From the IMG/VR virus record IMGVR_UViG_3300025816_000004: DNA of 51,059 nt, one strand, 5' to 3'. Positions within the stretch are counted from its first letter, which is position 1. Every line of letters starts with the position of its first letter. Below the pieces are notes generated by a model, which worked only from the letters and a program-made list of their open reading frames with translations, was not told the DNA's origin and did no database searches. This DNA is from a virus. This document shows positions 1 to 51,059 of this stretch, piece by piece. The position numbers and the translations under genes were made by a program.

Positions 1-127
1 AGATCAATATGCTTCTGTAATCATGGCTAGAACAAGATACTACGTTCATCAGTTTAAAGAAAACTTACAACAAGCAGCTTTTGCATTAGATGATTATAAG
101 AAAGGTATGAAACGTATGAAATCTAAT
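1..127. repeat. Terminal direct repeat, copy 1 (identical to 50933..51059); circular closure / assembly overlap
   Basis: Base-by-base comparison: 1-127 equals the last 127 nt of the window, and an ORF is continuous across it. Confidence 0.95.
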
Positions 128-178
128 TTGATTAATCCTCAACCTAAAAGTATGACAGATGACAGGATTTATTTCTAA
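1..178 (+). CDS. 3' end of a 255-aa virion protein whose 5' part is 50343..51059 (gene spans the circular junction); putative head-tail adaptor / tail-tubular-A-like
   Basis: Frame from ATG 50343 continues through the repeat and stops at TAA 176-178, overlapping the next ATG (TAATG); lies just downstream of the capsid genes. Confidence 0.6.
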   Translation, partial: DQYASVIMARTRYYVHQFKENLQQAAFALDDYKKGMKRMKSNLINPQPKSMTDDRIYF

Positions 179-1785
179 TGGCAGCTTCACAACCCTTTTC
201 AGTAGCATTACAAGGAGGGCTAGATAAGTCCAGTAATACAATGGAACTTTTGGGGAAACCTGGAGTTGCTACTAGATTATCTAACTTTGAAGTATCTAAT
301 AAAGGTGGATATAGACGTATAAACGGATACACTATATTTGGTGATGGCACAAGACCAAGTAGTTCTAATCAAATATTAGGTCTTGAAGTTTATGCAGACG
401 GAGTTATAGCTTGTTCAGCTACTGATATATTTTTTAGCCAAGACGGTAACAGTTGGTTACAACTAAATAGAGCAAGTGTTGCAGGCGGAGGAGATAACTA
501 CAGCACTTTTACAGGGAGAAGCTCACTTACTAGGAGTTCTCAAAATAAAGCAAGCTTTGCAATCTTTGAAGGCAATACAGACTATGGCGAAATAGTTATA
601 GTAGATGATAGTTCCAATAACAAACCTTTCTTATTTAAAATGACAGGAACAGGTTCATTAACTAGCAGAACTTTTTTTGCAGAAGAAATAACAGTAAGCG
701 GTACACATTATCCTAAATACTGTGTGATACATGATAAACACTTAGTAGTTGCAGGTGCAGCTACAGCAAAGAACACAATCTTTTATAGCGGTACAAGTGA
801 TATAAATGATTTTACTTCTACAGGATCTGGCAGTATTGTATTAGATGATCAAGTAGTAGGACTTAAATCTTTCCGTAATGAACTCTTTGTATTTTGTAGA
901 AACTCAATCTATAAATTACAGAATATAAATAATTCTAGTACTATAGCTATTGTACCAGTAACACAAAATGTAGGATGTGTAGATGGTAAAACTATTCAAG
1001 AATTTGCAGGTGACTTGATATTTCTAGCTCCTGATGGATTTAGAACTATTGCAGGTACAGCAAGAATTGGTGATGTTGAATTAGGAACTGTTAGTAAACC
1101 TATTCAACCTCTTATAAATGACATACTAACAAGCTCTACAAACTTTGAATATAGTAGCGTAGTTCTTAGAGATAAGTCTCAATATAGAATGTATTATAGC
1201 GGAACTGGAGAATCAACAGCTAATTCAAAAGGAATAACAGGTACTCTTACTGCAAGAGGTTTTGAGTGGACAGAGGTAAAAGGCATACAAGCTCCTGCTG
1301 TAACTTCTGGATTTAATTCGGATGGTAGAGAAAAAGTTTATCATGGAGATAGAGCAGGATATGTTTATAATCATGATACAGGAAGTGCTTTTAATCCTGA
1401 AGGAACTTCAACAAGTATTCTAGCTGAGTACCAATCTCCTGATTTTGATTATGGAGATTTTGGAACTTTAAAAACTTTAGATCATGTTAAAGTATCTTTA
1501 AAACCAGAAGGAGCTGCAGATCCTACATTAAGAGTTAGATTTGATTTTGATACTACAGAAAAAATACAACCAGGTGATGTTTCTTTAGAAGTTGCAGAAC
1601 CTGCTATTTTTGGAACATCTACTTTTAATGCTGCTACTTTTGGTGCGCCTGAAGCTCCTCTTATAAGACAACACATTCAAGGAAGTGGCCACAGTAACTT
1701 CTTTAAAATATTTAGTGAAGACACTAACGCACCGTACACTATTAACGGTTTATATGTAAACTACAGACCTTCTGGGAGATTATAG
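178..1785 (+). CDS. Virion structural protein, putative tail tubular/nozzle protein (535 aa)
   Basis: Long ORF, translationally coupled to the upstream gene; sits between an adaptor-like protein and the tail fibre; no specific motif recognised. Confidence 0.55.
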   Translation: MAASQPFSVALQGGLDKSSNTMELLGKPGVATRLSNFEVSNKGGYRRINGYTIFGDGTRPSSSNQILGLEVYADGVIACSATDIFFSQDGNSWLQLNRASVAGGGDNYSTFTGRSSLTRSSQNKASFAIFEGNTDYGEIVIVDDSSNNKPFLFKMTGTGSLTSRTFFAEEITVSGTHYPKYCVIHDKHLVVAGAATAKNTIFYSGTSDINDFTSTGSGSIVLDDQVVGLKSFRNELFVFCRNSIYKLQNINNSSTIAIVPVTQNVGCVDGKTIQEFAGDLIFLAPDGFRTIAGTARIGDVELGTVSKPIQPLINDILTSSTNFEYSSVVLRDKSQYRMYYSGTGESTANSKGITGTLTARGFEWTEVKGIQAPAVTSGFNSDGREKVYHGDRAGYVYNHDTGSAFNPEGTSTSILAEYQSPDFDYGDFGTLKTLDHVKVSLKPEGAADPTLRVRFDFDTTEKIQPGDVSLEVAEPAIFGTSTFNAATFGAPEAPLIRQHIQGSGHSNFFKIFSEDTNAPYTINGLYVNYRPSGRL

Positions 1786-1788
1786 AAA

Positions 1789-4761
1789 ATGGCTCAAACA
1801 TATACTAGACAGAGTTCCATAGCAGATGGGGATACTATAACTGCTGCTCTTTTTAACAATGAATACAATCAACTACTTAATGCTTTTAGTTACTCTTCTA
1901 GTAGCGCAAGTTCTACAGGACACAGACATGATGGTACTGCAGGACAAGGCGGTAATATTCATACTATTGGAGACTTAGATTTCCTAAATAAAATTGTTGC
2001 AGACAGCACTAACAATCGTTGGGGAGTTTTTGTAGAAGTTAGTGGATCAGCAGTAGAACAAATAAGAATACAAGACGGAGCTATTGTACCTGTTACAGAT
2101 AATGATATAGATTTAGGTACAAGCTCATTAGAATTTAAAGATGGCTACTTTGATGGTACAGTCTATGCAGATGCTATAAACTTCAATGGTACTGCAATCT
2201 CTGCTACTGCAGCAGAACTCAATATCATGGATGGAGTTACTGCTACTACAGCAGAACTGAACATTATGGATGGTGTTACGTCTACCGCTGCAGAGCTTAA
2301 TATCCTTGATGGTGTTACTGCTAGCGCAACAGATTTAAATCTTATAGATGGTATTACAAACGGTACAGTTATTGCAAGTAAAGCAATTATTACTGACTCT
2401 AATAAAGATATTACTGGCGGCAGAAATATTACAATCTCTGGAGAACTAGATGCAGCTACACTAGACATTAGTGGTGATGCAGATATTGATGGTACTCTTG
2501 AAGCTGATGCAATTACTATAGGCGGTGTAACTTTAGCAGAAACAATTAGTGATACTGTAGGAGCTATGGTTAGCTCAAATACTGAAACAAATATAACTGT
2601 TACTTATGAGGATAGCGATAACACATTAGACTTTGTAATTGGTACGCTTAATCAAGATACAACTGGAACAGCAGCATTAGCTACATCAGTAACAGTATCT
2701 GCAAACAACAGTACAGACGAAACTATCTTCCCAGTATTTGTTGATGGAGCTACAGGAACTCAAGGATTAGAAACTGACACAGGACTTACTTATAACCCAA
2801 GTTCAGGTAAATTAACTGCTACAGAATTTGTAGGTAATATAGATGCTGTAGACGGAGACTTTGATGGTACGCTTGAAACAGACGCATTATCTATAGGCGG
2901 AACAACCGTTACATCTACAGCAGCAGAACTTAATATCCTTGATGGTGTAACAAGTACCGCAGCAGAACTTAATATCCTTGACGGTGTGACAAGTACTGCC
3001 GCAGAACTTAATATCCTTGATGGTGTAACAAGTACTGCCGCAGAATTAAATATTCTAGATGGTGTTACAGCAAGTGCTACAGACCTCAACCTTATAGACG
3101 GTATAACTAATGGTACAGTAATAGCCAGTAAAGCTATTATAACAGATTCAAATAAAGACATTAGTGGCGGTAGAAACATAACTATTAGTGGTGAACTTGA
3201 TGCTGCTACATTAGATATTAGTGGTGACGCAGACATAGACGGAACTTTAGAAGCTGATGCAATCACAGTTAACGGTACAGCTTTAGCAAGCGTTATTGCA
3301 GGAACTACAGTAGCAAATGCTACATTGGCCGCTACAACAACAGTTACAGATAGCACAGCTAATACTAACTTTCCTGTAATATTTCATGATGAATCTAATG
3401 CTTTACTAGATGATACAGGAGCATTAAGATATAATCCAAGCACAGGAACATTATTAGTGCCTAATCTTAATGTTGCAGGTACTACTACTCAGGTGGATAC
3501 TGTAACAATGGAAGCCAGTAATGCAATTATTTTTGAGGGAGCAACAAGTGATGCACATGAAACTACGTTAACTGTAGTTGATCCAACAGGAGATAGAACA
3601 ATAGGATTACCAAATGTATCTGGTACTCTCCCAGTTCTAGCTGCCGCATCAACTACACAGATTAGTTCTACACCTGAAGAGCTTAATATACTTGATGGAG
3701 CTACTGTAGTTGTTGGAGAAATTAACGCATTAGATTTAGGTTCTACTGCAGTTGGTACAGCTATTGCTTCTAAAGCAGTTATATTAGATTCTAACAAAGA
3801 CTATACAGGTGTCAGAAACTTTACATTGTCAGGTGAATTAGATGCAGGAAGTTTAGATGTATCAGGAGATGCTGATATAGACGGTACATTAGAAACAGAT
3901 GCCTTGTCTATTAATGGTACTGCAATTACATCTACAGCGGCTGAATTAAATCTTATTGATGGCGGAGCAACAGTAGGAACAACTGCTGTAGCAGACGGTG
4001 ATGGTATTCTTCATAATGATGCAGGTACTATGAAAGTTACAAGTGCTGCTACATTTAAAACATATTTTCAAGCAGGCTTATCAAGTGCAGCAGATGATAT
4101 ATCAGCAGGGGATGCTGCAGTAAACATAACAACAAGTTCAGGAGACATTACAATAGATGCAGCTGCTAATGATAGTGATATAATATTTAAAGGAACAGAT
4201 AACAGTTCAGACATAACAATGCTTACACTTGACGGTTCAGACGCAGGTTCAGCTTCTTTTAATGATAAAGTTACTATAGGTGATGGTAAATTAGTTCTTA
4301 ACGCAACTGCTGTTACCTCAACTGGTGCAGAGTTAAATATACTAGATGGAGTTACATCAACTACTGCAGAGCTAAACATTCTTGATGGTGTGACAAGTAC
4401 TGCAGCAGAGTTAAACATATTAGACGGAGTAACTTCTACAGCTGCAGAGTTAAACATACTTGACGGAGTTACATCAACTGCGGCAGAATTAAACATACTA
4501 GACGGAGTTACCTCTACAGCTGCAGAGTTAAATATTCTAGATGGTGTGACAAGTACTGCAGCAGAGTTAAATATTATAGATGGCAATACAAGTGCAACTT
4601 CTACAACTCTTGCAGATGCAGATAGAGTAGTTGTAAACGATAACGGAACTATGGTTCAAGTAGCTCTTACAGATTTAGACGCAAGAGATTTTGATATTGT
4701 AACATCTGCACCTACTGATGGAACTGGTAAGAAAACTGGTTTTGTTTGGTACGTTGTATAA
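1789..4761 (+). CDS. Tail fibre protein (990 aa) with three arrays of a 13-aa AELNILDGVTSTA repeat
   Basis: Long ORF; N-terminal region with a GHRHDGTAGQG motif seen in phage fibre proteins; repetitive Gly/Thr/Asp-rich fibre-like composition. Confidence 0.8.
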   Translation: MAQTYTRQSSIADGDTITAALFNNEYNQLLNAFSYSSSSASSTGHRHDGTAGQGGNIHTIGDLDFLNKIVADSTNNRWGVFVEVSGSAVEQIRIQDGAIVPVTDNDIDLGTSSLEFKDGYFDGTVYADAINFNGTAISATAAELNIMDGVTATTAELNIMDGVTSTAAELNILDGVTASATDLNLIDGITNGTVIASKAIITDSNKDITGGRNITISGELDAATLDISGDADIDGTLEADAITIGGVTLAETISDTVGAMVSSNTETNITVTYEDSDNTLDFVIGTLNQDTTGTAALATSVTVSANNSTDETIFPVFVDGATGTQGLETDTGLTYNPSSGKLTATEFVGNIDAVDGDFDGTLETDALSIGGTTVTSTAAELNILDGVTSTAAELNILDGVTSTAAELNILDGVTSTAAELNILDGVTASATDLNLIDGITNGTVIASKAIITDSNKDISGGRNITISGELDAATLDISGDADIDGTLEADAITVNGTALASVIAGTTVANATLAATTTVTDSTANTNFPVIFHDESNALLDDTGALRYNPSTGTLLVPNLNVAGTTTQVDTVTMEASNAIIFEGATSDAHETTLTVVDPTGDRTIGLPNVSGTLPVLAAASTTQISSTPEELNILDGATVVVGEINALDLGSTAVGTAIASKAVILDSNKDYTGVRNFTLSGELDAGSLDVSGDADIDGTLETDALSINGTAITSTAAELNLIDGGATVGTTAVADGDGILHNDAGTMKVTSAATFKTYFQAGLSSAADDISAGDAAVNITTSSGDITIDAAANDSDIIFKGTDNSSDITMLTLDGSDAGSASFNDKVTIGDGKLVLNATAVTSTGAELNILDGVTSTTAELNILDGVTSTAAELNILDGVTSTAAELNILDGVTSTAAELNILDGVTSTAAELNILDGVTSTAAELNIIDGNTSATSTTLADADRVVVNDNGTMVQVALTDLDARDFDIVTSAPTDGTGKKTGFVWYVV
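2200..2358 (+). repeat. In-frame 39-nt (13-aa) tandem array 1, about 4 copies (xTAAELNIMDGVT ... DLNLIDGIT)
   Basis: Read directly in the tail-fibre translation and nucleotide sequence. Confidence 0.9.
2305..2517 (+). repeat. 213-nt internal duplication, copy A (71 aa LDGVTASATDLNLIDGITNGTVIASKAIITDSNKDITGGRNITISGELDAATLDISGDADIDGTLEADAIT)
   Basis: Same 71 aa (one T/S change) recurs at 3055..3267. Confidence 0.9.
2911..3105 (+). repeat. In-frame 39-nt tandem array 2, 5 copies (TSTAAELNILDGV x4 plus a degenerate copy)
   Basis: Read directly; copies differ mostly at synonymous sites. Confidence 0.9.
3055..3267 (+). repeat. 213-nt internal duplication, copy B; a third diverged copy lies near 3760..3900
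   Basis: 70/71 aa identical to copy A, but many third-codon positions differ. Confidence 0.9.
4315..4587 (+). repeat. In-frame 39-nt tandem array 3, 7 copies (TST[G/T/A]AELNI[L/I]DG[V/N])
   Basis: Read directly; protein copies are near identical, codon usage varies between copies. Confidence 0.9.
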
Positions 4762-4776
4762 TAGAAGGATTAATTA

Positions 4777-5625
4777 ATGGCTATTAATATATGGGATGGA
4801 GATTCTATTGAAACTCCTAATCCAATACTAGTAAAAGTAACAAACGGAAATTTACGTTTTGTAAACTATGCTGTTGTGTTAGAGACAGACGGTTCTTTAA
4901 CTACAGTATTTAATGCTATTAGACAAACTACTAAAAATACAGCAACAACTAAAACTACAGCAACTTCTGTTACTGCTAATACAACAACAACTTTTTCTAC
5001 ATCAAATAGTACTACTACAACTTTTAACACAACAAGATCTACTGCTACCTCAAAGTCAACAACAACTACTTTTAATACAACTAGAGCAACTGCTACAAGT
5101 AAATCTACTACAACTACTTTTTCTACAAACTATACTTCATATCATAATACTACTACATCATATTTGACAGGCACAACTTTTTTCACAAGTTTTGTTACAA
5201 CTTTTTTTACAGCAGATGAAAATACTCAAGGTAATGTTTCTGCAAATACCGGTAGAAACACTACAAGAGCAACCACTGAAAGTAGAACTACTTCTGAAGG
5301 CGCAACTGTCAGTAGAAATACAACGAGATCTACAACTACAACTTTTAATACTACTACAACCTTTAGTACTTCTAAGTCAACTACTACAACTTTTAATACT
5401 ACTACAACTTTTAGTACAACAAGAAGCACAACTACAACATTTAACACAACTAGAACTACAGAAACTACTGCTACAGGAAATACTACAACTACTTTTAATA
5501 CTGCAACTACTATTTTTGTTAGAGTAACTGCTACAGGAAATACAGGATCAGTTTTTGATACTGAAGTAGCTTCAGCAGGAGCGCATAGTGCTAGATATTG
5601 GGATGGAAGTTCTTGGACAGGATAA
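4777..5625 (+). CDS. Threonine-rich repeat protein (282 aa), probable fibre-associated/surface protein
   Basis: ORF with AAGGA SD; globular-looking N-terminus (about 50 aa), then TTTTFNTTR(S/A)TATSKS-type repeats; C-terminus ARYWDGSSWTG. Confidence 0.7.
   Translation: MAINIWDGDSIETPNPILVKVTNGNLRFVNYAVVLETDGSLTTVFNAIRQTTKNTATTKTTATSVTANTTTTFSTSNSTTTTFNTTRSTATSKSTTTTFNTTRATATSKSTTTTFSTNYTSYHNTTTSYLTGTTFFTSFVTTFFTADENTQGNVSANTGRNTTRATTESRTTSEGATVSRNTTRSTTTTFNTTTTFSTSKSTTTTFNTTTTFSTTRSTTTTFNTTRTTETTATGNTTTTFNTATTIFVRVTATGNTGSVFDTEVASAGAHSARYWDGSSWTG
4927..5517 (+). repeat. Low-complexity Thr-rich region with ~16-aa (48-nt) TTTTF(N/S)T-based periodicity
   Basis: Seen in the translation: TTTTFNTTRSTATSKS, TTTTFNTTRATATSKS, TTTTFNTTTTFSTSKS, TTTTFNTTTTFSTTRS, and so on. 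Confidence 0.85.
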
Positions 5626-5630
5626 ATTAA

Positions 5631-5777
5631 ATGACAGTAAAAGAAGAAATAAAAATAATAAACAGAAGAACAGAAGAAACATTAGCAATTTTATTAGAGC
5701 ATTTTAAAGAAATGGAAGAAAGAATGGATGCTTTAGAAAGAAAGAAAATGTGTAAGTGTAATAATAACGGAGTTTAA
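5631..5777 (+). CDS. Small hypothetical protein (48 aa, charged/helical)
   Basis: ATG 5631 to TAA 5775-5777; fills an otherwise empty gap; below the ORF-track size cutoff. Confidence 0.45.
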   Translation: MTVKEEIKIINRRTEETLAILLEHFKEMEERMDALERKKMCKCNNNGV

Positions 5778-5780
5778 AAG

Positions 5781-5921
5781 ATGGCAGAGAATGAACTACA
5801 TACAGATCCAGATGAAATACAAAAACTTAACAGAAGACTTGCAGATTTTTGGGATATTATTTCAAAACGTCTAAAAGCAATAGAAGAAAAAATAGACGTT
5901 TTAGAAAAAAATGCCTCTTGA
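5781..5921 (+). CDS. Small hypothetical protein (46 aa, coiled-coil-like)
   Basis: ATG 5781 to TGA 5919-5921; overlaps the start of the next gene by 11 nt. Confidence 0.45.
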   Translation: MAENELHTDPDEIQKLNRRLADFWDIISKRLKAIEEKIDVLEKNAS

Positions 5922-6807
5922 AACATTAGCTTTTAATGATGTACTGAATAATGATATAGCTCATTTTTTTAAATCAGGAAATATCAGAAGATCAGAAGTA
6001 AATAAACAACTAGATAAGATACACCATTTGTTACCAACGAAAGGTAATCATGGAACAAATTTAGAATACGATATTTGGTATGATTTTAAAAATGAAAAGA
6101 AAATAAGAGGATATGTCTATACAGACATTATGACGAAGTTTGTTTATATTAAACCTGCTTCTTCTTTATATTCTTTAAAGCTTTTAAGAGAATGTGTAAG
6201 AGGAAAAATTACACAGGAAGGAGAAAAAATCTTTGACGCTATTGCTAATAAAAATGCAGATAAGTATAATTTACAAACTACAGATATAGATTATCCTTAT
6301 GTAGTTTTTTTAGCAGGTACAAATATTTTAAAAGAAATTACAGATGATGTTAAACTTTTAAAAGCTATAAAAGAAGAAGGTGCTAAATTAAAACCTCATC
6401 CTTTAACATCTCCTTTTACAATGTCTTTTTTAAAAGCAAAGTATGGTAAAGATTCTTTAGTAAATAAAAATCTATCAGGACATGAGATTTTAAATAGAGC
6501 AAAAGTTGTAGGATGTACTACTAATTCTGAAATGGGATTGATAGCTTTAGCACAAGGTAAGCGTGTTAATTTATTTGATAGACCTAAGATAGCTTGTAAA
6601 ACTTATACACATATCTATAAAGTTTTATTTGAACAAGGATATCCAGTAATAAATGATTTTAAAAGATTGTTATCAGCAACTAACTCTGGATTAATCTATC
6701 ATGCATCAGAACAACCTAAAGAAAATATAAAAAACTTTTTTCATTATTTTAATAAAGTAGAACATGTTAAACCTAACAGACCTAAAAGTCTTAATACTAG
6801 AAAGTAA
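5911..6807 (+). CDS. Hypothetical protein (298 aa)
   Basis: Long ORF in the late operon; no motif confidently recognised. Confidence 0.8.
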   Translation: MPLETLAFNDVLNNDIAHFFKSGNIRRSEVNKQLDKIHHLLPTKGNHGTNLEYDIWYDFKNEKKIRGYVYTDIMTKFVYIKPASSLYSLKLLRECVRGKITQEGEKIFDAIANKNADKYNLQTTDIDYPYVVFLAGTNILKEITDDVKLLKAIKEEGAKLKPHPLTSPFTMSFLKAKYGKDSLVNKNLSGHEILNRAKVVGCTTNSEMGLIALAQGKRVNLFDRPKIACKTYTHIYKVLFEQGYPVINDFKRLLSATNSGLIYHASEQPKENIKNFFHYFNKVEHVKPNRPKSLNTRK

Positions 6808-7504
6808 TAACTTAACTAATCTTACAGTTAACTCTTTAGAAAAAAATACTCCACAAGTATCTTATAAAGTAATAACTAAAAAAGAACAAACAAACAGTAG
6901 GATAGGTACAGCATTACTAAATACTAAAGGAATAACTTTAGTAGTTAAAAGCGGTATAGTTTTAGAATTAAAAGAAGGAGACATACCTTCTATAGAACAA
7001 TTAGAAGCTGTTGATATATGTGTAAGCAGAAAAGCAGTTTTTATAGATCACAATAGATTATCAGAGCATTATCGTTATGTAGATACTACATTGACAAACG
7101 GAGTTGTTGATTTAAATATTTTTATTATTAATCCTAAAAGATGGAAAGATGTTCCAGAAACAGATACTGGAATATTAAACGATGTTAAAAAATTATTTAT
7201 ACCTAGATACATGCATCACAAAAATGATATTTTATTACAAGAAGAAGCAACAGCAACAATAGATGCTTTTAACTATGGAGTTCTTGGAGAGCAAGCAAGT
7301 GTGTTTAATTATATAGATTGTATTGAAGCAGATACTATAAACATGTTAGAAACTTATGGTTATTGTTTTGATAAATTACTTCCTTATTTAAAAGGAATAC
7401 CTAAAAAAGAAAAAGAAAGAATTAAATTTTTAGCTAACAAAACAAATATTAAAATTAAAAATACTAGAGAAAAGATGCACCGTTTAAATATAGGAATAAC
7501 ATAA
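6764..7504 (+). CDS. Hypothetical protein (246 aa)
   Basis: Long ORF; 44-nt overlap with the upstream gene; no later in-frame ATG near the 5' end. Confidence 0.75.
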   Translation: MLNLTDLKVLILESNNLTNLTVNSLEKNTPQVSYKVITKKEQTNSRIGTALLNTKGITLVVKSGIVLELKEGDIPSIEQLEAVDICVSRKAVFIDHNRLSEHYRYVDTTLTNGVVDLNIFIINPKRWKDVPETDTGILNDVKKLFIPRYMHHKNDILLQEEATATIDAFNYGVLGEQASVFNYIDCIEADTINMLETYGYCFDKLLPYLKGIPKKEKERIKFLANKTNIKIKNTREKMHRLNIGIT

Positions 7505-7743
7505 TGGATATGGAAACTTGGAATATACTTATAACTTTAGTCATAGCCCCTGTAGTTTATAGTATTCGTCAAAACTTTGTAGAGCTTAAAAGGATTGACG
7601 TATTGTTAAACAAAACCAGAGAAGAAGTAGCTAGAACTTATGTAACTAAAGACGAAATGGAAAGCAGTATGGATAGAGTTATGCGTATGCTCAGTAAACT
7701 TGAAACAAAACTTGATAAACTTTTTGAAGTTAAAACTAATTAG
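7504..7743 (+). CDS. Small membrane-anchored coiled-coil protein (79 aa)
   Basis: N-terminal hydrophobic helix (WNILITLVIAPVVYSI) followed by a charged helical region; TAATG coupling. Confidence 0.75.
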   Translation: MDMETWNILITLVIAPVVYSIRQNFVELKRIDVLLNKTREEVARTYVTKDEMESSMDRVMRMLSKLETKLDKLFEVKTN

Positions 7744-7751
7744 GAATTACT

Positions 7752-10721
7752 ATGGCAAGAAAAAGATATAAAAAGAAAAGAATAGACTACCGTAAGGGTG
7801 GTAGAGTTTCTTTAAAACATGGAGGAAGACCTCAACGTAATAACTTTGATAATGCAGATGAGTACAGAAATGCTTTAGATAATTGGGCCAGCGATCCTGC
7901 TCATAGTTCTGCACAAACATCTCCACAAAGAACTACTCCAGAAAGAATGGCAGAAATATCTTCAATGCCAGGAGTTCCTTCTCCTACAGGTGTCAAGTCT
8001 ATTGATGAATATAATGTAGGAACATCTATTCCTCCAGAAGATAATAATTTAATGGCTACTCCTACTAGAACTAGAACTACTATAGAGCGTGGACAAGGTA
8101 AAAAAGGTATGGGTGGAAAAGGAAGAGGAGGTAAACCTTATATTCCTCCTGCTGTGACTGCTCCTAAAAATAAAGATACAAGAAATATTTATACTGATGC
8201 AACAGAAGGTAAAATTACTACAGCTAGAACAACTGCAGAAGCTACAAGAAAAGGAGAGACACAGTTACCTTCAATTCCAGAGATTAGTACAGAAGCAGGA
8301 ACTAAACTTGATACTACTATTAAAACTCCAAAGGATGATATAGAAGAAATAGGAGTACAAACTGGAGCTACAGCAGATGTATCCGCCTCTACTTTAAAAC
8401 AAGATGCTACTACAGGAACAGCAACTACTTCTGCTCAACAAACTCCTATTGCAGCTTCAACAATGACAGCAATGCAAAACACTACTCCTTCTGCAGTAGA
8501 TGGAGCAACAGGACAACTTTCTCCAGAAGCAGTTGCACAAGTAACAGAAATTAGAAATCTATCTGGTGAAGCAGTAGCTGCACAAGTTTCTGATTCATTA
8601 GTTAATGCAGCTAAAGCTACTAATGTAGATGGTATTATTTCTGCAGGAGCTTTTGTACCTGCAGTAACAGGAGTAGGCGCACAAGTTTCTGCAACCTCAG
8701 ATGCAGAGGTGCAAACTAGAGAAGCTATTACAGGAACTTCTGCTTCAGGAGTAGCTGCACAAGTTATAAACACAGTAGGCTTTGAAGCTGCACAAAGAAG
8801 TTCAGTACAAGGTATAGCTAGAGCAGGCGCTGCCGCTTCTATGGTAGCTCAAGTTGCTGATATACCGCAAGCAATTACTGCAGCTATAGTAGAAAATCCT
8901 GCAACTGTAGAAGCTCAAATAGACTCAGAGCCTGTACAAGTTCAAGCAGCTATTGCAGCTTTACCTACAGAAGCTTTAGTAAGCTCACAAATGGAAGGTC
9001 TCTTAGGAGGTCTTGAAAGTGGTAACATTCCTTTATGGGCTAGGCCTGCAGTAGATGCAGTAAATCAAAGCATGGCAGAAAGAGGCATGGAAGTTTCTAC
9101 TGTAGGTAGAGATGCTATGTTTAACTCTATTATACAAAGTGCTTTCCCAATGGCACAAAGTAATGCACAAGCTTTACAGGCTAGAGCAGCTCAAAATTTA
9201 TCTAATGAACAACAAGCTAACTTAGAAAGTTCTAGATTAGATATGACTAGGAGAATGACTAATCTTGCTAATCGTCAACAAGCAGAAAGTCAAACAGCAC
9301 AAAACGCACAACAAATGGCAGTTATGCAAAGTCAGTTTGATCAAGCAGCAGTAATGACTACTGCACAGCAACAGCAACAAACTGCGCTTGCTAATCTACA
9401 AAATCAACAACAAGCTGCAGTTTTAAATGCACAGAATGAACAAGCTATGAATCTACAGAATCTTAATGTAGGTACACAGATAGACTTAGCTAATCTTCAG
9501 TTACAGGATGCAACTGCTAGAGATAACATGTCTGCTGTTCAACAAGAAAGATTATCAGAGTATCAAAACGCAGCTAAGTTCCTTAGTCAAAATGCAGCCT
9601 TTGCACAAGACATGCAAAAAGCAAACTTAACTGCAGATCAACAAGTTCGTTTAGCTAATCTAAGTTCTTTGAATACAGCAAGCGCACAGAATCTAAGTGC
9701 AGCTCAACAAACGGAACTAGCAAATTTAAATAAACAAATGCAGGTTAACTTAAATAATTCTAAACTTGCACAACAAATGGGATTAGCACAGCTTAATGTA
9801 GATCAACAAAGAGCTATGCAGAACGCAACTGTTACTGCAAATATGGATATGACTAAGTTTACTACAGCACAACAAGTAGAGTTAGCTAATAGTAAGTTTA
9901 TGCAAACATCTACTCTTACTAATTTAAACAATAGCCAACAAGCAATTTTACAAAATGCAACTCAAATGGCCGCACTTGATATGGCTACATTAGATCAAAG
10001 AACTAAGCTAGCTGCACAAAACGCACAGTCTTTCTTAACTATGAATATGGCTAATCTTAGTAATGATCAACAAGCTTCTATGCTTACAGCACAACAAAAA
10101 CAACAGTCTTTGTTATCTAATCAGGCAGCTGAAAATGCATCAAGACAGTTTAACGCTACTAGCGAAAACCAAACTAATCAGTTTATGGCAAACCTTGCAC
10201 AGCAGATTGAACTTAATAATACAGCACAGCTAAACGCTATGGAACAGTTTAATGCTACAGCGCAGAATCAAGTAGATCAACAAGTTAGAGGATTAACTGT
10301 AGATGAAAATAAATTCAATGCTCAGATGTCTACACAGATTAGTCAGTACAATACACAGCTAGCTTATGATAGAGCTAAGTGGAACGCTACTAATGCACAA
10401 GCTGTAGAGCAATCTAATATTGCATGGAGAAGACAAGCTAATACTATTAATACAGCAGCCGCTAATCAGATAGCTATGCAGAACTCACAGAATTTATTTG
10501 GCATGTCTTCACAGGCTCAATCGTTTTTATGGCAAGAATTAAGAGACAGAGCAGCTTATGAGTTTCAAGCAGCTGAAAAGTTTGAAGATAGAAAGACACA
10601 CCTTATCGCTCAATCACTAGGCAATGAAGCTACTAGCGCACAGTATTGGGATAGTTTAACAACATCTAATATTTCAAAAGTATTTGATTCATTAGTTAAT
10701 ATAGCATCAGTAGGAGAATAA
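7752..10721 (+). CDS. Large Gln/Asn/Ala-rich virion protein (989 aa), putative internal/ejection protein
   Basis: Basic N-terminus (MARKRYKKKRIDYRKGG); long Q/N/A-rich helical repeat region (..AQQ..LANL..); lies in the block of large virion genes. Confidence 0.6.
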   Translation: MARKRYKKKRIDYRKGGRVSLKHGGRPQRNNFDNADEYRNALDNWASDPAHSSAQTSPQRTTPERMAEISSMPGVPSPTGVKSIDEYNVGTSIPPEDNNLMATPTRTRTTIERGQGKKGMGGKGRGGKPYIPPAVTAPKNKDTRNIYTDATEGKITTARTTAEATRKGETQLPSIPEISTEAGTKLDTTIKTPKDDIEEIGVQTGATADVSASTLKQDATTGTATTSAQQTPIAASTMTAMQNTTPSAVDGATGQLSPEAVAQVTEIRNLSGEAVAAQVSDSLVNAAKATNVDGIISAGAFVPAVTGVGAQVSATSDAEVQTREAITGTSASGVAAQVINTVGFEAAQRSSVQGIARAGAAASMVAQVADIPQAITAAIVENPATVEAQIDSEPVQVQAAIAALPTEALVSSQMEGLLGGLESGNIPLWARPAVDAVNQSMAERGMEVSTVGRDAMFNSIIQSAFPMAQSNAQALQARAAQNLSNEQQANLESSRLDMTRRMTNLANRQQAESQTAQNAQQMAVMQSQFDQAAVMTTAQQQQQTALANLQNQQQAAVLNAQNEQAMNLQNLNVGTQIDLANLQLQDATARDNMSAVQQERLSEYQNAAKFLSQNAAFAQDMQKANLTADQQVRLANLSSLNTASAQNLSAAQQTELANLNKQMQVNLNNSKLAQQMGLAQLNVDQQRAMQNATVTANMDMTKFTTAQQVELANSKFMQTSTLTNLNNSQQAILQNATQMAALDMATLDQRTKLAAQNAQSFLTMNMANLSNDQQASMLTAQQKQQSLLSNQAAENASRQFNATSENQTNQFMANLAQQIELNNTAQLNAMEQFNATAQNQVDQQVRGLTVDENKFNAQMSTQISQYNTQLAYDRAKWNATNAQAVEQSNIAWRRQANTINTAAANQIAMQNSQNLFGMSSQAQSFLWQELRDRAAYEFQAAEKFEDRKTHLIAQSLGNEATSAQYWDSLTTSNISKVFDSLVNIASVGE

Positions 10722-10724
10722 TAA

Positions 10725-11552
10725 ATGGCATTTTTACCCTTTGCAGCCGTAGGAGCTTTACTAGCTTCTTCTAAAAAAGTAAGAAAAGAAATAGGTCGCT
10801 TTGCTAAAAAAGTAAAAAAGAAATTAAAAAAAGTAACAAAGAGCAAAGCATTTAAAATAATTGCAGCCGCAGCTCTTATAGCTACTGGAGTTTATTTTGT
10901 TGGAGGTATGATGGGGGCAACGCTGCCTGGAATTACCGCAACAGGAGGTACAGCTGCAGTAGGAACTGGAGGTACAGCAGCCGCTTCAGGTAACATTTTA
11001 TCTAATACAGCAGCATTATTTGTAAACGCAGGTAAATCTGTAGCTAATACTGCTTATTCAGCAGGACAATCTACTACTGCTTTTTTAAACGAAGGCTTTA
11101 ATAAAATAACAGGAGAAGCAGGTAAAGAATCTGTTAAAAATACAGCAATAGATACTACTGTTACAGATCCTATGCTTATGACTCAAGATCAACTAGCAGA
11201 TTTTTCAGCAGGAGAAACTATAAAGGCAGGAGCTAAAGAAGAAAGTAAAAGAGGATTTTTAGGAGGTAAACCTTTTTCAGAACAAACTACTGTTGAAAAA
11301 TTAAAGACAACAAAGAATGTAGTTACTGGTGTTCAAGCAGCAGGAAGTTTATTAGCAGGCTCACCAGAAGGAGCAGAAGGAAGTCCTTTTGCAGGATTTG
11401 ATCCAGAAGGTTTTGTAGGAGATCCTGTGTTTACTCCTGCTCCTATGGCGCAAATGCAATCAGCTTATCCTTTAATAGACTTTAATCGCCTAGCAACACC
11501 TATAGATCCTAGTGCTTTTATGAGAACTAATCAACAACTTGGACAAACGTAA
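10725..11552 (+). CDS. Membrane-associated Gly/Ala-rich virion protein (275 aa)
   Basis: Two hydrophobic segments flanking a Lys-rich stretch, then a G/A/T-rich region. Confidence 0.7.
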   Translation: MAFLPFAAVGALLASSKKVRKEIGRFAKKVKKKLKKVTKSKAFKIIAAAALIATGVYFVGGMMGATLPGITATGGTAAVGTGGTAAASGNILSNTAALFVNAGKSVANTAYSAGQSTTAFLNEGFNKITGEAGKESVKNTAIDTTVTDPMLMTQDQLADFSAGETIKAGAKEESKRGFLGGKPFSEQTTVEKLKTTKNVVTGVQAAGSLLAGSPEGAEGSPFAGFDPEGFVGDPVFTPAPMAQMQSAYPLIDFNRLATPIDPSAFMRTNQQLGQT

Positions 11553-11563
11553 CGGAGATACCA

Positions 11564-12130
11564 ATGGCAGAACCAACTTTAGATAGAGCAGGTTTAGAAT
11601 TTTTAGCAACACAAGGCGCACCTGTTCCCGGAGAATCTTTAACAAACAGTCCAGATCAAGCATACGCTTGGGAACAAGCTCCACAGTTTACTTCTGTACA
11701 ACCTGCTTTAGATGCAACTTTTTTAGAACTAACTGAACCTGATGCTTATCATGAACTAGTTAAATTAATGAGACAAGGTGTTCCTATTGGCCAACTTACA
11801 GATATTATAATCTATAAAGGTTTTACTTCTGGTCTTTGGAATCCTGATTTAGCTATGTTACTTTTAGAGCCTATGATGTATTTGTTAATTGCTTTAGCTA
11901 CACATGCAGGCATAGATGAACCAGTTTTAGATGATGAGCCAGATACTATGGAAGCAGATGAACAACTAACAGAAGTACAAAAAGCTATAGAGATGGCTAA
12001 AGAAAAAATTGTTCCTGAATTAAAATTAAAAGGAATACCTAGAGAAATACAACAACGTGTAGATACACTTGAAATACCTGAAAGACCTACAGAACCTTCA
12101 AGTTTATTGAGTAGAGAGGAGCAAGCATAA
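11564..12130 (+). CDS. Acidic hypothetical virion-module protein (188 aa)
   Basis: ORF with GGAGA SD; TAATG coupling to the next gene. Confidence 0.8.
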   Translation: MAEPTLDRAGLEFLATQGAPVPGESLTNSPDQAYAWEQAPQFTSVQPALDATFLELTEPDAYHELVKLMRQGVPIGQLTDIIIYKGFTSGLWNPDLAMLLLEPMMYLLIALATHAGIDEPVLDDEPDTMEADEQLTEVQKAIEMAKEKIVPELKLKGIPREIQQRVDTLEIPERPTEPSSLLSREEQA

Positions 12131-14595
12131 TGGCAAAAAGTATAATGGGTGATGCTCAAGTTAATAGAATTGTTACAGATTCTCAACAAAGAGTAGCCAA
12201 AGCTAGAAAAAAAGGAAAGAAAGCTGCTTTAATAGCTCCTTTAGTAATAGGCGCAGATCAAGTTTTAAAAGTAAAAGCACAACAACGCGCTAAAGATTTT
12301 TGGACAGGACAACAACCTGAGTTACAAAGAATGGAAGATTACTTTAATACTAGTTTTCAATTTCAAAAAGATCATACTGCAAGATTTAATAATAGAGCGG
12401 ATTGGGAAACACAATACAAATCTGACTATCGCAAACAATGGATAGAGGATAAATTATTAAATCAAGGAATTGGTTCAGGTTATACTCAAGAACAATTAAA
12501 TGTAATAGCTGCAAAAGACATGAATGATGATTTAACAGAATATAAAAGATTATTAGATCTATCTGCAGACTTTAAACTCTCAGGAGATCAAACAGTAGAA
12601 CAAAAGAAAGCTAGATACTTTGAACCTTTCAATACAGCTACAGCTAAACACATGAAAGAGATGGTAAAAGATGGCGGTCTTCTTCCTGGAGCTATTAATT
12701 TTATTATGGGTAAAAAGAAATGGACTACAGGAACTCCTGAAGATGCTGCAATACAAGCTTTTAAAGATCAAGTCTTTGCTTCTTCACTTGCTTGGGATGA
12801 ACAACAAGGTAAGTATGAGACAGCAATAGGTAACAATGAATTGCAAAGTATATTTTCTAATACTGGAGAAGATCTTAATTTTCCTGGGGTTATTACTAAA
12901 CATGAAAATGAAAGAAGTAGCTTTATTAGTAATGATCAAAAGAAAAGTTATGTATCAGGAGAGAGACTTAAAATAAAATATAACCTTGGCGGAAAAGATC
13001 AAGAAATATCTCCTTATGTTTTAACAGGAGCAATGGGAGGAAATCCTGAAGATAAAATTACTAAAGAAGATTATTGGACTGATGTAACAATGATTTCTTC
13101 TGCTTTGCAAGATCAATATGAAAAAACAAAAGGAGCAGGAGGTATCTATGATAAGTTCCATTTTATGCAACAAGCTATAGATATAGTATCTAAAGAAACA
13201 ACAGAAGGAATTCCTAATCTTTCAATTACACCAAGTAGTCTTGCAGGTTTAGGCTTAGGCCCTCAATATGGAGGAATAAACATAACTTATACACCTTTAA
13301 CTGCTGAAAGAAGAAGGCAATTAACTGTAGGTCAAATAAATTCAGGAGGTATTTATAAAGTTACTTCTTCAGATGAACAAAGAAAATTTGATCAGAATCT
13401 GACACAAGTTTCTAGAGCTATGACTAATGCTGTTACTACAAATTCTAGTACAGGACAAGCAACCAGTGACGGTTCTTCAGAGCTTATGAAACTGCAAAAC
13501 TTTTTAAGTGATCCAAATAGTGTTTTTACAAAAGACAATGTAGACTCAATAGAACAAGTAATATTATTACAACCTCCAAGCCCTGTTAGGGATAGCGTAA
13601 TGGAACTATTAGCAAGTAGAAGTAAAGAGTTAAATAGTTTTAAAAGTATGGAAGCGTCAATGTCTAACAAAATTAAAGAAGGTTTGACGGAAGCAGGCCC
13701 TCCAACAGGATTAGGTTTAGATACTATGCCTGATATAGATCCTACATTAGGCAAAGGTAATTATACTAAAATAAAACAATCAGGATACAATTCTATAGAT
13801 GACGTTCTTTTAGGCAAAAAACAAATAAATATTCCAGGAATAATGAAAACACTTAAAGATACAGTTAAACAAGATTTAAAATATTTTGGCCCAGTAAACA
13901 TAACAGATGTTCAAGAATATGTAAAAGAAACTATACCTGTAGTTAAGAAAGCAGCAAAACAATTTATTGATGATGCTCCTGCAAAAATTAAAAAAGCAGC
14001 TAAAGTAGTTTCTGATGAAGCTAATGATGCTCTTACTTCTGTTGCTAAAACAGATAAGTATATTACATCAGGAGAGTTAGGTATAGATTTAGGATTTGCA
14101 AAAGATGAAGCTGTTGAAGGAGCAAGACAGTTTGCTCAAGATTGGATAACTCTTGGTCAAAATGCTTCTGAAAAAGTAAAAGAATTTTATGATGCTACAG
14201 AAGATGCTAGAAAAGATATTAAAGATCAAGCAAAACTAATGACATTCTATGATGATTTTACTTCAACTAATTGGAATGTAGTTAAACAAGATATAGCAGA
14301 TTCATACATACAGTTTGCTAATGAAAACAATATAGATATAACTAAAGCTGTACAAAAAGGAACAGCAGTTTGGTTAGCTAAAATGATTGAAGATACTATG
14401 CCTATATCTGGTAGAACTGCAGCTCAAATAAGTTTGCAAAGACAAAAGTTTAAAATGAAACAAGATGCAGCTCAAAGAAAAATTGACTTGTTTAATATGA
14501 AACAAGATGTAGCTCAAGATATTGTAGGTTTTACTAAAGACAGTTCAAAAAACATAGGATTACTAGCTAGAAGAGAAGATAGCGAGGAGAACTAA
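12130..14595 (+). CDS. Large internal virion/ejection protein candidate (821 aa)
   Basis: Long ORF directly upstream of the 1647-aa protein, analogous in order to T7 gp15-gp16. Confidence 0.6.
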   Translation: MAKSIMGDAQVNRIVTDSQQRVAKARKKGKKAALIAPLVIGADQVLKVKAQQRAKDFWTGQQPELQRMEDYFNTSFQFQKDHTARFNNRADWETQYKSDYRKQWIEDKLLNQGIGSGYTQEQLNVIAAKDMNDDLTEYKRLLDLSADFKLSGDQTVEQKKARYFEPFNTATAKHMKEMVKDGGLLPGAINFIMGKKKWTTGTPEDAAIQAFKDQVFASSLAWDEQQGKYETAIGNNELQSIFSNTGEDLNFPGVITKHENERSSFISNDQKKSYVSGERLKIKYNLGGKDQEISPYVLTGAMGGNPEDKITKEDYWTDVTMISSALQDQYEKTKGAGGIYDKFHFMQQAIDIVSKETTEGIPNLSITPSSLAGLGLGPQYGGINITYTPLTAERRRQLTVGQINSGGIYKVTSSDEQRKFDQNLTQVSRAMTNAVTTNSSTGQATSDGSSELMKLQNFLSDPNSVFTKDNVDSIEQVILLQPPSPVRDSVMELLASRSKELNSFKSMEASMSNKIKEGLTEAGPPTGLGLDTMPDIDPTLGKGNYTKIKQSGYNSIDDVLLGKKQINIPGIMKTLKDTVKQDLKYFGPVNITDVQEYVKETIPVVKKAAKQFIDDAPAKIKKAAKVVSDEANDALTSVAKTDKYITSGELGIDLGFAKDEAVEGARQFAQDWITLGQNASEKVKEFYDATEDARKDIKDQAKLMTFYDDFTSTNWNVVKQDIADSYIQFANENNIDITKAVQKGTAVWLAKMIEDTMPISGRTAAQISLQRQKFKMKQDAAQRKIDLFNMKQDVAQDIVGFTKDSSKNIGLLARREDSEEN

Positions 14596-17500
14596 ATGTC
14601 AATGACTTGGCAGCAATTTCAGCAAAACAATCCTAGTATGTTTAAAAATCTAGGTGAAACTCAAGAAGAAAAAGAAAGAAGACAAACTTTAGAAAATCAA
14701 GAAAAAACTTTTTCTGCTATAAAAATTTCAAATAACAGACCTGACTATACTGCTGTATCTGGATATAATGATTTTAGCAATACTGTAAATCAAGAAATAA
14801 ATCAGAAAAAAAATGTTTATGATGATCCTTTTATTCAAAGAATTTTAGATGATAATACATCTTCTAATTTAGATAGGGAAAGAAAACAGTCTGCTTCTTT
14901 TTATTCTGATACTGAATATAGTATGAATGATCTAGATCAAGATCAAGTATATCAAGAAGTAGGAGAAAGATATCTAAGAGCTATAGGTAGTGATGAAAAC
15001 TTATATGAAAATTTAAGAGATGCTAAATATAGTATAGGAGATGCTGTTGCTTTAGCAATGAAATCTGATAACTGGAGTGATCAAGTTAAAGCAGATTATA
15101 AATATTTAAAAACTGTTTTTGATAATTCTAATACAACAGGTGCAAAACATATTCTTCAAGCTACTAAAGATATTGCTATAGATCTTGTTTTTGATCTTCC
15201 TAATTTATTAGCTGTTCCGTTTATTGTATCTACTGGAGGAGTAGGAGGCATAGCTTTATCTGCTGCTTCTAGACTAGGAGCAACACAAGCCTTTAGACAA
15301 AGTGCTAAGAAGATGGCTCTACAATACAATAAAAATAAACCTTTAAGAACAGCAAGTATTGGTTTAACAGAAGGTGCTTATGATGCAGGAGTTATTGGTG
15401 TCTCTAATCAAATTAGTGATGTTCAAACTGGAATTAGAGAAAAATTTAGTACTCCAGAGGCTATAGGAATGACTGCAGTAGGTGCTGTAATTGGAGGCGG
15501 TGCTGCTGCAGGCTTAGTAAAATTAGGAGATGTTATAGCTAAAAGGCAATTAAATAAATTTGCAGAAGAAACAGGATTAAGAACAGAAGATATAGCTGAC
15601 GCTAAACCAGAACAAATTAAAAAATGGCGAGAAGATTTAAGAAAAACAGATAAAATTATAGGTGCTATTACAGGTAAAGCAACAACTCCTTTTAAAGAAT
15701 TTGCTAAAGGTTCTCCGACAATACAAGAATTTTTAACTAATATTAGATATGATGCTATGCGTAGGCTAATGGATAAAGGCCCTGAAGAAATAGCTAAAAC
15801 AACTTTTGGTGCTGCAGTATCTAAAAGACAAGCAGAGTATACTTTACTTATGCAGAAAGCAATGGGTAATCTTACTGGTTTAAACGGAAAGATTGATCCT
15901 GTAGATGAAGCAGATATTTTGTATTTATTAAGTAGAGATATAAATTTAAACAACCATGTAAAACTTGTAAAGTTTAATAAGAAAGGTCTTAATACCTATG
16001 AAGTTATTGAGCCTGTCATAATAGACGGAAGAAGAATGTCAGATGAAGTTATGAAAGCTGCTAAAGGTTTAGATGAAAGTTTTAATAAAATCTTTGAAGA
16101 CGGTTTTGGTATAGAAACAGTAGGCGGTACAGTATCTAAATTTGATTTATTTAAAAATATATCTCAAAGAGTAGCTAATTATTTTCCTAGACATTGGAGT
16201 ATAGATGCTATTAAAGAACAAAGAGATGTATTAGAAAATTTATTAATAAACTCTAGACACACAGATATGCGTTTAGAAAGAATGACTGATGAAGGAATTG
16301 AAGAATTAAATTTAGATGACGGTGTTACTAGATATACTATAGACTTTGATGCTGATGGTAAAATGATACCTGATAGTGTTGCTAGATTAGATGATGAAGC
16401 TAGAAAATTTGTTAATGTAAATGAACTTACTATAGATCAAAAAGTTTTTGGTGATGTAATTAATCCTAAAACTAACAAGCCTTATCTAGAAAGATACAAT
16501 GGTTTTGAAGATATGGCTTTAGAGTCTTTAAAGAAAAAATATAATCTAACTGATCTACAAGTAAATGTAAGTACTAAGAAAAATTTATTAGCTCTTAGAC
16601 CAGAGTTAGCAGATGAGTTTAATCTTGCAGCTAGAAAATTTAAAGCTCAAGTTATAGTGCAAGATTTAATTAATAAAGCTGATCCTAAATACAAAAATTT
16701 AAAAGGTAGTATGCCTAAACTTGGCAGTAATACTTTTATGAAAGAAAGAGCTTTTGATGATATTGCAGATACAGACTTACAAAAATATGGTTTTGTAAAT
16801 ACAGATGTTCAATCTGTAGTTACTGACTATGCTTTAAGTATGGGTAAAACTATAGAAAAAGCTAGATATTTTGGAAGAAGCGAAAGAGAATTTAATAAAA
16901 GATTTATTGAACCTATTATAGATGAGCTTGATGAATTTGGACAAAAATATAACAGAGAAGAGTTAGTAGATAACTTAACTAAACTGTATAAAGTAACTGC
17001 AGGAGTAGAGGATACTGTTCCTGCTTATGTAGGTAAGTTTGGTAGAAACGCAGTAGATGCTTTAAAGGTTTCACAGCAACTAGCTCACTTAGGTTTTGCT
17101 ACGGTGTCTAGTCTTACTGAACCTTTGATTGCTTTATCTAGAGCAGATTTACCAGACGCTATTAATTTAAGTAAATCGTTTGCTGTAGCAGGATCAAAAT
17201 TTGCAAAGAAAGCTTTTGTTACTGCAGGAGATCGCATTGCTAATCTAACAGGTAAAAGAACAAGACTCTTTAAACAATTAGATGATGAAGATTTATATGA
17301 TACTTATCAAGCAGGGTTGTCTTTAGAAAATTCTGTAATGGATAGAATTGAAGGTATGTATGGAGAAGGTTTGCAAAGCGGTACAGCAAAGAAAATTTCT
17401 AATTGGTTTTTTAATTTAAACGGACTAACTCCCTGGACACAAGCTGTTCAAATGGGAGCATATAAATTTGGACAACAAAAAGTACTTAGAATACTTAACG

Positions 17501-19539
17501 AATTAAACGATAATACCAATTTCTATGGAGTAACTTTGTCTCCTAAAATGAAACAAAGAAGAGTAGATCAATTAGCTGAAATAGGTATTGACAGTAATCA
17601 AGCTTTAATAGCTTATAAAAGTAATGTAGATGCTGATGGTATTTTTAATGAACAAGCTTTTAGAGATAGTACTTTTTTTGAAGAGCAAGTTTCTCCTGCT
17701 TCTGCTTTATTTGCTAGAGAAATTATTCTTAATCCTACAGCTGCAGAAGGAAGTAAACCTTTATGGATGAGTGGCTACTGGGCGCAACTATTTGTACAGT
17801 TTGCAGGTTATCCTACAGCATTTAATAATACAGTACTTAAAGGTATGGCAAGAAATATGGTAAGAGATCCTGTTGCTAATGTTCCTAAAATTATGGGAGC
17901 AACAACTATGATGACAGGGGTAGCTGTTATGACTAATGCTATTAGAAGTGAAGGCAGAAGTTTACAAGAAGAAGATAGTAAAGTTATGGGAGAAGCTATA
18001 AGAAGATGGGGTGGATTTGGGCCTTATGAATATATACATAAATATCTTGAAGGGGCTAAGTATGGCGGTAGAGAAACAGCTGCAGCAATTAAAGCTCCAT
18101 TAGGGCCTCTTCCTGCAGACCTTATAGATTCTGTAGTTACAGATAAAAGTATTCCTGAAATTCTTGGAACTAATATTCCTTTTTATTCTGCTCTTAAAAA
18201 GAATGAGAAAATTTTTGGAGTAATTCCTTCTAGAAATGATATTAAAAAATTTACTAGGAATTTAGGACAAGGAGTTGTATATGATAAAGATTCTGTAGAG
18301 TCTTTTGCAGAAGGTGGAGAAGTTACACAAAACAACAATAATATAACAGATGTTTATAAGTTTTTAACTAGAGATCAAAATGAATATGGAACTACAGACA
18401 CAACTCCTATTGCTTTGCATACAGAAGATACGTTACCTACATTAGATATTAAAGATACATTCTACATAGACTTAAAAGGCTTTACAGTTGCAGATAAACT
18501 AGAAGCATACCGCAAGTCAGATACTATTGGAGTTCCTGTATACAAAGCTAAAGGCAGAGGAAACGTAGCAGGTAAAATTAAATTTCATAAGTTATTAGAA
18601 TTAGATATTGATAATACAGAACTAGAAACTGTACAAGAAAGTATTAACAAAAATAAAGATGATATAATATATACAGATGATTTTATTGCTAATGAAATTA
18701 TTAAAGAAACAAACTATCAACTTACTCTTAGAGATGATGTTCTTAATGATGATCCTGATAGGACTGCTAATAAAGAAAAATTAATTACTAAAAGTAAAAG
18801 TTTTTTAATAAAGAATGAAATACTTAAACTAGGCTATGATGCTATAAAGACTAAAGAGGGCTATACATTACTTAGAGAGAACCAGTTTTTAGCTACAGAA
18901 ATACTAGATAGAAGACAACAAGTATTCTTAGGTGGTTTATTAAAAAGAGCTAGAGGATTTTTAGGCGCACTTTTAAGAAGAGCTAAAGGTGCAGCAAACA
19001 GGGCTGAAACAAAAATGGAAGATATACAATTTCAAACACAAGACGCTGTATTAATAGGAGGAGCTGCACAAGCTGTTCCTAGAACTTTAGTAACTGATGA
19101 AATAATATTACCTAAACTATTTAAAGATAAGTTAAGAGATAGTGAAAGCTCTGGAAATTATGAAGCTGTAAATAGTCTAGGATATATGGGTGCGTATCAA
19201 TTTGGTAAGAGTAGATTAAAAGATTACAAAGATAGATATAATACATCTTTTACTAATGAAGAATTTTTAGCAGATAAAAAATTACAAGATGAAGTATTTG
19301 ATTGGCATGTTAGTGATATTAGAAAAGGAATTAAAAGAAATAAACTGGATCAATATATTGGTCAAAAAATTAATGGAGTAGCTATTACAGAACCAGGAAT
19401 GGTTGGTGTTGCTCATTTAGGAGGCTTTACAGGTATGAAACAGTTTATTAGAAATTTAGGAGAAGGAGATAAGCAAGATGCTTATGGTACTAAACTTTCT
19501 GATTATCTAGATAAATTTAAAAATACTAGATTTGAGTAA
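14596..19539 (+). CDS. Giant internal virion protein (1647 aa) with a C-terminal lysozyme-like / lytic transglycosylase-like motif (T7 gp16 analogue)
   Basis: C-terminal motif DSESSGNYEAVNSLGYMGAYQFGKSRL (E-S-x-G-N ... G-x-Y-Q-F) typical of transglycosylase-like folds; internal hydrophobic Gly/Ala segments. Confidence 0.65.
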   Translation: MSMTWQQFQQNNPSMFKNLGETQEEKERRQTLENQEKTFSAIKISNNRPDYTAVSGYNDFSNTVNQEINQKKNVYDDPFIQRILDDNTSSNLDRERKQSASFYSDTEYSMNDLDQDQVYQEVGERYLRAIGSDENLYENLRDAKYSIGDAVALAMKSDNWSDQVKADYKYLKTVFDNSNTTGAKHILQATKDIAIDLVFDLPNLLAVPFIVSTGGVGGIALSAASRLGATQAFRQSAKKMALQYNKNKPLRTASIGLTEGAYDAGVIGVSNQISDVQTGIREKFSTPEAIGMTAVGAVIGGGAAAGLVKLGDVIAKRQLNKFAEETGLRTEDIADAKPEQIKKWREDLRKTDKIIGAITGKATTPFKEFAKGSPTIQEFLTNIRYDAMRRLMDKGPEEIAKTTFGAAVSKRQAEYTLLMQKAMGNLTGLNGKIDPVDEADILYLLSRDINLNNHVKLVKFNKKGLNTYEVIEPVIIDGRRMSDEVMKAAKGLDESFNKIFEDGFGIETVGGTVSKFDLFKNISQRVANYFPRHWSIDAIKEQRDVLENLLINSRHTDMRLERMTDEGIEELNLDDGVTRYTIDFDADGKMIPDSVARLDDEARKFVNVNELTIDQKVFGDVINPKTNKPYLERYNGFEDMALESLKKKYNLTDLQVNVSTKKNLLALRPELADEFNLAARKFKAQVIVQDLINKADPKYKNLKGSMPKLGSNTFMKERAFDDIADTDLQKYGFVNTDVQSVVTDYALSMGKTIEKARYFGRSEREFNKRFIEPIIDELDEFGQKYNREELVDNLTKLYKVTAGVEDTVPAYVGKFGRNAVDALKVSQQLAHLGFATVSSLTEPLIALSRADLPDAINLSKSFAVAGSKFAKKAFVTAGDRIANLTGKRTRLFKQLDDEDLYDTYQAGLSLENSVMDRIEGMYGEGLQSGTAKKISNWFFNLNGLTPWTQAVQMGAYKFGQQKVLRILNELNDNTNFYGVTLSPKMKQRRVDQLAEIGIDSNQALIAYKSNVDADGIFNEQAFRDSTFFEEQVSPASALFAREIILNPTAAEGSKPLWMSGYWAQLFVQFAGYPTAFNNTVLKGMARNMVRDPVANVPKIMGATTMMTGVAVMTNAIRSEGRSLQEEDSKVMGEAIRRWGGFGPYEYIHKYLEGAKYGGRETAAAIKAPLGPLPADLIDSVVTDKSIPEILGTNIPFYSALKKNEKIFGVIPSRNDIKKFTRNLGQGVVYDKDSVESFAEGGEVTQNNNNITDVYKFLTRDQNEYGTTDTTPIALHTEDTLPTLDIKDTFYIDLKGFTVADKLEAYRKSDTIGVPVYKAKGRGNVAGKIKFHKLLELDIDNTELETVQESINKNKDDIIYTDDFIANEIIKETNYQLTLRDDVLNDDPDRTANKEKLITKSKSFLIKNEILKLGYDAIKTKEGYTLLRENQFLATEILDRRQQVFLGGLLKRARGFLGALLRRAKGAANRAETKMEDIQFQTQDAVLIGGAAQAVPRTLVTDEIILPKLFKDKLRDSESSGNYEAVNSLGYMGAYQFGKSRLKDYKDRYNTSFTNEEFLADKKLQDEVFDWHVSDIRKGIKRNKLDQYIGQKINGVAITEPGMVGVAHLGGFTGMKQFIRNLGEGDKQDAYGTKLSDYLDKFKNTRFE

Positions 19540-19543
19540 AGAT

Positions 19544-19801
19544 ATGTATTCAGAAGATATACTTATTATGTACCATGAAGATGACTTAGATAGAGCGTAT
19601 CGCATAGATTGCAAGATGCGAACTAAACAAGATTTAGCTTGGTTAAAAAGAGAAGAGTTTAGAAAAGTTTATGAAGAGCTTTTAGAAGCTCATTTAAAGG
19701 GGATGCCAGAATTACCATTAGAAATAATTATGGATTCTGTAGATAGAATACTAGAAAGTAATATACGTTTTAGTCCTGATGAACTAACTAGAGGCAAGTA
19801 G
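19544..19801 (+). CDS. Hypothetical protein (85 aa)
   Basis: ATG 19544 preferred over the TTG 19532 given in the ORF track. Confidence 0.7.
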   Translation: MYSEDILIMYHEDDLDRAYRIDCKMRTKQDLAWLKREEFRKVYEELLEAHLKGMPELPLEIIMDSVDRILESNIRFSPDELTRGK

Positions 19802-19802
19802 A

Positions 19803-20288
19803 ATGAAATTTGGAATGATAAAAAACTTAATAGGCGCAGTAGCTCCAACAATCGGTACAGCCCTGGGTGGGCCTATGGGCAATATGGCAGCTAATATGAT
19901 TGCTGAAACTTTAGGATGTGAGCCTACACCTAAGAAAATAGAGCAAGCAGTACAAGCAGCCACACCAGAACAACTTGCAGAGATTAAAAAGATTGATGCA
20001 GACTTTGAAGTAAAAATGAAAGAGTTAGATGTAGATCTATATGATCTTCAAACTAAAGACATACAAGATGCAAGAGGGAAATTTTCTAAAGATTGGACAT
20101 CTAGAATCATGGGATTAGTTGTTGTTGGTGGCTTTATGGGTTACATTTTTCTAATTACTCTGCAGCCTCCAGAGCAGAACAGCGAAGCGTTGATCAACTT
20201 AGTGCTAGGTTATCTTGGTGGTCTTGCAAGTGCTATTATATCTTTTTATTTTGGAGCGTCTAATACTGGAAGTAAAGACGATAAGTAA
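19803..20288 (+). CDS. Holin, 3-TM GTA-type holin-like (161 aa)
   Basis: Gly-rich N-terminal amphipathic segment, central helical linker, D-x-x-D-A-R then hydrophobic helices (IMGLVVVGGFMGYIFLI, LVLGYLGGLASAIISFYF); architecture of the 'holin of 3TMs' family. Confidence 0.5.
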   Translation: MKFGMIKNLIGAVAPTIGTALGGPMGNMAANMIAETLGCEPTPKKIEQAVQAATPEQLAEIKKIDADFEVKMKELDVDLYDLQTKDIQDARGKFSKDWTSRIMGLVVVGGFMGYIFLITLQPPEQNSEALINLVLGYLGGLASAIISFYFGASNTGSKDDK

Positions 20289-20638
20289 TGGAAGACATTA
20301 TAAATCTGATTAATCAGGTAGGCTTTCCAGTTGCATCTGCATTAGGTTTAGGTTTCTTTATATGGAAACTTATTAACCGCATTATTGATGGTATGGAAGC
20401 TAAGATAGATGTAGTTGATGAAAAAGTAGATGCTAGTCTTAACGCAATGGAAGAAAGACTAAGCACTAAACTTGATGCTCAATACGGAATAATTGTAGCT
20501 TTAATTGATAGGGTACGCGCACTTGATAATCAAACTATACGTCAAGATGTTTTACTAAAAACATTACTTGGTATTCCTAATTTAATTGAAATAGATAAGG
20601 TGGCAAAAGCAGACCGTGAAGATCAAAGAAAAGATTAA
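20288..20638 (+). CDS. N-terminally membrane-anchored coiled-coil protein (116 aa); i-spanin-like architecture
   Basis: TM helix (FPVASALGLGFFIWKLI) followed by a helical charged region; TAATG coupling to the holin. Confidence 0.5.
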   Translation: MEDIINLINQVGFPVASALGLGFFIWKLINRIIDGMEAKIDVVDEKVDASLNAMEERLSTKLDAQYGIIVALIDRVRALDNQTIRQDVLLKTLLGIPNLIEIDKVAKADREDQRKD

Positions 20639-21071
20639 AATTAACCTAATAGCTTTTTTTATTTGGCAAGGAGATATCTTTGCAGACGAATTGTTATTTA
20701 AATTTAAAAGTCCTAGCTTTTCTGGAGTAAATACTAGCAGTCACTATCTTACAATAGAGAACCAAGAAGCTACAAGAAAGCAAGCTATTAAAGAAGAGAT
20801 AGAAGCATATCAAGATCAGTTAGCTAGAGAAGCAGATAACACTACACTTGCAAGGTTTATAAGAAATTTAGAAAGCAGAATCTACGCACAATTATCTAGG
20901 CAAATGGTAGAACAATTATTTGGTGAGACACCACAAACATCAGGATCACTTGAGCTAGAAGGAAATACTATTGAATACAAAGTTGAAAATGAACTTATCA
21001 CGCTTACTATTACAGACGAAAATGGGGGGCAGACCAGTATTACTGTGCCTATTGGTACTTTTACTTTCTAG
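20616..21071 (+). CDS. csgF: CsgF-like curli assembly protein (151 aa, GTG start, Sec signal peptide)
   Basis: Signal peptide ..LIAFFIWQGDIFA; mature N-terminus ELLFKFKSPSFSG resembles E. coli CsgF TMTFQFRNPNFGG; C-terminal ITLTITDENGGQTSITVP resembles LQLNVTDRKTGQTSTIQV (recalled from memory). Confidence 0.7.
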   Translation: MKIKEKIKINLIAFFIWQGDIFADELLFKFKSPSFSGVNTSSHYLTIENQEATRKQAIKEEIEAYQDQLAREADNTTLARFIRNLESRIYAQLSRQMVEQLFGETPQTSGSLELEGNTIEYKVENELITLTITDENGGQTSITVPIGTFTF

Positions 21072-21831
21072 TTGTGCATCTAAAGATTTATTAAACGGAA
21101 GCGGTATACCTAATGTTGTAATAAAAAGTTCTTCTGTATTAGAACTACAGTCTGAAGAATTAAAACAACTTCCTGCAGCAATACGAAAACCAGTAATAGC
21201 TATATACCCTAATAGCTTTAGAGATCACACAGGACAGCGCAGAAGTAATGGGCAGTTTGCCTTGTTCAGTACTGCAATTACGCAGGCCCCTGAAGCATTT
21301 CTTATCAGAGCTTTAAAACAAGCTGCAAAGGGAAAGTTTTTTCAAGTTGCAGAGCGCGTAGGATTAGATTCACTTACTAAAGAAAGACAACTTATACGTT
21401 CAACAAGAGAAACATTTGAAGAGGACAGCAGCGTCAAACCTCTTTTACTAGCAGGACTCTTGATTCAGGGAGGAGTGTTATCGTATGATTCTAATATAAA
21501 ATCTGGAGGCGCAGGAGCAAGACTGTTAGGTCTAGGAAGTTCTAAACAGTATAGAGAAGATTTAATTACCATATCTTTGAGATTAGTTTCTGTCTCAACA
21601 GGAGAAATATTAATAGAAGTATTAGTATCTAAAACAGTTACATCAGCAGGTCTTTCGCAGGATGTGTTTAGATTTTTAGATGAAGGCAGAAGACTTATTG
21701 AAGTAGAAGGAGGAGTTGCAGAGAACGAAAGTACCTCTATAGCTCTACAACAGGCAATAGAAGAAGGTGTTTTACAAATAATTAAAATAGGAATAACCAG
21801 GGGGTATTGGGAATATGAAGAAATTAATTAG
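21022..21831 (+). CDS. csgG: CsgG-like outer-membrane lipoprotein / curli secretion channel (269 aa)
   Basis: Lipobox LLSS|C. YDSNIKSGGAGARLLGLGSSKQYREDLITISLRLVSVSTGEIL resembles E. coli CsgG YESNVKSGGVGARYFGIGADTQYQLDQIAVNLRVVNVSTGEIL. Also DVFRFLD vs GVFRFID and ITRGYWEY vs IDRGLWDL. Confidence 0.88.
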   Translation: MGGRPVLLCLLVLLLSSCASKDLLNGSGIPNVVIKSSSVLELQSEELKQLPAAIRKPVIAIYPNSFRDHTGQRRSNGQFALFSTAITQAPEAFLIRALKQAAKGKFFQVAERVGLDSLTKERQLIRSTRETFEEDSSVKPLLLAGLLIQGGVLSYDSNIKSGGAGARLLGLGSSKQYREDLITISLRLVSVSTGEILIEVLVSKTVTSAGLSQDVFRFLDEGRRLIEVEGGVAENESTSIALQQAIEEGVLQIIKIGITRGYWEYEEIN

Positions 21832-22522
21832 CTTGTTAATGCTTGTTAGCATTTCCGCAACAGCTTCAGACAACGAAATCTTTGTAGATCAAGTAGGAGC
21901 TACAGCTAATATAGATCTTGAACAGTTAGGTAGTGGTAACATTATAGGTGGTCTTACTGCAGTAGCAGGTTCAATGACAGCCTTGGATCTTGACGGAACA
22001 TCCATGACGTTAGACATAAATCAGATTGGTGATGCTAACAAATTTCTAGGAGATATGTATGCAGATTCATACACAGGTTACTTTAATTTTGATGGCGATA
22101 CTAACACGTTCACATCTAAAATGGATCCAACCAATTCGTTTGGTGCAGATGGTTCAAACGTTAATGTCCAAGTGACAGGTAGTACCAACACCTTTACACT
22201 TGATCTAGCTACTAGTGCTTTAGCAAGTAGCGCAGATATAGATTGGACTGTGCAAGGTTCTAGTAATACTATTAATGCTGACATTGATGTGGATTCAGCT
22301 ACTAATTATATGAATATAGATGGCGATAGTAATACAGTAAATTATGATGGAGATGGTTATGCCCAGGGATATTTTCACCTTACACACACAGGAAGTTCAA
22401 GAGCCTTTGATGTGGATCAACAAAGCACACAAGATTCAGATTGGGTTAAAGTTACTTCTACTGGTTCTAACGGTACAGTTTGCATTAACCAAGACGATCA
22501 AGGCACAAGCGTTGGATGTTAA
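21815..22522 (+). CDS. Secreted curlin-repeat-like protein (235 aa), candidate fibre subunit (CsgA/CsgB analogue)
   Basis: Signal peptide MKKLISLLMLVSISATA|SD; about 8-9 imperfect repeats with a h-x-h-x-(Q/D)-x-G-x-x-N core (VDQVGATAN, EQLGSGN, INQIGDAN, VQVTGSTN, TVQGSSN, NIDGDSN); directly downstream of csgG. Confidence 0.5.
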   Translation: MKKLISLLMLVSISATASDNEIFVDQVGATANIDLEQLGSGNIIGGLTAVAGSMTALDLDGTSMTLDINQIGDANKFLGDMYADSYTGYFNFDGDTNTFTSKMDPTNSFGADGSNVNVQVTGSTNTFTLDLATSALASSADIDWTVQGSSNTINADIDVDSATNYMNIDGDSNTVNYDGDGYAQGYFHLTHTGSSRAFDVDQQSTQDSDWVKVTSTGSNGTVCINQDDQGTSVGC

Positions 22523-23540
22523 TATTGGAAACATTACACAATTAAACGGAAATACCAGAGTAGTAAGAGATAAACCTTATAAGAGCGAGATTGATTTCTC
22601 GCTTAACTCTATGGACAAACTAGAAACTGCACAAGGTAGAATGGGTGTTACGTTTAGAGATGATACAACAATACGTTTAACAGAACACAGCAATGTGATT
22701 ATTGATGAGTTTGTATTTGATGTCAATCCTAGCAAGTCAAGTATGGCTCTTAATTTTGTAAAAGGAACCGGGAGATTTATATCCAGTAAGAAGCCACGCA
22801 TACCTAAAGATAATATTACAATCAGGACACACGCGGCAACCATTGGAATAAGGGGGACAGACTTCACAATAACTGTAAAAGAAACTGGTGAAGCTTTGGT
22901 AATACTTTTGCCTGATGAGTTTGGTAATGCAAGTGGGGAGATAACTGTTGATACGGCCTTAGGTCAGGTAATACTTAACAAAGCTTATGAGGCTACTACA
23001 GTCTATAATTTTGAAACAGCACCTACTCCTGCTGTAGTATTAGACCTAACACTAGATATGATTGACAATATGCTTATTGTAAATCCTCCAGAGACTAAAG
23101 AGATTCAAACAGATGAATCAGTTACTGCTGTAGATAATCTATTAGATGTAGACTTTTTAGAGTTTGATGGACTTGAAGAAGATGCTTTAGCTAAAGATGA
23201 TTTAGAATATACAGAGCTTGATGTAGATTATTTGGCAGGTAACTTTCTAGAAGATCTCTTAGACATTATTCAAGAAGTAGATGAGTTAGGTAAAGCTGAG
23301 AAAGCTTTGTCAGCAGACGGAGTTAAAGGAACAGCAGTAGGTTATGATAAGGATACGCAGATCAGTACCTTTGTTACTGACACAAACTTAAAGTTCTTAA
23401 GAGCTATAGAAGATACACTAGAGATGAGCGTAGACAAATCAGGTTCTTACAATATAAGAATAGAACAAGAAGGAAAAGTAAATCAAATAACTACCAACGG
23501 AGGGAGTAGTTCTACTATTACTATTAAACAAGGAAGTTAA
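22410..23540 (+). CDS. Secreted FecR-domain protein with an acidic C-terminal half (376 aa)
   Basis: NGNTRVVRDKPY..LNSMDKLETAQGRMGVTFRDDTTIRLTEHSNVIIDEF fits the FecR beta-domain pattern. ATG 22410 gives a signal-peptide-like N-terminus (..LLLLVLTVQFALTKTIKAQA|LD). The start is uncertain (alternative TTG near 22514). Confidence 0.55.
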   Translation: MWINKAHKIQIGLKLLLLVLTVQFALTKTIKAQALDVNIGNITQLNGNTRVVRDKPYKSEIDFSLNSMDKLETAQGRMGVTFRDDTTIRLTEHSNVIIDEFVFDVNPSKSSMALNFVKGTGRFISSKKPRIPKDNITIRTHAATIGIRGTDFTITVKETGEALVILLPDEFGNASGEITVDTALGQVILNKAYEATTVYNFETAPTPAVVLDLTLDMIDNMLIVNPPETKEIQTDESVTAVDNLLDVDFLEFDGLEEDALAKDDLEYTELDVDYLAGNFLEDLLDIIQEVDELGKAEKALSADGVKGTAVGYDKDTQISTFVTDTNLKFLRAIEDTLEMSVDKSGSYNIRIEQEGKVNQITTNGGSSSTITIKQGS

Positions 23541-24232
23541 AAATTATAAAAGTTTCTATTTATAGGCACTATATTTTTTTCTTCTAATAAAGGAACAGAT
23601 ATAGATATTCTTTTAGATAAGGGTATAGCAGAATGGCCTATTCCTTTTGGAATGTAAAGCATATCTCCTGCAGTTAATTTAAAAGTTTCTACATCTTTTG
23701 TATTGTTTTCAAAACTATTACAGACTGTCCATTGTACTGAGCCAATGCAATGTACAAGAAAATTATCATCATGATCTATATGTGGGCGAAAAGATTTTCC
23801 TTTAGAGTTTCTACTACAATAAAAATGAGCATCACATGCGCCTTTAAACTCTGTCTCTATAGCTTCTGCTATATCTGAAATACTTTGAGTAAGCATAGAT
23901 GCTTTAGTTAGTATAATAGATCCATTGTTATTCCAAAGAGTATGTAAATATTTTTTATCAAAGTAATCTTTTTTAGCCCATGAAGTTTTAGATCCTTGAT
24001 AAAGATTATTTTTTTCCATACAAAGTTTTTTACCATTGGGTAGTATAGCTTGTATGCCTGCTACTGCTCTATCATTATTAATGTAATCAGAAAGTCTATG
24101 CCAAGAAATAATATTACTGTACATAAATCTTCTAAATCTATTTCCTTTAATAACACAGAATTTTTTATCTTTATATTCTGTTTTAAATTCCTCAACAGAC
24201 ATAGGATCAATTAAACTTTTAAAGTCTATCAC
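23537..24232 (-). CDS. JmjC/cupin-type 2-oxoglutarate-Fe(II) oxygenase (231 aa)
   Basis: H-x-D ... H triad: RPHIDHDDNFLVHCIGSVQW ... DMLYIPKGIGHSAIP. Confidence 0.6.
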   Translation of the reverse strand: MIDFKSLIDPMSVEEFKTEYKDKKFCVIKGNRFRRFMYSNIISWHRLSDYINNDRAVAGIQAILPNGKKLCMEKNNLYQGSKTSWAKKDYFDKKYLHTLWNNNGSIILTKASMLTQSISDIAEAIETEFKGACDAHFYCSRNSKGKSFRPHIDHDDNFLVHCIGSVQWTVCNSFENNTKDVETFKLTAGDMLYIPKGIGHSAIPLSKRISISVPLLEEKNIVPINRNFYNF

Positions 24233-24459
24233 TATGCTTTTCGCCCATTTAAATCCGCTTCTATTTTATTATGTACATTATCTAATTCTCTGGTCGCGCT
24301 TCGCATTGTGGACTGTAACAGGTTAAAATCTTCTTTAGTTAAATGTTTTTTTAATTGTGTAATGTCTGTACTTGTACGTTCAGTAATTAACTGTCCTTGT
24401 TTATTAAACAAAATTGCATACGCTAACAACTTTGCTTCTTCCCTTTTTATTCTTGCCAT
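24232..24459 (-). CDS. Hypothetical protein (75 aa)
   Basis: ORF tightly coupled between RNR and the oxygenase (ATGA/TAATG-type junctions). Confidence 0.7.
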   Translation of the reverse strand: MARIKREEAKLLAYAILFNKQGQLITERTSTDITQLKKHLTKEDFNLLQSTMRSATRELDNVHNKIEADLNGRKA

Positions 24460-26378
24460 TAAATTATCTCACAAGTTCCTGCACTACATGCAAGCTCTTT
24501 AGTATTTTCAGTATTATCTTCTGTCTCATACTCTGTTATCTTAGACCAATCTACTATGTCTGTAGTTTTCTTTAACCATTTTCTATATTCATTATAAGTT
24601 ATCTCTTGATAAGGAGCTTGTTTATATGAATGATCTGAGTAAGGTAAGAAAGAGATACCAGATGTTTCATCTAGATTTTTATAAACCCAAGCTCCTACAT
24701 CTAATTGTTCTTCTTCTTTAACTGAGATTGTTACAGAAGGTTTATGCTCACACCATTTATCTTGATAGTCCTTCCAGATATTTAAGTGTTCAATAGCTGA
24801 TATATCTTTTCTAGTCAGCGCACCTTTAGGACTCTTCATAGGAAAGTAAAAGACATAAGTGTGTTCTGGTTTAGTAAGATCATCTTCATGATAGACTCCT
24901 GCATCTACCATTAATTTTGCTAAAGGATCTTTCTTATCTGCTCTGACGGTGCGAAGGTAGTATGGGCTATGTCTAGTGTGAATACCAGAAGCACTATTGA
25001 CCAGTTGACTTACTGTTCCGCTAGGTTTAACGCAGGTAATTGCTGCGGATTGGGGGATACCTAGTTTCTTAGCCCATACTTTATTAACGGATATTGACAG
25101 ATCTTTTAACTCTTGTAAATCTATCTTGCCATTTATCATATTAACATTGTCCATTATACCTGTAAGTGATACACCAAGCAATGACTCTTCTAAAGTATTG
25201 TGTTTCCATTTACTTGTCAGGTATCTAAAATTTGTTAGCGTAGCCTGGAATGTACCAAGTATAGTCGCTGCTTCTGTTTTAGTTTTTAAAGTATTAATAT
25301 CATCATCTTCTCTAACTACAACCTCAGTAAGATTACAGAATTGTTTATTGCGTAGAATAATTTCACTACAAGGATTACAACCAAAGTCTTTATAGTCTTC
25401 TCGCCTACCATTCTTTGATGCTTGTTTCTCTGCAGCTTGACGATTAAAGATACCACGCTCACCACTTTTAGATTCATACAAAGATAACCATTCACGCATA
25501 AAAGTACCTACGTCTGGTTTTTCTGTATAGGCTACAGAGTTATTAGCTAATGCTCTTTGCTGATTATCTTCCCACCAAGCACCTGACTTAGCATTACGCA
25601 TGCGACTGTCTGAGAGATTGCTAAGAGAGATTAAAGCACTTCGCCTTACTCCACCTACCACTACAACTTCTGCAATCTTACACATCAAATCATGACAGTT
25701 TAATGAATGAAGTTTTCTTTGTTGTTTCTCCATTGCATCTTTAAAAATATTAATAGTAAAATCAAACAACTCTTCAAGAGGATCTGGGCCACTTGCTCTG
25801 CCTCCAAAAGTTTTAAGTCTAGCACCATAAGGTCTAATGTTTGAAACATCCCATGTAGGAATCTGTCCTGCATATAGTAAAGACATAAGTTCTTTGTAGG
25901 ACTTTGCCCATCCAATCTTAGAATCAGCTACTTTAATAACAGTATCTGTAGGAAATAAATCCTCTGGTAAATCTGGTAATTGATTTATGTATTGACGTTC
26001 AACGCTAAACCCTACCCCTGTACCACACATAAGTATGTATAATGTTTCATCAAAAGCTCTAGGTGTATCAACAGCTACATAGCTACAGTTAAATCCTGCT
26101 ACGTTATCTTTTTCTAAAGCATTACCTGCTGACATCAATGCTCTCATACTTGGCATAACATCTAATGACAACACAGCTTTTTGTAATGTAGATCTAATTA
26201 CAGCATAGTCAACTTTATTTAATTTAGTATTTTGTACTATTTGTTTTCCAAAAAAATCAAAGTATCTTGTTACAGTTTCTTCCCAAGTTTCTCTACGTTG
26301 ATGTTCTTCATTCCATCTAGCATATCTGCTTAGATGTATAAACTGTTGATAGTTAGTAGGTAGTTCAGTAGTGTTCAT
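24459..26378 (-). CDS. nrdJ: Class II (adenosylcobalamin-dependent) ribonucleotide reductase (639 aa)
   Basis: NCSYVAVDTPRAFDETLYILMCGTGVGFSVE; active-site GCNPCSEIILRNKQFCNLTEV; C-terminal redox pair CSAGTCEII. Confidence 0.85.
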   Translation of the reverse strand: MNTTELPTNYQQFIHLSRYARWNEEHQRRETWEETVTRYFDFFGKQIVQNTKLNKVDYAVIRSTLQKAVLSLDVMPSMRALMSAGNALEKDNVAGFNCSYVAVDTPRAFDETLYILMCGTGVGFSVERQYINQLPDLPEDLFPTDTVIKVADSKIGWAKSYKELMSLLYAGQIPTWDVSNIRPYGARLKTFGGRASGPDPLEELFDFTINIFKDAMEKQQRKLHSLNCHDLMCKIAEVVVVGGVRRSALISLSNLSDSRMRNAKSGAWWEDNQQRALANNSVAYTEKPDVGTFMREWLSLYESKSGERGIFNRQAAEKQASKNGRREDYKDFGCNPCSEIILRNKQFCNLTEVVVREDDDINTLKTKTEAATILGTFQATLTNFRYLTSKWKHNTLEESLLGVSLTGIMDNVNMINGKIDLQELKDLSISVNKVWAKKLGIPQSAAITCVKPSGTVSQLVNSASGIHTRHSPYYLRTVRADKKDPLAKLMVDAGVYHEDDLTKPEHTYVFYFPMKSPKGALTRKDISAIEHLNIWKDYQDKWCEHKPSVTISVKEEEQLDVGAWVYKNLDETSGISFLPYSDHSYKQAPYQEITYNEYRKWLKKTTDIVDWSKITEYETEDNTENTKELACSAGTCEII

Positions 26379-26818
26379 TTGTATTCCTTTCCAATTTCAT
26401 TGTAATATAATTTTTTAAAGTTAATATCTTGTATTAAAGAAACAGGTAAAGAAGTTAACCCTGTGATTGTAGAAACATATTGTCTTGCATAAGGAAATAT
26501 TATGTTAGGACAATCTACAGCCAATGCTTCATCTATTTCTTCTTGCTTTGTATAATTTTTAAGACTAAAAAATCCTGAGTAAATAAAGTTTAATATGTAT
26601 AAAATTTTATTGTATGTTTTATCTTTAGCTATAAGTTCTAAAGCTAAAGTTATTTCATAGTTATCTTCATTGTTAATTTCAAAAGAAGAAAAAGAAGATG
26701 TACAATTCAATTCAGTAACTACTTCATTAGAAGTATTAAAAAAAATGTCAGGACTCTCTGGTATTTCAAGACTGCTTTCTTTTAAAAAAATTGCTTTTAT
26801 ATTTATCTCATTACTCAT
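26375..26818 (-). CDS. secB: SecB-like protein-export chaperone (147 aa)
   Basis: [23 protein letters not shown] vs E. coli SecB [61 protein letters not shown] vs [38 protein letters not shown] (recalled). Confidence 0.8.
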   Translation of the reverse strand: [147 protein letters not shown]

Positions 26819-27105
26819 AAGCTAAATGCCTGTGCTATTTGATAAGTTAATAATAAAAATATTGTAGAAGATAACATTAAAAATATAACAGGCATAAGAG
26901 CATCCCATAGTTTTACTTCTACTTCTAATGTTCCTTCTGTTCCGTTTACTGTAATTTGAAATGTAAGATAAGCAAAACATATTAAACTTTGTGTTAATGC
27001 AAGACCTGACATAATTAATGCTGCTCTTATATCTGCACTCCATATAAAGTATGATCCTATTACCATACCAAAGAAAGGTATCATGTATAATAATCTACTT
27101 AGCAT
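26815..27105 (-). CDS. Small integral membrane protein (96 aa, about 3 TM)
   Basis: Three hydrophobic helices; coupled to the secB-like gene. Confidence 0.75.
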   Translation of the reverse strand: MLSRLLYMIPFFGMVIGSYFIWSADIRAALIMSGLALTQSLICFAYLTFQITVNGTEGTLEVEVKLWDALMPVIFLMLSSTIFLLLTYQIAQAFSL

Positions 27106-27337
27106 TGTAATACTCCACTTCTGTATCTTCTATTGTTGCTAAGAGTCTAGCTTCATACCATTCTGCTTTCTTTAAATCTTCTACTCCGTTTTTGTATCTG
27201 TATCTCCATCTATATTTCTGTGAGTTACCGCGCAAATATCCAATATATTCTTCTGTACTTAGCATAGCTTTAATAGCATCAATACATTCAATCTTTCCTT
27301 GATTATAATGGTCTGGATTATTAACTACATCTGTCAT
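27095..27337 (-). CDS. DUF3310-family phage protein (80 aa)
   Basis: NPDHYNQGKIECIDAI ... GNSQKYRWRYRYKNGVEDLKKAEWY matches the P-x-HY / E-x-I / KY-x-x-R / DL-x-KA pattern. Confidence 0.7.
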   Translation of the reverse strand: MTDVVNNPDHYNQGKIECIDAIKAMLSTEEYIGYLRGNSQKYRWRYRYKNGVEDLKKAEWYEARLLATIEDTEVEYYNAK

Positions 27338-27609
27338 TATTTTAACTCCTTTCTAATATCACTAATATATGCACAAGCTACTTCACAATCTTTCCAACTA
27401 GGATTTCCTTCATTTGGATCAAAAGAAATAGTTTCTGGTTCAAAGTTATTGTCACAATAAATACATAGTAACTCTGTTATATATTCAAGCTTGTCTATAG
27501 GAGTTGGATTTCTTTTAATAGATTCACTTGGTCTATATCTTTCATTAATTTTTCTTGCTTCTAATAATTCATTATATGCTTCTTCATCAAGTCCTGTTTT
27601 TTCAATCAT
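27337..27609 (-). CDS. Hypothetical protein (90 aa)
   Basis: ORF in the operon, TAATG-type coupling. Confidence 0.7.
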   Translation of the reverse strand: MIEKTGLDEEAYNELLEARKINERYRPSESIKRNPTPIDKLEYITELLCIYCDNNFEPETISFDPNEGNPSWKDCEVACAYISDIRKELK

Positions 27610-28022
27610 TATTTAAACTCCTTTGGTAAAGTTTCTTCACTATACCATTTAAAATTATTTGCTTCTGCCCATTCAGCGTGAGTTCTTTTAGTACCGTCTT
27701 TTCTTTTCTTAGCTCCTGGCATAGGGGCATAAGGTTTTTGAAATAAAAATATAAGTTCCATTGTAGCAGGTAAAGACTTTCTGATCCAGATGTACTTACT
27801 ATATTCTGCGTGATCCCAGAATCTACCTTTAGCTTCAATAAGTATTTTATCTTTTATAAAGTCAGGCTCATACTTATGTTCTACAATGTAAGGTACTTTA
27901 TCTGTATGATGATTCCAAGACTTAAGTAAAGTTTGATGTAAAGTATATTCCCATTTACTATCATATCCTTTAGGAACATTCTTTTCTCTAGGCCTTACCT
28001 TGCGTGGAAATCTTCTAGGCAT
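27609..28022 (-). CDS. Phage endonuclease I (T7 gp3-like Holliday junction resolvase, 137 aa)
   Basis: SKWEYTLHQTL ... VPYIVEHKYEPDFI..ILIEAKGRFW resembles T7 gp3 SGLEDKV..VPYVI..HTYTPDFLL..IFVETKG. Confidence 0.7.
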   Translation of the reverse strand: MPRRFPRKVRPREKNVPKGYDSKWEYTLHQTLLKSWNHHTDKVPYIVEHKYEPDFIKDKILIEAKGRFWDHAEYSKYIWIRKSLPATMELIFLFQKPYAPMPGAKKRKDGTKRTHAEWAEANNFKWYSEETLPKEFK

Positions 28023-28872
28023 GCACTTCTTCTACTTTAGGTAAACGTACAACTTTAGTTAGATATGTAAAGCCTGTAGAGTATTTAAAAGTTCTTAAAC
28101 CTTTACCTTCATTAGCATCTGCATGACATACAAATTTATGTGGACACCATTTACATTCTGTAGGTAACTGCATGTTACCATAAGATCCATTAGGTACAGT
28201 ATCATGGCATCTAGCAGGAGGTGTTTTCTTTTTTAATTGTTTATTAAGGGTATCAATCTTTTGTTTAATGTTAGGCTTATCTAAACTCTGAGGTTTAAAT
28301 AAACTTAGTTCCCCTGACTCTTTGTTAATAGCTAAGAAGCCTCCACCTGTAGATTGTTCTGCTTCTTCGTAGCCTGCAAGCTGTGCAAGATAACCAAAAG
28401 AATCTTTGTTAGGTAGTGTACCATCTTTAAATTTTCTAAAGGCAAAGTTAGAAGCTGACTTAATATCTACAACTTCTCCATCTATCTTACAATCCATATG
28501 CCCTTTGATTCCTTTAACTTTAACTTCTTTTTGTTGATCTGTTATTTTATGTCCTGATAAATTAACCAAGAACAAAACAACTTCTTCTAGTAAGTGACCA
28601 TACAAAAATTTAATTTGAGTAGAAGCATCTATAATATTTTCTTTAGGATCTAATTTCATATCATACCAAAGCTGTCTTTCAGGCTTACCTATATTAGACA
28701 TGCGTAAGTATGGTTTCTTTACTTCTCTGGGAGTAAGCCAATGTTTCATAGCTGACTTCATACCTGCTGCAAATTCATCTAATTGTTTCTCAGTAACCTT
28801 TAAAGTTTTACCGTCACTAATTTTAGATACTTCTTTATAGATGTCTTCTACTACTGTATCTAATTTCTTCAT
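28015..28872 (-). CDS. PD-(D/E)XK exonuclease, Cas4/RecB-like with C-terminal Cys cluster (285 aa)
   Basis: GHMDCKIDGEVVDIKS (D ... D/E-x-K); C-terminal C-x2-C-x5-C (CKWCPHKFVC) plus an upstream Cys. Confidence 0.65.
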   Translation of the reverse strand: MKKLDTVVEDIYKEVSKISDGKTLKVTEKQLDEFAAGMKSAMKHWLTPREVKKPYLRMSNIGKPERQLWYDMKLDPKENIIDASTQIKFLYGHLLEEVVLFLVNLSGHKITDQQKEVKVKGIKGHMDCKIDGEVVDIKSASNFAFRKFKDGTLPNKDSFGYLAQLAGYEEAEQSTGGGFLAINKESGELSLFKPQSLDKPNIKQKIDTLNKQLKKKTPPARCHDTVPNGSYGNMQLPTECKWCPHKFVCHADANEGKGLRTFKYSTGFTYLTKVVRLPKVEEVHA

Positions 28873-29327
28873 TTTAATTTTCCTTTTAAATATTTAATAC
28901 ATCTTTTAAGAGTATCTGTACTATCTAATACTCTACCTAATGCTGTGTTACAATCATGGCAGATATATCCTCTAAACGTTTCAGTATCATGACAATGATC
29001 TAATGTCCAAGGAGTTAATTTTTTCCATCTACCATTTCTTTTTAATTCTTTTTCATCTCTTAAACATAAAGGACATTGATAGTTTGGATCAGTAGGAAAA
29101 GGATTTGTTTGCCTTAACATATCTACTGTTTTATCTTTACTAATTTTACACTCTGAACATATTGTATGGCGAGAAGGTTCTGTTCCTTCTGCTACTTTGT
29201 TTCTAATACCAAAAAACTTTTTATCTTTTTTAATATTACAATGTCTACATCTTATTGTATCACTTTCTTTTTCTACATACATTGAATTATCTATCTTAAA
29301 AAGATTTAATTGTTCAGTGTGTTTCAC
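28869..29327 (-). CDS. Recombination endonuclease VII family protein (152 aa)
   Basis: CPLC ... LDHCHDTETFRGYICHDCNTALGR (endo VII signature); additional N-terminal CxxC..CxxC. Confidence 0.8.
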   Translation of the reverse strand: MKHTEQLNLFKIDNSMYVEKESDTIRCRHCNIKKDKKFFGIRNKVAEGTEPSRHTICSECKISKDKTVDMLRQTNPFPTDPNYQCPLCLRDEKELKRNGRWKKLTPWTLDHCHDTETFRGYICHDCNTALGRVLDSTDTLKRCIKYLKGKLK

Positions 29328-31107
29328 TCCAGTTATCTCCTATTTGATACTCTCCATCTAAAGGGCAATTAAGATTTAAAACTTGTTGTGTATCTCTTAT
29401 AGCCTGGACTCCTAGTTGCCCTACTTGATCAGCTTGATCTTCTTTAACTTCTATCTGCCATTCATCATGTACATTAGCTACAAAATGTGCATTTAGTCCA
29501 AGTTCTTTTATGCGATTATCTAATAAGACAAGTGCAGTCTTCATAATAACAGCACCTCCTCCTTGCAATAAAGTATTCAAAGCAGAATAAACTTTTCTAA
29601 TATGTATTACTCTACCGTCTAATGCTTTAAGATACTTTCTTGTTTGTGCCGCTCTTTCAACAGAAGTTGTAAGATTTCCAAGCGAGGGTAAATTGCGGAT
29701 AAAACTAGATCTAAGTGTTGCACCTGCTTTAGCATTTCCTCCAACCACACTTCCAATTTTTGCATCTCCTGCTCCGTAGATGAGGGCATAGATGAAAGTT
29801 TTAGCCTGACTGCGTGATCCAAGTCTAGCAAGGTTTTGATTTGTTGTGTGAATATCTCCGTTGACGATTTCATTTATGTATTCCTTATTCTTCATGTAAT
29901 GTGCTAATACTCTAAGCTCCAAACCAGATGCATCTATACCTACTAACTTATATCCTTCTGGTACTGTCCAACATTCTCTACATTCTTTACCATAAGGTTT
30001 ATTAGAGCTTGGTGTTTGAGCAACGTTTGGACTGCGGTGTGTCATTCTTCCTGTGATAGCTCCGTTAGGTATAACAAATCCATGAACCCTGCTATCCTTA
30101 GATAATTCTAACCAAGAAGAAACTTGTGCTACTCTTTTTTGTAACATCATAAACTCAGATATAAGTGTAGCTTCTGGTATACCTTTAACTTTTTCTAAAG
30201 TACTTTCATCTACAATAGGCTGACCAGTAGGTGTAAACTTTTTTGGTTTCCATCCAAAGTCTATAAGGTATTCACCAATTTGTTTTCTACTAGCAAGATT
30301 AAACTCTACCCACTTCTGCCGCATAAAAGGTTTGTAGTCAGTAGCTTTAACTTTAATAAGTTCTTCATCAGTTAACTTAGGTACTTTAGATAACGAACCA
30401 TCTTTATTAAACTTAGGAGTTATTAATCTATCGTCTACCCATTTAGGTTTAAAAGTTTGATGTACTTGTTGTTCAAGTGTGGCCATCTTAGATTGTAACT
30501 TAGATGAAAGCATAGTAGCTTTTTGTTCATCCAACATAAAACCATGCAGCTCTTGTTCTTTCATAATCTTAGCTACAGAATGTTCAAGATCAATAGACTC
30601 TTGGCTAAAATTTACAGCATCTTTTAATAATCTATAATATATTTCTGCATTAAGTTCTACATCTTGTATGCAATACTCTGCCATTTCTTCAGTGTATTCT
30701 TCCCAACTATCAGGCTGATTACCTTTTCTTTTTTCTGCATTGTTAGGGTATAGATAGTATCCCCAGTTTTCTAAGCTGTGTCCTCCAGGAAAAACAGGAT
30801 TAACCAAACGAGATACAACAAGAGTATCTTCAATATGTTTAGTAAGTTTAAGATTAAAATGTTTGAGCAGGACAGGGATATCAAATCCTATAATATTATG
30901 CCCAATCAAAACGTCTGCGCTTTCTAATAGATCTGCCCCTTCTTGAAGTTTATCAGGAGGGAACAAGTAAGTTCCCCCTCCAATAACTTTGGCAACGATA
31001 CAATGAATAGTGTTACCTTCAAGACCTTCTGTTTCTATATCAAAGATTACTTTTTTAAAACGGTGATGTGCTATTTTGTTGGGGAGAGAAATCAATGTCT
31101 GTTTCAT
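29314..31107 (-). CDS. Family A DNA polymerase with 3'-5' exonuclease (T7 gp5-like, 597 aa)
   Basis: Exo motifs DIETEG, HNIIGFDIPVL, YCIQDVELN; pol motifs DASGLELRVLAH (A), RSQAKTFIYALIYGAG (B), VHDEWQ (C). Start set at ATG 31107 (MKQTLISL). Confidence 0.9.
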   Translation of the reverse strand: MKQTLISLPNKIAHHRFKKVIFDIETEGLEGNTIHCIVAKVIGGGTYLFPPDKLQEGADLLESADVLIGHNIIGFDIPVLLKHFNLKLTKHIEDTLVVSRLVNPVFPGGHSLENWGYYLYPNNAEKRKGNQPDSWEEYTEEMAEYCIQDVELNAEIYYRLLKDAVNFSQESIDLEHSVAKIMKEQELHGFMLDEQKATMLSSKLQSKMATLEQQVHQTFKPKWVDDRLITPKFNKDGSLSKVPKLTDEELIKVKATDYKPFMRQKWVEFNLASRKQIGEYLIDFGWKPKKFTPTGQPIVDESTLEKVKGIPEATLISEFMMLQKRVAQVSSWLELSKDSRVHGFVIPNGAITGRMTHRSPNVAQTPSSNKPYGKECRECWTVPEGYKLVGIDASGLELRVLAHYMKNKEYINEIVNGDIHTTNQNLARLGSRSQAKTFIYALIYGAGDAKIGSVVGGNAKAGATLRSSFIRNLPSLGNLTTSVERAAQTRKYLKALDGRVIHIRKVYSALNTLLQGGGAVIMKTALVLLDNRIKELGLNAHFVANVHDEWQIEVKEDQADQVGQLGVQAIRDTQQVLNLNCPLDGEYQIGDNWSETH

Positions 31108-32704
31108 AAAGTCTTCCTGTGTCTGAATTATATTTAAGGCTACAAGCAAGTCCAGTATCCCCTGTGTATCTAGATTTTAAAACTCTTACCCTTGTTGTAT
31201 TAGCTTCTTCTATATCATCTGCTTGTTGATTTCTTTCTAAGGCTATTACACAATCTGATAGTTGTGATATTCCTTGTGATCCTTTTAAATGAGAAAGAGA
31301 TACTTCAATACCTTGTTCATGTCCTTTCTCACCTGCTGCTCTTCTAAGATGTGAAACAAGTATCATACCTACTCCTGTTTCTTCTACTAAAGATCTAAGG
31401 CGATTCATAAGATTATCAATACCTCTTCTTTCATCACCTTCTGTCATTACATTTACAAGCATATGTAAGTGATCTACTACTACCCATTCACATTCACAGC
31501 CTACTATAATGTATCTAAGTTTAGAAAAGATTTCATCTATATTTGTTGCACCAAGATGAGCATGGATAAAGACTCTACCATCTTCAATTACATTGTCAAA
31601 TAAATTTTCTAATTGTTCATTAGAATAGTTAGCTCTTTTCTCAGCTAAATAAATTCTATCGTTAGCTTCTATAGATATAATTCCATCTGCTGTTCTAAGC
31701 CAGTTCTCTTCTAGAGCTACAATGCCTACATTATCTGTAGTGTTTTTAATAAGCCAATGTTCTAGTTCTCTAGTCACACTAGACTTACCTAATCCTGTGC
31801 CTCCAGTAAGAGTAACTAACTCTCCTTTGCGCATACCATATAGTTTTTTATTCAAGCCTTCCCATGGATAAGGAATACTTTCTTTGTCTTCACGTTGTAA
31901 CCAATCATTCTTTTTGCTAGACAATTCCAGGATACCTGATGGTGTATATGTTTTAGCTTCCCACCAAGCTTTAGTAAACTCTTCAAACTTACCTTGCTTA
32001 AGCATATCATTAGCATCTTTAAAGCCTGTAGGAAAAGACATGATCTTAGTTTTATTAGGCTTTAGTATTCTTGCTACTTGTCTAGCTGCTTTCTGTCCTG
32101 CATCATCATTATCAAATGCAAGTACTACATTCTCATAAGCTTCTACAAACTCTATGCTTTCTCTTATATCTTTTACAGCAGAAGCACACCCACGTTTAAG
32201 AGATACTACTGCCCACTTACCTCCAAAGATTTGATGTACTGCCATAGCATCACATTCACCTTCTGTAATTGTAAGATATTTACCACCTGTATTTCTATAC
32301 AACTGCTCACCAAACAATCCTGTACCTTCAAAGTTACCACCAGAATAAAACTTCTTAGTATCTACCTCTCTAGTTTTAGTAGCAGATACTTCGTTGTTAT
32401 TGTAGTAAGGATATACATGTTTGTTTGGACTAGATAAAACTCCAAAAGTTTTTGCTGTCTTTAAACTAATCTTTCTATCTTCAAGAGCATTGTATGATCC
32501 CTTGTAAGATTGTAAAAAAGAATTTATATCTGTAGGTAGAGTACTTACTGATGGTGAAGGCTCACCAAATAATTTAGGCGGTGTTCTTTTGTTACATCCA
32601 AAACAATAGGTATGGCCATCATCATATAAACTATTGTTATCTTTACTTCCACAAGATTCACATGGAATGTGTTTAATAAATTTGCTGTTGTTATTTGTAT
32701 TCAA
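31055..32704 (-). CDS. Bifunctional primase-helicase (T7 gp4-like, 549 aa; TTG start)
   Basis: Zn finger CESCGS..YCFGC; TOPRIM ITEGECDAMAV / AFDNDDAG; DnaB-type Walker A TGGTGLGKS and VVVDHL; SD GGGGAAG upstream of TTG. Confidence 0.9.
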   Translation of the reverse strand: MNTNNNSKFIKHIPCESCGSKDNNSLYDDGHTYCFGCNKRTPPKLFGEPSPSVSTLPTDINSFLQSYKGSYNALEDRKISLKTAKTFGVLSSPNKHVYPYYNNNEVSATKTREVDTKKFYSGGNFEGTGLFGEQLYRNTGGKYLTITEGECDAMAVHQIFGGKWAVVSLKRGCASAVKDIRESIEFVEAYENVVLAFDNDDAGQKAARQVARILKPNKTKIMSFPTGFKDANDMLKQGKFEEFTKAWWEAKTYTPSGILELSSKKNDWLQREDKESIPYPWEGLNKKLYGMRKGELVTLTGGTGLGKSSVTRELEHWLIKNTTDNVGIVALEENWLRTADGIISIEANDRIYLAEKRANYSNEQLENLFDNVIEDGRVFIHAHLGATNIDEIFSKLRYIIVGCECEWVVVDHLHMLVNVMTEGDERRGIDNLMNRLRSLVEETGVGMILVSHLRRAAGEKGHEQGIEVSLSHLKGSQGISQLSDCVIALERNQQADDIEEANTTRVRVLKSRYTGDTGLACSLKYNSDTGRLYETDIDFSPQQNSTSPF

Positions 32705-32733
32705 TTTACTTCCCCAAGTTTAAGATAAAGATG

Positions 32734-32802
32734 CTAGGTACTTCTTACACTATCTTCAAGGAACTCGCACAACCAATGCAAAAGAAACTAAGAAGCACCT
32801 AG
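32734..32802 (-). promoter_or_regulatory. Long-range inverted repeat (14-bp arms, 41-nt loop) in the intergenic leader of the primase-helicase gene
   Basis: CTAGGTACTTCTTA (32734-32747) vs TAAGAAGCACCTAG (32789-32802); 13/14 Watson-Crick plus one G-U on the minus-strand RNA. Confidence 0.4.
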
Positions 32803-32809
32803 CGTTATT

Positions 32810-33034
32810 TTATTTAGATTTTTTTGTAGTGACTTTCTCCTCTTTTTTTATTTCATCACTTAACAAAGCACAACCATGATTGATTTCCCATTGTGCAGAT
32901 TCTAATTCATCAATAGCTTTTGCTTTCTTTTGATTAGCTAATTGTAATTTTAAAAACAATCTGCGTGGTTCACCTCTTGGTAAATCATTGACTGTATATT
33001 TCTTTTTATCTAAAGTAATAAAGGCTTCGCTCAT
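32810..33034 (-). CDS. Hypothetical protein (74 aa)
   Basis: ORF immediately downstream of the SSB. Confidence 0.7.
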   Translation of the reverse strand: MSEAFITLDKKKYTVNDLPRGEPRRLFLKLQLANQKKAKAIDELESAQWEINHGCALLSDEIKKEEKVTTKKSK

Positions 33035-33490
33035 TTAGAAATCCCCTTCATCATACATTCCAGATCCATCTGGCTCATTGTATTCTACTAAATCAACAAG
33101 CTGTACTGCCCTAAGATCTCTGCCTTTACCTGCTTTACCTTGATAATTCCAAGCGTATTCTTTGTATTGAATTTTAACAGTAGATCCATTCCCTATATTA
33201 GGTAGAGTATCTACACGCTTACGGTTTTCATCTACTAATAAAGGTCTAGTATTTTGTCCACCGCCTTTCCTATCTACATTTCTTTTGAAGTGAATGAACC
33301 TACCAAAGTCTTTTTCTTTTATGGGATGTCCTCTGTTTTCAAACTCAGTTAAAGTATCATCATCTAATACTAAACTAACTTCCCATTTAGAATCAAACGT
33401 AGTATTTGGAGTTACTACATTTGCATAGTAAGCGCGACCTGTAACTTCGCCAACACCACTTGCAGCATTAAAAGTATTTTCTTCTGCCAT
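33035..33490 (-). CDS. ssDNA-binding protein, T7 gp2.5-like / DUF2815 (151 aa)
   Basis: OB-fold-like N-terminus (GRAYYANVVTPNT..KWEVSLVL) and an acidic C-terminal tail ending DEGDF, as in T7 gp2.5 (..DGDF). Confidence 0.7.
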   Translation of the reverse strand: MAEENTFNAASGVGEVTGRAYYANVVTPNTTFDSKWEVSLVLDDDTLTEFENRGHPIKEKDFGRFIHFKRNVDRKGGGQNTRPLLVDENRKRVDTLPNIGNGSTVKIQYKEYAWNYQGKAGKGRDLRAVQLVDLVEYNEPDGSGMYDEGDF

Positions 33491-33508
33491 TTTCTTTTCC
33501 TTTTCAGT

Positions 33509-34276
33509 TTATGTTACATTTAAATTAAAAGACATTTTACAATTAGATTGTAAGCTATCTTTAATAAAGTTTAACTTAGATACATAAGAATGTACAGCAC
33601 TTTCTAATTTTTTAGGTGCGTTGTTAGACTTAACGTTCAATACATTTGCTTTACCTTTTTGATCTACATCAAACATAACAGCAAGCGAATAAGAACCTTT
33701 ACGTTTAATTTTATCTACAGCTTTCTGGATAACTGTAGTTCTATTTTGTAATCCTGCTTCTAAAACATAAGCACACTTTGCTTTTTCTATTGGAGTTTCT
33801 ACAGTAGAGCCTCTAATATTTTCTAATGTTTCTGGAGTAATCACAGGCACAGGTTCTTGCTTCAAAGAATCTTCAAGTAATTCTATTTCTTGTAGAATAA
33901 ATTGTATCTGTTCTCTTAAAGATTCATCATTAGTTTTACTTTGCTTTATCTCTGCATCAAATCTTTCCATGTCTGCGTTCAACTGAGTAACAAAAGCCTG
34001 AACACTTTTCTTTGACATGTTAACTTCATATTCAATAAATCTTTTATTATCTTCAATTACATTATAAGCATTATCAAGTTCTCTTCTTGAGATACTTTCA
34101 ATAGAGTCTGCTCTTAATTCAAACATATCTTTTTTTACATCAAGAATTTTTTGACTTAAAAGATTTATAGTTTGTGTAGAATTTTTAAATTCTTTTTGAA
34201 TTTTATTTTGTTGCAATAAGAAACAACCAAATACTATTGTTAGTATTATACAACCAGTTATAAAATTACTTTTCAT
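33509..34276 (-). CDS. Membrane-anchored coiled-coil protein with a compact C-terminal domain (255 aa)
   Basis: N-terminal TM (FITGCIILTIVFGCFLL), long helical region, C-terminal beta-rich ~90 aa. Confidence 0.75.
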   Translation of the reverse strand: MKSNFITGCIILTIVFGCFLLQQNKIQKEFKNSTQTINLLSQKILDVKKDMFELRADSIESISRRELDNAYNVIEDNKRFIEYEVNMSKKSVQAFVTQLNADMERFDAEIKQSKTNDESLREQIQFILQEIELLEDSLKQEPVPVITPETLENIRGSTVETPIEKAKCAYVLEAGLQNRTTVIQKAVDKIKRKGSYSLAVMFDVDQKGKANVLNVKSNNAPKKLESAVHSYVSKLNFIKDSLQSNCKMSFNLNVT

Positions 34277-34285
34277 TTTTTGCTC

Positions 34286-34489
34286 CTATTTTTTTACGTT
34301 CAATTCAATAGCATCAAGTGCTACTCCGTTATTTACTTGCTCCTGGATTTCCTCTTCAATTAATTCTTCTATGTTAAATAGAGCTATGCCTAATTGAGAT
34401 TCCTTTCTTAAGCCCATAGGAATACTAAGACTACATGTAGTTAAAGCAGATTCAATCTGATAATATTTAAAAAGTTTATTATTATTCAT
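34286..34489 (-). CDS. Hypothetical protein (67 aa)
   Basis: ORF, TAATG-type coupling to the upstream gene. Confidence 0.65.
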   Translation of the reverse strand: MNNNKLFKYYQIESALTTCSLSIPMGLRKESQLGIALFNIEELIEEEIQEQVNNGVALDAIELNVKK

Positions 34490-34785
34490 TAGAAAGAATA
34501 GTTCTGTTGTTTTGTTTGAGTTCTTTTATCTTCATAGTATCTACTTAGTTCTGCAAAACTATTTATATCAGGATATTTTTTTAAATATTTCATGATCCAT
34601 TTGTGTGTCATAAAAGAAAGATACATTGTTTTGCGTGCAACATAATAATCTTCATCAGGTACTAATTGATCTATATTATCTAGTGAGACCTGTGCAGCTT
34701 CTTCTTCGTTCAGTAATGTTTTCATCCATTCTACTTGTAAAGACTTTACTTTCTTTCTTAAAGCTTTAACTTTCTTTGCGTTCAA
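34489..34785 (-). CDS. Hypothetical protein (98 aa, TTG start)
   Basis: Strong SD AAGGAG 7 nt upstream of the TTG; consensus promoter immediately upstream. Confidence 0.7.
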   Translation of the reverse strand: MNAKKVKALRKKVKSLQVEWMKTLLNEEEAAQVSLDNIDQLVPDEDYYVARKTMYLSFMTHKWIMKYLKKYPDINSFAELSRYYEDKRTQTKQQNYSF

Positions 34786-34810
34786 TAGAGTTCTCCTTTA
34801 TCTCTATAGG

Positions 34811-34840
34811 ATTATATAAGAAGTAACTGAGGGATGTCAA
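34811..34840 (-). promoter_or_regulatory. Sigma70-type promoter, TTGACA-N18-TATAAT (leftward)
   Basis: Minus strand reads TTGACAtccctcagttacttcttaTATAAT; both hexamers are consensus. Confidence 0.6.
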
Positions 34841-34912
34841 ATCCCCCAGATTACAATTACTATTAACATCACTATTAAAATAAACATAGGTAAAGATTTT
34901 ATAAAATTGTCT

Positions 34913-35176
34913 TTATCTTTCATGGATATATACGTCTATTCTTTGTGCGTCTTCTAACTTACAATCTCTCCAGTTAATATTACCATGTTGATTAGTATAC
35001 TTAGCCAAGTGAGGATTGTTCTTTCCAAATCTACCATGACATTTAACATATAGTTTATGGTTTATATGTTTGTTAAGAAATTTAATAGTATCTCTAAGTA
35101 CATCTAATCTATATTCTTCTAGTACATTTCCTTTGTTGACTGTCATTACATATGCTTTTGTTCTTGATTTTTTCAT
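34913..35176 (-). CDS. Hypothetical protein (87 aa)
   Basis: ORF in the early arm. Confidence 0.7.
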   Translation of the reverse strand: MKKSRTKAYVMTVNKGNVLEEYRLDVLRDTIKFLNKHINHKLYVKCHGRFGKNNPHLAKYTNQHGNINWRDCKLEDAQRIDVYIHER

Positions 35177-35204
35177 TTTGTTTTCCTTCCTTTAGTAGTT
35201 AAAA

Positions 35205-35408
35205 TTATTTTTTTAAAGCCTTGGCCATACTATCCCAACCTTCCATATCTTTTTTTAATTCCAGGAATAAAGGTTCTCTTAAATCTTTAAGTAACTCTAA
35301 AGAGTTTTCTAATTCCCATTGAGGTAAGTTACCTATGTCATCCTCCATAGCCTTTAAAGTTTTTATGATTGTCTCTATAACATAATCTATTTTTTCTATA
35401 TCATTCAT
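35205..35408 (-). CDS. Hypothetical acidic protein (67 aa)
   Basis: ORF in the early arm. Confidence 0.65.
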   Translation of the reverse strand: MNDIEKIDYVIETIIKTLKAMEDDIGNLPQWELENSLELLKDLREPLFLELKKDMEGWDSMAKALKK

Positions 35409-35464
35409 CCAAATATCTCCAAGTAAATAATCAACCAGATAATAAAAGTTATTAGTTCATTCAT
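35405..35464 (-). CDS. Candidate 19-aa hydrophobic micro-protein (MNELITFIIWLIIYLEIFG)
   Basis: GGAGG SD 5 nt upstream of the ATG; stop overlaps the next start (ATGA). Confidence 0.35.
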   Translation of the reverse strand: MNELITFIIWLIIYLEIFG

Positions 35465-35476
35465 TGAGGCCTCCGT

Positions 35477-35701
35477 TCAATCCAGTAATATCATATAAGC
35501 ATCAGGCTCATTTGTAATAAACCAATCTAAACCTTTGCGCATGGTGTTGTAATCTCTGATCCTTTCAGCACCCATGATGGTATCGTAAACTGCAACAGCA
35601 TCAGGCGGTATAGTTATTGTAGCACCAGTAAATCTATTGGCTACTTCAACAGGTTTTTTATCTATTACTTTGCAAGCAAAAGGTAATTTACGTTCAGTCA
35701 T
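35477..35701 (-). CDS. Hypothetical protein (74 aa)
   Basis: ORF in the early arm. Confidence 0.7.
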   Translation of the reverse strand: MTERKLPFACKVIDKKPVEVANRFTGATITIPPDAVAVYDTIMGAERIRDYNTMRKGLDWFITNEPDAYMILLD

Positions 35702-35870
35702 TTTTTATCTCCTCTACTTCTATCTCTGCTTGGTCAGCTAAAAATTCCCAATCTTCTACTTCAAGATATCCTTTTTCTTCTGCTTCTTCCCAATCTTCTG
35801 CCATTACAAAACATTCCTCTACTATGTAAGTTGTTCTGATTAATCTGTATTCTTTTAATTTACTACTCAT
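35694..35870 (-). CDS. Small acidic hypothetical protein (58 aa)
   Basis: Hand translation MSSKLKEYRLIRTTYIVEECFVMAEDWEEAEEKGYLEVEDWEFLADQAEIEVEEIKND; fills the gap; 8-nt overlaps on both sides. Confidence 0.5.
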   Translation of the reverse strand: MSSKLKEYRLIRTTYIVEECFVMAEDWEEAEEKGYLEVEDWEFLADQAEIEVEEIKND

Positions 35871-36180
35871 TATTTATGTACTCCTCTAATTCATTAACAG
35901 CTATATGTAATTTACCTGCAATTAAATTCAATGCTACTTTGCTTGGTCTAACAGCATTAAGATTATAATCAGGAAATTTTTCCGTAGCTGTTGTTCGCTT
36001 AGAAGCAACTGCTTTTTTATTTAACAATTTAAATGCTCTAACAAAATGTACAATATCCATTTCAAGTATATCTGTAAGCCCAAGATTATTTGAATCATAA
36101 TCAAAAGATTCTTGCACATCCCAAGGTAACTTTTCTTCTTCACACATTGCATTTATTTCTAATAGTTTTTTAAGTTTCAT
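35863..36180 (-). CDS. Hypothetical protein (105 aa)
   Basis: ORF in the early arm. Confidence 0.7.
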   Translation of the reverse strand: MKLKKLLEINAMCEEEKLPWDVQESFDYDSNNLGLTDILEMDIVHFVRAFKLLNKKAVASKRTTATEKFPDYNLNAVRPSKVALNLIAGKLHIAVNELEEYINNE

Positions 36181-36326
36181 TTTATACCTCTTAATTGTTG
36201 TTCTTCATTTTTAAAATGTTCAAGTATCTCTATAACTTCATTGCTCTTATGACCATCATCACCTATTGCAATGTCTACTGCTTCTCTAACTTCTTCTTTG
36301 CTATATTCTAAAACGTGTTGTTGCAT
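36177..36326 (-). CDS. Small hypothetical protein (49 aa)
   Basis: Strong SD AAGGAGAAGGGG upstream of ATG 36326; ATGA overlap with the next gene. Confidence 0.55.
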   Translation of the reverse strand: MQQHVLEYSKEEVREAVDIAIGDDGHKSNEVIEILEHFKNEEQQLRGIK

Positions 36327-36461
36327 ATCCCCTTCTCCTTAGTTAATAATTAGGGGTAGTTTTGATAAGCAGACTACCAACTGCTAGTATGTTTACCTCA
36401 ACAATGTCAACGAACAGGAAGTGCATTGTATTCTTCCGTATCCTTTTGGTAAACTCTCCTC

Positions 36462-37574
36462 TTAATCTTGTAAAGCCATATAGTAATCATCTATTGCTTG
36501 TGGTTCTAACTCTTCTTCTTTGATCCCCTTTAAAATATGAGCGATCACATCTACTGTCCACCCATTGCCTAACATTTTATATCTCTGAGTATTAGATACT
36601 CCTTCAGTGTATCCATCAGGTACTGTTTGTAATCTTTCACATTCCTTTACTGTTAGTTTTCTCCAAGTTAATTCATCAACAATTACTTTAGGTTCTCTGT
36701 GTCCTCCACCCATTGTTGTAAGTGTAGGTGCTTTGCCTTTAGGACTATAAACTCTTTTGATAATATCAAATCCTTTTAAGTCTGCCTCACCTACTTGGAT
36801 ACAACCATTAACAATTACATTATCTTTTTGTACTGTGGTTAATGTATTTGTTTTATCATCAGGTCTAAGTTCTAATTGTTGTTGAATCTTTCCATCTTTA
36901 TTATAGCGACCTCTGATTGCACCACCTTTATTATTAAATACTAATTGTCTTCTGTGTTTTTCAAAGTAACTTTTAAGATTCCCACCCTTAAAATAATTAG
37001 CATCAAGGCAATGTGATTTCTCTCTGTCTGTTACTCCATCCTCCAGAATATCAGCAAGTATAATTCCTTTATCTTCTGGTATATCAAAAGGGATGTTAGT
37101 CCAATATAATCTGTAGCGATTCTGTGCGCTAACTAAATTTGAATTGATTGCTATTGGTTCAACCCCAAGATACTCACTAATAATATCTTGGCTTTCTTTT
37201 TTCATCCTGACATTTTCTAATAAGAAATATTTAGGCTTAAGAATCTTCAAGACTCTAACGAAATCAAAAAACAATTTGCTTCTTGGATCATCAAAGTTTA
37301 ATTGATTGCCTGCAAAACTAAATCCCTGACAAGGTGAGCCACCTATTACAAGATCAATTCCTATTTCATCTCTGATAATTTCTAATCTCCAATCTTCAAG
37401 CTTAGTTATATCTCCCATCTGAAATGTATAAGGAAAATTCTTTTGAGTTATTTGCATTGCGGGTTTATCTATCTCACTTGCGTGATAAGTTCCTACTGGT
37501 ATGCCCGCTTTTTTTAATGCCAACTGTCCGCAACTCATACCATCAAACATTGAGAATACATTTATTGGTTTCAT
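36462..37574 (-). CDS. DNA (cytosine-5) methyltransferase, orphan (370 aa)
   Basis: Motif I FSMFDGMSCG, IV GGSPCQGFS, VI LLENV, VIII QNRYRLYW, X LGNGWTV; no adjacent restriction endonuclease recognised. Confidence 0.9.
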   Translation of the reverse strand: MKPINVFSMFDGMSCGQLALKKAGIPVGTYHASEIDKPAMQITQKNFPYTFQMGDITKLEDWRLEIIRDEIGIDLVIGGSPCQGFSFAGNQLNFDDPRSKLFFDFVRVLKILKPKYFLLENVRMKKESQDIISEYLGVEPIAINSNLVSAQNRYRLYWTNIPFDIPEDKGIILADILEDGVTDREKSHCLDANYFKGGNLKSYFEKHRRQLVFNNKGGAIRGRYNKDGKIQQQLELRPDDKTNTLTTVQKDNVIVNGCIQVGEADLKGFDIIKRVYSPKGKAPTLTTMGGGHREPKVIVDELTWRKLTVKECERLQTVPDGYTEGVSNTQRYKMLGNGWTVDVIAHILKGIKEEELEPQAIDDYYMALQD

Positions 37575-37867
37575 ATTATCTTAACTCCAAGATTGAGAAG
37601 ATTACTCTGTCTTAACTCCAACATTGAGAACGGTACTCTATAGCTACCTTGATTTTCTATATCAACAACTGCGTTCTTGATTGCAATTTTAGTTACAGTT
37701 CCTTTTGATCGTTTAGTTTTCTGAACAACCCATACATCATCACCAACATCTATTGTTGCTTTAGCGTTCATCGTTTGTGTTTCTTGTATAATGTCTATCA
37801 ATCCGTTGTATTCTTCTGCTGTGAAATTGGATTTATAAATTGCCATTCTAAGTTCTGATAGTTCCAT
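37571..37867 (-). CDS. Hypothetical protein (98 aa)
   Basis: ORF with AGAGGAG SD. Confidence 0.7.
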   Translation of the reverse strand: MELSELRMAIYKSNFTAEEYNGLIDIIQETQTMNAKATIDVGDDVWVVQKTKRSKGTVTKIAIKNAVVDIENQGSYRVPFSMLELRQSNLLNLGVKII

Positions 37868-37898
37868 ATTGTATTGCTCCTCTTGTTAGTGTTCTTTA

Positions 37899-37927
37899 AT
37901 TTTAACTTATTTTGTGACCGCGTTCAA
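37899..37927 (-). promoter_or_regulatory. Candidate sigma70-type promoter TTGAAC-N17-TAAAAT (leftward); TTGAACGC is duplicated 24 bp upstream (37944..37951)
   Basis: Minus strand reads TTGAACgcggtcacaaaataagtTAAAAT in a 91-nt intergenic gap. Confidence 0.4.
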
Positions 37928-37958
37928 CTTTATTTTAAAACGTGCGTTCAATCCTGTT

Positions 37959-38147
37959 TTATTTTTCGGAGTCCTTCCAAGTTATATTGTGGTCACTATA
38001 AAAATAGTAATTAAAATATTCAATGCCGTTAGAGTCTAAAAAGTTAGCAGTAAATTGGATACTTAATAAGCTCTCAACATTTCCCCACACCCAAGAATCT
38101 GATTTATCATTGTATAATAATACTTTGTTTTGCTTTGGTTTTTTCAT
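37959..38147 (-). CDS. Hypothetical protein (62 aa)
   Basis: ORF in the early arm. Confidence 0.6.
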   Translation of the reverse strand: MKKPKQNKVLLYNDKSDSWVWGNVESLLSIQFTANFLDSNGIEYFNYYFYSDHNITWKDSEK

Positions 38148-38818
38148 TGCGTTAGTTCCTTAGTTTTTAGTACTGTTTTAATTCTTTGTCCGTGACTTGG
38201 ATAGACAACCACGCTAATTTTTTTATCCCAACAATGCCTGCAAGATTTACATTGCCCGCCTTGATCCTGAGAATTACATTTAGTAAATGATTTGGGCAAT
38301 GATCTGATGTGAAAATCTGGCGCAATGGTACTTGTGGTTTTACCTTTTACTGTATGACCTACTACAGAATCACTTGAGAATCTAACCACAACATTTGATA
38401 GTCCGTTCAATCGTTCAATCACATTATTAAACTTTGGGAATTTATATTGCCTTGTCGGAATCCAATGCTTACAATGTGGCGTGGCTTTGCATATCTGATA
38501 TATTTTTTCAGCTAATTTTGTATGGTACATATCACCAGAATCAAACCATCTAAAATATCTACAATTCAAATCTATATATTCAATCATCTCTTTTACAAAG
38601 TCTTCACGCTTCCAATCTTCCATATTATGCAAGCGAGTATTTTTTACATTGGGAAATCTGTAGTTTCCTTCTCTGGCATAGCAACCCTTACAAGCGTCTA
38701 CATAATCTCCAGAGTCATCAAAAGAAGCGGGACAACTTCCGCCCTCGCTTGGATGTCCTGCTTGAGTAGACCAAGAGAAAACACTTCCCATTTTTTTAGT
38801 GTTAGATATTTTTATCAT
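38144..38818 (-). CDS. Cys-rich phage protein (224 aa), GP88-like (tentative)
   Basis: C..C-x2-C-YA motif (CPAS..ACKGCYAREG), RWFDSGD, C-terminal C-x2-C-x2-C (CKSCRHC). Start set at ATG 38818, which makes an ATGA overlap with the upstream stop. Confidence 0.5.
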   Translation of the reverse strand: MIKISNTKKMGSVFSWSTQAGHPSEGGSCPASFDDSGDYVDACKGCYAREGNYRFPNVKNTRLHNMEDWKREDFVKEMIEYIDLNCRYFRWFDSGDMYHTKLAEKIYQICKATPHCKHWIPTRQYKFPKFNNVIERLNGLSNVVVRFSSDSVVGHTVKGKTTSTIAPDFHIRSLPKSFTKCNSQDQGGQCKSCRHCWDKKISVVVYPSHGQRIKTVLKTKELTQ

Positions 38819-39012
38819 AAGCTTACAGCCTCCACTTCTTCCACTTGCCAATCTTCAATGTCACCCGCAAATAAATCTCTTTCTACTTCTTGCCTTGCGG
38901 TGTCTTCATCTTCACAATTAACTAATGTTGTTAATGTTACAGTGACTTCAAAAAATCTATCATCTTCCCATTCTGGTGGACAATGCATTTGGCTATCTTG
39001 ATTAGGTTTCAT
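38815..39012 (-). CDS. Small very acidic protein (65 aa)
   Basis: ORF; D/E-rich. Confidence 0.65.
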   Translation of the reverse strand: MKPNQDSQMHCPPEWEDDRFFEVTVTLTTLVNCEDEDTARQEVERDLFAGDIEDWQVEEVEAVSL

Positions 39013-39206
39013 TCTACTCCCCTCTTTAAATTATTATATTCATAATCATAGGCTAACATTATATCTTGCCAATGATCCTGCCATTCTGGATATACTGCAC
39101 CCATAAAAGTTATGGCTTCATCATATCCTAAACGATCAACATATTTATAAAACATATTGAGCAAAAAATGAAACGGAGAATCCTTTAATGTAAATTTATT
39201 AATCAT
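39009..39206 (-). CDS. Hypothetical protein (65 aa; ORF track extends it to 39293)
   Basis: ATG 39206 forms an ATGATTAA overlap with the stop of the 39199..39360 ORF. Confidence 0.5.
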   Translation of the reverse strand: MINKFTLKDSPFHFLLNMFYKYVDRLGYDEAITFMGAVYPEWQDHWQDIMLAYDYEYNNLKRGVE

Positions 39207-39360
39207 TGAAATTAAGCTCCTCTGTTTCTTCATCTTGGCTTGCCTGATGTTGCATTTCTTCAAGTTCTTTCTGATGCTCTGCTTCTTTGGCAAGCATACG
39301 ATTGCTATTATTAATTTCTAAAATTGTAGTTTTTAGTAGTTCATTAAAATCATAATCCAT
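39199..39360 (-). CDS. Small acidic helical protein (53 aa)
   Basis: Hand translation MDYDFNELLKTTILEINNSNRMLAKEAEHQKELEEMQHQASQDEETEELNFND; alternative to the 5' extension of the downstream ORF. Confidence 0.4.
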   Translation of the reverse strand: MDYDFNELLKTTILEINNSNRMLAKEAEHQKELEEMQHQASQDEETEELNFND

Positions 39361-39361
39361 T

Positions 39362-39568
39362 TTATAATCTCCCTGAGTTGTTAAAAGTATTGTTTGTAAT
39401 TGTTGTTTCTTCTTTTGTAATTCTATCTCTAAAGAAATCTAGACCACCATTAGAACCATAATAGATATGTGATCCTATTGTGATGTTATATTTTTTCGCA
39501 TTACTCCAAGCCACTTTTCTAGATTGTGAATTTATGCCTTTATAAAATCTTTGGTTTAAATCAATCAT
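39362..39568 (-). CDS. Hypothetical protein (68 aa)
   Basis: ORF following the terminator; AAAGGA SD. Confidence 0.65.
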   Translation of the reverse strand: MIDLNQRFYKGINSQSRKVAWSNAKKYNITIGSHIYYGSNGGLDFFRDRITKEETTITNNTFNNSGRL

Positions 39569-39582
39569 ATAATTATCCTTTT

Positions 39583-39608
39583 AAAAATTGGGGGGAATTG
39601 CACCCCCC
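39583..39608 (-). terminator. Rho-independent terminator/attenuator after the first leftward gene
   Basis: Minus strand reads GGGGGGtgcaattCCCCCCaaTTTTT; a G6/C6 stem is conspicuous in this AT-rich genome. Confidence 0.6.
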
Positions 39609-39618
39609 TTGGGAGAAA

Positions 39619-39954
39619 TTAAATAAATGTTTCTTCTTTTCTAGTAATCTTAAAACCATATCCCTTAATAAAATTTTGATTTTCATAATCTCTTTCTATT
39701 ATTCCAGTTTTAGTTTTTTCTATTGTTGAAAATGATTTTACTAATGTTGTATCTTTACAAAAAATATTTAAATCTTTTTGATCAAAATATTTACATTTTT
39801 TAAATTTAAAAGTTTGACTATCTAAAACTTTATCTGAAAAATTTATCTTGCTGATTTTTTCAGCGGGGATAACTGAATCATTAACAGTAGCTGTATATTC
39901 AGTTAAATTGTTCATTAAATCTATAACGTTAAAAAGTTTGATTTCATTGTGCAT
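39619..39954 (-). CDS. First leftward (early) gene, hypothetical protein (111 aa)
   Basis: ORF with GGGAGAG SD. Confidence 0.75.
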   Translation of the reverse strand: MHNEIKLFNVIDLMNNLTEYTATVNDSVIPAEKISKINFSDKVLDSQTFKFKKCKYFDQKDLNIFCKDTTLVKSFSTIEKTKTGIIERDYENQNFIKGYGFKITRKEETFI

Positions 39955-40856
39955 TTTTACTCTCCCAGAGTTTTCGTTAATTGAGATATAAGTATAACCT
40001 ATTGTGACCTACTAATATATATCTAAATCAAACACCCTTATAAATAAAGGCTTAGAGCCTTAAATTATTTTTTAGAGCTCAGCTGCTGAACCCTGTTTGC
40101 GCAGATGCATATTTCCAGGGCAGAGTCAAGTAAAATATTCAAAATTCCTAAAAAAAATTTCTTCGTCGCTAAAGCTCCTCAGCTCTATAATTCTTTTTCG
40201 GCAAAGCCTCAAAAGGACTCTATATTTTTGATGCACAATCTGATGGATAACTATTGATCGCTAAAGCTCATCTGGGATTTTAAAGAATCCCATTCTCGCT
40301 GATTAGCTCTTCAAAGTTACCCACAAAATTGCACACAAATTGAGGTGCTAAATTGAATTAAACGAAACCTATAATACTCTTATGCCTAACCGCCCATTCC
40401 TATGTTTCGTTTGAGAGAAGATGAAAGGGAAATGCCAATGAAATCAAACAGATCTCCAAAAATCTATGGAAATATCTGGTCTTCAAAGTCTACCTAGAGC
40501 AGTATTTATACTATGATCTATAGACTTTACAGGACTCCATATCTTTGTAAACCAGATAATTCTTTATACATACCCCCAGATCTCTTGCTGATCCTCCACA
40601 GATCTTTGTAGTCTATGGAGTTCTGCAGGATAAAGAGTCTACTGAGCGTAGCGAAGGCATTGTTTTAAATCTATATGCTCCAAAGATCTATGGAGGGGCA
40701 AGAGACCATGGGGGTACTCCCTATATATATAGCATACATATACATTTTTGGAAGGTTTGGAGTGTAAACCAGTAGGATAACTAGTTAATCTGCGGCTCTT
40801 TAGAGCTTTATAGTACTAGGATATACTATATGCAACCCTGGGGCATAGGATTACTT

Positions 40857-40885
40857 TAGTATATAGTTCAGATTACTGTTTGTCA
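40857..40885 (-). promoter_or_regulatory. Sigma70-type promoter TTGACA-N17-TATACT (leftward)
   Basis: Minus strand reads TTGACAaacagtaatctgaactaTATACT. Confidence 0.55.
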
Positions 40886-40903
40886 AGACATATCGTAAAT
40901 AAC

Positions 40904-40931
40904 TTGACAAATCTTCAGGGGAGTATATACT
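40904..40931 (+). promoter_or_regulatory. Sigma70-type promoter TTGACA-N16-TATACT (rightward), 8 nt upstream of the terS ATG
   Basis: Plus strand reads TTGACAaatcttcaggggagtaTATACT; its -35 box is the inverted-repeat partner of the leftward promoter's -35 box. Confidence 0.5.
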
Positions 40932-40939
40932 ATTTTAGT

Positions 40940-41377
40940 ATGGCCGTATTAAATAATATAGAAAAAAGAGAACAAAAAAGAGAACTGACAGAGAAACAAC
41001 AGTCTTTTTTACAACATCTTATAGAAACTAAGGGGGATGCGAAAGAAGCTGCGAAGTTAGCAGGCTATTCTTCCCCTCATCATCACGTTGTAAAGAGTTT
41101 AAAGTCTGAAATACTGGAGATTACCAAAGAAGTACTAGCAACTTCCGCTCCTAAAGCAGCTTTTAAGCTTATAGAGATTATGGAATCTAACAGACCTGTA
41201 GTTCAAGCGAACAATAAGCTTGCAGCTGCTACTACTTTACTTGATAGAGTAGGTGTAGCTAAAGTAGATAAGGTGGATGTCAACCATAATGTAGGGGGCG
41301 GTATCTTTTTAATGCCAGATAAAGCACCTATTCAAATAGATCAAGAGCATTATACTGTAATTGAACATGAGGAATAG
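40940..41377 (+). CDS. terS: Terminase small subunit (145 aa)
   Basis: LTEKQQSFLQHLIETKGDAKEAAKLAGYS HTH-like N-terminus and ..NNKLAAATTLLDRVGV fit the Terminase_2-type pattern; first gene of the rightward arm. Confidence 0.6.
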   Translation: MAVLNNIEKREQKRELTEKQQSFLQHLIETKGDAKEAAKLAGYSSPHHHVVKSLKSEILEITKEVLATSAPKAAFKLIEIMESNRPVVQANNKLAAATTLLDRVGVAKVDKVDVNHNVGGGIFLMPDKAPIQIDQEHYTVIEHEE

Positions 41378-41381
41378 TAAT

Positions 41382-41489
41382 ATGGACTTATTAATTGGAT
41401 TAGGTTTTGTAGCTATCATGGCTGCAATCGTTATTAAAAGAAAGAAACCTGAACTCTGGTCTAAAATTATGTCAAAGATTGGTCTGTGA
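41382..41489 (+). CDS. Small single-TM protein (35 aa, MDLLIGLGFVAIMAAIVIKRKK..)
   Basis: Hand-translated ORF below the track cutoff; stop overlaps the next GTG (GTGA). Confidence 0.4.
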   Translation: MDLLIGLGFVAIMAAIVIKRKKPELWSKIMSKIGL

Positions 41490-41626
41490 AAAAAAGTAGT
41501 ACAGATAATCAGTTTAAGAAGCAAGGTAAACGTAAAGCAAGATACAATCTTAAACAACGTAAAGAGCAGTTAAAATATAAAGAAGCGTTTTCGCAAATGA
41601 GGAACTATGGCCGTCAACAAAGGTAA
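41486..41626 (+). CDS. Candidate small basic protein (46 aa, GTG start)
   Basis: VKKSSTDNQFKKQGKRKARYNLKQRKEQLKYKEAFSQMRNYGRQQR; 20-nt overlap with the next gene. Confidence 0.3.
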   Translation: MKKSSTDNQFKKQGKRKARYNLKQRKEQLKYKEAFSQMRNYGRQQR

Positions 41627-41804
41627 GACAAAGAAAAAGTCAACTGTTAATAAAGCAGGTAACTATACTAAGCCTACAATGCGTAAGAATCTTTTTAATA
41701 GAATTAAAGCAGGTAGTAAAGGTGGAAGAGCAGGTCAATGGAGTGCCAGGAAAGCACAGATGTTAGCTAAACAATATAAAGCAAAAGGTGGAGGATACAA
41801 ATGA
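41607..41804 (+). CDS. Small basic protein (65 aa) with a GQWSARKAQ motif
   Basis: GAGGA SD; Lys/Arg-rich; motif KGGRAGQWSARKAQMLAKQYKAKGGGY recurs in uncharacterised viral proteins (recollection). Confidence 0.7.
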   Translation: MAVNKGKTKKKSTVNKAGNYTKPTMRKNLFNRIKAGSKGGRAGQWSARKAQMLAKQYKAKGGGYK

Positions 41805-41953
41805 AAGACAGAAAAAAAATGATGGGTGGCGGAATGTATGATTCTAAACGCAAGAAGATGATGGGCGGTGGAATGTACGGTTCTAAGCGCAAGAAGATGA
41901 TGATGGGTGGAATTGCTAAGTTTAACTCTGTTCAAGATATGGAGAAGATGTAG
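41801..41953 (+). CDS. Small basic repeat protein (50 aa; KRKKMMGGGMY x2.5)
   Basis: ATGA overlap with the upstream stop; hand translation MKDRKKMMGGGMYDSKRKKMMGGGMYGSKRKKMMMGGIAKFNSVQDMEKM. Confidence 0.5.
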   Translation: MKDRKKMMGGGMYDSKRKKMMGGGMYGSKRKKMMMGGIAKFNSVQDMEKM

Positions 41954-42126
41954 TGGCTAAAGGAGTTAAACATTACTTTAGAGATGGCACTGAGTTTAAA
42001 GGTGCAAGTCACAAAATGCCTAATGGTGATCTTCATTCTAATAAGACTCATACTAAAACAAGTAAAAAACTTTTTCACTTTAGCAAGCTAAGTGCAACTG
42101 CAAAGAAAAAAGCAAAAAATAAGTAA
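41953..42126 (+). CDS. Small basic protein (57 aa, GTG start) with an H-K-M-P-N-G-x-x-H motif
   Basis: TAGTG and TAATG junctions with neighbours; VAKGVKHYFRDGTEFKGASHKMPNGDLHSNKTHTKTSKKLFHF.. Confidence 0.45.
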   Translation: MAKGVKHYFRDGTEFKGASHKMPNGDLHSNKTHTKTSKKLFHFSKLSATAKKKAKNK

Positions 42127-42374
42127 TGGCACTTAAGAAGTCTCAGAAGTCTCTGAAGAAGTGGACAAAACAAAAGTGGCGTACCGCTAGTGGTAAGAAG
42201 TCTTCTGAAACTGGTGAAGTGTATGCTCCATCTGCAAAAATTAAAAAGCTTAAGTCTAGTCCTGCAGGTAGAAAAAAACTTGCAGCAGCTAACAAAAAGA
42301 AACGCGCAGCAACAGCTGCAGGAAAACAACACGCTAAACATGGTCTTCATAAAAAGAAAAGGAAGAAGAAGTAA
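42126..42374 (+). CDS. Small extremely basic protein (82 aa)
   Basis: Lys/Arg-rich throughout (..KKKRAATAAGKQHAKHGLHKKKRKKK); TAATG coupling on both sides. Confidence 0.7.
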   Translation: MALKKSQKSLKKWTKQKWRTASGKKSSETGEVYAPSAKIKKLKSSPAGRKKLAAANKKKRAATAAGKQHAKHGLHKKKRKKK

Positions 42375-42661
42375 TGGCTAAGAAAAAAGATCCAAGACTT
42401 GCAAGAGCAGGTGTGTCTGGATATAACAAGCCTAAACGAACTCCTAGTCATAAAACAAAGTCTCATGTAGTTGTTGCAAAAGTAGGCGATAAAGTAAAGA
42501 CCATAAGATTTGGTCAGCAAGGAGTTAGAGGAGCAGGAAAGAATCCTAAGTCTGCAAAAGATAAAGCTAGAAAGAAATCTTACTATGCTAGACATAACGC
42601 ACAGGATTCAAGTCCTAGCAAACTAAGTGCAAGATATTGGTCGCATAAGGTTAAGTGGTGA
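42374..42661 (+). CDS. Small basic protein (95 aa) with ..GYNKPKRTP.HK.KSHVVVAK..IRFGQQG.. and C-terminal SARYWSHKVKW
   Basis: ORF; resembles a conserved uncharacterised family seen in marine phages and giant viruses (recollection, unverified). Confidence 0.7.
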   Translation: MAKKKDPRLARAGVSGYNKPKRTPSHKTKSHVVVAKVGDKVKTIRFGQQGVRGAGKNPKSAKDKARKKSYYARHNAQDSSPSKLSARYWSHKVKW

Positions 42662-42702
42662 CATCATTAGGCGGTTTATTTGTACAGCTAAAAGAATATG
42701 AT

Positions 42703-42969
42703 ATGTTAATGATTCCTGATTCTTATGTAAGAAGATCTTCTTCTACAATACCTTTTGGCTATAGGATTTCAAATGTTGAAGGCTATTTAGAACCAATAAC
42801 AGAAGAGTTAAAAATATTAAAAGAAGTTTCAGAGTCTGTGTATTCTGGAGAAATTAGTTTAGGCATAGGAGTAGATTGGTTAGAGGCTGAAACAGGCAGA
42901 TCTATTTCTAGAGTAGGCTTAAAAAAACATGTGGATAAAGTATATGGAAGATTGGGAAAGAAATCCTGA
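42703..42969 (+). CDS. Small HTH protein resembling the recombinase/resolvase DNA-binding module (88 aa; start uncertain, GTG 42655 possible)
   Basis: IPFGYRISN..GYLEPITEELKILKEV....ISL..GVDWLEAETGRSISRVGLKKHV; no catalytic Ser/Tyr recombinase domain. Confidence 0.45.
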   Translation: MLMIPDSYVRRSSSTIPFGYRISNVEGYLEPITEELKILKEVSESVYSGEISLGIGVDWLEAETGRSISRVGLKKHVDKVYGRLGKKS

Positions 42970-44590
42970 AAAATACTTGACAGATGCTCAAGGGGCCTAT
43001 ATACTAAAGAAAGACGGAACTCCGCAGAAACGAAGGGGTAGACCGAAGAATACAGAGTTATCTGATGTTAAAGCAGCACTACATGCACAAAAAGCTTTAA
43101 AAAAGAAAAACTCTAAAGTAAAAAAGTTGCGCAGAAATTTACGCAAAGAAGAAGAAAAGCTAGCAAAGACTAGCAAAGTGTTAACATCTAATGTTATTAC
43201 TGAAGAAGAAAGCAAAGAATTACCAGATGCTATACAGCAACATTTAGATGAAACAGGTTCTTACGTTGAGTTTATGCCCAACGAAGGGCCACAGAAAAAT
43301 TTTTTAGCCGCACCAGAAAAGGATGTCTTATATGGTGGGGCTGCAGGTGGTGGTAAGAGTTATGCAATGTTAATAGATCCATTGCGCGCTTGCCACAATC
43401 CTGTACACAGAGCATTGATACTTAGAAGGTCAATGCCTGAATTAAGAGAATTGATAGATAAGTCAAGAGAACTTTATCCTAAAGCTTTTAAAGGTGCGAG
43501 GTTTAAAGAAGTAGAAAAACTTTGGAACTTTCCTAGCGGAGCAAAGATAGAGTTTGGATTTTTAGAAAGAGATTCAGATGTCTACCGTTATCAAGGTCAA
43601 GCATACAGTTGGATAGGATTTGATGAAATAACTCACCTTCCAACAGAGTTTGGTTGGAACTATTTAGCATCACGTTTAAGAACTACTGATCCTAAACTTC
43701 AAACTTATTTAAGATGCACAGCAAACCCAGGTGGAGTTGGTGCGCATTGGGTAAAGAAAAGATATGTACTGCCATCAGAATCTAACGAAGCATTTGTAGG
43801 ACATGATGGACTTACAAGAAAGTTTATTCCTGCTAGATTACAGGACAATCCTTATCTAGCAGAAGATGGTGAATATGAAAGGATGCTTAACTCGCTTCCT
43901 GCTGTACAACGTAAACAATTACTAGATGGTAATTGGGATATAGCAGAAGGAGCAGCATTTGCAGAGTTTGAAACAGAAACACATGTTATAGCTCCTTTTG
44001 ATATACCGTCTTGGTGGGAAAGAATAAAAGGTGTAGATTATGGCTATGCCGCGGAAAGTTGTTGTTTGTGGGCTGCCGTTGATCCTGAAGATCAGACCAT
44101 CATAATATATAGAGAACTCTACCAAAAAGGTCTGACAGGAAACGCGCTAGCTGACAAAATAACATTGATGGAAGAGAATGAAGTTAAGTCTATTCCTGGT
44201 GTATTAGATACAGCAGCGTGGGCAAGAACAGGATACTCAGGGCCTACTATTGGAGAAACACTTGTCAATAGAGGTCATAAATTAAGAAGGGCTGATAAAA
44301 ACAGAGTAGCAGGTAAAGTTCTAATACATGAACATTTACGGAAAAGACTTCAAAGTGGAAGGCCTAAGTTACAGATAGTGAACACTTGCGTTAACTTGAT
44401 AAGAGAAGTGCAAGGTATTCCTTTATCTAAAAAGAATTCAGAAGATGTGGATACAAATGCTTCAGACCACGCTTATGATGCTTTGCGTTATTTGTTAATG
44501 TCTAGACCAAGAGTAGATCATCCTTATGATAGAAGATTAAGAATAAGATCTGATACCTATATACCATCAGACTCAACCTTTGGATATTAA
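42929..44590 (+). CDS. terL: Terminase large subunit (553 aa; ATG 42944 is an alternative start)
   Basis: Walker A YGGAAGGGKSYA; Walker B-like WIGFDEITH; C-terminal nuclease region with ..DHAYDALRY. Confidence 0.9.
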   Translation: MWIKYMEDWERNPEKYLTDAQGAYILKKDGTPQKRRGRPKNTELSDVKAALHAQKALKKKNSKVKKLRRNLRKEEEKLAKTSKVLTSNVITEEESKELPDAIQQHLDETGSYVEFMPNEGPQKNFLAAPEKDVLYGGAAGGGKSYAMLIDPLRACHNPVHRALILRRSMPELRELIDKSRELYPKAFKGARFKEVEKLWNFPSGAKIEFGFLERDSDVYRYQGQAYSWIGFDEITHLPTEFGWNYLASRLRTTDPKLQTYLRCTANPGGVGAHWVKKRYVLPSESNEAFVGHDGLTRKFIPARLQDNPYLAEDGEYERMLNSLPAVQRKQLLDGNWDIAEGAAFAEFETETHVIAPFDIPSWWERIKGVDYGYAAESCCLWAAVDPEDQTIIIYRELYQKGLTGNALADKITLMEENEVKSIPGVLDTAAWARTGYSGPTIGETLVNRGHKLRRADKNRVAGKVLIHEHLRKRLQSGRPKLQIVNTCVNLIREVQGIPLSKKNSEDVDTNASDHAYDALRYLLMSRPRVDHPYDRRLRIRSDTYIPSDSTFGY

Positions 44591-44593
44591 TAC

Positions 44594-46804
44594 ATGGCAG
44601 AAAAAGAAAACAGTTTTTTAACAGCTAATGACATCTATGAAGAAGTTGAGGGCGAAACAGGTAGTGTTTTAAAACTAGAAGAACAACAGAAATCTAATTT
44701 AGTTGGGATCATTGAAGGTCGCTTTTATCAAGCAGAAGATAAAAGATCTATGGATGAAAACAGATGGTTAAAAGCTTATGAAAACTATAGAGGTATGTAT
44801 AGTAAAGGTGTTAAGTTTAGAGAGTCTGAAAAATCTCGCATCTTTGTAAAAGTTACTAAAACAAAAGTACTAGCAGCCTTTGGGCAGTTAGTGGATGTTA
44901 TGTTTGGTACTGGTAAGTTTCCTATAGGAGTTACAGAAACTAAAATACCTGAAGGTGAATACGGTACAGCCCATTTAGATATTAACAACCCTACTCCTGA
45001 TATTGAATCTTCTATGCCTGATAACATAGGCAATAGACTAGAAGATCCTCCTCAAGATGAAAAAGATAATCCTTATGAAGTAGGCTATGAAGGTGATGGT
45101 AGAACTTTAAAGCCTGGAGCTACTTTTGGTAGAGGACTATTTTCAGATACCATAGAAGACTTAGCAGATGATATGCTAGTTGAAGGTAACAGCGCAAATC
45201 CTGCAGACTTTGATATTAATCCTGCACAGAAAGCTGCAAGAAGAATGGAAAAGCTTATTCATGATCAGATAGAAGAATCTAATGGATCTTCTGAAATTAG
45301 AAATGCTTTACTAGAAGCAGCTATGTTAGGTACAGGACTTGTTAAAGGGCCTTTCAACTTTAATAAGAAACTACATAAATGGGATACAGATGAAGAAGGT
45401 GAAAGATCTTATAGTCCTTTAGAAGTTAGAGTTCCTAGAATAGAATTTGTAAGTTGTTGGGATTTCTATCCTGATCCTGCAGCAACTAATATGGATGAGT
45501 GTGAGTATGCAATACACCGCCATAAAATGAATCGTAGTCAGTTTAGACAACTGCGTAACATGCCTTACTTTGATGAAGATGCTATTAGAGAGTGTCTACA
45601 AATGGGGCCTAACTACGAAGAAAAAGATTTTGAAAGTCAGTTAAAAGATGATGCCAGAGGTAGCGAAGACTATCAAGGGAACTATGAAGTTCTAGAATAT
45701 TGGGGTATCATGGATGCGGAGTATGCTAGAGAAGTAGGAATAGAACTACCTGACACAGTAGATGATTTAGATGAAGTACAGATCAATGCTTGGGTAACTG
45801 GTGGAAAACTTCTTAGAGCAGTTGTAAATCCTTTTACTCCTGCGCGTATTCCTTATCATGCTTTTCCTTATGAAAGAAACCCATACAATTTCTTTGGTAT
45901 AGGAGTTGCAGAGAACATGGATGATTCTCAACAAGTTATGAATGGTCACGCTAGAATGGCTGTAGATAACTTAGCTCTATCAGGCTCTGTAGTCTTTGAT
46001 ATTGATGAGTCTGCCCTTGTAGGTGGACAATCTATGGAAATATATCCAGGAAAAATATTCCGTAGACAAGCAGGGATGCCTGGACAAGCAGTACATGGTA
46101 TGAAGTTTCCTAACACATCTAATGAAAACATGATGATGTTTGACAAGTTTAGACAGCTTGCAGATGAGCAAACAGGAATACCTAGTTACTCACATGGACA
46201 AACAGGTGTTCAGAGTATGACAAGAACAGCTTCTGGAATGTCAATGCTATTAGGTGCAGCAAGTTTAAATATTAAAACTGTTGTAAAAAACCTAGATGAT
46301 TTTTTATTGAAGCCTTTGGGGGAAGCTTACTTTCAATGGAACATGCAGTTCTTTGAAGGTCAAATGGATGTTAAAGGCGATTTAGAAATTAGAGCCTCTG
46401 GAACAAATAGCTTGATGCAAAAAGAAGTAAGAAGTCAGAGATTGACTATGTTCTTACAAACTGCACAAAGTCCTGCTATTGCTCCTTTTGTTAAAATTTC
46501 TAAGTTAATAAGTGAACTAGCCTATAGCTTAGATTTAGATCCTGATGAAATACTCAATGATCCTGAAGAAGCAGCTATCATGGCTCAAATAATAGGTATG
46601 CAAAATAATGGACAAGAAGCAAGCGCAGAGGCTCAACCCAATAGTCAACAGCAAACAATGGCAGGTAGTGGAGGAGTACCTCAACAACCTCAAGACATTG
46701 GAGTTACAGGTACTGGCGGTGGGAACATTGGAATTGGAAATGTTCCGCAGTCAGGGGAGGATCAATTTACTGGAACGGTTACTCCAACTGCCCCAATCAG
46801 TTAA
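44594..46804 (+). CDS. Portal protein (736 aa)
   Basis: Large ORF immediately downstream of terL and upstream of scaffold/capsid; acidic/Gly-rich C-terminal tail. Confidence 0.75.
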   Translation: MAEKENSFLTANDIYEEVEGETGSVLKLEEQQKSNLVGIIEGRFYQAEDKRSMDENRWLKAYENYRGMYSKGVKFRESEKSRIFVKVTKTKVLAAFGQLVDVMFGTGKFPIGVTETKIPEGEYGTAHLDINNPTPDIESSMPDNIGNRLEDPPQDEKDNPYEVGYEGDGRTLKPGATFGRGLFSDTIEDLADDMLVEGNSANPADFDINPAQKAARRMEKLIHDQIEESNGSSEIRNALLEAAMLGTGLVKGPFNFNKKLHKWDTDEEGERSYSPLEVRVPRIEFVSCWDFYPDPAATNMDECEYAIHRHKMNRSQFRQLRNMPYFDEDAIRECLQMGPNYEEKDFESQLKDDARGSEDYQGNYEVLEYWGIMDAEYAREVGIELPDTVDDLDEVQINAWVTGGKLLRAVVNPFTPARIPYHAFPYERNPYNFFGIGVAENMDDSQQVMNGHARMAVDNLALSGSVVFDIDESALVGGQSMEIYPGKIFRRQAGMPGQAVHGMKFPNTSNENMMMFDKFRQLADEQTGIPSYSHGQTGVQSMTRTASGMSMLLGAASLNIKTVVKNLDDFLLKPLGEAYFQWNMQFFEGQMDVKGDLEIRASGTNSLMQKEVRSQRLTMFLQTAQSPAIAPFVKISKLISELAYSLDLDPDEILNDPEEAAIMAQIIGMQNNGQEASAEAQPNSQQQTMAGSGGVPQQPQDIGVTGTGGGNIGIGNVPQSGEDQFTGTVTPTAPIS

Positions 46805-46828
46805 TCAAAATATGAAAGAGAATAACTA

Positions 46829-47488
46829 ATGCAGAAAAAAAAGAAACAGAATGGCTCAATGAAAGAACAAATGGAAGGCATAGCAATATCTATAGCTCCT
46901 ATTAAATTAGAGAAAGAAATTTCTACTAAAGAAAAAGATGAGCGTAAGCAGATGAAAGAAGGAGGCAAAGGTATTGAAGCATTGAGAAAAGAAGCTCCAG
47001 AAGTTGTAGCTAGAATGGGATATCAAGAAGGTGGAATGATGCCTGATGAACAAATGGAAGATAACTACTTAGACTTTATAATAGAGCAATCTTTAAATCC
47101 TGAACAAGAAAAAACATTAATGACTAAATTAGAAGCTGATCCAGAACTCAGCATGTTATTTGATAGAGTTCTAGATACAGCAACAGAATTCGCAGGATCA
47201 GGGCCAGTTAACGGCCCAGGATCAGGTGTTTCCGACAGTATACCTGCAAGGTTATCTGACGGTGAGTTTGTCTTTACAGCAAAAGCAACAGAACAAATAG
47301 GCGCGGACAGATTACAAAGTATGATGGAAGATGCTGAAAAAGAAGCTGATGCTATGAGACAAGATATGCAAGAAGGTGGTGAAGTAGAAGAACAACAAGT
47401 AGACCAATTTGGTAAACCTGTTGATCAAGACATAGCTAAAGATGAAATTCGGAAAGGTATGTTATCTGTTAATCCACGCATGCAGTAA
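46829..47488 (+). CDS. Acidic head-module protein (219 aa)
   Basis: ORF between portal and scaffold; motif SDSIPARLSDGEFVFTAKATEQIG. Confidence 0.7.
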   Translation: MQKKKKQNGSMKEQMEGIAISIAPIKLEKEISTKEKDERKQMKEGGKGIEALRKEAPEVVARMGYQEGGMMPDEQMEDNYLDFIIEQSLNPEQEKTLMTKLEADPELSMLFDRVLDTATEFAGSGPVNGPGSGVSDSIPARLSDGEFVFTAKATEQIGADRLQSMMEDAEKEADAMRQDMQEGGEVEEQQVDQFGKPVDQDIAKDEIRKGMLSVNPRMQ

Positions 47489-47619
47489 AAACGATAGAGC
47501 TACCTTAGTTACTAAGCCCTCTGTCACAACATAAACCGAAAGGCTACCTTTACAAAAACAAACCCTGTTATGCGCATTACAGCTACTTTGTTTAGAAAGC
47601 CCTGAGTAGGAGAGAAGAA

Positions 47620-48465
47620 ATGGCAACACAACAAAAAGAAGAACAAGCTAATCCTTATAACGCTAATAAAGAATGGCATAAAGGAGACTCCCAAGATTTT
47701 GTATCTGCGGATAGTGCCTTTTTTGAAAAGCCTCAAGTTGAGACTAAAAAGAAAGAAACTAGAAAGAGTAGTAAGAAGTCTTCTGAAGAGAATACTGATA
47801 ACTATAAACAAAGATATGATTCTTTAAAAAAACACTATGACTCTAAACTTAATGAGTTTAAAACTAGAGAGCAAGAACTACTAGAGCAAGCAGCTAAAAA
47901 TGTGCCTGAATATGTAGCTCCAAAGTCTCCAGATGACTTAGCTAAATTTAGAGAAGAGTATCCAGATGTGATGGGTGTAGTTGAAACTGTAGCGCACATG
48001 CAAAGTTCTGAACAGATGAAAGTCTTAGAAGAAAAATTAAAAGCTTTGCAAGAACGCGAAACAGAGTTAGTTACTAAACAAGCACATGAAAGGTTGATGA
48101 ATAATCATCCTGATTTTGAAGATATTAGAGAAAGTGATGATTTCCATCAATGGGCTAAGTCACAACCTCAATCAATTCAAGATTGGATATATAAAAATAA
48201 TAGTGATGGAGATCTTGCAAGTCGCGCTTTAGATTTATATAAGCGAGATGTAGGAATAGAAAGTTCTGCTAGAGTTGAGAAGCCTTCTTCTAAGAAGTCC
48301 AATAAATCTGCCGCTGATATGGTTTCAACTAAAACAACAGCAGTTGAACCAAAGCAAGATAAAATTTGGACAGAAAGGGAAATCGCTGCAATGTCTATTA
48401 TTGAATTTGACAAGTATGAAGAAGAAATCGGAAAAGCAATTCATGAGGGCAGAGTAGTAAAATAA
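47620..48465 (+). CDS. Scaffolding protein (281 aa)
   Basis: Highly charged, helical, located directly upstream of the major capsid gene; AGGAGAG SD. Confidence 0.6.
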   Translation: MATQQKEEQANPYNANKEWHKGDSQDFVSADSAFFEKPQVETKKKETRKSSKKSSEENTDNYKQRYDSLKKHYDSKLNEFKTREQELLEQAAKNVPEYVAPKSPDDLAKFREEYPDVMGVVETVAHMQSSEQMKVLEEKLKALQERETELVTKQAHERLMNNHPDFEDIRESDDFHQWAKSQPQSIQDWIYKNNSDGDLASRALDLYKRDVGIESSARVEKPSSKKSNKSAADMVSTKTTAVEPKQDKIWTEREIAAMSIIEFDKYEEEIGKAIHEGRVVK

Positions 48466-48499
48466 TAACTTTTAATTTGATAAATAACGGAGAAGTAAA

Positions 48500-49489
48500 A
48501 TGGCTTATAACCAATCAGATCAGTTCTTTGAACCAAGTACTGATACTAACGCTAACTTTGCAAACTCCGTAAGTGGTCAGACTAATTCGTTTTTCCTTCC
48601 TTCAGTCTACTCTAAAAAGGTTCTTAACTTCTTTAGAAAGGCTTCGGTTGTAGAAGCGATCACCAACACAGATTATGCAGGTGAGTTGTCCGCTTATGGA
48701 GATTCTGTAAAGATTATAAAAGAACCTGAAATCACTGTATACCAGTATGAACGTGGTGCAGATGTTACAGACACTAAACTAACTGATCAAGAGTTAACGC
48801 TTGTAGTTGATACAGCTAACGCTTTTAAATTCAAAGTTGATGACATTGAAACAGCTATGTCTCATGTGAATTTTAAAGAAGTAGCTAGCTCATCTGCAGC
48901 ATACGCTCTTAGAGATGCTTATGATGAAGGTGTTATTGCTACTATGTTCGCAGGTGTTTCTGCCTCAAGTCCTAACCATATTCTTGGTTCTGACAACGCT
49001 ACTGATTTAGCGGCAGGTACATTTGATGGAACTGGTAATCTTGACATAGGTTTTGCATCAAGTGAACATGATCCTATTGACGTACTATCACACATGGCAC
49101 GTTTAATGGATGAGCAGAACATACCAGAAGAAGGAAGATGGTTCTTAGCATCACCTGACTTCTATGAAGTTCTTGCAAGTTCATCTTCAAAACTTTTGTC
49201 TGTTGATTATAATGCAGGACAAGGTTCTATAAGAAATGGTCTAGTAACTTCTGGTAAGTTGCGTGGATTCAGCATGTACAAGTCTAACAACATTGCAGAT
49301 ACAACTAACGCTGCAGGAAAATGTATCGCAGGCCACATGTCATCTACAGCTACTGCTCAGACGATTACAAGTACTGAAGTATTGCGTGATCCTGATAGCT
49401 TTGGCGATATAGTGCGAGGTCTTCATGTATATGGAGCTAAAGTACTACGCGGTGAAGCATTAGTTTCTGCTTTCTACGGTATTGACTAA
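48500..49489 (+). CDS. Major capsid protein (329 aa)
   Basis: Position after scaffold, size, strong SD (ACGGAGAAG), followed by a strong terminator. Confidence 0.75.
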   Translation: MAYNQSDQFFEPSTDTNANFANSVSGQTNSFFLPSVYSKKVLNFFRKASVVEAITNTDYAGELSAYGDSVKIIKEPEITVYQYERGADVTDTKLTDQELTLVVDTANAFKFKVDDIETAMSHVNFKEVASSSAAYALRDAYDEGVIATMFAGVSASSPNHILGSDNATDLAAGTFDGTGNLDIGFASSEHDPIDVLSHMARLMDEQNIPEEGRWFLASPDFYEVLASSSSKLLSVDYNAGQGSIRNGLVTSGKLRGFSMYKSNNIADTTNAAGKCIAGHMSSTATAQTITSTEVLRDPDSFGDIVRGLHVYGAKVLRGEALVSAFYGID

Positions 49490-49497
49490 ACAGATTT

Positions 49498-49521
49498 GGG
49501 AGGTGTAAAAGCCTCCCTTTT
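49498..49521 (+). terminator. Rho-independent terminator after the capsid gene
   Basis: GGGAGGtgtaaaagCCTCCCTTTT. Confidence 0.75.
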
Positions 49522-49585
49522 CTACTTTTTAGAGTATAAATTTTATTAATATTAACTTATCTTTTAAAGATAAAGGAGACACAAA

Positions 49586-50173
49586 ATGTCAAACCCAGTA
49601 TTTAAAGTAAGAGATACAGGGCGCAACTCAGCTAGAACAGTTGATGTTGGGAAAATTGCTGACAATATCTGTACTTCATGGACTTCAGCTACAACAGGAA
49701 CTATTGCAGTTACTGCTAATGCTACTTATGATGTTTCATTTACTCAGCCTGCTGACACTATTATAAGAAATCTTATTGCCATACCTGCAGGTAACATTGT
49801 TACAGCAGGAGCTTCAGGTGATGATGTTGATTTTGATTTAGGTACTGCAGCAGGTGGTGGTCAAATTATTGATGAAAAAGCTATCTTAGATGATGGTGGA
49901 TCAGCAGTAACTTGGACAGCAAACGCACCCTTGTATATTATTCAAAACTCACATGGACATGCCGCTAACGCTTTTGTAGGTACAGGAGTAACAGCAGGTG
50001 TTGTTGGAGGCCCTGCAACTTCAGAAGCTATTGTTATAGCCTCTACGTTGTATAGTGCCGCAGCTAGAACACTTCATGCTCGCCTTAAGCCTCTAGCAAA
50101 CAACTTAGCAACAGCCGCTACAACTGTTACTTATTTAGTAGAGTTTTTACATCTTGGCTCAACCCCAGATTAA
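49586..50173 (+). CDS. Hypothetical structural protein (195 aa), possible capsid decoration/minor head protein
   Basis: Strong SD AAAGGAGA; Ala/Thr/Gly-rich beta-type composition; function inferred from position only. Confidence 0.55.
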   Translation: MSNPVFKVRDTGRNSARTVDVGKIADNICTSWTSATTGTIAVTANATYDVSFTQPADTIIRNLIAIPAGNIVTAGASGDDVDFDLGTAAGGGQIIDEKAILDDGGSAVTWTANAPLYIIQNSHGHAANAFVGTGVTAGVVGGPATSEAIVIASTLYSAAARTLHARLKPLANNLATAATTVTYLVEFLHLGSTPD

Positions 50174-50175
50174 AA

Positions 50176-50343
50176 ATGCCACAGTTAGGTAATGACAAAA
50201 ATCCTATGATCCTAAATGGCTCTAGTAAGCCCAAAAGCACTAGAGTCTTAGGATTGTTAGGTAGCGCATATTCTGGTGAAGCAAAGAAAAAATATGCAGA
50301 TAACTATGATCGCATATTTGGTAAAAAGAAAAAGGGTAACTAA
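50176..50343 (+). CDS. Small basic protein (55 aa)
   Basis: ATG 50176 to TAA 50341-50343, TAATG coupling to the next gene; below the track cutoff. Confidence 0.5.
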   Translation: MPQLGNDKNPMILNGSSKPKSTRVLGLLGSAYSGEAKKKYADNYDRIFGKKKKGN

Positions 50344-51059
50344 TGGCTACAACATATTTAACACTTACTAACGAAGTTCTTAGAGAATTAAATGAAGTAC
50401 AATTAACTTCTGCAAATTTTTCAAGTTCTGTAGGAATACAAGCTTTTGTAAGAGAAGCAATTAATAGAGCGTTAAATGACATAGCTAATGAAGAACCTCA
50501 ATTACCTTTCTTTGCTGCCGCAGCTAGCGGAGAAACAGATCCTTTTTACGGTAATGTAACTGTAGCAACCGTAGCAGGAACAAGATGGTACACACTTAAA
50601 GCAGGAAGCTCTAGTATAACTACTGATTATTCTTCTATAGATTGGGATGATTTTTATATTACAACAATTAGTGTATCAGGAGAATCCGCACCCTATGTAT
50701 CTAAAGGTTTAAGATTTATATCTTTAACAGATTGGAGAAGATATTTAAGAGATCAAGAAAACGCAGATGATGCAGATACTCAGAATCATGGAGAGCCTCA
50801 GTTTGTTATTCGTAGTCCAGACCATAGAAAATTTGGTCTTAGTCCTATCCCAGACAAAGTATACAATGTTCATTTCTATGCTTACTCTGCACCTACAGAA
50901 CTTTCTGCTCATGGAGATACTATAGTCTTTCCAGATCAATATGCTTCTGTAATCATGGCTAGAACAAGATACTACGTTCATCAGTTTAAAGAAAACTTAC
51001 AACAAGCAGCTTTTGCATTAGATGATTATAAGAAAGGTATGAAACGTATGAAATCTAAT
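50343..51059 (+). CDS. 5' part of the junction-spanning 255-aa virion protein (continues at 128..178 after removing the duplicated 127 nt)
   Basis: ATG 50343; open to the end of the window; in frame with 2..178. Confidence 0.6.
   Translation, partial: MATTYLTLTNEVLRELNEVQLTSANFSSSVGIQAFVREAINRALNDIANEEPQLPFFAAAASGETDPFYGNVTVATVAGTRWYTLKAGSSSITTDYSSIDWDDFYITTISVSGESAPYVSKGLRFISLTDWRRYLRDQENADDADTQNHGEPQFVIRSPDHRKFGLSPIPDKVYNVHFYAYSAPTELSAHGDTIVFPDQYASVIMARTRYYVHQFKENLQQAAFALDDYKKGMKRMKSN
50933..51059. repeat. Terminal direct repeat, copy 2 (identical to 1..127)
   Basis: Same 127-nt string as the window start. Confidence 0.95.

Follow-up and report, generated by a model that had tools for sequence, protein, structure and literature searches.

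Colinear sets of curli genes have been annotated in the Pelagibacter myophage HTVC008M and in the Methylophilales phage Melnitz (Zaragoza-Solas 2020, PMC7029224; Buchholz 2022, PMC9004378). Podoviruses with genes for CsgF, CsgG, a CsgA/B-like protein and a FecR-domain protein occur ocean-wide, and both the metatranscriptomic expression and the ocean-wide co-occurrence of these type VIII secretion system (T8SS) genes have been described (Wittmers 2022, PMC9599517). For the T8SS of the HTVC023P-type podoviruses, likewise found ocean-wide, a transfer from one phage family to another has been inferred (PMC9599517). Cells infected with Melnitz were not seen to clump (Buchholz 2022, PMC9004378). In the literature, no experimental report on any phage T8SS was found.

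The cassette described here lies in a stretch of 51,059 nucleotides of viral DNA (IMG/VR record IMGVR_UViG_3300025816_000004), which was analysed as a whole and is referred to as the window. It belongs to the 'pelagiphage T8SS' known from the literature, here found in another phage lineage. With the same cassette on record for phages of SAR11 and OM43, this is a further example and not a discovery. The roles offered by the original prediction (aggregation, superinfection exclusion and an outer-membrane pore) are hypotheses that are already in the literature.

The genome and the layout of the cassette

The ends of the window share an exact overlap of 127 bp, which bears out the claim that the phage genome is closed. 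The genome is that of a complete 50.9-kb marine podovirus of the HTVC103P type, with a G+C content of about 34%. The phages nearest to it in portal (61%), capsid (60%) and DNA polymerase (50%) are HTVC103P, HTVC104P and HTVC115P, and its host is probably SAR11. The cassette closes the late (structural/lysis) operon and takes up 6.4% of the genome.

All four cassette ORFs predicted between 20616 and 23540 are present at the positions given, on the + strand (Table 1). The overlaps between the genes are as tight as had been proposed, being 23, 50 and 17 nt in order, followed by 113 or 11 nt between the repeat and FecR genes, depending on the start of the latter. The FecR gene ends at 23540 in a 4-nt stop overlap with a convergent JmjC gene. 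A phage SecB gene is located 3 kb from the cassette. The dN/dS ratio is 0.10-0.26 for every gene, indicating purifying selection.

Neither Pfam nor NCBIfam gave a match to the periplasmic gate CsgE, the chaperone CsgC/H or the regulator CsgD in any ORF between 19532 and 24232, in agreement with the earlier statement that CsgE, CsgC and CsgD are missing. These factors are likewise missing from the phage cassettes already published. Downstream of the FecR gene there is neither a cyclase gene nor a second curlin-repeat gene, and the same two collections yielded neither a transporter nor a TonB-dependent receptor among the cassette genes and those next to them.

Table 1. Genes of the cassette and its upstream neighbours (positions in the window)
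Feature	Coordinates	Strand	Basis or context
Membrane protein w161, 161 aa, context outside the cassette	19803..20288	+	phrog_1544
Small bitopic membrane protein (w116), 116 aa	20288..20638	+	directly upstream of csgF
CsgF homologue, 151 aa, GTG start	20616..21071	+	PF10614
CsgG outer-membrane lipoprotein homologue, 269 aa	21022..21831 (ORF 20971-21831)	+	PF03783, LSSC lipobox
Secreted acidic repeat protein, 235 aa, pI ~4	21815..22522	+	signal peptide, motifs, orthology
FecR-domain protein, 376 or 342 aa	22410..23540 (ORF open from 22344)	+	PF04773

CsgF and CsgG

The CsgG and CsgF proteins of the cassette are true homologues of the curli outer-membrane channel and of its cap/adaptor, as had been predicted for both. 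CsgF matches PF10614 with an E-value of 2.3e-18 (67.1 bits against a cut-off of 25.8), and the match spans profile positions 17-132 of 132, so that the C-terminal part is included. It also matches phrog_35372 (E 1.6e-41), is 45-46% identical to the CsgF proteins of HTVC008M and Melnitz, and has a dN/dS of about 0.13. A basic/hydrophobic, signal-peptide-like N-terminus is followed by LLFKFKSPSFSG. The N-terminal segment LFKFKSPSFSG, the channel plug of the original prediction, reads as the F-x-F-x-x-P-x-F-x-G channel-insertion motif; its counterpart in E. coli CsgF is TFQFRNPNFGG.

CsgG matches PF03783 (E 1.8e-45, 155.3 bits against a cut-off of 20.8), and an alignment spanning residues 8-266 shows the protein to be colinear with E. 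coli CsgG (E 2e-42; structures 3x2r and 6l7a). Within an ORF open from TTG 20971, ATG 21022 is the likely start and gives MGGRPVLLCLLVLLLSSC with an L-S-S-C lipobox; the resulting 269-aa form has also been chosen by independent gene callers in independent assemblies. The protein is 43% identical to HTVC008M CsgG and has a dN/dS of about 0.15. In the alignment, the residues of the constriction loop are unlike those of E. coli CsgG, which are Y51/N55/F56.

The repeat protein

The third gene encodes a protein with a clean signal peptide (…SATA|SD), as read directly from the sequence, and with seven motifs of the [QD]-x-G-x-x-N type. Motifs of this kind were the basis on which a curlin-repeat protein had been predicted; the match to the Curlin_rpt profile itself (PF07012, consensus S-x5-Q-x-G-x-x-N-x-A-x3-Q) is not significant (E 1.1, 9.7 bits, cut-off 20.7). 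The best Curlin_rpt E-value among 38 members of the family is 0.019, and the E-value against the NCBIfam CsgA model is 0.01. An hhalign comparison with E. coli CsgA was not significant, a Foldseek search of the PDB with the predicted model gave only weak matches to beta-helices and none that was significant, and a glycine-rich targeting segment of the N22 kind is absent from the protein. The composition is very acidic and rich in Asp, Thr and Ser, not in Gln, Asn and Gly like that of CsgA.

The AF2 model (pLDDT 83, pTM 0.80) is all-beta and consists of about eight strand-turn-strand units of about 22 aa each. The G/N/Q/D ladder residues are invariant across the 38 family members, and dN/dS is about 0.12. 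The protein is orthologous to the 'CsgB-like' protein of HTVC008M (1.4e-23) and to the 'curlin associated repeat protein' of Melnitz (2.9e-14), the latter of which scores 26 bits, above the Pfam Curlin_rpt cut-off. The repeat protein is therefore presumed to be a curlin-like fibre subunit on the basis of its orthologue and its predicted fold, its own Pfam match not being significant. The repeat protein and the FecR protein each fall into more than 3,000 clusters at 90% identity.

The FecR-domain protein

The fourth protein matches PF04773 (E 7e-11) and phrog_37870 (E 5e-66). Its beta-domain occupies approximately residues 70-165, numbered from ATG 22410, and its C-terminal half is acidic (37 D+E against 12 K+R). 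These features agree with the original description; the signal peptide that went with it depends on the start codon. The 376-aa protein starting at ATG 22410 has a signal peptide, and the 342-aa protein starting at TTG 22512, the choice of the gene callers, has none. Export of the FecR protein is thus as ambiguous as its start. Its myophage orthologues have clean signal peptides, and it is 36-39% identical over its full length to the FecR proteins of HTVC008M and Melnitz. The AF2 model is poor (pLDDT 47), and dN/dS is about 0.11. By NCBIfam, the protein resembles the secreted Leptospira FecR-domain proteins Lsa33 and LipL45.

The periplasmic FecR beta-domain (PF04773) is common to the phage protein and to the anti-sigma regulators of the FecR family. 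In the latter it is combined with a cytoplasmic anti-sigma domain, a transmembrane segment and a C-terminal DUF4974, and the regulator works together with an ECF sigma factor and a TonB-dependent transducer. Unlike these regulators, the phage protein has no detected cytoplasmic anti-sigma domain or C-terminal DUF4974, its N-terminus is at most a signal peptide, and its acidic C-terminal half is unique to it. A classical anti-sigma factor was rejected as an identity for the protein, as PF04773 is its sole Pfam match.

The upstream membrane proteins

In the protein encoded immediately upstream of csgF (w116), a transmembrane segment at the N-terminus is accompanied by a predicted coiled coil and by the conserved motif AL(I/D)DR(V/I)RxLDN. 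HTVC008M and Melnitz encode one or two homologous small membrane proteins at the corresponding place, just before csgF (blastp 1e-8 to 1e-12), and the family of w116 is found before csgF in all three phage lineages. In IMG/VR it holds this position in 38 of 44 contigs that are close relatives and in 19 of 30 that are myophage-like; elsewhere a w116-like gene adjoins a gene resembling w161 or a cyclase gene in inverted orientation. The association of w116 with csgF is strong and not exclusive.

The gene had been called a holin flanking the cassette at 20288-20638. It is indeed the neighbour, but its family is that of the small membrane protein that precedes csgF in phage cassettes. Its sole PHROG match, to phrog_4898 'holin', is weak (E 0.005 over 18 residues), and no Pfam holin family matches it. 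The 'histidine kinase' named in Wittmers 2022 is probably this protein. That label (PMC9599517) was rejected: w116 has 116 aa and no kinase domain, neither it nor its HTVC008M and Melnitz homologues match HisKA or HATPase_c in Pfam or NCBIfam, and the alignment of these proteins contains no invariant His.

The protein preceding w116 (w161) belongs to phrog_1544 (E 9e-25), a family without assigned function. With two C-terminal hydrophobic segments and a Kyte-Doolittle maximum of 2.28 at residue 102, it is a candidate for the holin of this lineage. Relatives of w161 are encoded by more than 590 IMG/VR contigs. They are located before or after the cassette or, where the T8SS is missing, directly after a w116-like gene. 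The w161 gene marks the slot at the end of the late operon that the cassette occupies.

Distribution of the cassette

The co-occurrence search suggested with the original prediction returned relatives of CsgG on 427 IMG/VR contigs. In the best 80 of these loci, the retrieved genes are always ordered small membrane protein-CsgF-CsgG-repeat-FecR, the repeat gene is found wherever the retrieved DNA runs beyond CsgG, and a cyclase gene directly follows FecR in about 20. An identical repeat protein is encoded on 15 independent contigs from at least four different samples, and the four of these that were displayed have the same gene neighbours. About a quarter of the close relatives sampled through w161 are without the cassette. 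A tblastn search with the CsgG of this podovirus found no match in the genomes of HTVC115P, HTVC103P and HTVC104P, and in HTVC115P the corresponding slot holds other genes. Some myophage-like contigs have kept the small membrane proteins and the cyclase and are missing CsgF and CsgG.

Possible function of the cassette

We lean towards the interpretation that the cassette directs a late, CsgG-CsgF-dependent secretion of a curlin-like subunit, which would form a fibre or coat on the surface and remodel the dying cell. Judging by the gene overlaps, with no promoter or terminator signals found in the cassette, the genes would be co-transcribed late with the virion genes. Their products would cross the inner membrane via the host Sec system. 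CsgG would then be lipidated and form an oligomeric outer-membrane pore, into which the N-terminal FxFxxPxFxG segment of CsgF would enter. The acidic repeat protein may be threaded out unfolded, and at the cell surface it would then fold or polymerise to give a beta-solenoid fibre or coat resembling curli. The FecR-domain protein might be a phage-specific periplasmic accessory, either an adaptor that replaces CsgE or the sensor partner of the CHASE2 cyclase whose gene follows FecR in many relatives. The benefit to the phage would likely be the altered surface of the dying cell, be it through aggregation ('sibling capture'), as an adsorption decoy or through superinfection exclusion.

The signal peptide, the approximately eight 22-aa units, the invariant ladder, the Curlin_rpt match of the Melnitz protein, the repeat gene found wherever the retrieved DNA runs beyond CsgG, and the full-profile CsgF were counted for a fibre. 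Counted against it were the absence of clumping with Melnitz, the missing CsgE, the non-significant Curlin_rpt, hhalign and Foldseek results, the acidic composition unlike that of CsgA, the missing N22-like segment, and the uncertain export of FecR.

A wider and rather unlikely proposal is that of an envelope programme timed by the phage, in which the small membrane protein(s) of the lysis cluster, CsgG-CsgF, a periplasmic FecR adaptor replacing CsgE and, in some genomes, the export chaperone SecB encoded by the phage would act together just before lysis, exporting an acidic beta-solenoid coat unlike Q/N-rich curli. If this were true, the T8SS would have been rewired in a way specific to viruses, having gained a chaperone and a tie to the timing of lysis.

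Alternative explanations

That the cassette is host DNA or a chimeric metagenome join can practically be dismissed. The sole hint in this direction is that the best 'bacterial genome' match lies on a contig binned into a Pelagibacter MAG, but that contig itself has the full viral cassette and a myophage-type cyclase, and at loci that are truly bacterial, CsgG identity does not exceed 43% and both FecR and the small membrane protein are missing. G+C content and strand skew are smooth across the region, and both junctions recur in dozens of independently assembled IMG/VR contigs. Together with the exact end overlap, the repeat protein shared by 15 contigs establishes that this is phage DNA and not a chimera, as the original prediction had maintained in setting the cassette apart from host DNA. 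An idea that comes from Buchholz 2022 (PMC9004378) is that CsgG-CsgF has taken on a new role, as a gated pore in the outer membrane or as an element similar to a pinholin, and helps to time or complete lysis, the repeat and FecR proteins being its gating or regulatory parts and no fibre being made. The surroundings of the cassette are consistent with this: it comes after an internal virion protein with a lysozyme domain (phrog_7348, phrog_26675) and the candidate holin w161, the gene ahead of it codes for a small protein with a single membrane pass and a weak match to a holin family, a protein like the latter directly adjoins w161 in relatives without the T8SS, and in other relatives w161 follows FecR, so that the cassette is embedded between two membrane proteins. 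The absence of CsgE, the periplasmic gate, and the lack of clumping with Melnitz (PMC9004378) point the same way. However, the cassette is accessory, being missing from about a quarter of the close relatives and, as far as a CsgG match tells, from HTVC115P, HTVC103P and HTVC104P, and therefore it cannot be essential lysis machinery. From the established CsgG structure, a channel of about 1 nm would not breach the outer membrane, and a bare pore would have no need of a strictly conserved repeat protein and a full-length CsgF under purifying selection. We consider a role in lysis unlikely.

Very unlikely, in our opinion, is a role in uptake or sensing, whereby an ungated CsgG would admit nutrients, cofactors or iron complexes, and FecR, with the CHASE2 adenylate cyclase in relatives, would sense an envelope signal and alter the host via cAMP. 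It has been argued that the channel could open in both directions because CsgE is missing (PMC9599517). The position of the cyclase gene directly after FecR in about 20 of the best 80 relatives, the CHASE2 sensor domain of the HTVC008M cyclase, and the myophage-like contigs with small membrane proteins and a cyclase minus CsgF/G, which suggest a separable signalling unit, would all fit such a role. Nevertheless, the cassette of this podovirus has no cyclase, its FecR protein matches PF04773 alone and is without a cytoplasmic anti-sigma domain or DUF4974, no transporter or TonB-dependent receptor is encoded in it or next to it, and the conserved secreted repeat protein and CsgF would be left unexplained.

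Comparison with known systems

The bacterial curli system has a CsgG lipoprotein and a CsgF with the N-terminal motif that are clearly homologous to the phage proteins, and in both systems a secreted, Sec-dependent subunit is built of repeats. Unlike the E. coli csgBAC-csgDEFG system and the alphaproteobacterial variants, the phage cassette is without CsgE, CsgC/H and CsgD, and its subunit is Asp/Thr/Ser-rich and below the Curlin_rpt cut-off. At 79 csgG loci of genuinely bacterial origin, no gene for FecR or for the small membrane protein was found alongside.

The HTVC023P-type cassette consists of 'HK'-CsgF-CsgG-CsgA/B-FecR, to which a second repeat gene and a cyclase may be added, and its share of the genome (7.8 ± 1.6%) is similar to that found here (PMC9599517). 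The phages themselves are different. The published T8SS-bearing HTVC023P-type genomes are 62-65 kb long, with a group mean of 42% G+C, and the DNA polymerase is the sole match (24% identity) between this podovirus and the first 50 kb of HTVC023P.

In HTVC008M (KC465899) and Melnitz (MZ577097), the order is the same, small membrane protein(s)-CsgF-CsgG-curlin-like repeat-FecR, the proteins are orthologous to those of this podovirus (33-46% identity, E 1e-8 to 1e-74), and CsgE, CsgC and CsgD are missing as well. Both are T4-like myophages of about 140 kb (Kyanoviridae), in contrast to the 51-kb podovirus, and their cassette is found in a hypervariable region after the gene of the ssDNA-binding protein instead of at the end of the late operon. 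They encode two of the small membrane proteins, a further curlin-repeat protein and the CHASE2 adenylate cyclase, whereas this podovirus has a single small membrane-protein gene and neither of the other two. HTVC103P and HMO-2011 go unmentioned in PMC9599517. What is new here is that the cassette is carried by an HTVC103P-type genome, and not by one of the published HTVC023P-type phages or myophages.

Genes of the cassette and their starts

The original prediction read in the window a phage-borne set of curli-type secretion genes, encoding a CsgF homologue, a lipobox-bearing CsgG homologue colinear with that of E. coli, an exported protein of curlin-like repeats and an exported FecR-domain protein. 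Profile searches give significant matches for CsgF, CsgG and the FecR domain, and the match of CsgF is well above the cut-off of its family. The CsgG ORF can be aligned colinearly with the structures of E. coli CsgG (3x2r and 6l7a, E 2e-42). Its most likely start, judged from the sequence, is the ATG at 21022 (MGGRPVLLCLLVLLLSSC), which provides the lipobox LSSC, and the 269-aa form of the protein is also picked by independent gene callers.

Cassette genes and neighbouring features of the window
Feature	Position	Strand	Basis or remark
116-aa membrane protein (w116)	20288-20638	+	overlaps csgF by 23 nt
Four cassette ORFs	20616-23540	+	same direction, overlapping; ORF reading
CsgF ORF	20616-21071	+	Pfam PF10614, E 2.3e-18, 67 bits vs cut-off 25.8
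CsgG ORF	20971-21831	+	Pfam PF03783, E 1.8e-45, 155 bits
Repeat-protein ORF	21815-22522	+	clean signal peptide; seven [Q/D]-x-G-x-x-N-type motifs
FecR-domain ORF	22344-23540	+	Pfam PF04773, E 7e-11
Putative FecR signal peptide	22410-22522	+	wholly inside last 37 codons of repeat gene, other frame
JmjC/cupin-fold protein	23537-24232	-	PF08007, E 3e-11; phrog_8014
Ribonucleotide reductase	24459-26378	-	single-chain, B12-dependent class II; PF21995 insertion domain
SecB export-chaperone homologue	26375-26818	-	PF02556, E 1e-26, 94 bits

Translation of the FecR-domain protein from the ATG at 22410 would create a typical signal peptide (ending in AQA, followed by L) and would make the gene overlap that of the repeat protein by 113 nt, out of frame. 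The gene calls of the contigs viewed use the TTG at 22512, which results in a 342-aa protein without a signal peptide; relatives in the protein database have called lengths of 342 to 361 aa. The ATG at 22410 is favoured because the orthologues in HTVC008M (a Pelagibacter myophage) and Melnitz (a Methylophilales myophage) carry unambiguous signal peptides right before the conserved domain; even so, export of the protein is not certain. The predicted domain and the acidic C-terminal half (37 D+E vs 12 K+R) are present, and the signal peptide depends on the start chosen. In many relatives the FecR frame is open well upstream, and the hydrophobic core encoded there is weak in some of them. The overlap is little or absent in the myophage orthologues (23 nt in Melnitz, none in HTVC008M). 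The AlphaFold2 model of the FecR protein (pLDDT 47) was too poor for a fold search, and the family HMM found no match in the PDB.

None of the cassette proteins matched a defence system in PADLOC. All cassette genes have dN/dS values of 0.10-0.26 relative to their relatives, which are rough values since dS is saturated. What the sequences show is a jointly encoded set, conserved and constrained: homologues of the CsgG channel and of CsgF, its cap, together with a secreted protein of repeats and one with a FecR domain.

The repeat protein

The signal peptide and the repeat motifs of the third protein were found as predicted, while the Pfam Curlin_rpt profile gave no significant match (E 1.1) and the NCBIfam CsgA model fell short of significance (E 0.01). 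The Melnitz orthologue passes Curlin_rpt with 26 bits. The family is very large (3,051 clusters at 90% identity), and across 38 members the positions without any variation hold mainly G, N, Q and D, in a repeating spacing. The AlphaFold2 model is confident (pLDDT 83, pTM 0.80) and all-beta, with about eight strand-turn-strand units of roughly 22 residues each, which is the curlin-repeat period. A Foldseek search of the PDB with this model found nothing below E 0.19, only weak generic beta-helix proteins, so that a CsgA-like fold is not proven by structural comparison. The family HMM gave only spurious antibody matches among PDB sequences, and the hhalign comparison with E. coli CsgA was not significant. 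CsgA is rich in Gly, Asn and Gln, whereas the repeat protein of the window is rich in Asp, Thr, Ser, Gly and Asn and has a pI near 4. It also contains many DGD(S/T)N motifs. 'Curlin-like beta-solenoid subunit' is a reasonable description of this protein; the label 'CsgA/B' is not demonstrated.

The phage genome

The first 127 bp of the window (1-127) are repeated exactly at its end (50933-51059). As a direct terminal repeat of this kind usually marks the overlap of a contig assembled as a circle, the window is a circularly closed assembly with a unique length of 50,932 bp. Its proteins include a terminase, a portal, a major capsid protein, a T7-like DNA polymerase, a primase-helicase and, at 1,647 aa, an internal virion protein that contains a lysozyme domain; a search for tRNA genes found none. 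There is no break in GC content or strand skew across the cassette region. An identical 235-aa repeat protein occurs on 15 contigs, and the four of these that were viewed, one of them 51,147 bp long, come from four different JGI/ENA samples and have the same neighbours on both sides. The terminal repeat and the recurrence of the same neighbours in independent assemblies confirm that this is a closed phage genome and not adjacent host DNA. A chimeric join is likewise effectively excluded, and the probability that the cassette is an artefact is negligible.

Megablast of the 18-26 kb region against 50,697 phage records gave no match, and the window therefore has no close cultured relative. The closest proteins are those of the Pelagibacter phages HTVC115P, HTVC104P and HTVC103P (portal 61%, capsid 60%, DNA polymerase 50%), with the HMO-2011-type phages ranking after them. 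The DNA polymerase is the sole match, at 24% identity, to the first 50 kb of HTVC023P, the type phage of the podoviruses with a published cassette. By the similarity of portal, capsid and polymerase, and because the first 50 kb of HTVC023P match only in the polymerase, the window is an uncultured HTVC103P-type podovirus, and its relatives suggest a SAR11 host. In HTVC115P the matching slot, flanked by the large internal virion protein on one side and by convergent ribonucleotide reductase genes on the other, holds Hsp20 and four small genes instead of the secretion genes. The capsid gene of a larger, 65 kb contig (L044, IMGVR_UViG_3300030376_000575) is 93% identical to that of the window; it lies upstream of the cassette at a distance of about 8.5 kb, compared to about 22 kb in the window. 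Either the cassette or the structural arm is differently arranged in the L044 genome.

Distribution and bacterial counterparts

With a CsgG alignment as query, 427 viral contigs were recovered from IMG/VR. The best 80 of the 427 (64-91% identity) have the genes in the order small membrane protein(s), CsgF, CsgG, repeat protein, FecR; judged on the cassette genes inside the retrieved DNA, all 80 fit. A cyclase is added in about 20 of these 80 loci. Most of them share the slot of the window, and in a few the gene of w161, a 161-aa membrane protein and candidate holin of the lineage, follows FecR instead of preceding the cassette. When the lineage was sampled via w161, the cassette was present at 39 loci and absent from 13, with 28 that could not be scored, so that about three quarters (~75%) of the scorable close relatives carry it.

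Among bacteria, sampled as one genome per species, the best CsgG match (49%) lies on a phage-like contig that binning had assigned to a Pelagibacter MAG and that carries the full viral cassette and a cyclase. At the 79 genuinely bacterial csgG loci retrieved, identity to the CsgG of the window does not exceed 43%. None of the 79 has a FecR or small membrane protein gene within 8 kb, and no bacterial donor of the cassette was identified among them.

The small membrane protein upstream of csgF

The w116 protein has homologues in HTVC008M and Melnitz, where one or two small proteins are encoded immediately ahead of csgF (E 1e-8 to 1e-12). Its family has an N-terminal transmembrane segment followed by a helical region with a conserved AL(I/D)DR(V/I)RxLDN motif, and the positive residues after the transmembrane segment suggest an N-out, C-in topology. 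The gene preceding csgF has been labelled 'histidine kinase' (PMC9599517). This label is unsupported because Pfam, NCBIfam and the family alignment reveal neither a kinase domain nor a conserved His; the 'histidine kinase' may instead be a membrane protein like those of lysis clusters.

Among IMG/VR contigs, a w116-like gene lies ahead of csgF in 38 of 44 close relatives and in 19 of 30 that are myophage-like. In the others, six close and eleven distant relatives, csgF/G are missing and the gene lies directly beside that of a w161-like membrane protein or beside an inverted cyclase gene. The gene is thus a strong but non-exclusive neighbour of the cassette, and it may belong to the lysis cluster. 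In nine myophage-like contigs (L302, L305, L311, L316, L319, L325, L326, L329 and L331) a pair of small membrane proteins is directly followed by an inverted CHASE2-type adenylate cyclase, with no csgF/G between them. This makes the cassette modular: membrane proteins and cyclase can be retained where the secretion genes are not.

Genes downstream of the cassette

The JmjC/cupin-fold gene converges on the FecR gene, and their stop codons overlap by 4 nt, so that a terminator would have no intergenic room where the late and early arms meet. No similarity was detectable between the ribonucleotide reductase and the class I alpha and beta genes found at this position in HTVC115P, and the module has therefore been replaced in this arm. 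The SecB gene lies directly upstream of that for the reductase and 3 kb away from the cassette. No real counterpart of this SecB exists in the phage collection, only matches of about 25% identity, several of which are bacterial records or unannotated fragments, and a literature search found no paper linking SecB to pelagiphages. The cassette is present in seven of eight scorable SecB-carrying IMG/VR contigs, in which SecB occupies two or more different genomic positions. As most close relatives already carry the cassette, a linkage between the two is inseparable from shared ancestry.

Possible function of the cassette

A scan for sigma-70 promoters and terminators found fewer sites than in shuffled sequence and therefore gives no evidence for a separate transcription unit. 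Because the genes overlap tightly and such signals are missing, it is likely that the cassette is co-transcribed late with the virion genes. Its products would then be exported via the host Sec system, a CsgG-CsgF pore would assemble, and the acidic repeat protein would be secreted to form a surface fiber or coat, with the FecR-domain protein as a phage-specific periplasmic accessory. We infer this whole scheme as the best explanation and consider it slightly more probable than not.

The position of the cassette among putative lysis genes could also point to a pore without a fiber, or to a role in the timing of lysis. This is unlikely, as phages of the lineage can do without the cassette, and as retention of the repeat protein and of CsgF is strict. 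Even less probable is a role in uptake or sensing, for which the window has no cyclase, the cassette and its immediate neighbours no transporter, and the FecR protein no anti-sigma domain. The late-expressed secretion of a surface fiber or coat is thus the preferred reading.

Comparison with known phage cassettes

Of the auxiliary genes that ocean viruses carry, the phage-borne curli secretion genes, abundant worldwide, belong to the more curious. To our knowledge, the known hosts, SAR11 and OM43, have no curli system of their own. HTVC103P-type podoviruses are abundant, and they represent a third phage lineage with the cassette, which has a fixed slot beside putative lysis genes. The non-kinase 'HK', the overlapping FecR signal peptide and the nearby phage SecB are small, testable additions to the question of function.

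By tblastn with the CsgG and FecR proteins, HTVC008M and four Melnitz isolates were found. Their annotated order is CsgF, CsgG, a curlin-associated protein and a FecR-domain or hypothetical protein, at pairwise identities of 33-46% to the proteins of the window; unlike in the window, a second curlin-repeat protein and an adenylate cyclase come after the FecR-domain gene. Zaragoza-Solas et al. (2020) described the cluster in pelagimyophages as the first phage type VIII secretion system and proposed 'sibling capture' (PMC7029224). Buchholz et al. (2022) presented a model of the CsgG-CsgF complex of Melnitz and suggested a part in the timing of lysis, similar to that of a pinholin or secretin; they saw no clumping during infection (PMC9004378). 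Wittmers et al. (2022) found CsgF, CsgG, CsgA/B and FecR in nine HTVC023P-type podoviruses, preceded by the 'histidine kinase' and in many cases with an adenylate cyclase behind them, in genomes of 62-65 kb; each of the 65 GOV2.0 stations yielded these genes, as did metatranscriptomes, and the authors argued that the module has moved as a whole from one phage family to another (PMC9599517). HTVC103P and HMO-2011 are not mentioned there, and our literature search found neither papers linking curli to HMO-2011-type phages nor later experimental work on the phage system.

The cassette is therefore real, correctly read by the original prediction and biologically curious, and it is an already published system; what is new here is limited to a third lineage of carriers and some corrected details. 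Because the cassette has been published and Wittmers et al. mention neither HTVC103P nor HMO-2011, the window represents a new lineage with a cassette that is already known and does not amount to a new kind of system. This third lineage strengthens the published case for transfer of the module between unrelated phages that share hosts.

Follow-up and report, generated by a model that had tools for sequence, protein, structure and literature searches.

A degenerate-class curlin from the probable type VIII secretion module of a marine podovirus

The open reading frame at 21815..22522 (+), with an ATG start and a product of 235 aa, encodes a degenerate-class curlin, which is probably a CsgA/B-type subunit of a phage-borne type VIII secretion module with the order p116-CsgF-CsgG-curlin-FecR-like, and most likely the substrate which that module exports. 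The gene lies in a viral DNA stretch of 51,059 nucleotides (IMG/VR record IMGVR_UViG_3300025816_000004), the whole of which is referred to here as the window. Its product consists largely of repeats and belongs to a family that is homologous to curlins, strictly linked to CsgF and CsgG, and widely abundant across marine viral metagenomes.

Source genome and distribution of the family

The window encodes a terminase, a portal protein, a major capsid protein and a DNA polymerase, which confirms its viral origin, and carries an exact terminal repeat of 127 bp; it is a complete ~51-kb pelagiphage-like podovirus genome of the marine SAR11 type. The nearest cultured capsid proteins are those of the Pelagibacter podoviruses HTVC115P (59.7%), HTVC104P and HTVC103P. 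A megablast search of positions 19500-24500 against the phage collection yielded zero matches, and the relatives in HTVC008M and Melnitz surfaced in protein-level searches only. A scan of 19400-24600 for promoters and terminators gave counts equal to the shuffled expectation. Metagenomes contain about 3,050 homologues of the curlin-like protein. Among the 255 related clusters at 50% identity, named cellular members are absent, the names being metagenomic "hypothetical protein" entries and one spurious AHNAK repeat match.

Repeat architecture of the curlin-like protein

The N-terminal 17 residues (MKKLISLLMLVSISATA, 21815..21865 (+)) read as a Sec-type signal peptide, with the typical n/h/c layout and alanines at -3 and -1 of a predicted cleavage site between ATA and SD. 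The mature start that this implies, DNEIY(I/V)DQ, is kept across the alignment of the curlin-like family, in agreement with the original prediction, which had also placed the cut after ATA. Immediately downstream, residues 20-41 (21872..21937 (+)) constitute a complete canonical 22-aa curlin repeat, laid out as motif a (NEIFVDQ), arc 1 (VGAT), motif b (ANIDLEQ) and arc 2 (LGSG), an exact fit to the motif N-$-Psi-$-Psi-$-Q / X-G-X-X of Sleutel et al. 2023 (PMC10192328). Conservation within the family peaks in this repeat, at a mean information of 2.5-2.75 bits, with Q26, Q37 and G39 invariant, and likewise N42 of the following unit. The remainder of the protein, residues 42-227 (21938..22495 (+)), comprises about seven degenerate strand-arc-strand units, in which Q is mostly lost and long insertions occur in the arcs, but the arc G and the motif b N are retained. 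The arc-1 G and motif b N recur at residues 72-75, 94-97, 122-125, 148-151 and 170-173, and the last two units are marked by G193, Q202, I224 and Q226. These later units fit the "degenerate" class defined by Sleutel et al. 2023.

In the family alignment (32 members, 27-62% identity), the invariant or nearly invariant columns are the periodic motif residues themselves, namely Q26, G28, Q37, G39, N42, G61, Q70, G72, N75, G94 and N97 in the N-terminal half and G122, G148, N151, G170, N173, G193, Q202, I224 and Q226 in the C-terminal half, with N125 conserved at 70% or more. Further, the mature protein contains seven GxxN motifs as against 2.07 +/- 1.31 in 20,000 shuffles (P = 0.002), and a profile-profile self-alignment of the family recovers off-diagonal matches (97.7% probability, E 1.6e-12; 94.8%, E 5e-8). 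The GxxN enrichment, the periodicity of the conserved columns and the off-diagonal self-alignment together place the repeats above chance. All nine peptide strings quoted in the original prediction are found in the translation, and the periodic units it described are real; however, the spacing it gave, 20-27 aa, is wrong, the actual range being 11-34 residues, and of the (Q/D)-x-G-x-x-N pattern that it ascribed to each unit, the form Q-x-G-x-x-N is intact in just two, later units retaining only the arc G and the next N.

The two C-terminal cysteines singled out in the same prediction are present as C223 and C235 (22481..22519 (+)), a C-x11-C arrangement within C-I-N-Q-D-D-Q-G-T-S-V-G-C. The pair occurs in 120 of 120 close homologues (at least 66% identity), whereas more distant subfamilies have it at a shifted position (QC..GC), have it elsewhere or lack it. 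A C223-C235 disulphide would probably staple the tail onto the last strand; the final residues of the AlphaFold model have a low pLDDT of 59.

Homology to curlins and predicted structure

Taken alone, the window protein is as far from E. coli curlin as had been stated: Pfam Curlin_rpt returns nothing at E <= 1, and the NCBIfam CsgA equivalog gives 15.8 bits (E 0.01) against a cut-off of 160, so that by itself the protein lies below the threshold of both models. At the level of the family, Curlin_rpt is matched by 23 of the 32 members (best E 2.1e-6) and is the only Pfam family common to most of them. Comparison with Curlin_rpt, the family named in the original prediction, succeeds for most relatives of the protein and fails for the protein itself. 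When compared with solved structures, the family profile matches the curlin 8c50 (E 9.1e-11) and E. coli CsgA 8enq (E 5.8e-4), with no other match at a comparable E-value, and hhalign aligns the family with E. coli CsgA at 86.9% probability (E 4.2e-6) with the repeats in register. The reading of the units as CsgA/CsgB-type repeats is therefore borne out by the Curlin_rpt matches of the family, by the profile matches to 8c50 and 8enq, and by the presence of csgF and csgG upstream (see below); the tandem layout of motif a, arc and motif b and the Sec signal are further features shared with curlins. In other words, the curlin reading holds once related sequences and genomic context are added.

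The AlphaFold model (pLDDT 84, pTM 0.80) is all-beta and predicts a GxxN arc between paired strands in each unit, with two strands per unit and not three. The protein is accordingly modelled as a stack of strand-arc-strand layers, which may form a two-sheet curlin solenoid. The best structural neighbours of the model in BFVD are viral proteins named "Curlin associated" in UniProt (TM 0.83, rmsd 2.6). A Foldseek search against the PDB gave no significant match (best E 0.33), 8enq and 8c50 not being among the matches listed, and its weak matches are generic parallel beta-helices (pectate lyases, tapirin, hemolysin A). Such an outcome is uninformative for a repetitive solenoid and is not evidence for another fold.

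The csgF and csgG context

The strongest evidence for the curlin reading comes from the csgF and csgG genes, which went uncited in the original prediction. Both lie directly upstream of the curlin gene, and the three open reading frames share a strand and overlap or abut each other. The CsgF homologue (20616..21071 (+); phrog_35372) has 151 aa including a signal peptide and matches Pfam CsgF with E 2.3e-18 over profile positions 17-132 of 132; a phmmer search of it against PDB sequences gave no curli match. Its mature N-terminus, LLFKFKSPSFSGVN, resembles the segment TFQFRNPNFGGNP of E. coli CsgF. The next gene (20971..21831 (+)) encodes a homologue of the outer-membrane lipoprotein channel CsgG (Pfam CsgG E 1.8e-45) with the lipobox LLSSC; its translation likely starts at an internal ATG, at 20989 or 21022, and its 3' end overlaps the start of the curlin gene by 17 nt. 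It matches the E. coli CsgG structures 3x2r/4uv3 (E 2e-42) in an alignment that takes in the FSTA segment of the constriction loop. As far as the contigs extend, every one of the 80 IMG/VR loci preserves the order CsgF-CsgG-curlin-FecR, as does HTVC008M.

A 116-aa membrane-anchored coiled-coil protein (p116, 20288..20638 (+)) occupies a conserved position preceding csgF, in nearly all related loci reaching that far and in HTVC008M. This position was named "histidine kinase" by Wittmers et al. 2022 (PMC9599517); searches of Pfam, NCBIfam and PHROGs reveal no kinase domain in the small upstream proteins of 116 aa and 161 aa, and the label was not reproduced here. Immediately upstream of the whole module lie genes for two small membrane proteins, one of which has a weak PHROG holin match (E 0.005), and for a 1647-aa virion protein whose C-terminus is lysozyme-like.

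The FecR-like gene

Downstream of the curlin gene lies a gene for a secreted FecR-domain protein (22410..23540 (+); Pfam FecR E 7e-11; phrog_37870), itself followed by a convergent gene for a JmjC-type oxygenase. The FecR-like gene begins inside the curlin gene in another frame, overlapping it over 22410-22522, i.e., the last ~37 curlin codons, a conserved dual-coding arrangement in which the curlin gene also encodes the FecR-like signal peptide. The frame is read here from the ATG at 22410, and relatives have a conserved M-[TI]-G start. Across 60 distinct related sequences, the upstream part of the FecR-like frame stays open and resembles a signal peptide, and the overlapped curlin codons show reduced synonymous diversity. 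In the podovirus lineage, this overprinting of the signal peptide on the last ~30-37 curlin codons suggests that the translation of the two genes is coupled.

The FecR-like protein consists of a signal peptide and a FecR-type domain, and contains neither an anti-sigma domain nor a transmembrane segment. It ends in a curlin-like unit of 1.5 repeats (23439..23537 (+)), composed of the consecutive segments SYNIRIEQ, EGKV, NQITTNG, GSSS and TITIKQGS, in which the pattern Q.GK.N....NGG..S.I.I.QG is kept without variation by 28 homologues; elsewhere in the window proteome the combined motif occurs solely in the curlin-like protein. Direct comparison of this C-terminus with the curlin family yields weak scores, 4-15 bits in hmmsearch and 9% probability (E 0.0037) in hhalign, the latter in the expected register, and on account of these weak profile comparisons the kinship is treated as a lead. 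The AlphaFold model of the FecR-like protein has a mean pLDDT of 43.6, from a shallow alignment of 28 sequences at 61-95% identity. It is conceivable, if doubtful, that the phage "FecR" is not an iron regulator but a secreted structural partner of the curlin, acting as a nucleator, anchor or tip and hence as a functional analogue of CsgB. By this sequence-based proposal, its last 33 residues (IxIxQ-xGKxN-...-IxIKQG) could dock on the open edge of the curlin solenoid. If this holds, phage curli would represent a type of fibre with two components that is undescribed in bacteria.

Proposed mechanism and alternative explanations

The following course of events may be envisaged for a curlin-family subunit in this module. 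The host Sec system would export the pre-protein, with removal of the signal peptide after ATA, and the unfolded chain would then pass the outer membrane via the phage CsgG lipoprotein channel, capped by CsgF. Outside the cell, it would fold into ~8-9 strand-arc-strand layers held by the conserved Q/N residues and the arc glycines. Open beta-edges for head-to-tail polymerization could be offered by the canonical, most conserved repeat at the N-terminus and by the C-terminal units that bear Q; a surface fibre would result. Several features count against this account: the protein has no N22-type secretion segment, the Q ladder is gone from most units, which contain long insertions in their arcs, and the C-terminal tail, if stapled by a disulphide, could close off the end instead of leaving its edge open; CsgE, CsgC and a separate CsgB are also absent from the window. 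Moreover, cultures infected with Melnitz, a phage which carries csgGF, showed no clumping (Buchholz et al.).

Some of these features could be explained by a curlin-derived beta-solenoid which is secreted but does not polymerize; it might remain a monomer at the surface or in the periplasm and serve to plug, gate or decorate the phage CsgG/CsgF pore. In that case the task of the module would be related to the pore, i.e., lysis timing, a pinholin- or secretin-like function, or solute uptake. The degenerate repeats, with their arc insertions and depleted Q ladder, would suit such a protein, as would a cap formed by the clade-invariant cysteine pair and the location of the module next to the lysozyme-like virion protein and the small membrane proteins with their weak holin match. 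Buchholz et al. in fact propose that phage CsgGF regulates lysis, and Zaragoza-Solas et al. consider that the uptake of macromolecules might be served. Nevertheless, the curlin gene is kept together with CsgF in every locus, which argues against a bare pore because CsgF is a nucleation and anchoring factor for which such a pore would have no need. Additionally, the canonical N-terminal repeat is the best conserved, as expected of a docking edge, and degenerate-class bacterial CsgAs share the beta-solenoid architecture of other CsgA homologues (Sleutel et al. 2023, PMC10192328). As Melnitz was reported by Buchholz et al. to be without csgA/B, its negative clumping result may not transfer. On balance, a non-polymerizing role, along with a pore-related task for the module, appears unlikely.

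More distant explanations dispense with curli altogether. An unrelated beta-helix adhesin, or a low-complexity D/T/G/S/N-rich protein, might have come to resemble a curlin by convergence; the failure of the window protein itself to match Curlin_rpt, the weak generic beta-helix matches in the PDB and the biased composition (55% of the mature residues are D, T, G, S or N) could all be read in this way. Such a convergence is nonetheless very improbable in light of the specificity of the family profile for 8c50 and 8enq, the status of Curlin_rpt as the sole Pfam family shared by most members, the in-register alignment with CsgA repeats and the obligatory linkage to CsgG and CsgF; the two rather than three strands per unit in the predicted structure also speak against it. 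Least probable of all is a holdfast-anchor system of the HfaA/HfaB/HfaD type known from Alphaproteobacteria, although the phage CsgG, CsgF and FecR are nearest to alphaproteobacterial versions in published phylogenies (PMC9599517). HfaA had been suggested for comparison in the original prediction, and HfaB is a relative of CsgG to which the window CsgG has a weak match (E 3.6e-4); however, that match attains 19.8 bits against a cut-off of 300, as opposed to 153.5 bits with the CsgG model, and no HfaA or HfaD family match was returned, for the curlin-like protein or otherwise, leading to rejection of the holdfast reading on scores. The CsgF homologue is moreover a curli-specific component, which is not known to form part of hfa loci. 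The secreted curlin subunit of a type VIII module is consequently retained as the preferred reading.

Significance and comparison with known systems

Phage curli modules provide SAR11, the most abundant marine bacterium, with a surface-fibre secretion system absent from the host genome; the presumed host of the present virus is without any curli genes (PMC9599517; Zaragoza-Solas et al.). The benefits proposed in the literature are the aggregation of sibling cells for the next infection ("sibling capture") and the exclusion of superinfecting rival phages, with a pore for taking up solutes and a means of timing lysis as further hypotheses (PMC9599517; Zaragoza-Solas et al.; Buchholz et al.). Since viral curli proteins are reported to account for ~0.1% of the assembled viral proteins in GOV2.0 (PMC9599517), whichever function they have could matter for ocean carbon export and host recombination. 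The present curlin has diverged so far that curated models fail to detect it, yet it was recognized from raw sequence.

The original prediction regarded the protein, if it forms a fibre, as a divergent candidate for a virus-encoded functional amyloid. The phage curlin gene and its module have been known since 2022. Wittmers et al. 2022 (mSystems, PMC9599517) described a type VIII secretion module including CsgA/B in nine HTVC023P-type podovirus genomes; they detected it at each of the 65 GOV2 stations and saw it expressed in metatranscriptome data. The gene order of the window, with one or two small "HK" genes followed by CsgF, CsgG, CsgA/B and FecR, is the published one, and the ~50-kb marine podovirus type, the capsid affinity to Pelagibacter podoviruses and the marine metagenomic distribution are likewise shared. 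There is no essential difference between the two, the window representing a minimal version without the optional second CsgA/B gene or adenylate cyclase. The additions to the 2022 description are few, namely the dual-coding overlap with the FecR-like gene, the curlin-like tail of that gene's product and a cysteine pair specific to the clade.

The homologue in Pelagibacter phage HTVC008M (AGE60350, in KC465899) shows 32.6% identity at 97% length coverage (E 9e-13); it carries the annotation "curlin-associated protein / curlin minor subunit CsgB" and sits in the same CsgF-CsgG-curlin-FecR-like order. In contrast to the window protein, it ends in ..IIQRD without the C-terminal cysteine pair, having a pair in an internal loop instead; its FecR-like gene does not overlap the curlin gene but begins beyond the curlin stop codon, and its genome is that of a 147-kb myovirus rather than a podovirus. 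With E. coli CsgA/CsgB (PF07012; 8enq), the window curlin shares the Q-x-G-x-x-N arc signature, the logic of motif a and motif b, and adjoining csgG and csgF genes. However, E. coli CsgA has five regular 22-23-aa repeats and the N22 targeting segment, as opposed to the irregular 11-34-aa spacing seen here, and E. coli possesses a major/nucleator curlin pair along with CsgE, CsgC and CsgD, whereas the window has a single curlin gene, with a separate CsgB and these three components all absent. Bacterial counterparts of similar architecture are the degenerate-class CsgAs, exemplified by those of Sediminicola (A0A0S1S4K2) and Roseovarius indicus (A0A0T5PAS6) (Sleutel et al. 2023, PMC10192328). Like the window curlin, they begin with a Sec signal, comprise 8-10 strand-arc-strand layers, lack some positions of the N/Q ladder, have units stretched to >23 aa by insertions in the arcs, and end in a half repeat; the window curlin is set apart from them by being virus-encoded and by its candidate C-terminal disulphide.

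Sequence features and repeats of the curlin-like protein

The open reading frame at 21815..22522 (+) begins with ATG and encodes 235 aa, identical to the transcription in the original prediction. Its N-terminus, MKKLISLLMLVSISATA followed by SD with the cleavage read between them from the sequence, has the charge, hydrophobic core and A-x-A layout of a predicted Sec signal peptide. All nine of the repeat units quoted in that prediction are found in the protein, and GxxN shuffling, column conservation and profile self-alignment show them to be non-random. The mature protein contains seven GxxN motifs, as against 2.07 ± 1.31 expected from 20,000 shuffles (P = 0.002). In a family alignment of 32 members sharing 27-62% identity, the invariant or near-invariant columns are the periodic motif sites (Q26, G28, Q37, G39, N42, G61, Q70, G72, N75, G94 and N97 in the first half; G122, G148, N151, G170, N173, G193, Q202, I224 and Q226 in the second), and N125 is at least 70% conserved. 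Further, when the family profile is aligned with itself, matches away from the diagonal reach 97.7% probability (E 1.6e-12) and 94.8% (E 5e-8). The spacing of 20-27 aa originally proposed for the units was too loose, the actual values being 11-34 aa.

The C-terminal cysteine pair (C223/C235) singled out in the same prediction is shared by 120 of 120 close homologues and missing from distant subfamilies. Podovirus-clade phage curlins carry it as C-x11-C (window protein residues 221-235), another clade has a pair as QC..GC, HTVC008M-type curlins place one within an internal loop (window protein residues ~104-114), and some subfamilies lack any pair. This differing placement suggests several independent gains of disulphide staples among phage curlins.

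Relationship to curlins

Searched alone, the window protein has no match to Curlin_rpt (Pfam) at E <= 1 and scores 15.8 bits against the NCBIfam CsgA equivalog, for which the cut-off is 160 bits. At the family level, profile comparisons point clearly to a relationship with curlins. Curlin_rpt is matched by 23 of the 32 members (best E 2.1e-6) and is the sole Pfam family common to most of them, while the family profile matches the solved curlin 8c50 (E 9.1e-11) and E. coli CsgA 8enq (E 5.8e-4), with no comparable match besides these two. An hhalign comparison of the family with E. coli CsgA (87% probability, E 4e-6) places the Q-x-G-x-x-N arcs in register, and is independently corroborated by the profile match to 8enq. 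The curlin-type reading of the original prediction is thus upheld by the Curlin_rpt, 8c50 and CsgA matches.

A curlin repeat, 23 ± 5 aa long, comprises motif a (N-$-Psi-$-Psi-$-Q), an arc X-G-X-X, motif b and a second arc (Sleutel et al. 2023, PMC10192328). Under this definition residues 20-41 (NEIFVDQ, VGAT, ANIDLEQ and LGSG in succession) form one exact 22-aa repeat. In the units that follow, the arc-1 glycine and the Asn opening motif b persist, most Gln ladder positions are lost and the arcs have insertions; as read from its sequence, the protein is of the 'degenerate' class of that study.

The AlphaFold2 model (45-sequence alignment; mean pLDDT 84, pTM 0.80) is all-beta, with each conserved GxxN sitting between two paired strands; from the strand pattern only, we infer a two-sheet geometry. 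The closest predicted viral structures are named 'Curlin associated' in UniProt (TM 0.83, rmsd 2.6 Å, 28% identity). A Foldseek search of the PDB reached no significant match, the best E being 0.33 with various beta-helices; CsgA is not among the matches listed.

The secretion module and its neighbours

Directly upstream of the curlin gene, on the same strand, lie homologues of CsgF (20616..21071, +; Pfam E 2.3e-18) and CsgG (20971..21831, +; Pfam E 1.8e-45), a context unused in the original prediction that favours its curlin-type reading. The CsgG homologue, which matches E. coli CsgG structures (E 2e-42) and bears a lipobox LLSSC, is a copy of the curli outer-membrane channel, and CsgF is one of the extracellular cap and nucleation adaptor. 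A 116-aa membrane/coiled-coil protein (p116) precedes CsgF and a FecR-domain protein (22410-23540, +; Pfam E 7e-11) follows the curlin gene; in 80 IMG/VR viral contigs, recovered using the curlin-like protein as query, the order p116-CsgF-CsgG-curlin-FecR is held wherever the contig reaches. Phage-borne CsgG and CsgF are strictly linked to a curlin-family repeat protein that carries a predicted secretion signal.

The 161-aa and 116-aa proteins encoded before csgF (19803-20638) are small membrane proteins. The label 'histidine kinase' for these was not reproduced, as searches of Pfam, NCBIfam and PHROGs gave no kinase domain for either; the shorter protein weakly resembles holins at its N-terminus (E 0.005). 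Given their location after the 1647-aa virion protein, whose C-terminus is lysozyme-like, they may instead be lysis-related. Across the related IMG/VR loci L002-L081, the pre-csgF gene takes two forms, ~90-99% or only ~27% identical to the window 116-aa protein; such different forms in otherwise similar loci hint at allelic replacement. At the other end, a JmjC/cupin-type 2OG-oxygenase-like gene (23537-24232, -) is convergent with the FecR-like gene, their ORF ends sharing 4 bases (23537-23540), and occupies the slot of the second curlin gene and adenylate cyclase of other modules.

The FecR-like protein and its overlap with the curlin gene

Neither a start codon nor a signal peptide for the FecR-like gene was found 3' of the end of the curlin ORF. 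Going upstream, its reading frame stays open to an ATG at 22410, encoding the signal-peptide-like MWINKAHKIQIGLKLLLLVLTVQFALTKTIKAQA and then LDV, and this segment overprints the last ~30-37 curlin codons in another frame (22410-22522). The dual-coding overlap occurs in 60 of 60 distinct related podovirus-type sequences, usually with the start M-[TI]-G-[LS]-[KR]-LL. At synonymous third positions, diversity falls to 0.369 across the final 30 curlin codons, the lowest in the gene; the gene mean is 0.478 and the minimum in other 30-codon windows 0.422.

After its signal peptide and FecR-type domain the FecR-like protein has only a strongly acidic stretch, and both a cytoplasmic anti-sigma domain and a transmembrane segment are absent; its nearest NCBIfam models, Leptospira Lsa33 and LipL45, lie far under cut-off. 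The published label 'iron-dependent regulator' looks doubtful. Its last 33 residues (23439-23537), SYNIRIEQEGKVNQITTNGGSSSTITIKQGS, read as 1.5 putative curlin repeats, whose motif residues do not vary among 28 homologues; outside the curlin gene, the combined strand-QxGxxN motif occurs in the window proteome only here. Profile tests of this C-terminus against the curlin family give statistically weak homology support, and AlphaFold yielded no usable model of the protein.

Possible fibre formation

The curlin-like protein is quite probably a curlin-family substrate of the phage type VIII secretion (curli) system. By established curli biology, it would be exported by Sec, threaded unfolded through CsgG/CsgF, and folded outside the cell into a stack of ~8-9 layers, whose open beta-edges would permit head-to-tail polymerisation. 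Given such a substrate, the odds of a true fibre would be roughly even; we found no experimental test of phage curlin fibre formation in the literature. Two features are as expected of docking edges: conservation across the family peaks in the canonical repeat at the N-terminus, and the last two units retain their Gln. Arguing against a fibre are the degenerate middle units, the possibly disulphide-stapled C-terminal tail, which could cap the end, the lack of an N22-type targeting segment in the protein and of CsgE, CsgC and CsgB in the window, and the absence of clumping in cultures infected with Melnitz, which reportedly lacks csgA/B (Buchholz et al.). The main rival is a curlin derivative that does not polymerise and whose function would centre on the pore, for example in timing lysis. 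This reading agrees with the proposal of Buchholz et al. and with the location of the module, which closely follows the genes for the lysozyme-bearing virion protein and for two small membrane proteins; we consider it rather unlikely.

The phage genome and comparison with known modules

The window encodes terminase, portal, major capsid protein, family-A DNA polymerase and the 1647-aa virion protein with its lysozyme-like C-terminus, and is a phage genome (GC 34.1%). The two ends (1-127 and 50933-51059) carry an exact 127-bp direct repeat, a sign that the ~50.9-kb genome is complete and either was assembled as a circle or is terminally redundant. Its capsid protein is closest to those of the cultured Pelagibacter podoviruses HTVC115P (59.7%), HTVC104P and HTVC103P, with HMO-2011-type phages next. 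The curlin-like protein has ~3,050 homologues among metagenome-derived proteins, many from Tara and other marine sets, whose names are uninformative (mostly 'hypothetical protein') or absent. The family is compact (255 clusters; 50% clustering, E <= 1e-3), with no named cellular member among the clusters looked up; an AHNAK repeat match among them is spurious. The sole deposited phage with a homologue is the Pelagibacter myovirus HTVC008M, whose protein (32.6% identity, E 9e-13) bears the annotation 'curlin-associated protein / curlin minor subunit CsgB'.

The phage curlin gene and module are already published. The HTVC008M gene is labelled curlin-associated/CsgB in GenBank record KC465899, and a pelagimyophage curli cluster was described by Zaragoza-Solas et al. 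2020. Wittmers et al. 2022 (PMC9599517) reported the same module in nine HTVC023P-type podovirus genomes (HK, CsgF, CsgG, CsgA/B and FecR, optionally with a second CsgA/B and adenylate cyclase), detected it at 65 of 65 GOV2 stations, saw its expression in metatranscriptomes and discussed its function. The version of that module found in the window is the minimal one. HTVC008M shares its order CsgF-CsgG-curlin-FecR-like, but differs in having no dual-coding overlap between the curlin and FecR-like genes.

Follow-up and report, generated by a model that had tools for sequence, protein, structure and literature searches.

The window analysed here, a 51,059-nucleotide stretch of viral DNA (IMG/VR record IMGVR_UViG_3300025816_000004), raises the question of why a phage should encode a protein of the SecB family, whose known functional classes serve export and toxin-antitoxin control. 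The best reading, to which we assign a probability of roughly 0.4, is a holdase provided by the phage for its own secretory proteins. The secB-like gene and its neighbours are arranged as follows:

23537..24232, minus strand: JmjC_2 gene (cupin, 2OG-Fe(II) oxygenase-like; Pfam PF08007, E = 2.9e-11)
24232..24459, minus strand: gene for a 75-aa protein of unknown function (phrog_27180) between the ribonucleotide reductase (RNR) and JmjC genes, conserved after RNR in relatives
24459..26378, minus strand: class II (B12-type) ribonucleotide reductase gene (Pfam RNR-II_ins_dom, Ribonuc_red_lgC, RNR_Alpha)
26375..26818, minus strand: secB-like gene, 147 aa, ATG start (ORF, Pfam PF02556, AlphaFold2 model, Foldseek)
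26483..26512, minus strand: codons of the conserved CPNI(I/L)FPYAR-type segment (residues 103-112, start of helix alpha1)
26815..27105, minus strand: gene for a 96-aa predicted three-transmembrane (3-TM) protein, ATG start (ORF, hydropathy)

The Pfam search proposed in a preceding sequence-only reading returned a full-length match of the 147-aa product to SecB (PF02556; 94 bits, E = 1e-26, gathering cutoff 26), in which residues 3-142 align end to end with model positions 6-138 of 141. Profile matches to the SecBs of E. coli and H. influenzae reach E values of about 1e-17. The AlphaFold2 monomer model (pLDDT 88.7) has the topology beta1-4, alpha1 and alpha2, with strands at residues 4-18, 33-48, 51-66 and 71-87 and helices at 92-120 and 134-142; these correspond to the four-stranded antiparallel sheet, long helix alpha1 and short C-terminal helix alpha2 by which the SecB fold was defined. 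Its best Foldseek matches are the canonical structures 1fx3, 1ozb and 1qyn (TM 0.78-0.90, E about 1e-11). The CPNI(I/L)FPYAR segment to which the sequence-only reading had pointed is present at residues 103-112, nearly invariant within the phage clade described below and conserved also in cellular SecBs. The SecB annotation is thus borne out, and profile and model together indicate a SecB-family protein with a genuine SecB fold. The gene is under purifying selection (dN/dS of 0.07-0.28 against relatives; 0.09-0.11 for the neighbouring reductase gene). All seven NCBIfam SecB equivalog models (TIGR00809, NF004390-4 and NF009590) score the product below cutoff, the best scores being 87.6 against a cutoff of 143 (NF004392) and 82.8 against 102.8 (TIGR00809).

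Phage SecBs of this type form a monophyletic clade (bootstrap 80%, core 98.5%) with no clear cellular sister group. In an exhaustive profile search, clade members score at least 140 bits, as opposed to at most 101 bits for about 3,300 other SecB relatives, and members were found here only on phage-like marine contigs. The best of the cellular SecBs listed are at most about 36% identical to the phage protein. With values of this order, the earlier use of secB as a hint to the host is not sustained; against a comparison set that holds no labelled Pelagibacter SecB, the phage gene appears neither host-like nor a recent host copy. One protein considered as a possible host-type SecB (P0140) was rejected, as its relatives are Rickettsiales, and the P0285 type was not found in IMG/VR. 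The apparent closeness of betaproteobacterial SecBs is partly an artefact and is not relied upon, because word-based candidate retrieval favours sequences that share the 10-residue segment.

Judged from the contigs that carry it, this SecB lineage circulates among marine phages, namely podoviruses with Pelagibacter phages as relatives, and is also present on at least one contig of a T4-like myovirus. The gene occupies six or more different genomic contexts; it behaves as a mobile accessory gene that has settled at several different places in related genomes. A tblastn search of a phage collection with SecB returned only matches of about 25% identity, and 20 kb of the window had no megablast match among cultured phages. 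Several of the collection records matched by tblastn are really bacterial sequence, for example Salmonella assemblies. Literature searches yielded no report of a phage secB of this type, and the text and two supplementary files of a survey of these phages' auxiliary genes do not mention secB (PMC9599517). A 2014 review speaks in passing of secB-like genes "in certain phages and plasmids" (PMC4257090).

The phage setting of the gene is clear, in that a T7-like replication module adjoins secB, comprising endonuclease I, endonuclease VII, a family A DNA polymerase and a primase-helicase. Judged by its DNA polymerase, the phage has as its nearest cultured relatives the Pelagibacter phages HTVC103P, HTVC104P and HTVC115P (50% amino acid identity), which supports the earlier guess of an AT-rich marine alphaproteobacterial host and suggests that the window derives from a marine phage related to those infecting SAR11. 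SAR11 are the most abundant marine bacteria, and their phages carry a curli-type secretion system that the host lacks. The host lineage encodes a SecB of its own (Undatipelagibacter pangenome; bioRxiv 10.64898/2026.07.03.736256). A scan for promoters and terminators around secB is uninformative, because it found fewer sites than were found in shuffled sequence.

One proposed partner for SecB is the product of the gene immediately upstream, to which the sequence-only reading had coupled it. Kyte-Doolittle hydropathy gives three hydrophobic stretches in the 96-aa product (about residues 5-22, 28-49 and 66-92), so the 3-TM call is plausible; the product matches no family profile, and weak Hemotin and antiporter matches were dismissed as noise. 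If the two proteins acted jointly, SecB might chaperone the membrane protein or be tethered by it. Consistent with this, the genes overlap by 4 nt (ATGA), all of the window type (L001-4, L014-20) share their order, and they also adjoin in reversed arrangement (DUF3310, secB, 96-aa gene) in L151/152. However, an identical 4-nt ATGA overlap links the stop of secB with the start of the reductase gene that follows it, so such overlap is merely the packing style of the window genome. In 79 related loci (39 genome types) lacking secB at the window's insertion site, though not necessarily genome-wide, the 96-aa gene abuts RNR directly; in L080/L072 an HNH-like gene occupies the slot between the two, and the other secB architectures have no 96-aa-type gene near secB. 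The 96-aa gene is therefore a conserved resident of the replication module rather than a partner of secB. The physical overlap stands, but it is incidental, and a functional pair, already largely refuted by these comparative data, is very improbable.

Candidate clients for an export chaperone lie on the opposite strand, beyond the JmjC gene, where the CsgF, CsgG and FecR genes of a curli-type (T8SS) block span 20616..23540:

20616..21071, plus strand: CsgF-like gene, candidate client (Pfam PF10614, E = 2.3e-18)
20971..21831, plus strand: CsgG-like outer-membrane lipoprotein gene, candidate client (Pfam PF03783, E = 1.8e-45)
21815..22522, plus strand: gene for a secreted N/G/D/T-rich repeat (curlin-like) protein, candidate client (signal peptide, N-terminus MKKLISLLMLVSISATA/SD)
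22344..23540, plus strand: gene for a FecR-domain protein with an N-terminal membrane anchor (Pfam PF04773, E = 7.2e-11)

The CsgG-like product carries a lipobox (LLSSC) near its N-terminus, and the listed TTG start of its gene is probably too far upstream. The curlin-like product matches no Pfam family above cutoff. The FecR-like product has a hydrophobic segment at residues 30-52, and its gene is the final one of the block, convergent with the JmjC gene. The lipobox, the curlin-like signal peptide, the FecR-like signal anchor and CsgF together confirm the earlier count of at least four Sec-dependent phage products.

On this basis, the idea that secB boosts export of the curli-module proteins is plausible. 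The gene product would be an ATP-independent holdase chaperone of SecB fold, presumably oligomeric, made during infection together with the DNA-metabolism genes. It would bind fresh phage precursors destined to cross the inner membrane, with the CsgF-like, CsgG-like, curlin-like and FecR-like proteins as putative clients, and keep them unfolded and soluble until they are exported by host SecA/SecYEG, on which it may dock. In this way the phage SecB would supplement a chaperone capacity that is small in such a streamlined host. One related secB-carrying phage type also encodes Cpn10, which fits phages that add chaperone capacity. CsgF is a reported SecB substrate in E. coli; however, deletion of secB there had no effect on curli, and CsgA was not kept soluble by SecB (PMC6123696).

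The distribution of the two gene sets bears on this idea in both directions. Every window-like secB-positive podophage contig long enough to judge contains CsgF, CsgG and FecR (the window, L014/15, L018/19, L005, L011, L013/51, L053, L145, L147, L155/166 and contig 3300038825_001103, the last assigned both through L054 and L164), and in several window-like contigs secB is the first gene of an accessory island that contains the T8SS block on the same strand. This co-residence says little, because almost every sampled relative in the group has the block; CsgG, CsgF or FecR is still seen in 62 of the 79 loci without secB at the window's insertion site. The abundant L159-type phages carry secB with no CsgG, CsgF or FecR within 10 kb on either side. 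The co-occurrence proposed earlier as a check thus holds throughout the window-like contigs that can be judged, but is not seen within 10 kb of secB in the L159 type.

The surface through which SecB docks to SecA is preserved in part. In E. coli SecB, the acidic docking patch consists of D20, E24 and E77, together with L75 (PMC4257090; PMC6377645), and both substitutions of E77 and deletion of residues 143-155 impair the SecA interaction (PMC4257090). The equivalents of D20 and E24 are each Glu in 16 of 19 phage-clade members. In contrast, the E77 position is N, S or T and acidic in none of the 19 (Asn in the window SecB), whereas 118 of 145 cellular SecBs have E or D there; the L75 position is I, T, V or N. 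The long C-terminal tail, which the sequence-only reading had suggested looking for as a SecA-binding element, is absent from the phage SecB. The window protein ends 12 residues past the conserved Phe of the C-terminal NF motif, and the median is 12 residues in the phage clade as compared with 20 in cellular SecBs. The clade instead shares a conserved C-terminus of its own, ELYYxEIGKEYK.

Loss of the acidic residue at E77 across the clade, the short tail and the clade's own C-terminus favour a serious rival to the export holdase, namely that the SecB holdase body has been re-purposed, independently of SecA, for one cytoplasmic client. A precedent is the SecA-independent action of SecB on HasA, a type I secretion (T1SS) substrate (PMC4257090), and TAC antitoxins offer a second model. 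The two docking residues that remain conserved argue against it, and we regard it overall as possible but doubtful. Its candidate partners include the JmjC-type oxygenase, to which SecB might present an unfolded substrate or which it might stabilise; the others are virion or tail proteins whose genes adjoin secB. Often secB directly follows the last structural genes (homologues of 5911..7504), and in the myovirus contig it lies beside an LtfC-like gene and neck genes. SecB-like chaperones are known to bind phage tail and capsid proteins (bioRxiv 10.1101/2024.02.24.581848).

The most recurrent neighbour of secB is the JmjC gene rather than any gene for a secreted protein. Its product has invariant H151, D153 and H200, which we take to be the HxD...H metal-binding motif expected of the 2OG-Fe(II) oxygenase class. 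The two genes are adjacent or overlapping in L053, L145, L147, L149, L154/155 and L164 and adjoin in contig 3300038825_001103; they stand one gene apart in L159 and two apart in the window, and in L150 there is a tandem of two SecB-JmjC pairs that have diverged from each other (45% and 68% identity). Within this phage group the presence of JmjC varies with that of secB: among deduplicated genome types, 8 have both genes, 6 only secB, none only JmjC and 65 neither, counts drawn from loci that are phylogenetically non-independent and from genes that both sit in accessory-gene hot spots. Likewise, secB lies within 3 kb in all seven low-GC JmjC loci with upstream coverage. Conversely, a further 45 marine phage loci (GC 0.38-0.53) have a JmjC homologue but no secB, and therefore the enzyme does not need SecB; nor is a JmjC gene found near secB in several secB genomes (the L005, L011 and L013 types, and L015).

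The same association admits a more specific and decidedly unlikely possibility, in which secB and the gene for the JmjC-type oxygenase together make up a two-gene mobile unit peculiar to SAR11-type phages. A SecB that no longer docks SecA would then hold a protein unfolded for hydroxylation, or stabilise the oxygenase. The protein held might come from the ribosome or envelope of the host, or from the phage. If true, the unit would amount to a chaperone-assisted system of protein modification for which no counterpart is known in cells.

A further suggestion of the sequence-only reading, that the phage SecB counters a host TAC system, finds almost no support. As a decoy, it would soak up structural proteins that otherwise titrate a putative host TAC chaperone, or it would stabilise the host antitoxin. 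Such a role has a rationale, since TAC senses a phage when its tail or capsid proteins compete with the antitoxin for a SecB-like chaperone (bioRxiv 10.1101/2024.02.24.581848), and the window SecB weakly matches the PADLOC CmdTAC chaperone profile PD-T4-9_C (35.7 bits). However, canonical SecB is closer both in sequence (94 as against 36 bits) and in structure, where the TAC chaperone Rv1957 reaches a TM of only 0.65-0.75. Neither the window locus nor any related context has a toxin and a ChAD-extended antitoxin beside the chaperone; no toxin, antitoxin or ChAD-bearing gene lies nearby, and the neighbours have no PADLOC matches. An anti-defence role is accordingly given very little weight.

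Taken together, the export holdase draws on the SecB family and fold, purifying selection, Glu at two of three docking sites, the Sec-dependent products and the T8SS co-residence. Counted against it are the loss of E77, the lack of a long tail, the failed equivalog cutoffs, the host's own SecB, the L159 type, the E. coli curli data and the position of JmjC as commonest neighbour.

With the canonical solitary proteobacterial SecBs (E. coli 1QYN/5JTL; H. influenzae 1FX3/1OZB) the phage protein has in common the Pfam family and fold, the CPNI(I/L)FPYAR segment, a KDxSxE-like strand-1 motif, acidic residues where E. coli SecB has its positions 20 and 24, similar size and net negative charge. It differs from them in being only about 25% identical and below all equivalog cutoffs, in its clade-wide substitution of Glu77 (typified by Asn), in lacking a long flexible tail, and in being a virus-encoded protein of a separate clade whose gene moves between genomic sites. 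The TAC SecB-like chaperones (M. tuberculosis Rv1957, 5MTW; E. coli prophage HigC; CmdC) share the SecB fold, are often found on mobile elements or prophages and have an altered SecA-docking surface (PMC6377645). In contrast to these, the phage SecB has no adjacent toxin-antitoxin pair or ChAD-bearing antitoxin, matches the TAC profile less well than the canonical one, and is still acidic at two of the three docking positions, which in Rv1957 are R, A and D (PMC6377645).

Among cellular genes, the HasA/T1SS system of Serratia shows a SecB body that prevents a particular secretion substrate from folding and does not dock to SecA in doing so, and SecB1 and SecB2 of Francisella are extra copies linked to biofilm or surface factors (PMC4257090); these have known clients, whereas the phage SecB is viral and its clients are candidates only. 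Phages likewise supply host-type chaperones in the T4 GroES-like co-chaperonin gp31, the DnaJ-like protein of RB43 and the heat-shock proteins of large aquatic phages. These belong to families other than SecB, and the papers describing them report no phage SecB. A phage-owned SecB lineage offers a concrete, clonable handle on the export and assembly of phage curli-type proteins in a minimal host. If the protein docks SecA and aids export of CsgF/CsgG-type proteins, viruses would be shown to reinforce a host secretion pathway. Otherwise the protein would add a third functional class to the two known for SecB, those of export and of toxin-antitoxin control.

The secB-like gene lies among minus-strand genes of the window, one of which, JmjC_2, has homologues on related contigs (L-numbers denote fetched related loci).

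Genes at and near secB
26375..26818, minus strand: secB-like gene (ORF, 147 aa)
26815..27105, minus strand: TM96, membrane-protein gene (ORF, 96 aa)
24459..26378, minus strand: class II ribonucleotide reductase (RNR) gene, its start overlapped by the secB stop
23537..24232, minus strand: JmjC_2 gene, a cupin, 2OG-Fe(II) oxygenase-like
L145:10447-11145, L147:10453-11148, L149:7979-8695, L159:10999-11703: JmjC_2 homologues

The gene encodes a SecB-fold chaperone that is under selection and belongs to a phage lineage. The SecB annotation, first proposed in the sequence-only reading, is borne out by an end-to-end match to the Pfam SecB model (94 bits, cutoff 26, E = 1e-26), by the C-P-N-I-(I/L)-F-P-Y-A-R segment at residues 103-112 (nt 26483-26512), and by the PDB structures of SecB from E. 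coli and H. influenzae, which a profile of the product and its relatives matches at E ~1e-17. An AlphaFold2 model built from 16 relatives (pLDDT 88.7) comprises four strands and two helices, one long and the other short and C-terminal. Foldseek places canonical SecB best against this model (TM 0.78-0.90, E ~1e-11), ahead of Rv1957 (TM 0.65-0.75), the mycobacterial chaperone of a toxin-antitoxin-chaperone (TAC) system.

A word-indexed search recovered approximately 50 clusters (90% identity) of relatives, 38-99% identical and all from marine metagenomes. Among the 3,281 SecB relatives that HMMER found when run exhaustively against 1.84 billion representatives, only three scored at least 140 bits (P0030, P0133, and P0134); these constitute the phage clade, below which scores fall to 101 bits or less. 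A neighbour-joining tree that also includes 145 other SecBs recovers the clade as monophyletic (bootstrap 80%, rising to 98.5% once the two most divergent members are removed), with no clear cellular sister. All inspectable genomic contexts of clade genes are phage-like, and pairwise dN/dS values of 0.07-0.28, close to those of the adjacent RNR gene, indicate purifying selection. A SecB of its own is reported for the host lineage (Undatipelagibacter pangenome study, bioRxiv 10.64898/2026.07.03.736256); judged by the score gap among the 3,281 relatives, the phage gene is probably not a recent host copy. One IMG/VR contig with a high-GC-type overlapping-ORF pattern (L157) encodes a SecB (9965-10444) that shares just 27% identity with the window protein, has no other gene in common with the window, and probably represents a piece of bacterial or prophage DNA with no relation to the marine clade.

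A SecB copy in a lytic-type phage genome had been considered unexpected. Genes resembling secB were reported "in certain phages and plasmids" in a 2014 review (PMC4257090), TAC systems with SecB-like chaperones are frequently prophage-borne, and two PHROGs families, both of unknown function, match weakly; the occurrence of SecB in a phage therefore has precedents. Literature searches returned no description of a SecB clade that is solitary and canonical-like and restricted to marine phages of lytic type. The features of this clade are a clade-wide change in a SecA-docking residue, a distinct C-terminus, multiple insertion sites, and linkage to the JmjC gene.

In the window, secB is part of a minus-strand, T7-like replication block (primase-helicase, family A polymerase, endonuclease VII, PD-(D/E)XK protein, endonuclease I, DUF3310, TM96, SecB, RNR, a 75-aa protein, and JmjC_2). 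The curli-like T8SS block (CsgF, CsgG with a lipobox, a secreted curlin-like repeat protein, and a FecR-domain protein) is convergent with it at the end of the structural operon. T8SS-bearing pelagiphages of this kind have been described (PMC9599517); SecB is not mentioned in the text or two supplementary files of that study. The nearest cultured phages by DNA polymerase, Pelagibacter phages HTVC103P/104P/115P, share only 50% aa identity, and this secB is absent from all cultured phages searched. Because homologues of the window end (48500..51059) immediately precede those of its start (1..1785) in relatives L219:1-3855 and L220:366-4576, the 51,059-bp window appears to be a phage genome that is complete, circularly permuted, and provided with one secB copy.

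The listed CsgG ORF has a TTG start and a 100-nt overlap with CsgF (20971..21071, plus strand); since the sequence encoding the lipoprotein signal (MNLSRLLL...LLSSC) starts a few codons past this TTG, translation probably begins at the downstream ATG. The 161-aa protein at 19803..20288 (plus strand), previously called a GTA-type holin, has a Gly-rich N-terminus, two C-terminal hydrophobic segments, and a sole match to phrog_1544 (unknown function); a phage lysozyme gene adjoins its homologue in relatives, which fits a lysis role. The 1647-aa protein (14596..19539, plus strand) has matches among PHROG families whose annotations are endolysin, virion structural protein, and baseplate hub/tail lysozyme, and probably serves inside the virion or in ejection. 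The 990-aa protein (1789..4761, plus strand) is highly repetitive, with many shadow-ORF cross-matches.

The sequence-only reading coupled SecB functionally to TM96. An ATGA overlap does join the two ORFs, but secB overlaps RNR in the same way, so such overlaps reflect the normal packing of this genome rather than a special link. Among 144 related loci fetched around SecB, CsgG, and RNR homologues, TM96 directly precedes RNR, with no intervening secB, in 79 (39 deduplicated genome types), and secB lies between them in 13 (7 genome types). These comparative data largely refute the pair: the coupling is incidental, and a functional partnership is highly improbable. TM96 belongs to the resident genes of the replication module. 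Because a Cys-rich HNH-endonuclease-like gene of similar size fills the secB slot in L080 (1487-2014) and in the contig behind L038/L072 (L072:7602-8153), the TM96-RNR junction is a hot spot at which accessory or mobile genes insert. The secB gene moves between genomic sites, and at least six arrangements were found.

Arrangements of secB
A (window, L001-4, L014-20): DUF3310-TM96-SecB-RNR-p75-JmjC
B (L005-12): 5911..7504 homologues, SecB, holin-like gene, lysozyme, further genes, CsgF-CsgG
B variant (L013): SecB, Succ_CoA_lig-like gene, small genes, CsgF-CsgG
C (L053, L145, L147-150, L154/155, L164): 5911..7504-homologue structural genes, SecB-JmjC-Succ_CoA_lig-SNase...CsgF-CsgG-FecR
D (L151/152): DUF3310-SecB-TM96
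E (L159-161, L169): Cpn10...RNR-p78-SecB-p202-JmjC, convergent with structural genes
F (L156/158): T4-like myovirus contig, secB adjoining an LtfC-like gene and neck, gp15, terminase, and sheath genes

The most abundant SecB variant, P0285, has arrangement E and occurs on more than 65 contigs. A Cpn10/GroES-like co-chaperonin gene lies 3.5 kb upstream of it (L159:6196-6516; also L160 and L161), so that the replication module of L159-type phages contains two chaperone genes of host type. The T4-like myovirus member (L156:301-732, identical to L158) is 42% identical to the window protein, and its presence there implies that the clade crossed between podoviruses and myoviruses; such crossing has been reported for T8SS genes.

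Co-occurrence with csgG, suggested earlier as a check on an export role, holds in part. CsgF, CsgG, and FecR are present on every sufficiently long secB contig of arrangements A-C, but arrangement E has no T8SS gene within 10 kb either side of secB. T8SS genes occur in nearly all sampled relatives, including 62 of the 79 loci without secB at site A, which makes the association weak evidence. In pelagiphage-like contigs of low GC, the presence of JmjC_2, in which H151/D153/H200 are invariant, tracks that of secB, and JmjC_2 often adjoins or overlaps secB. Eight deduplicated genome types carry both genes, six secB only, none JmjC only, and 65 neither; SecB peptide-pattern scans miss variants, and absence calls from them are unreliable, since contig IMGVR_UViG_3300038825_001103 (L164/L223) was missed despite its secB adjoining JmjC. 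Where low-GC JmjC loci have upstream coverage, secB lies within 3 kb (7/7). In L150, the SecB-JmjC pair occurs twice in tandem (JmjC at 9087-9803 and 12435-13133), and the two pairs are divergent. Within this phage group, secB and JmjC_2 seem to move as a pair. Elsewhere, secB is missing from all 45 JmjC loci examined on phage contigs with a GC of 0.38-0.53, so the oxygenase clearly works there without SecB.

The most likely function, with a probability of roughly 0.4, is the family default of an ATP-independent holdase. Phage SecB would keep phage secretory precursors, of which at least four are made, export-competent in a streamlined host, where spare chaperone capacity may be scarce. It counts in favor that CsgF has been reported among the substrates of E. 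coli SecB; counting against are that E. coli curli are unaffected by secB deletion and that CsgA is not kept soluble by E. coli SecB (PMC6123696), as well as the host's own SecB and the partial loss of SecA-docking features. An anti-TAC decoy role is very unlikely, a weak profile match being all that speaks for it.

The window protein scores under the cutoff of all seven NCBIfam SecB equivalog models. Of the E. coli acidic patch (D20, E24, and E77), the first two positions are kept as Glu in 16 of 19 clade members, whereas the third is Asn (16), Ser (2), or Thr (1) and never acidic; Glu or Asp occupies it in 118 of 145 cellular SecBs. The flexible, SecA-binding C-terminal tail, for which a search had been advised, is absent, and a short conserved ending, ELYYxEIGKEYK, stands in its place. 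E. coli SecB interacts less well with SecA when D20, E24, L75, or E77 is substituted or residues 143-155 are deleted, and the same mutants still allow SecA-independent HasA secretion (PMC4257090). HasA secretion and TAC chaperones that bind phage tail and capsid proteins (bioRxiv 10.1101/2024.02.24.581848) provide precedents for the main alternative, a dedicated SecA-independent chaperone partnered with the JmjC enzyme or virion proteins; this alternative is somewhat unlikely. Docking of the clade SecB to SecA, judged by these residues, is possible but uncertain. In Rv1957, all three docking residues are changed and complementation is poor (PMC6377645); in these residues, the phage clade is intermediate between canonical SecB and Rv1957.
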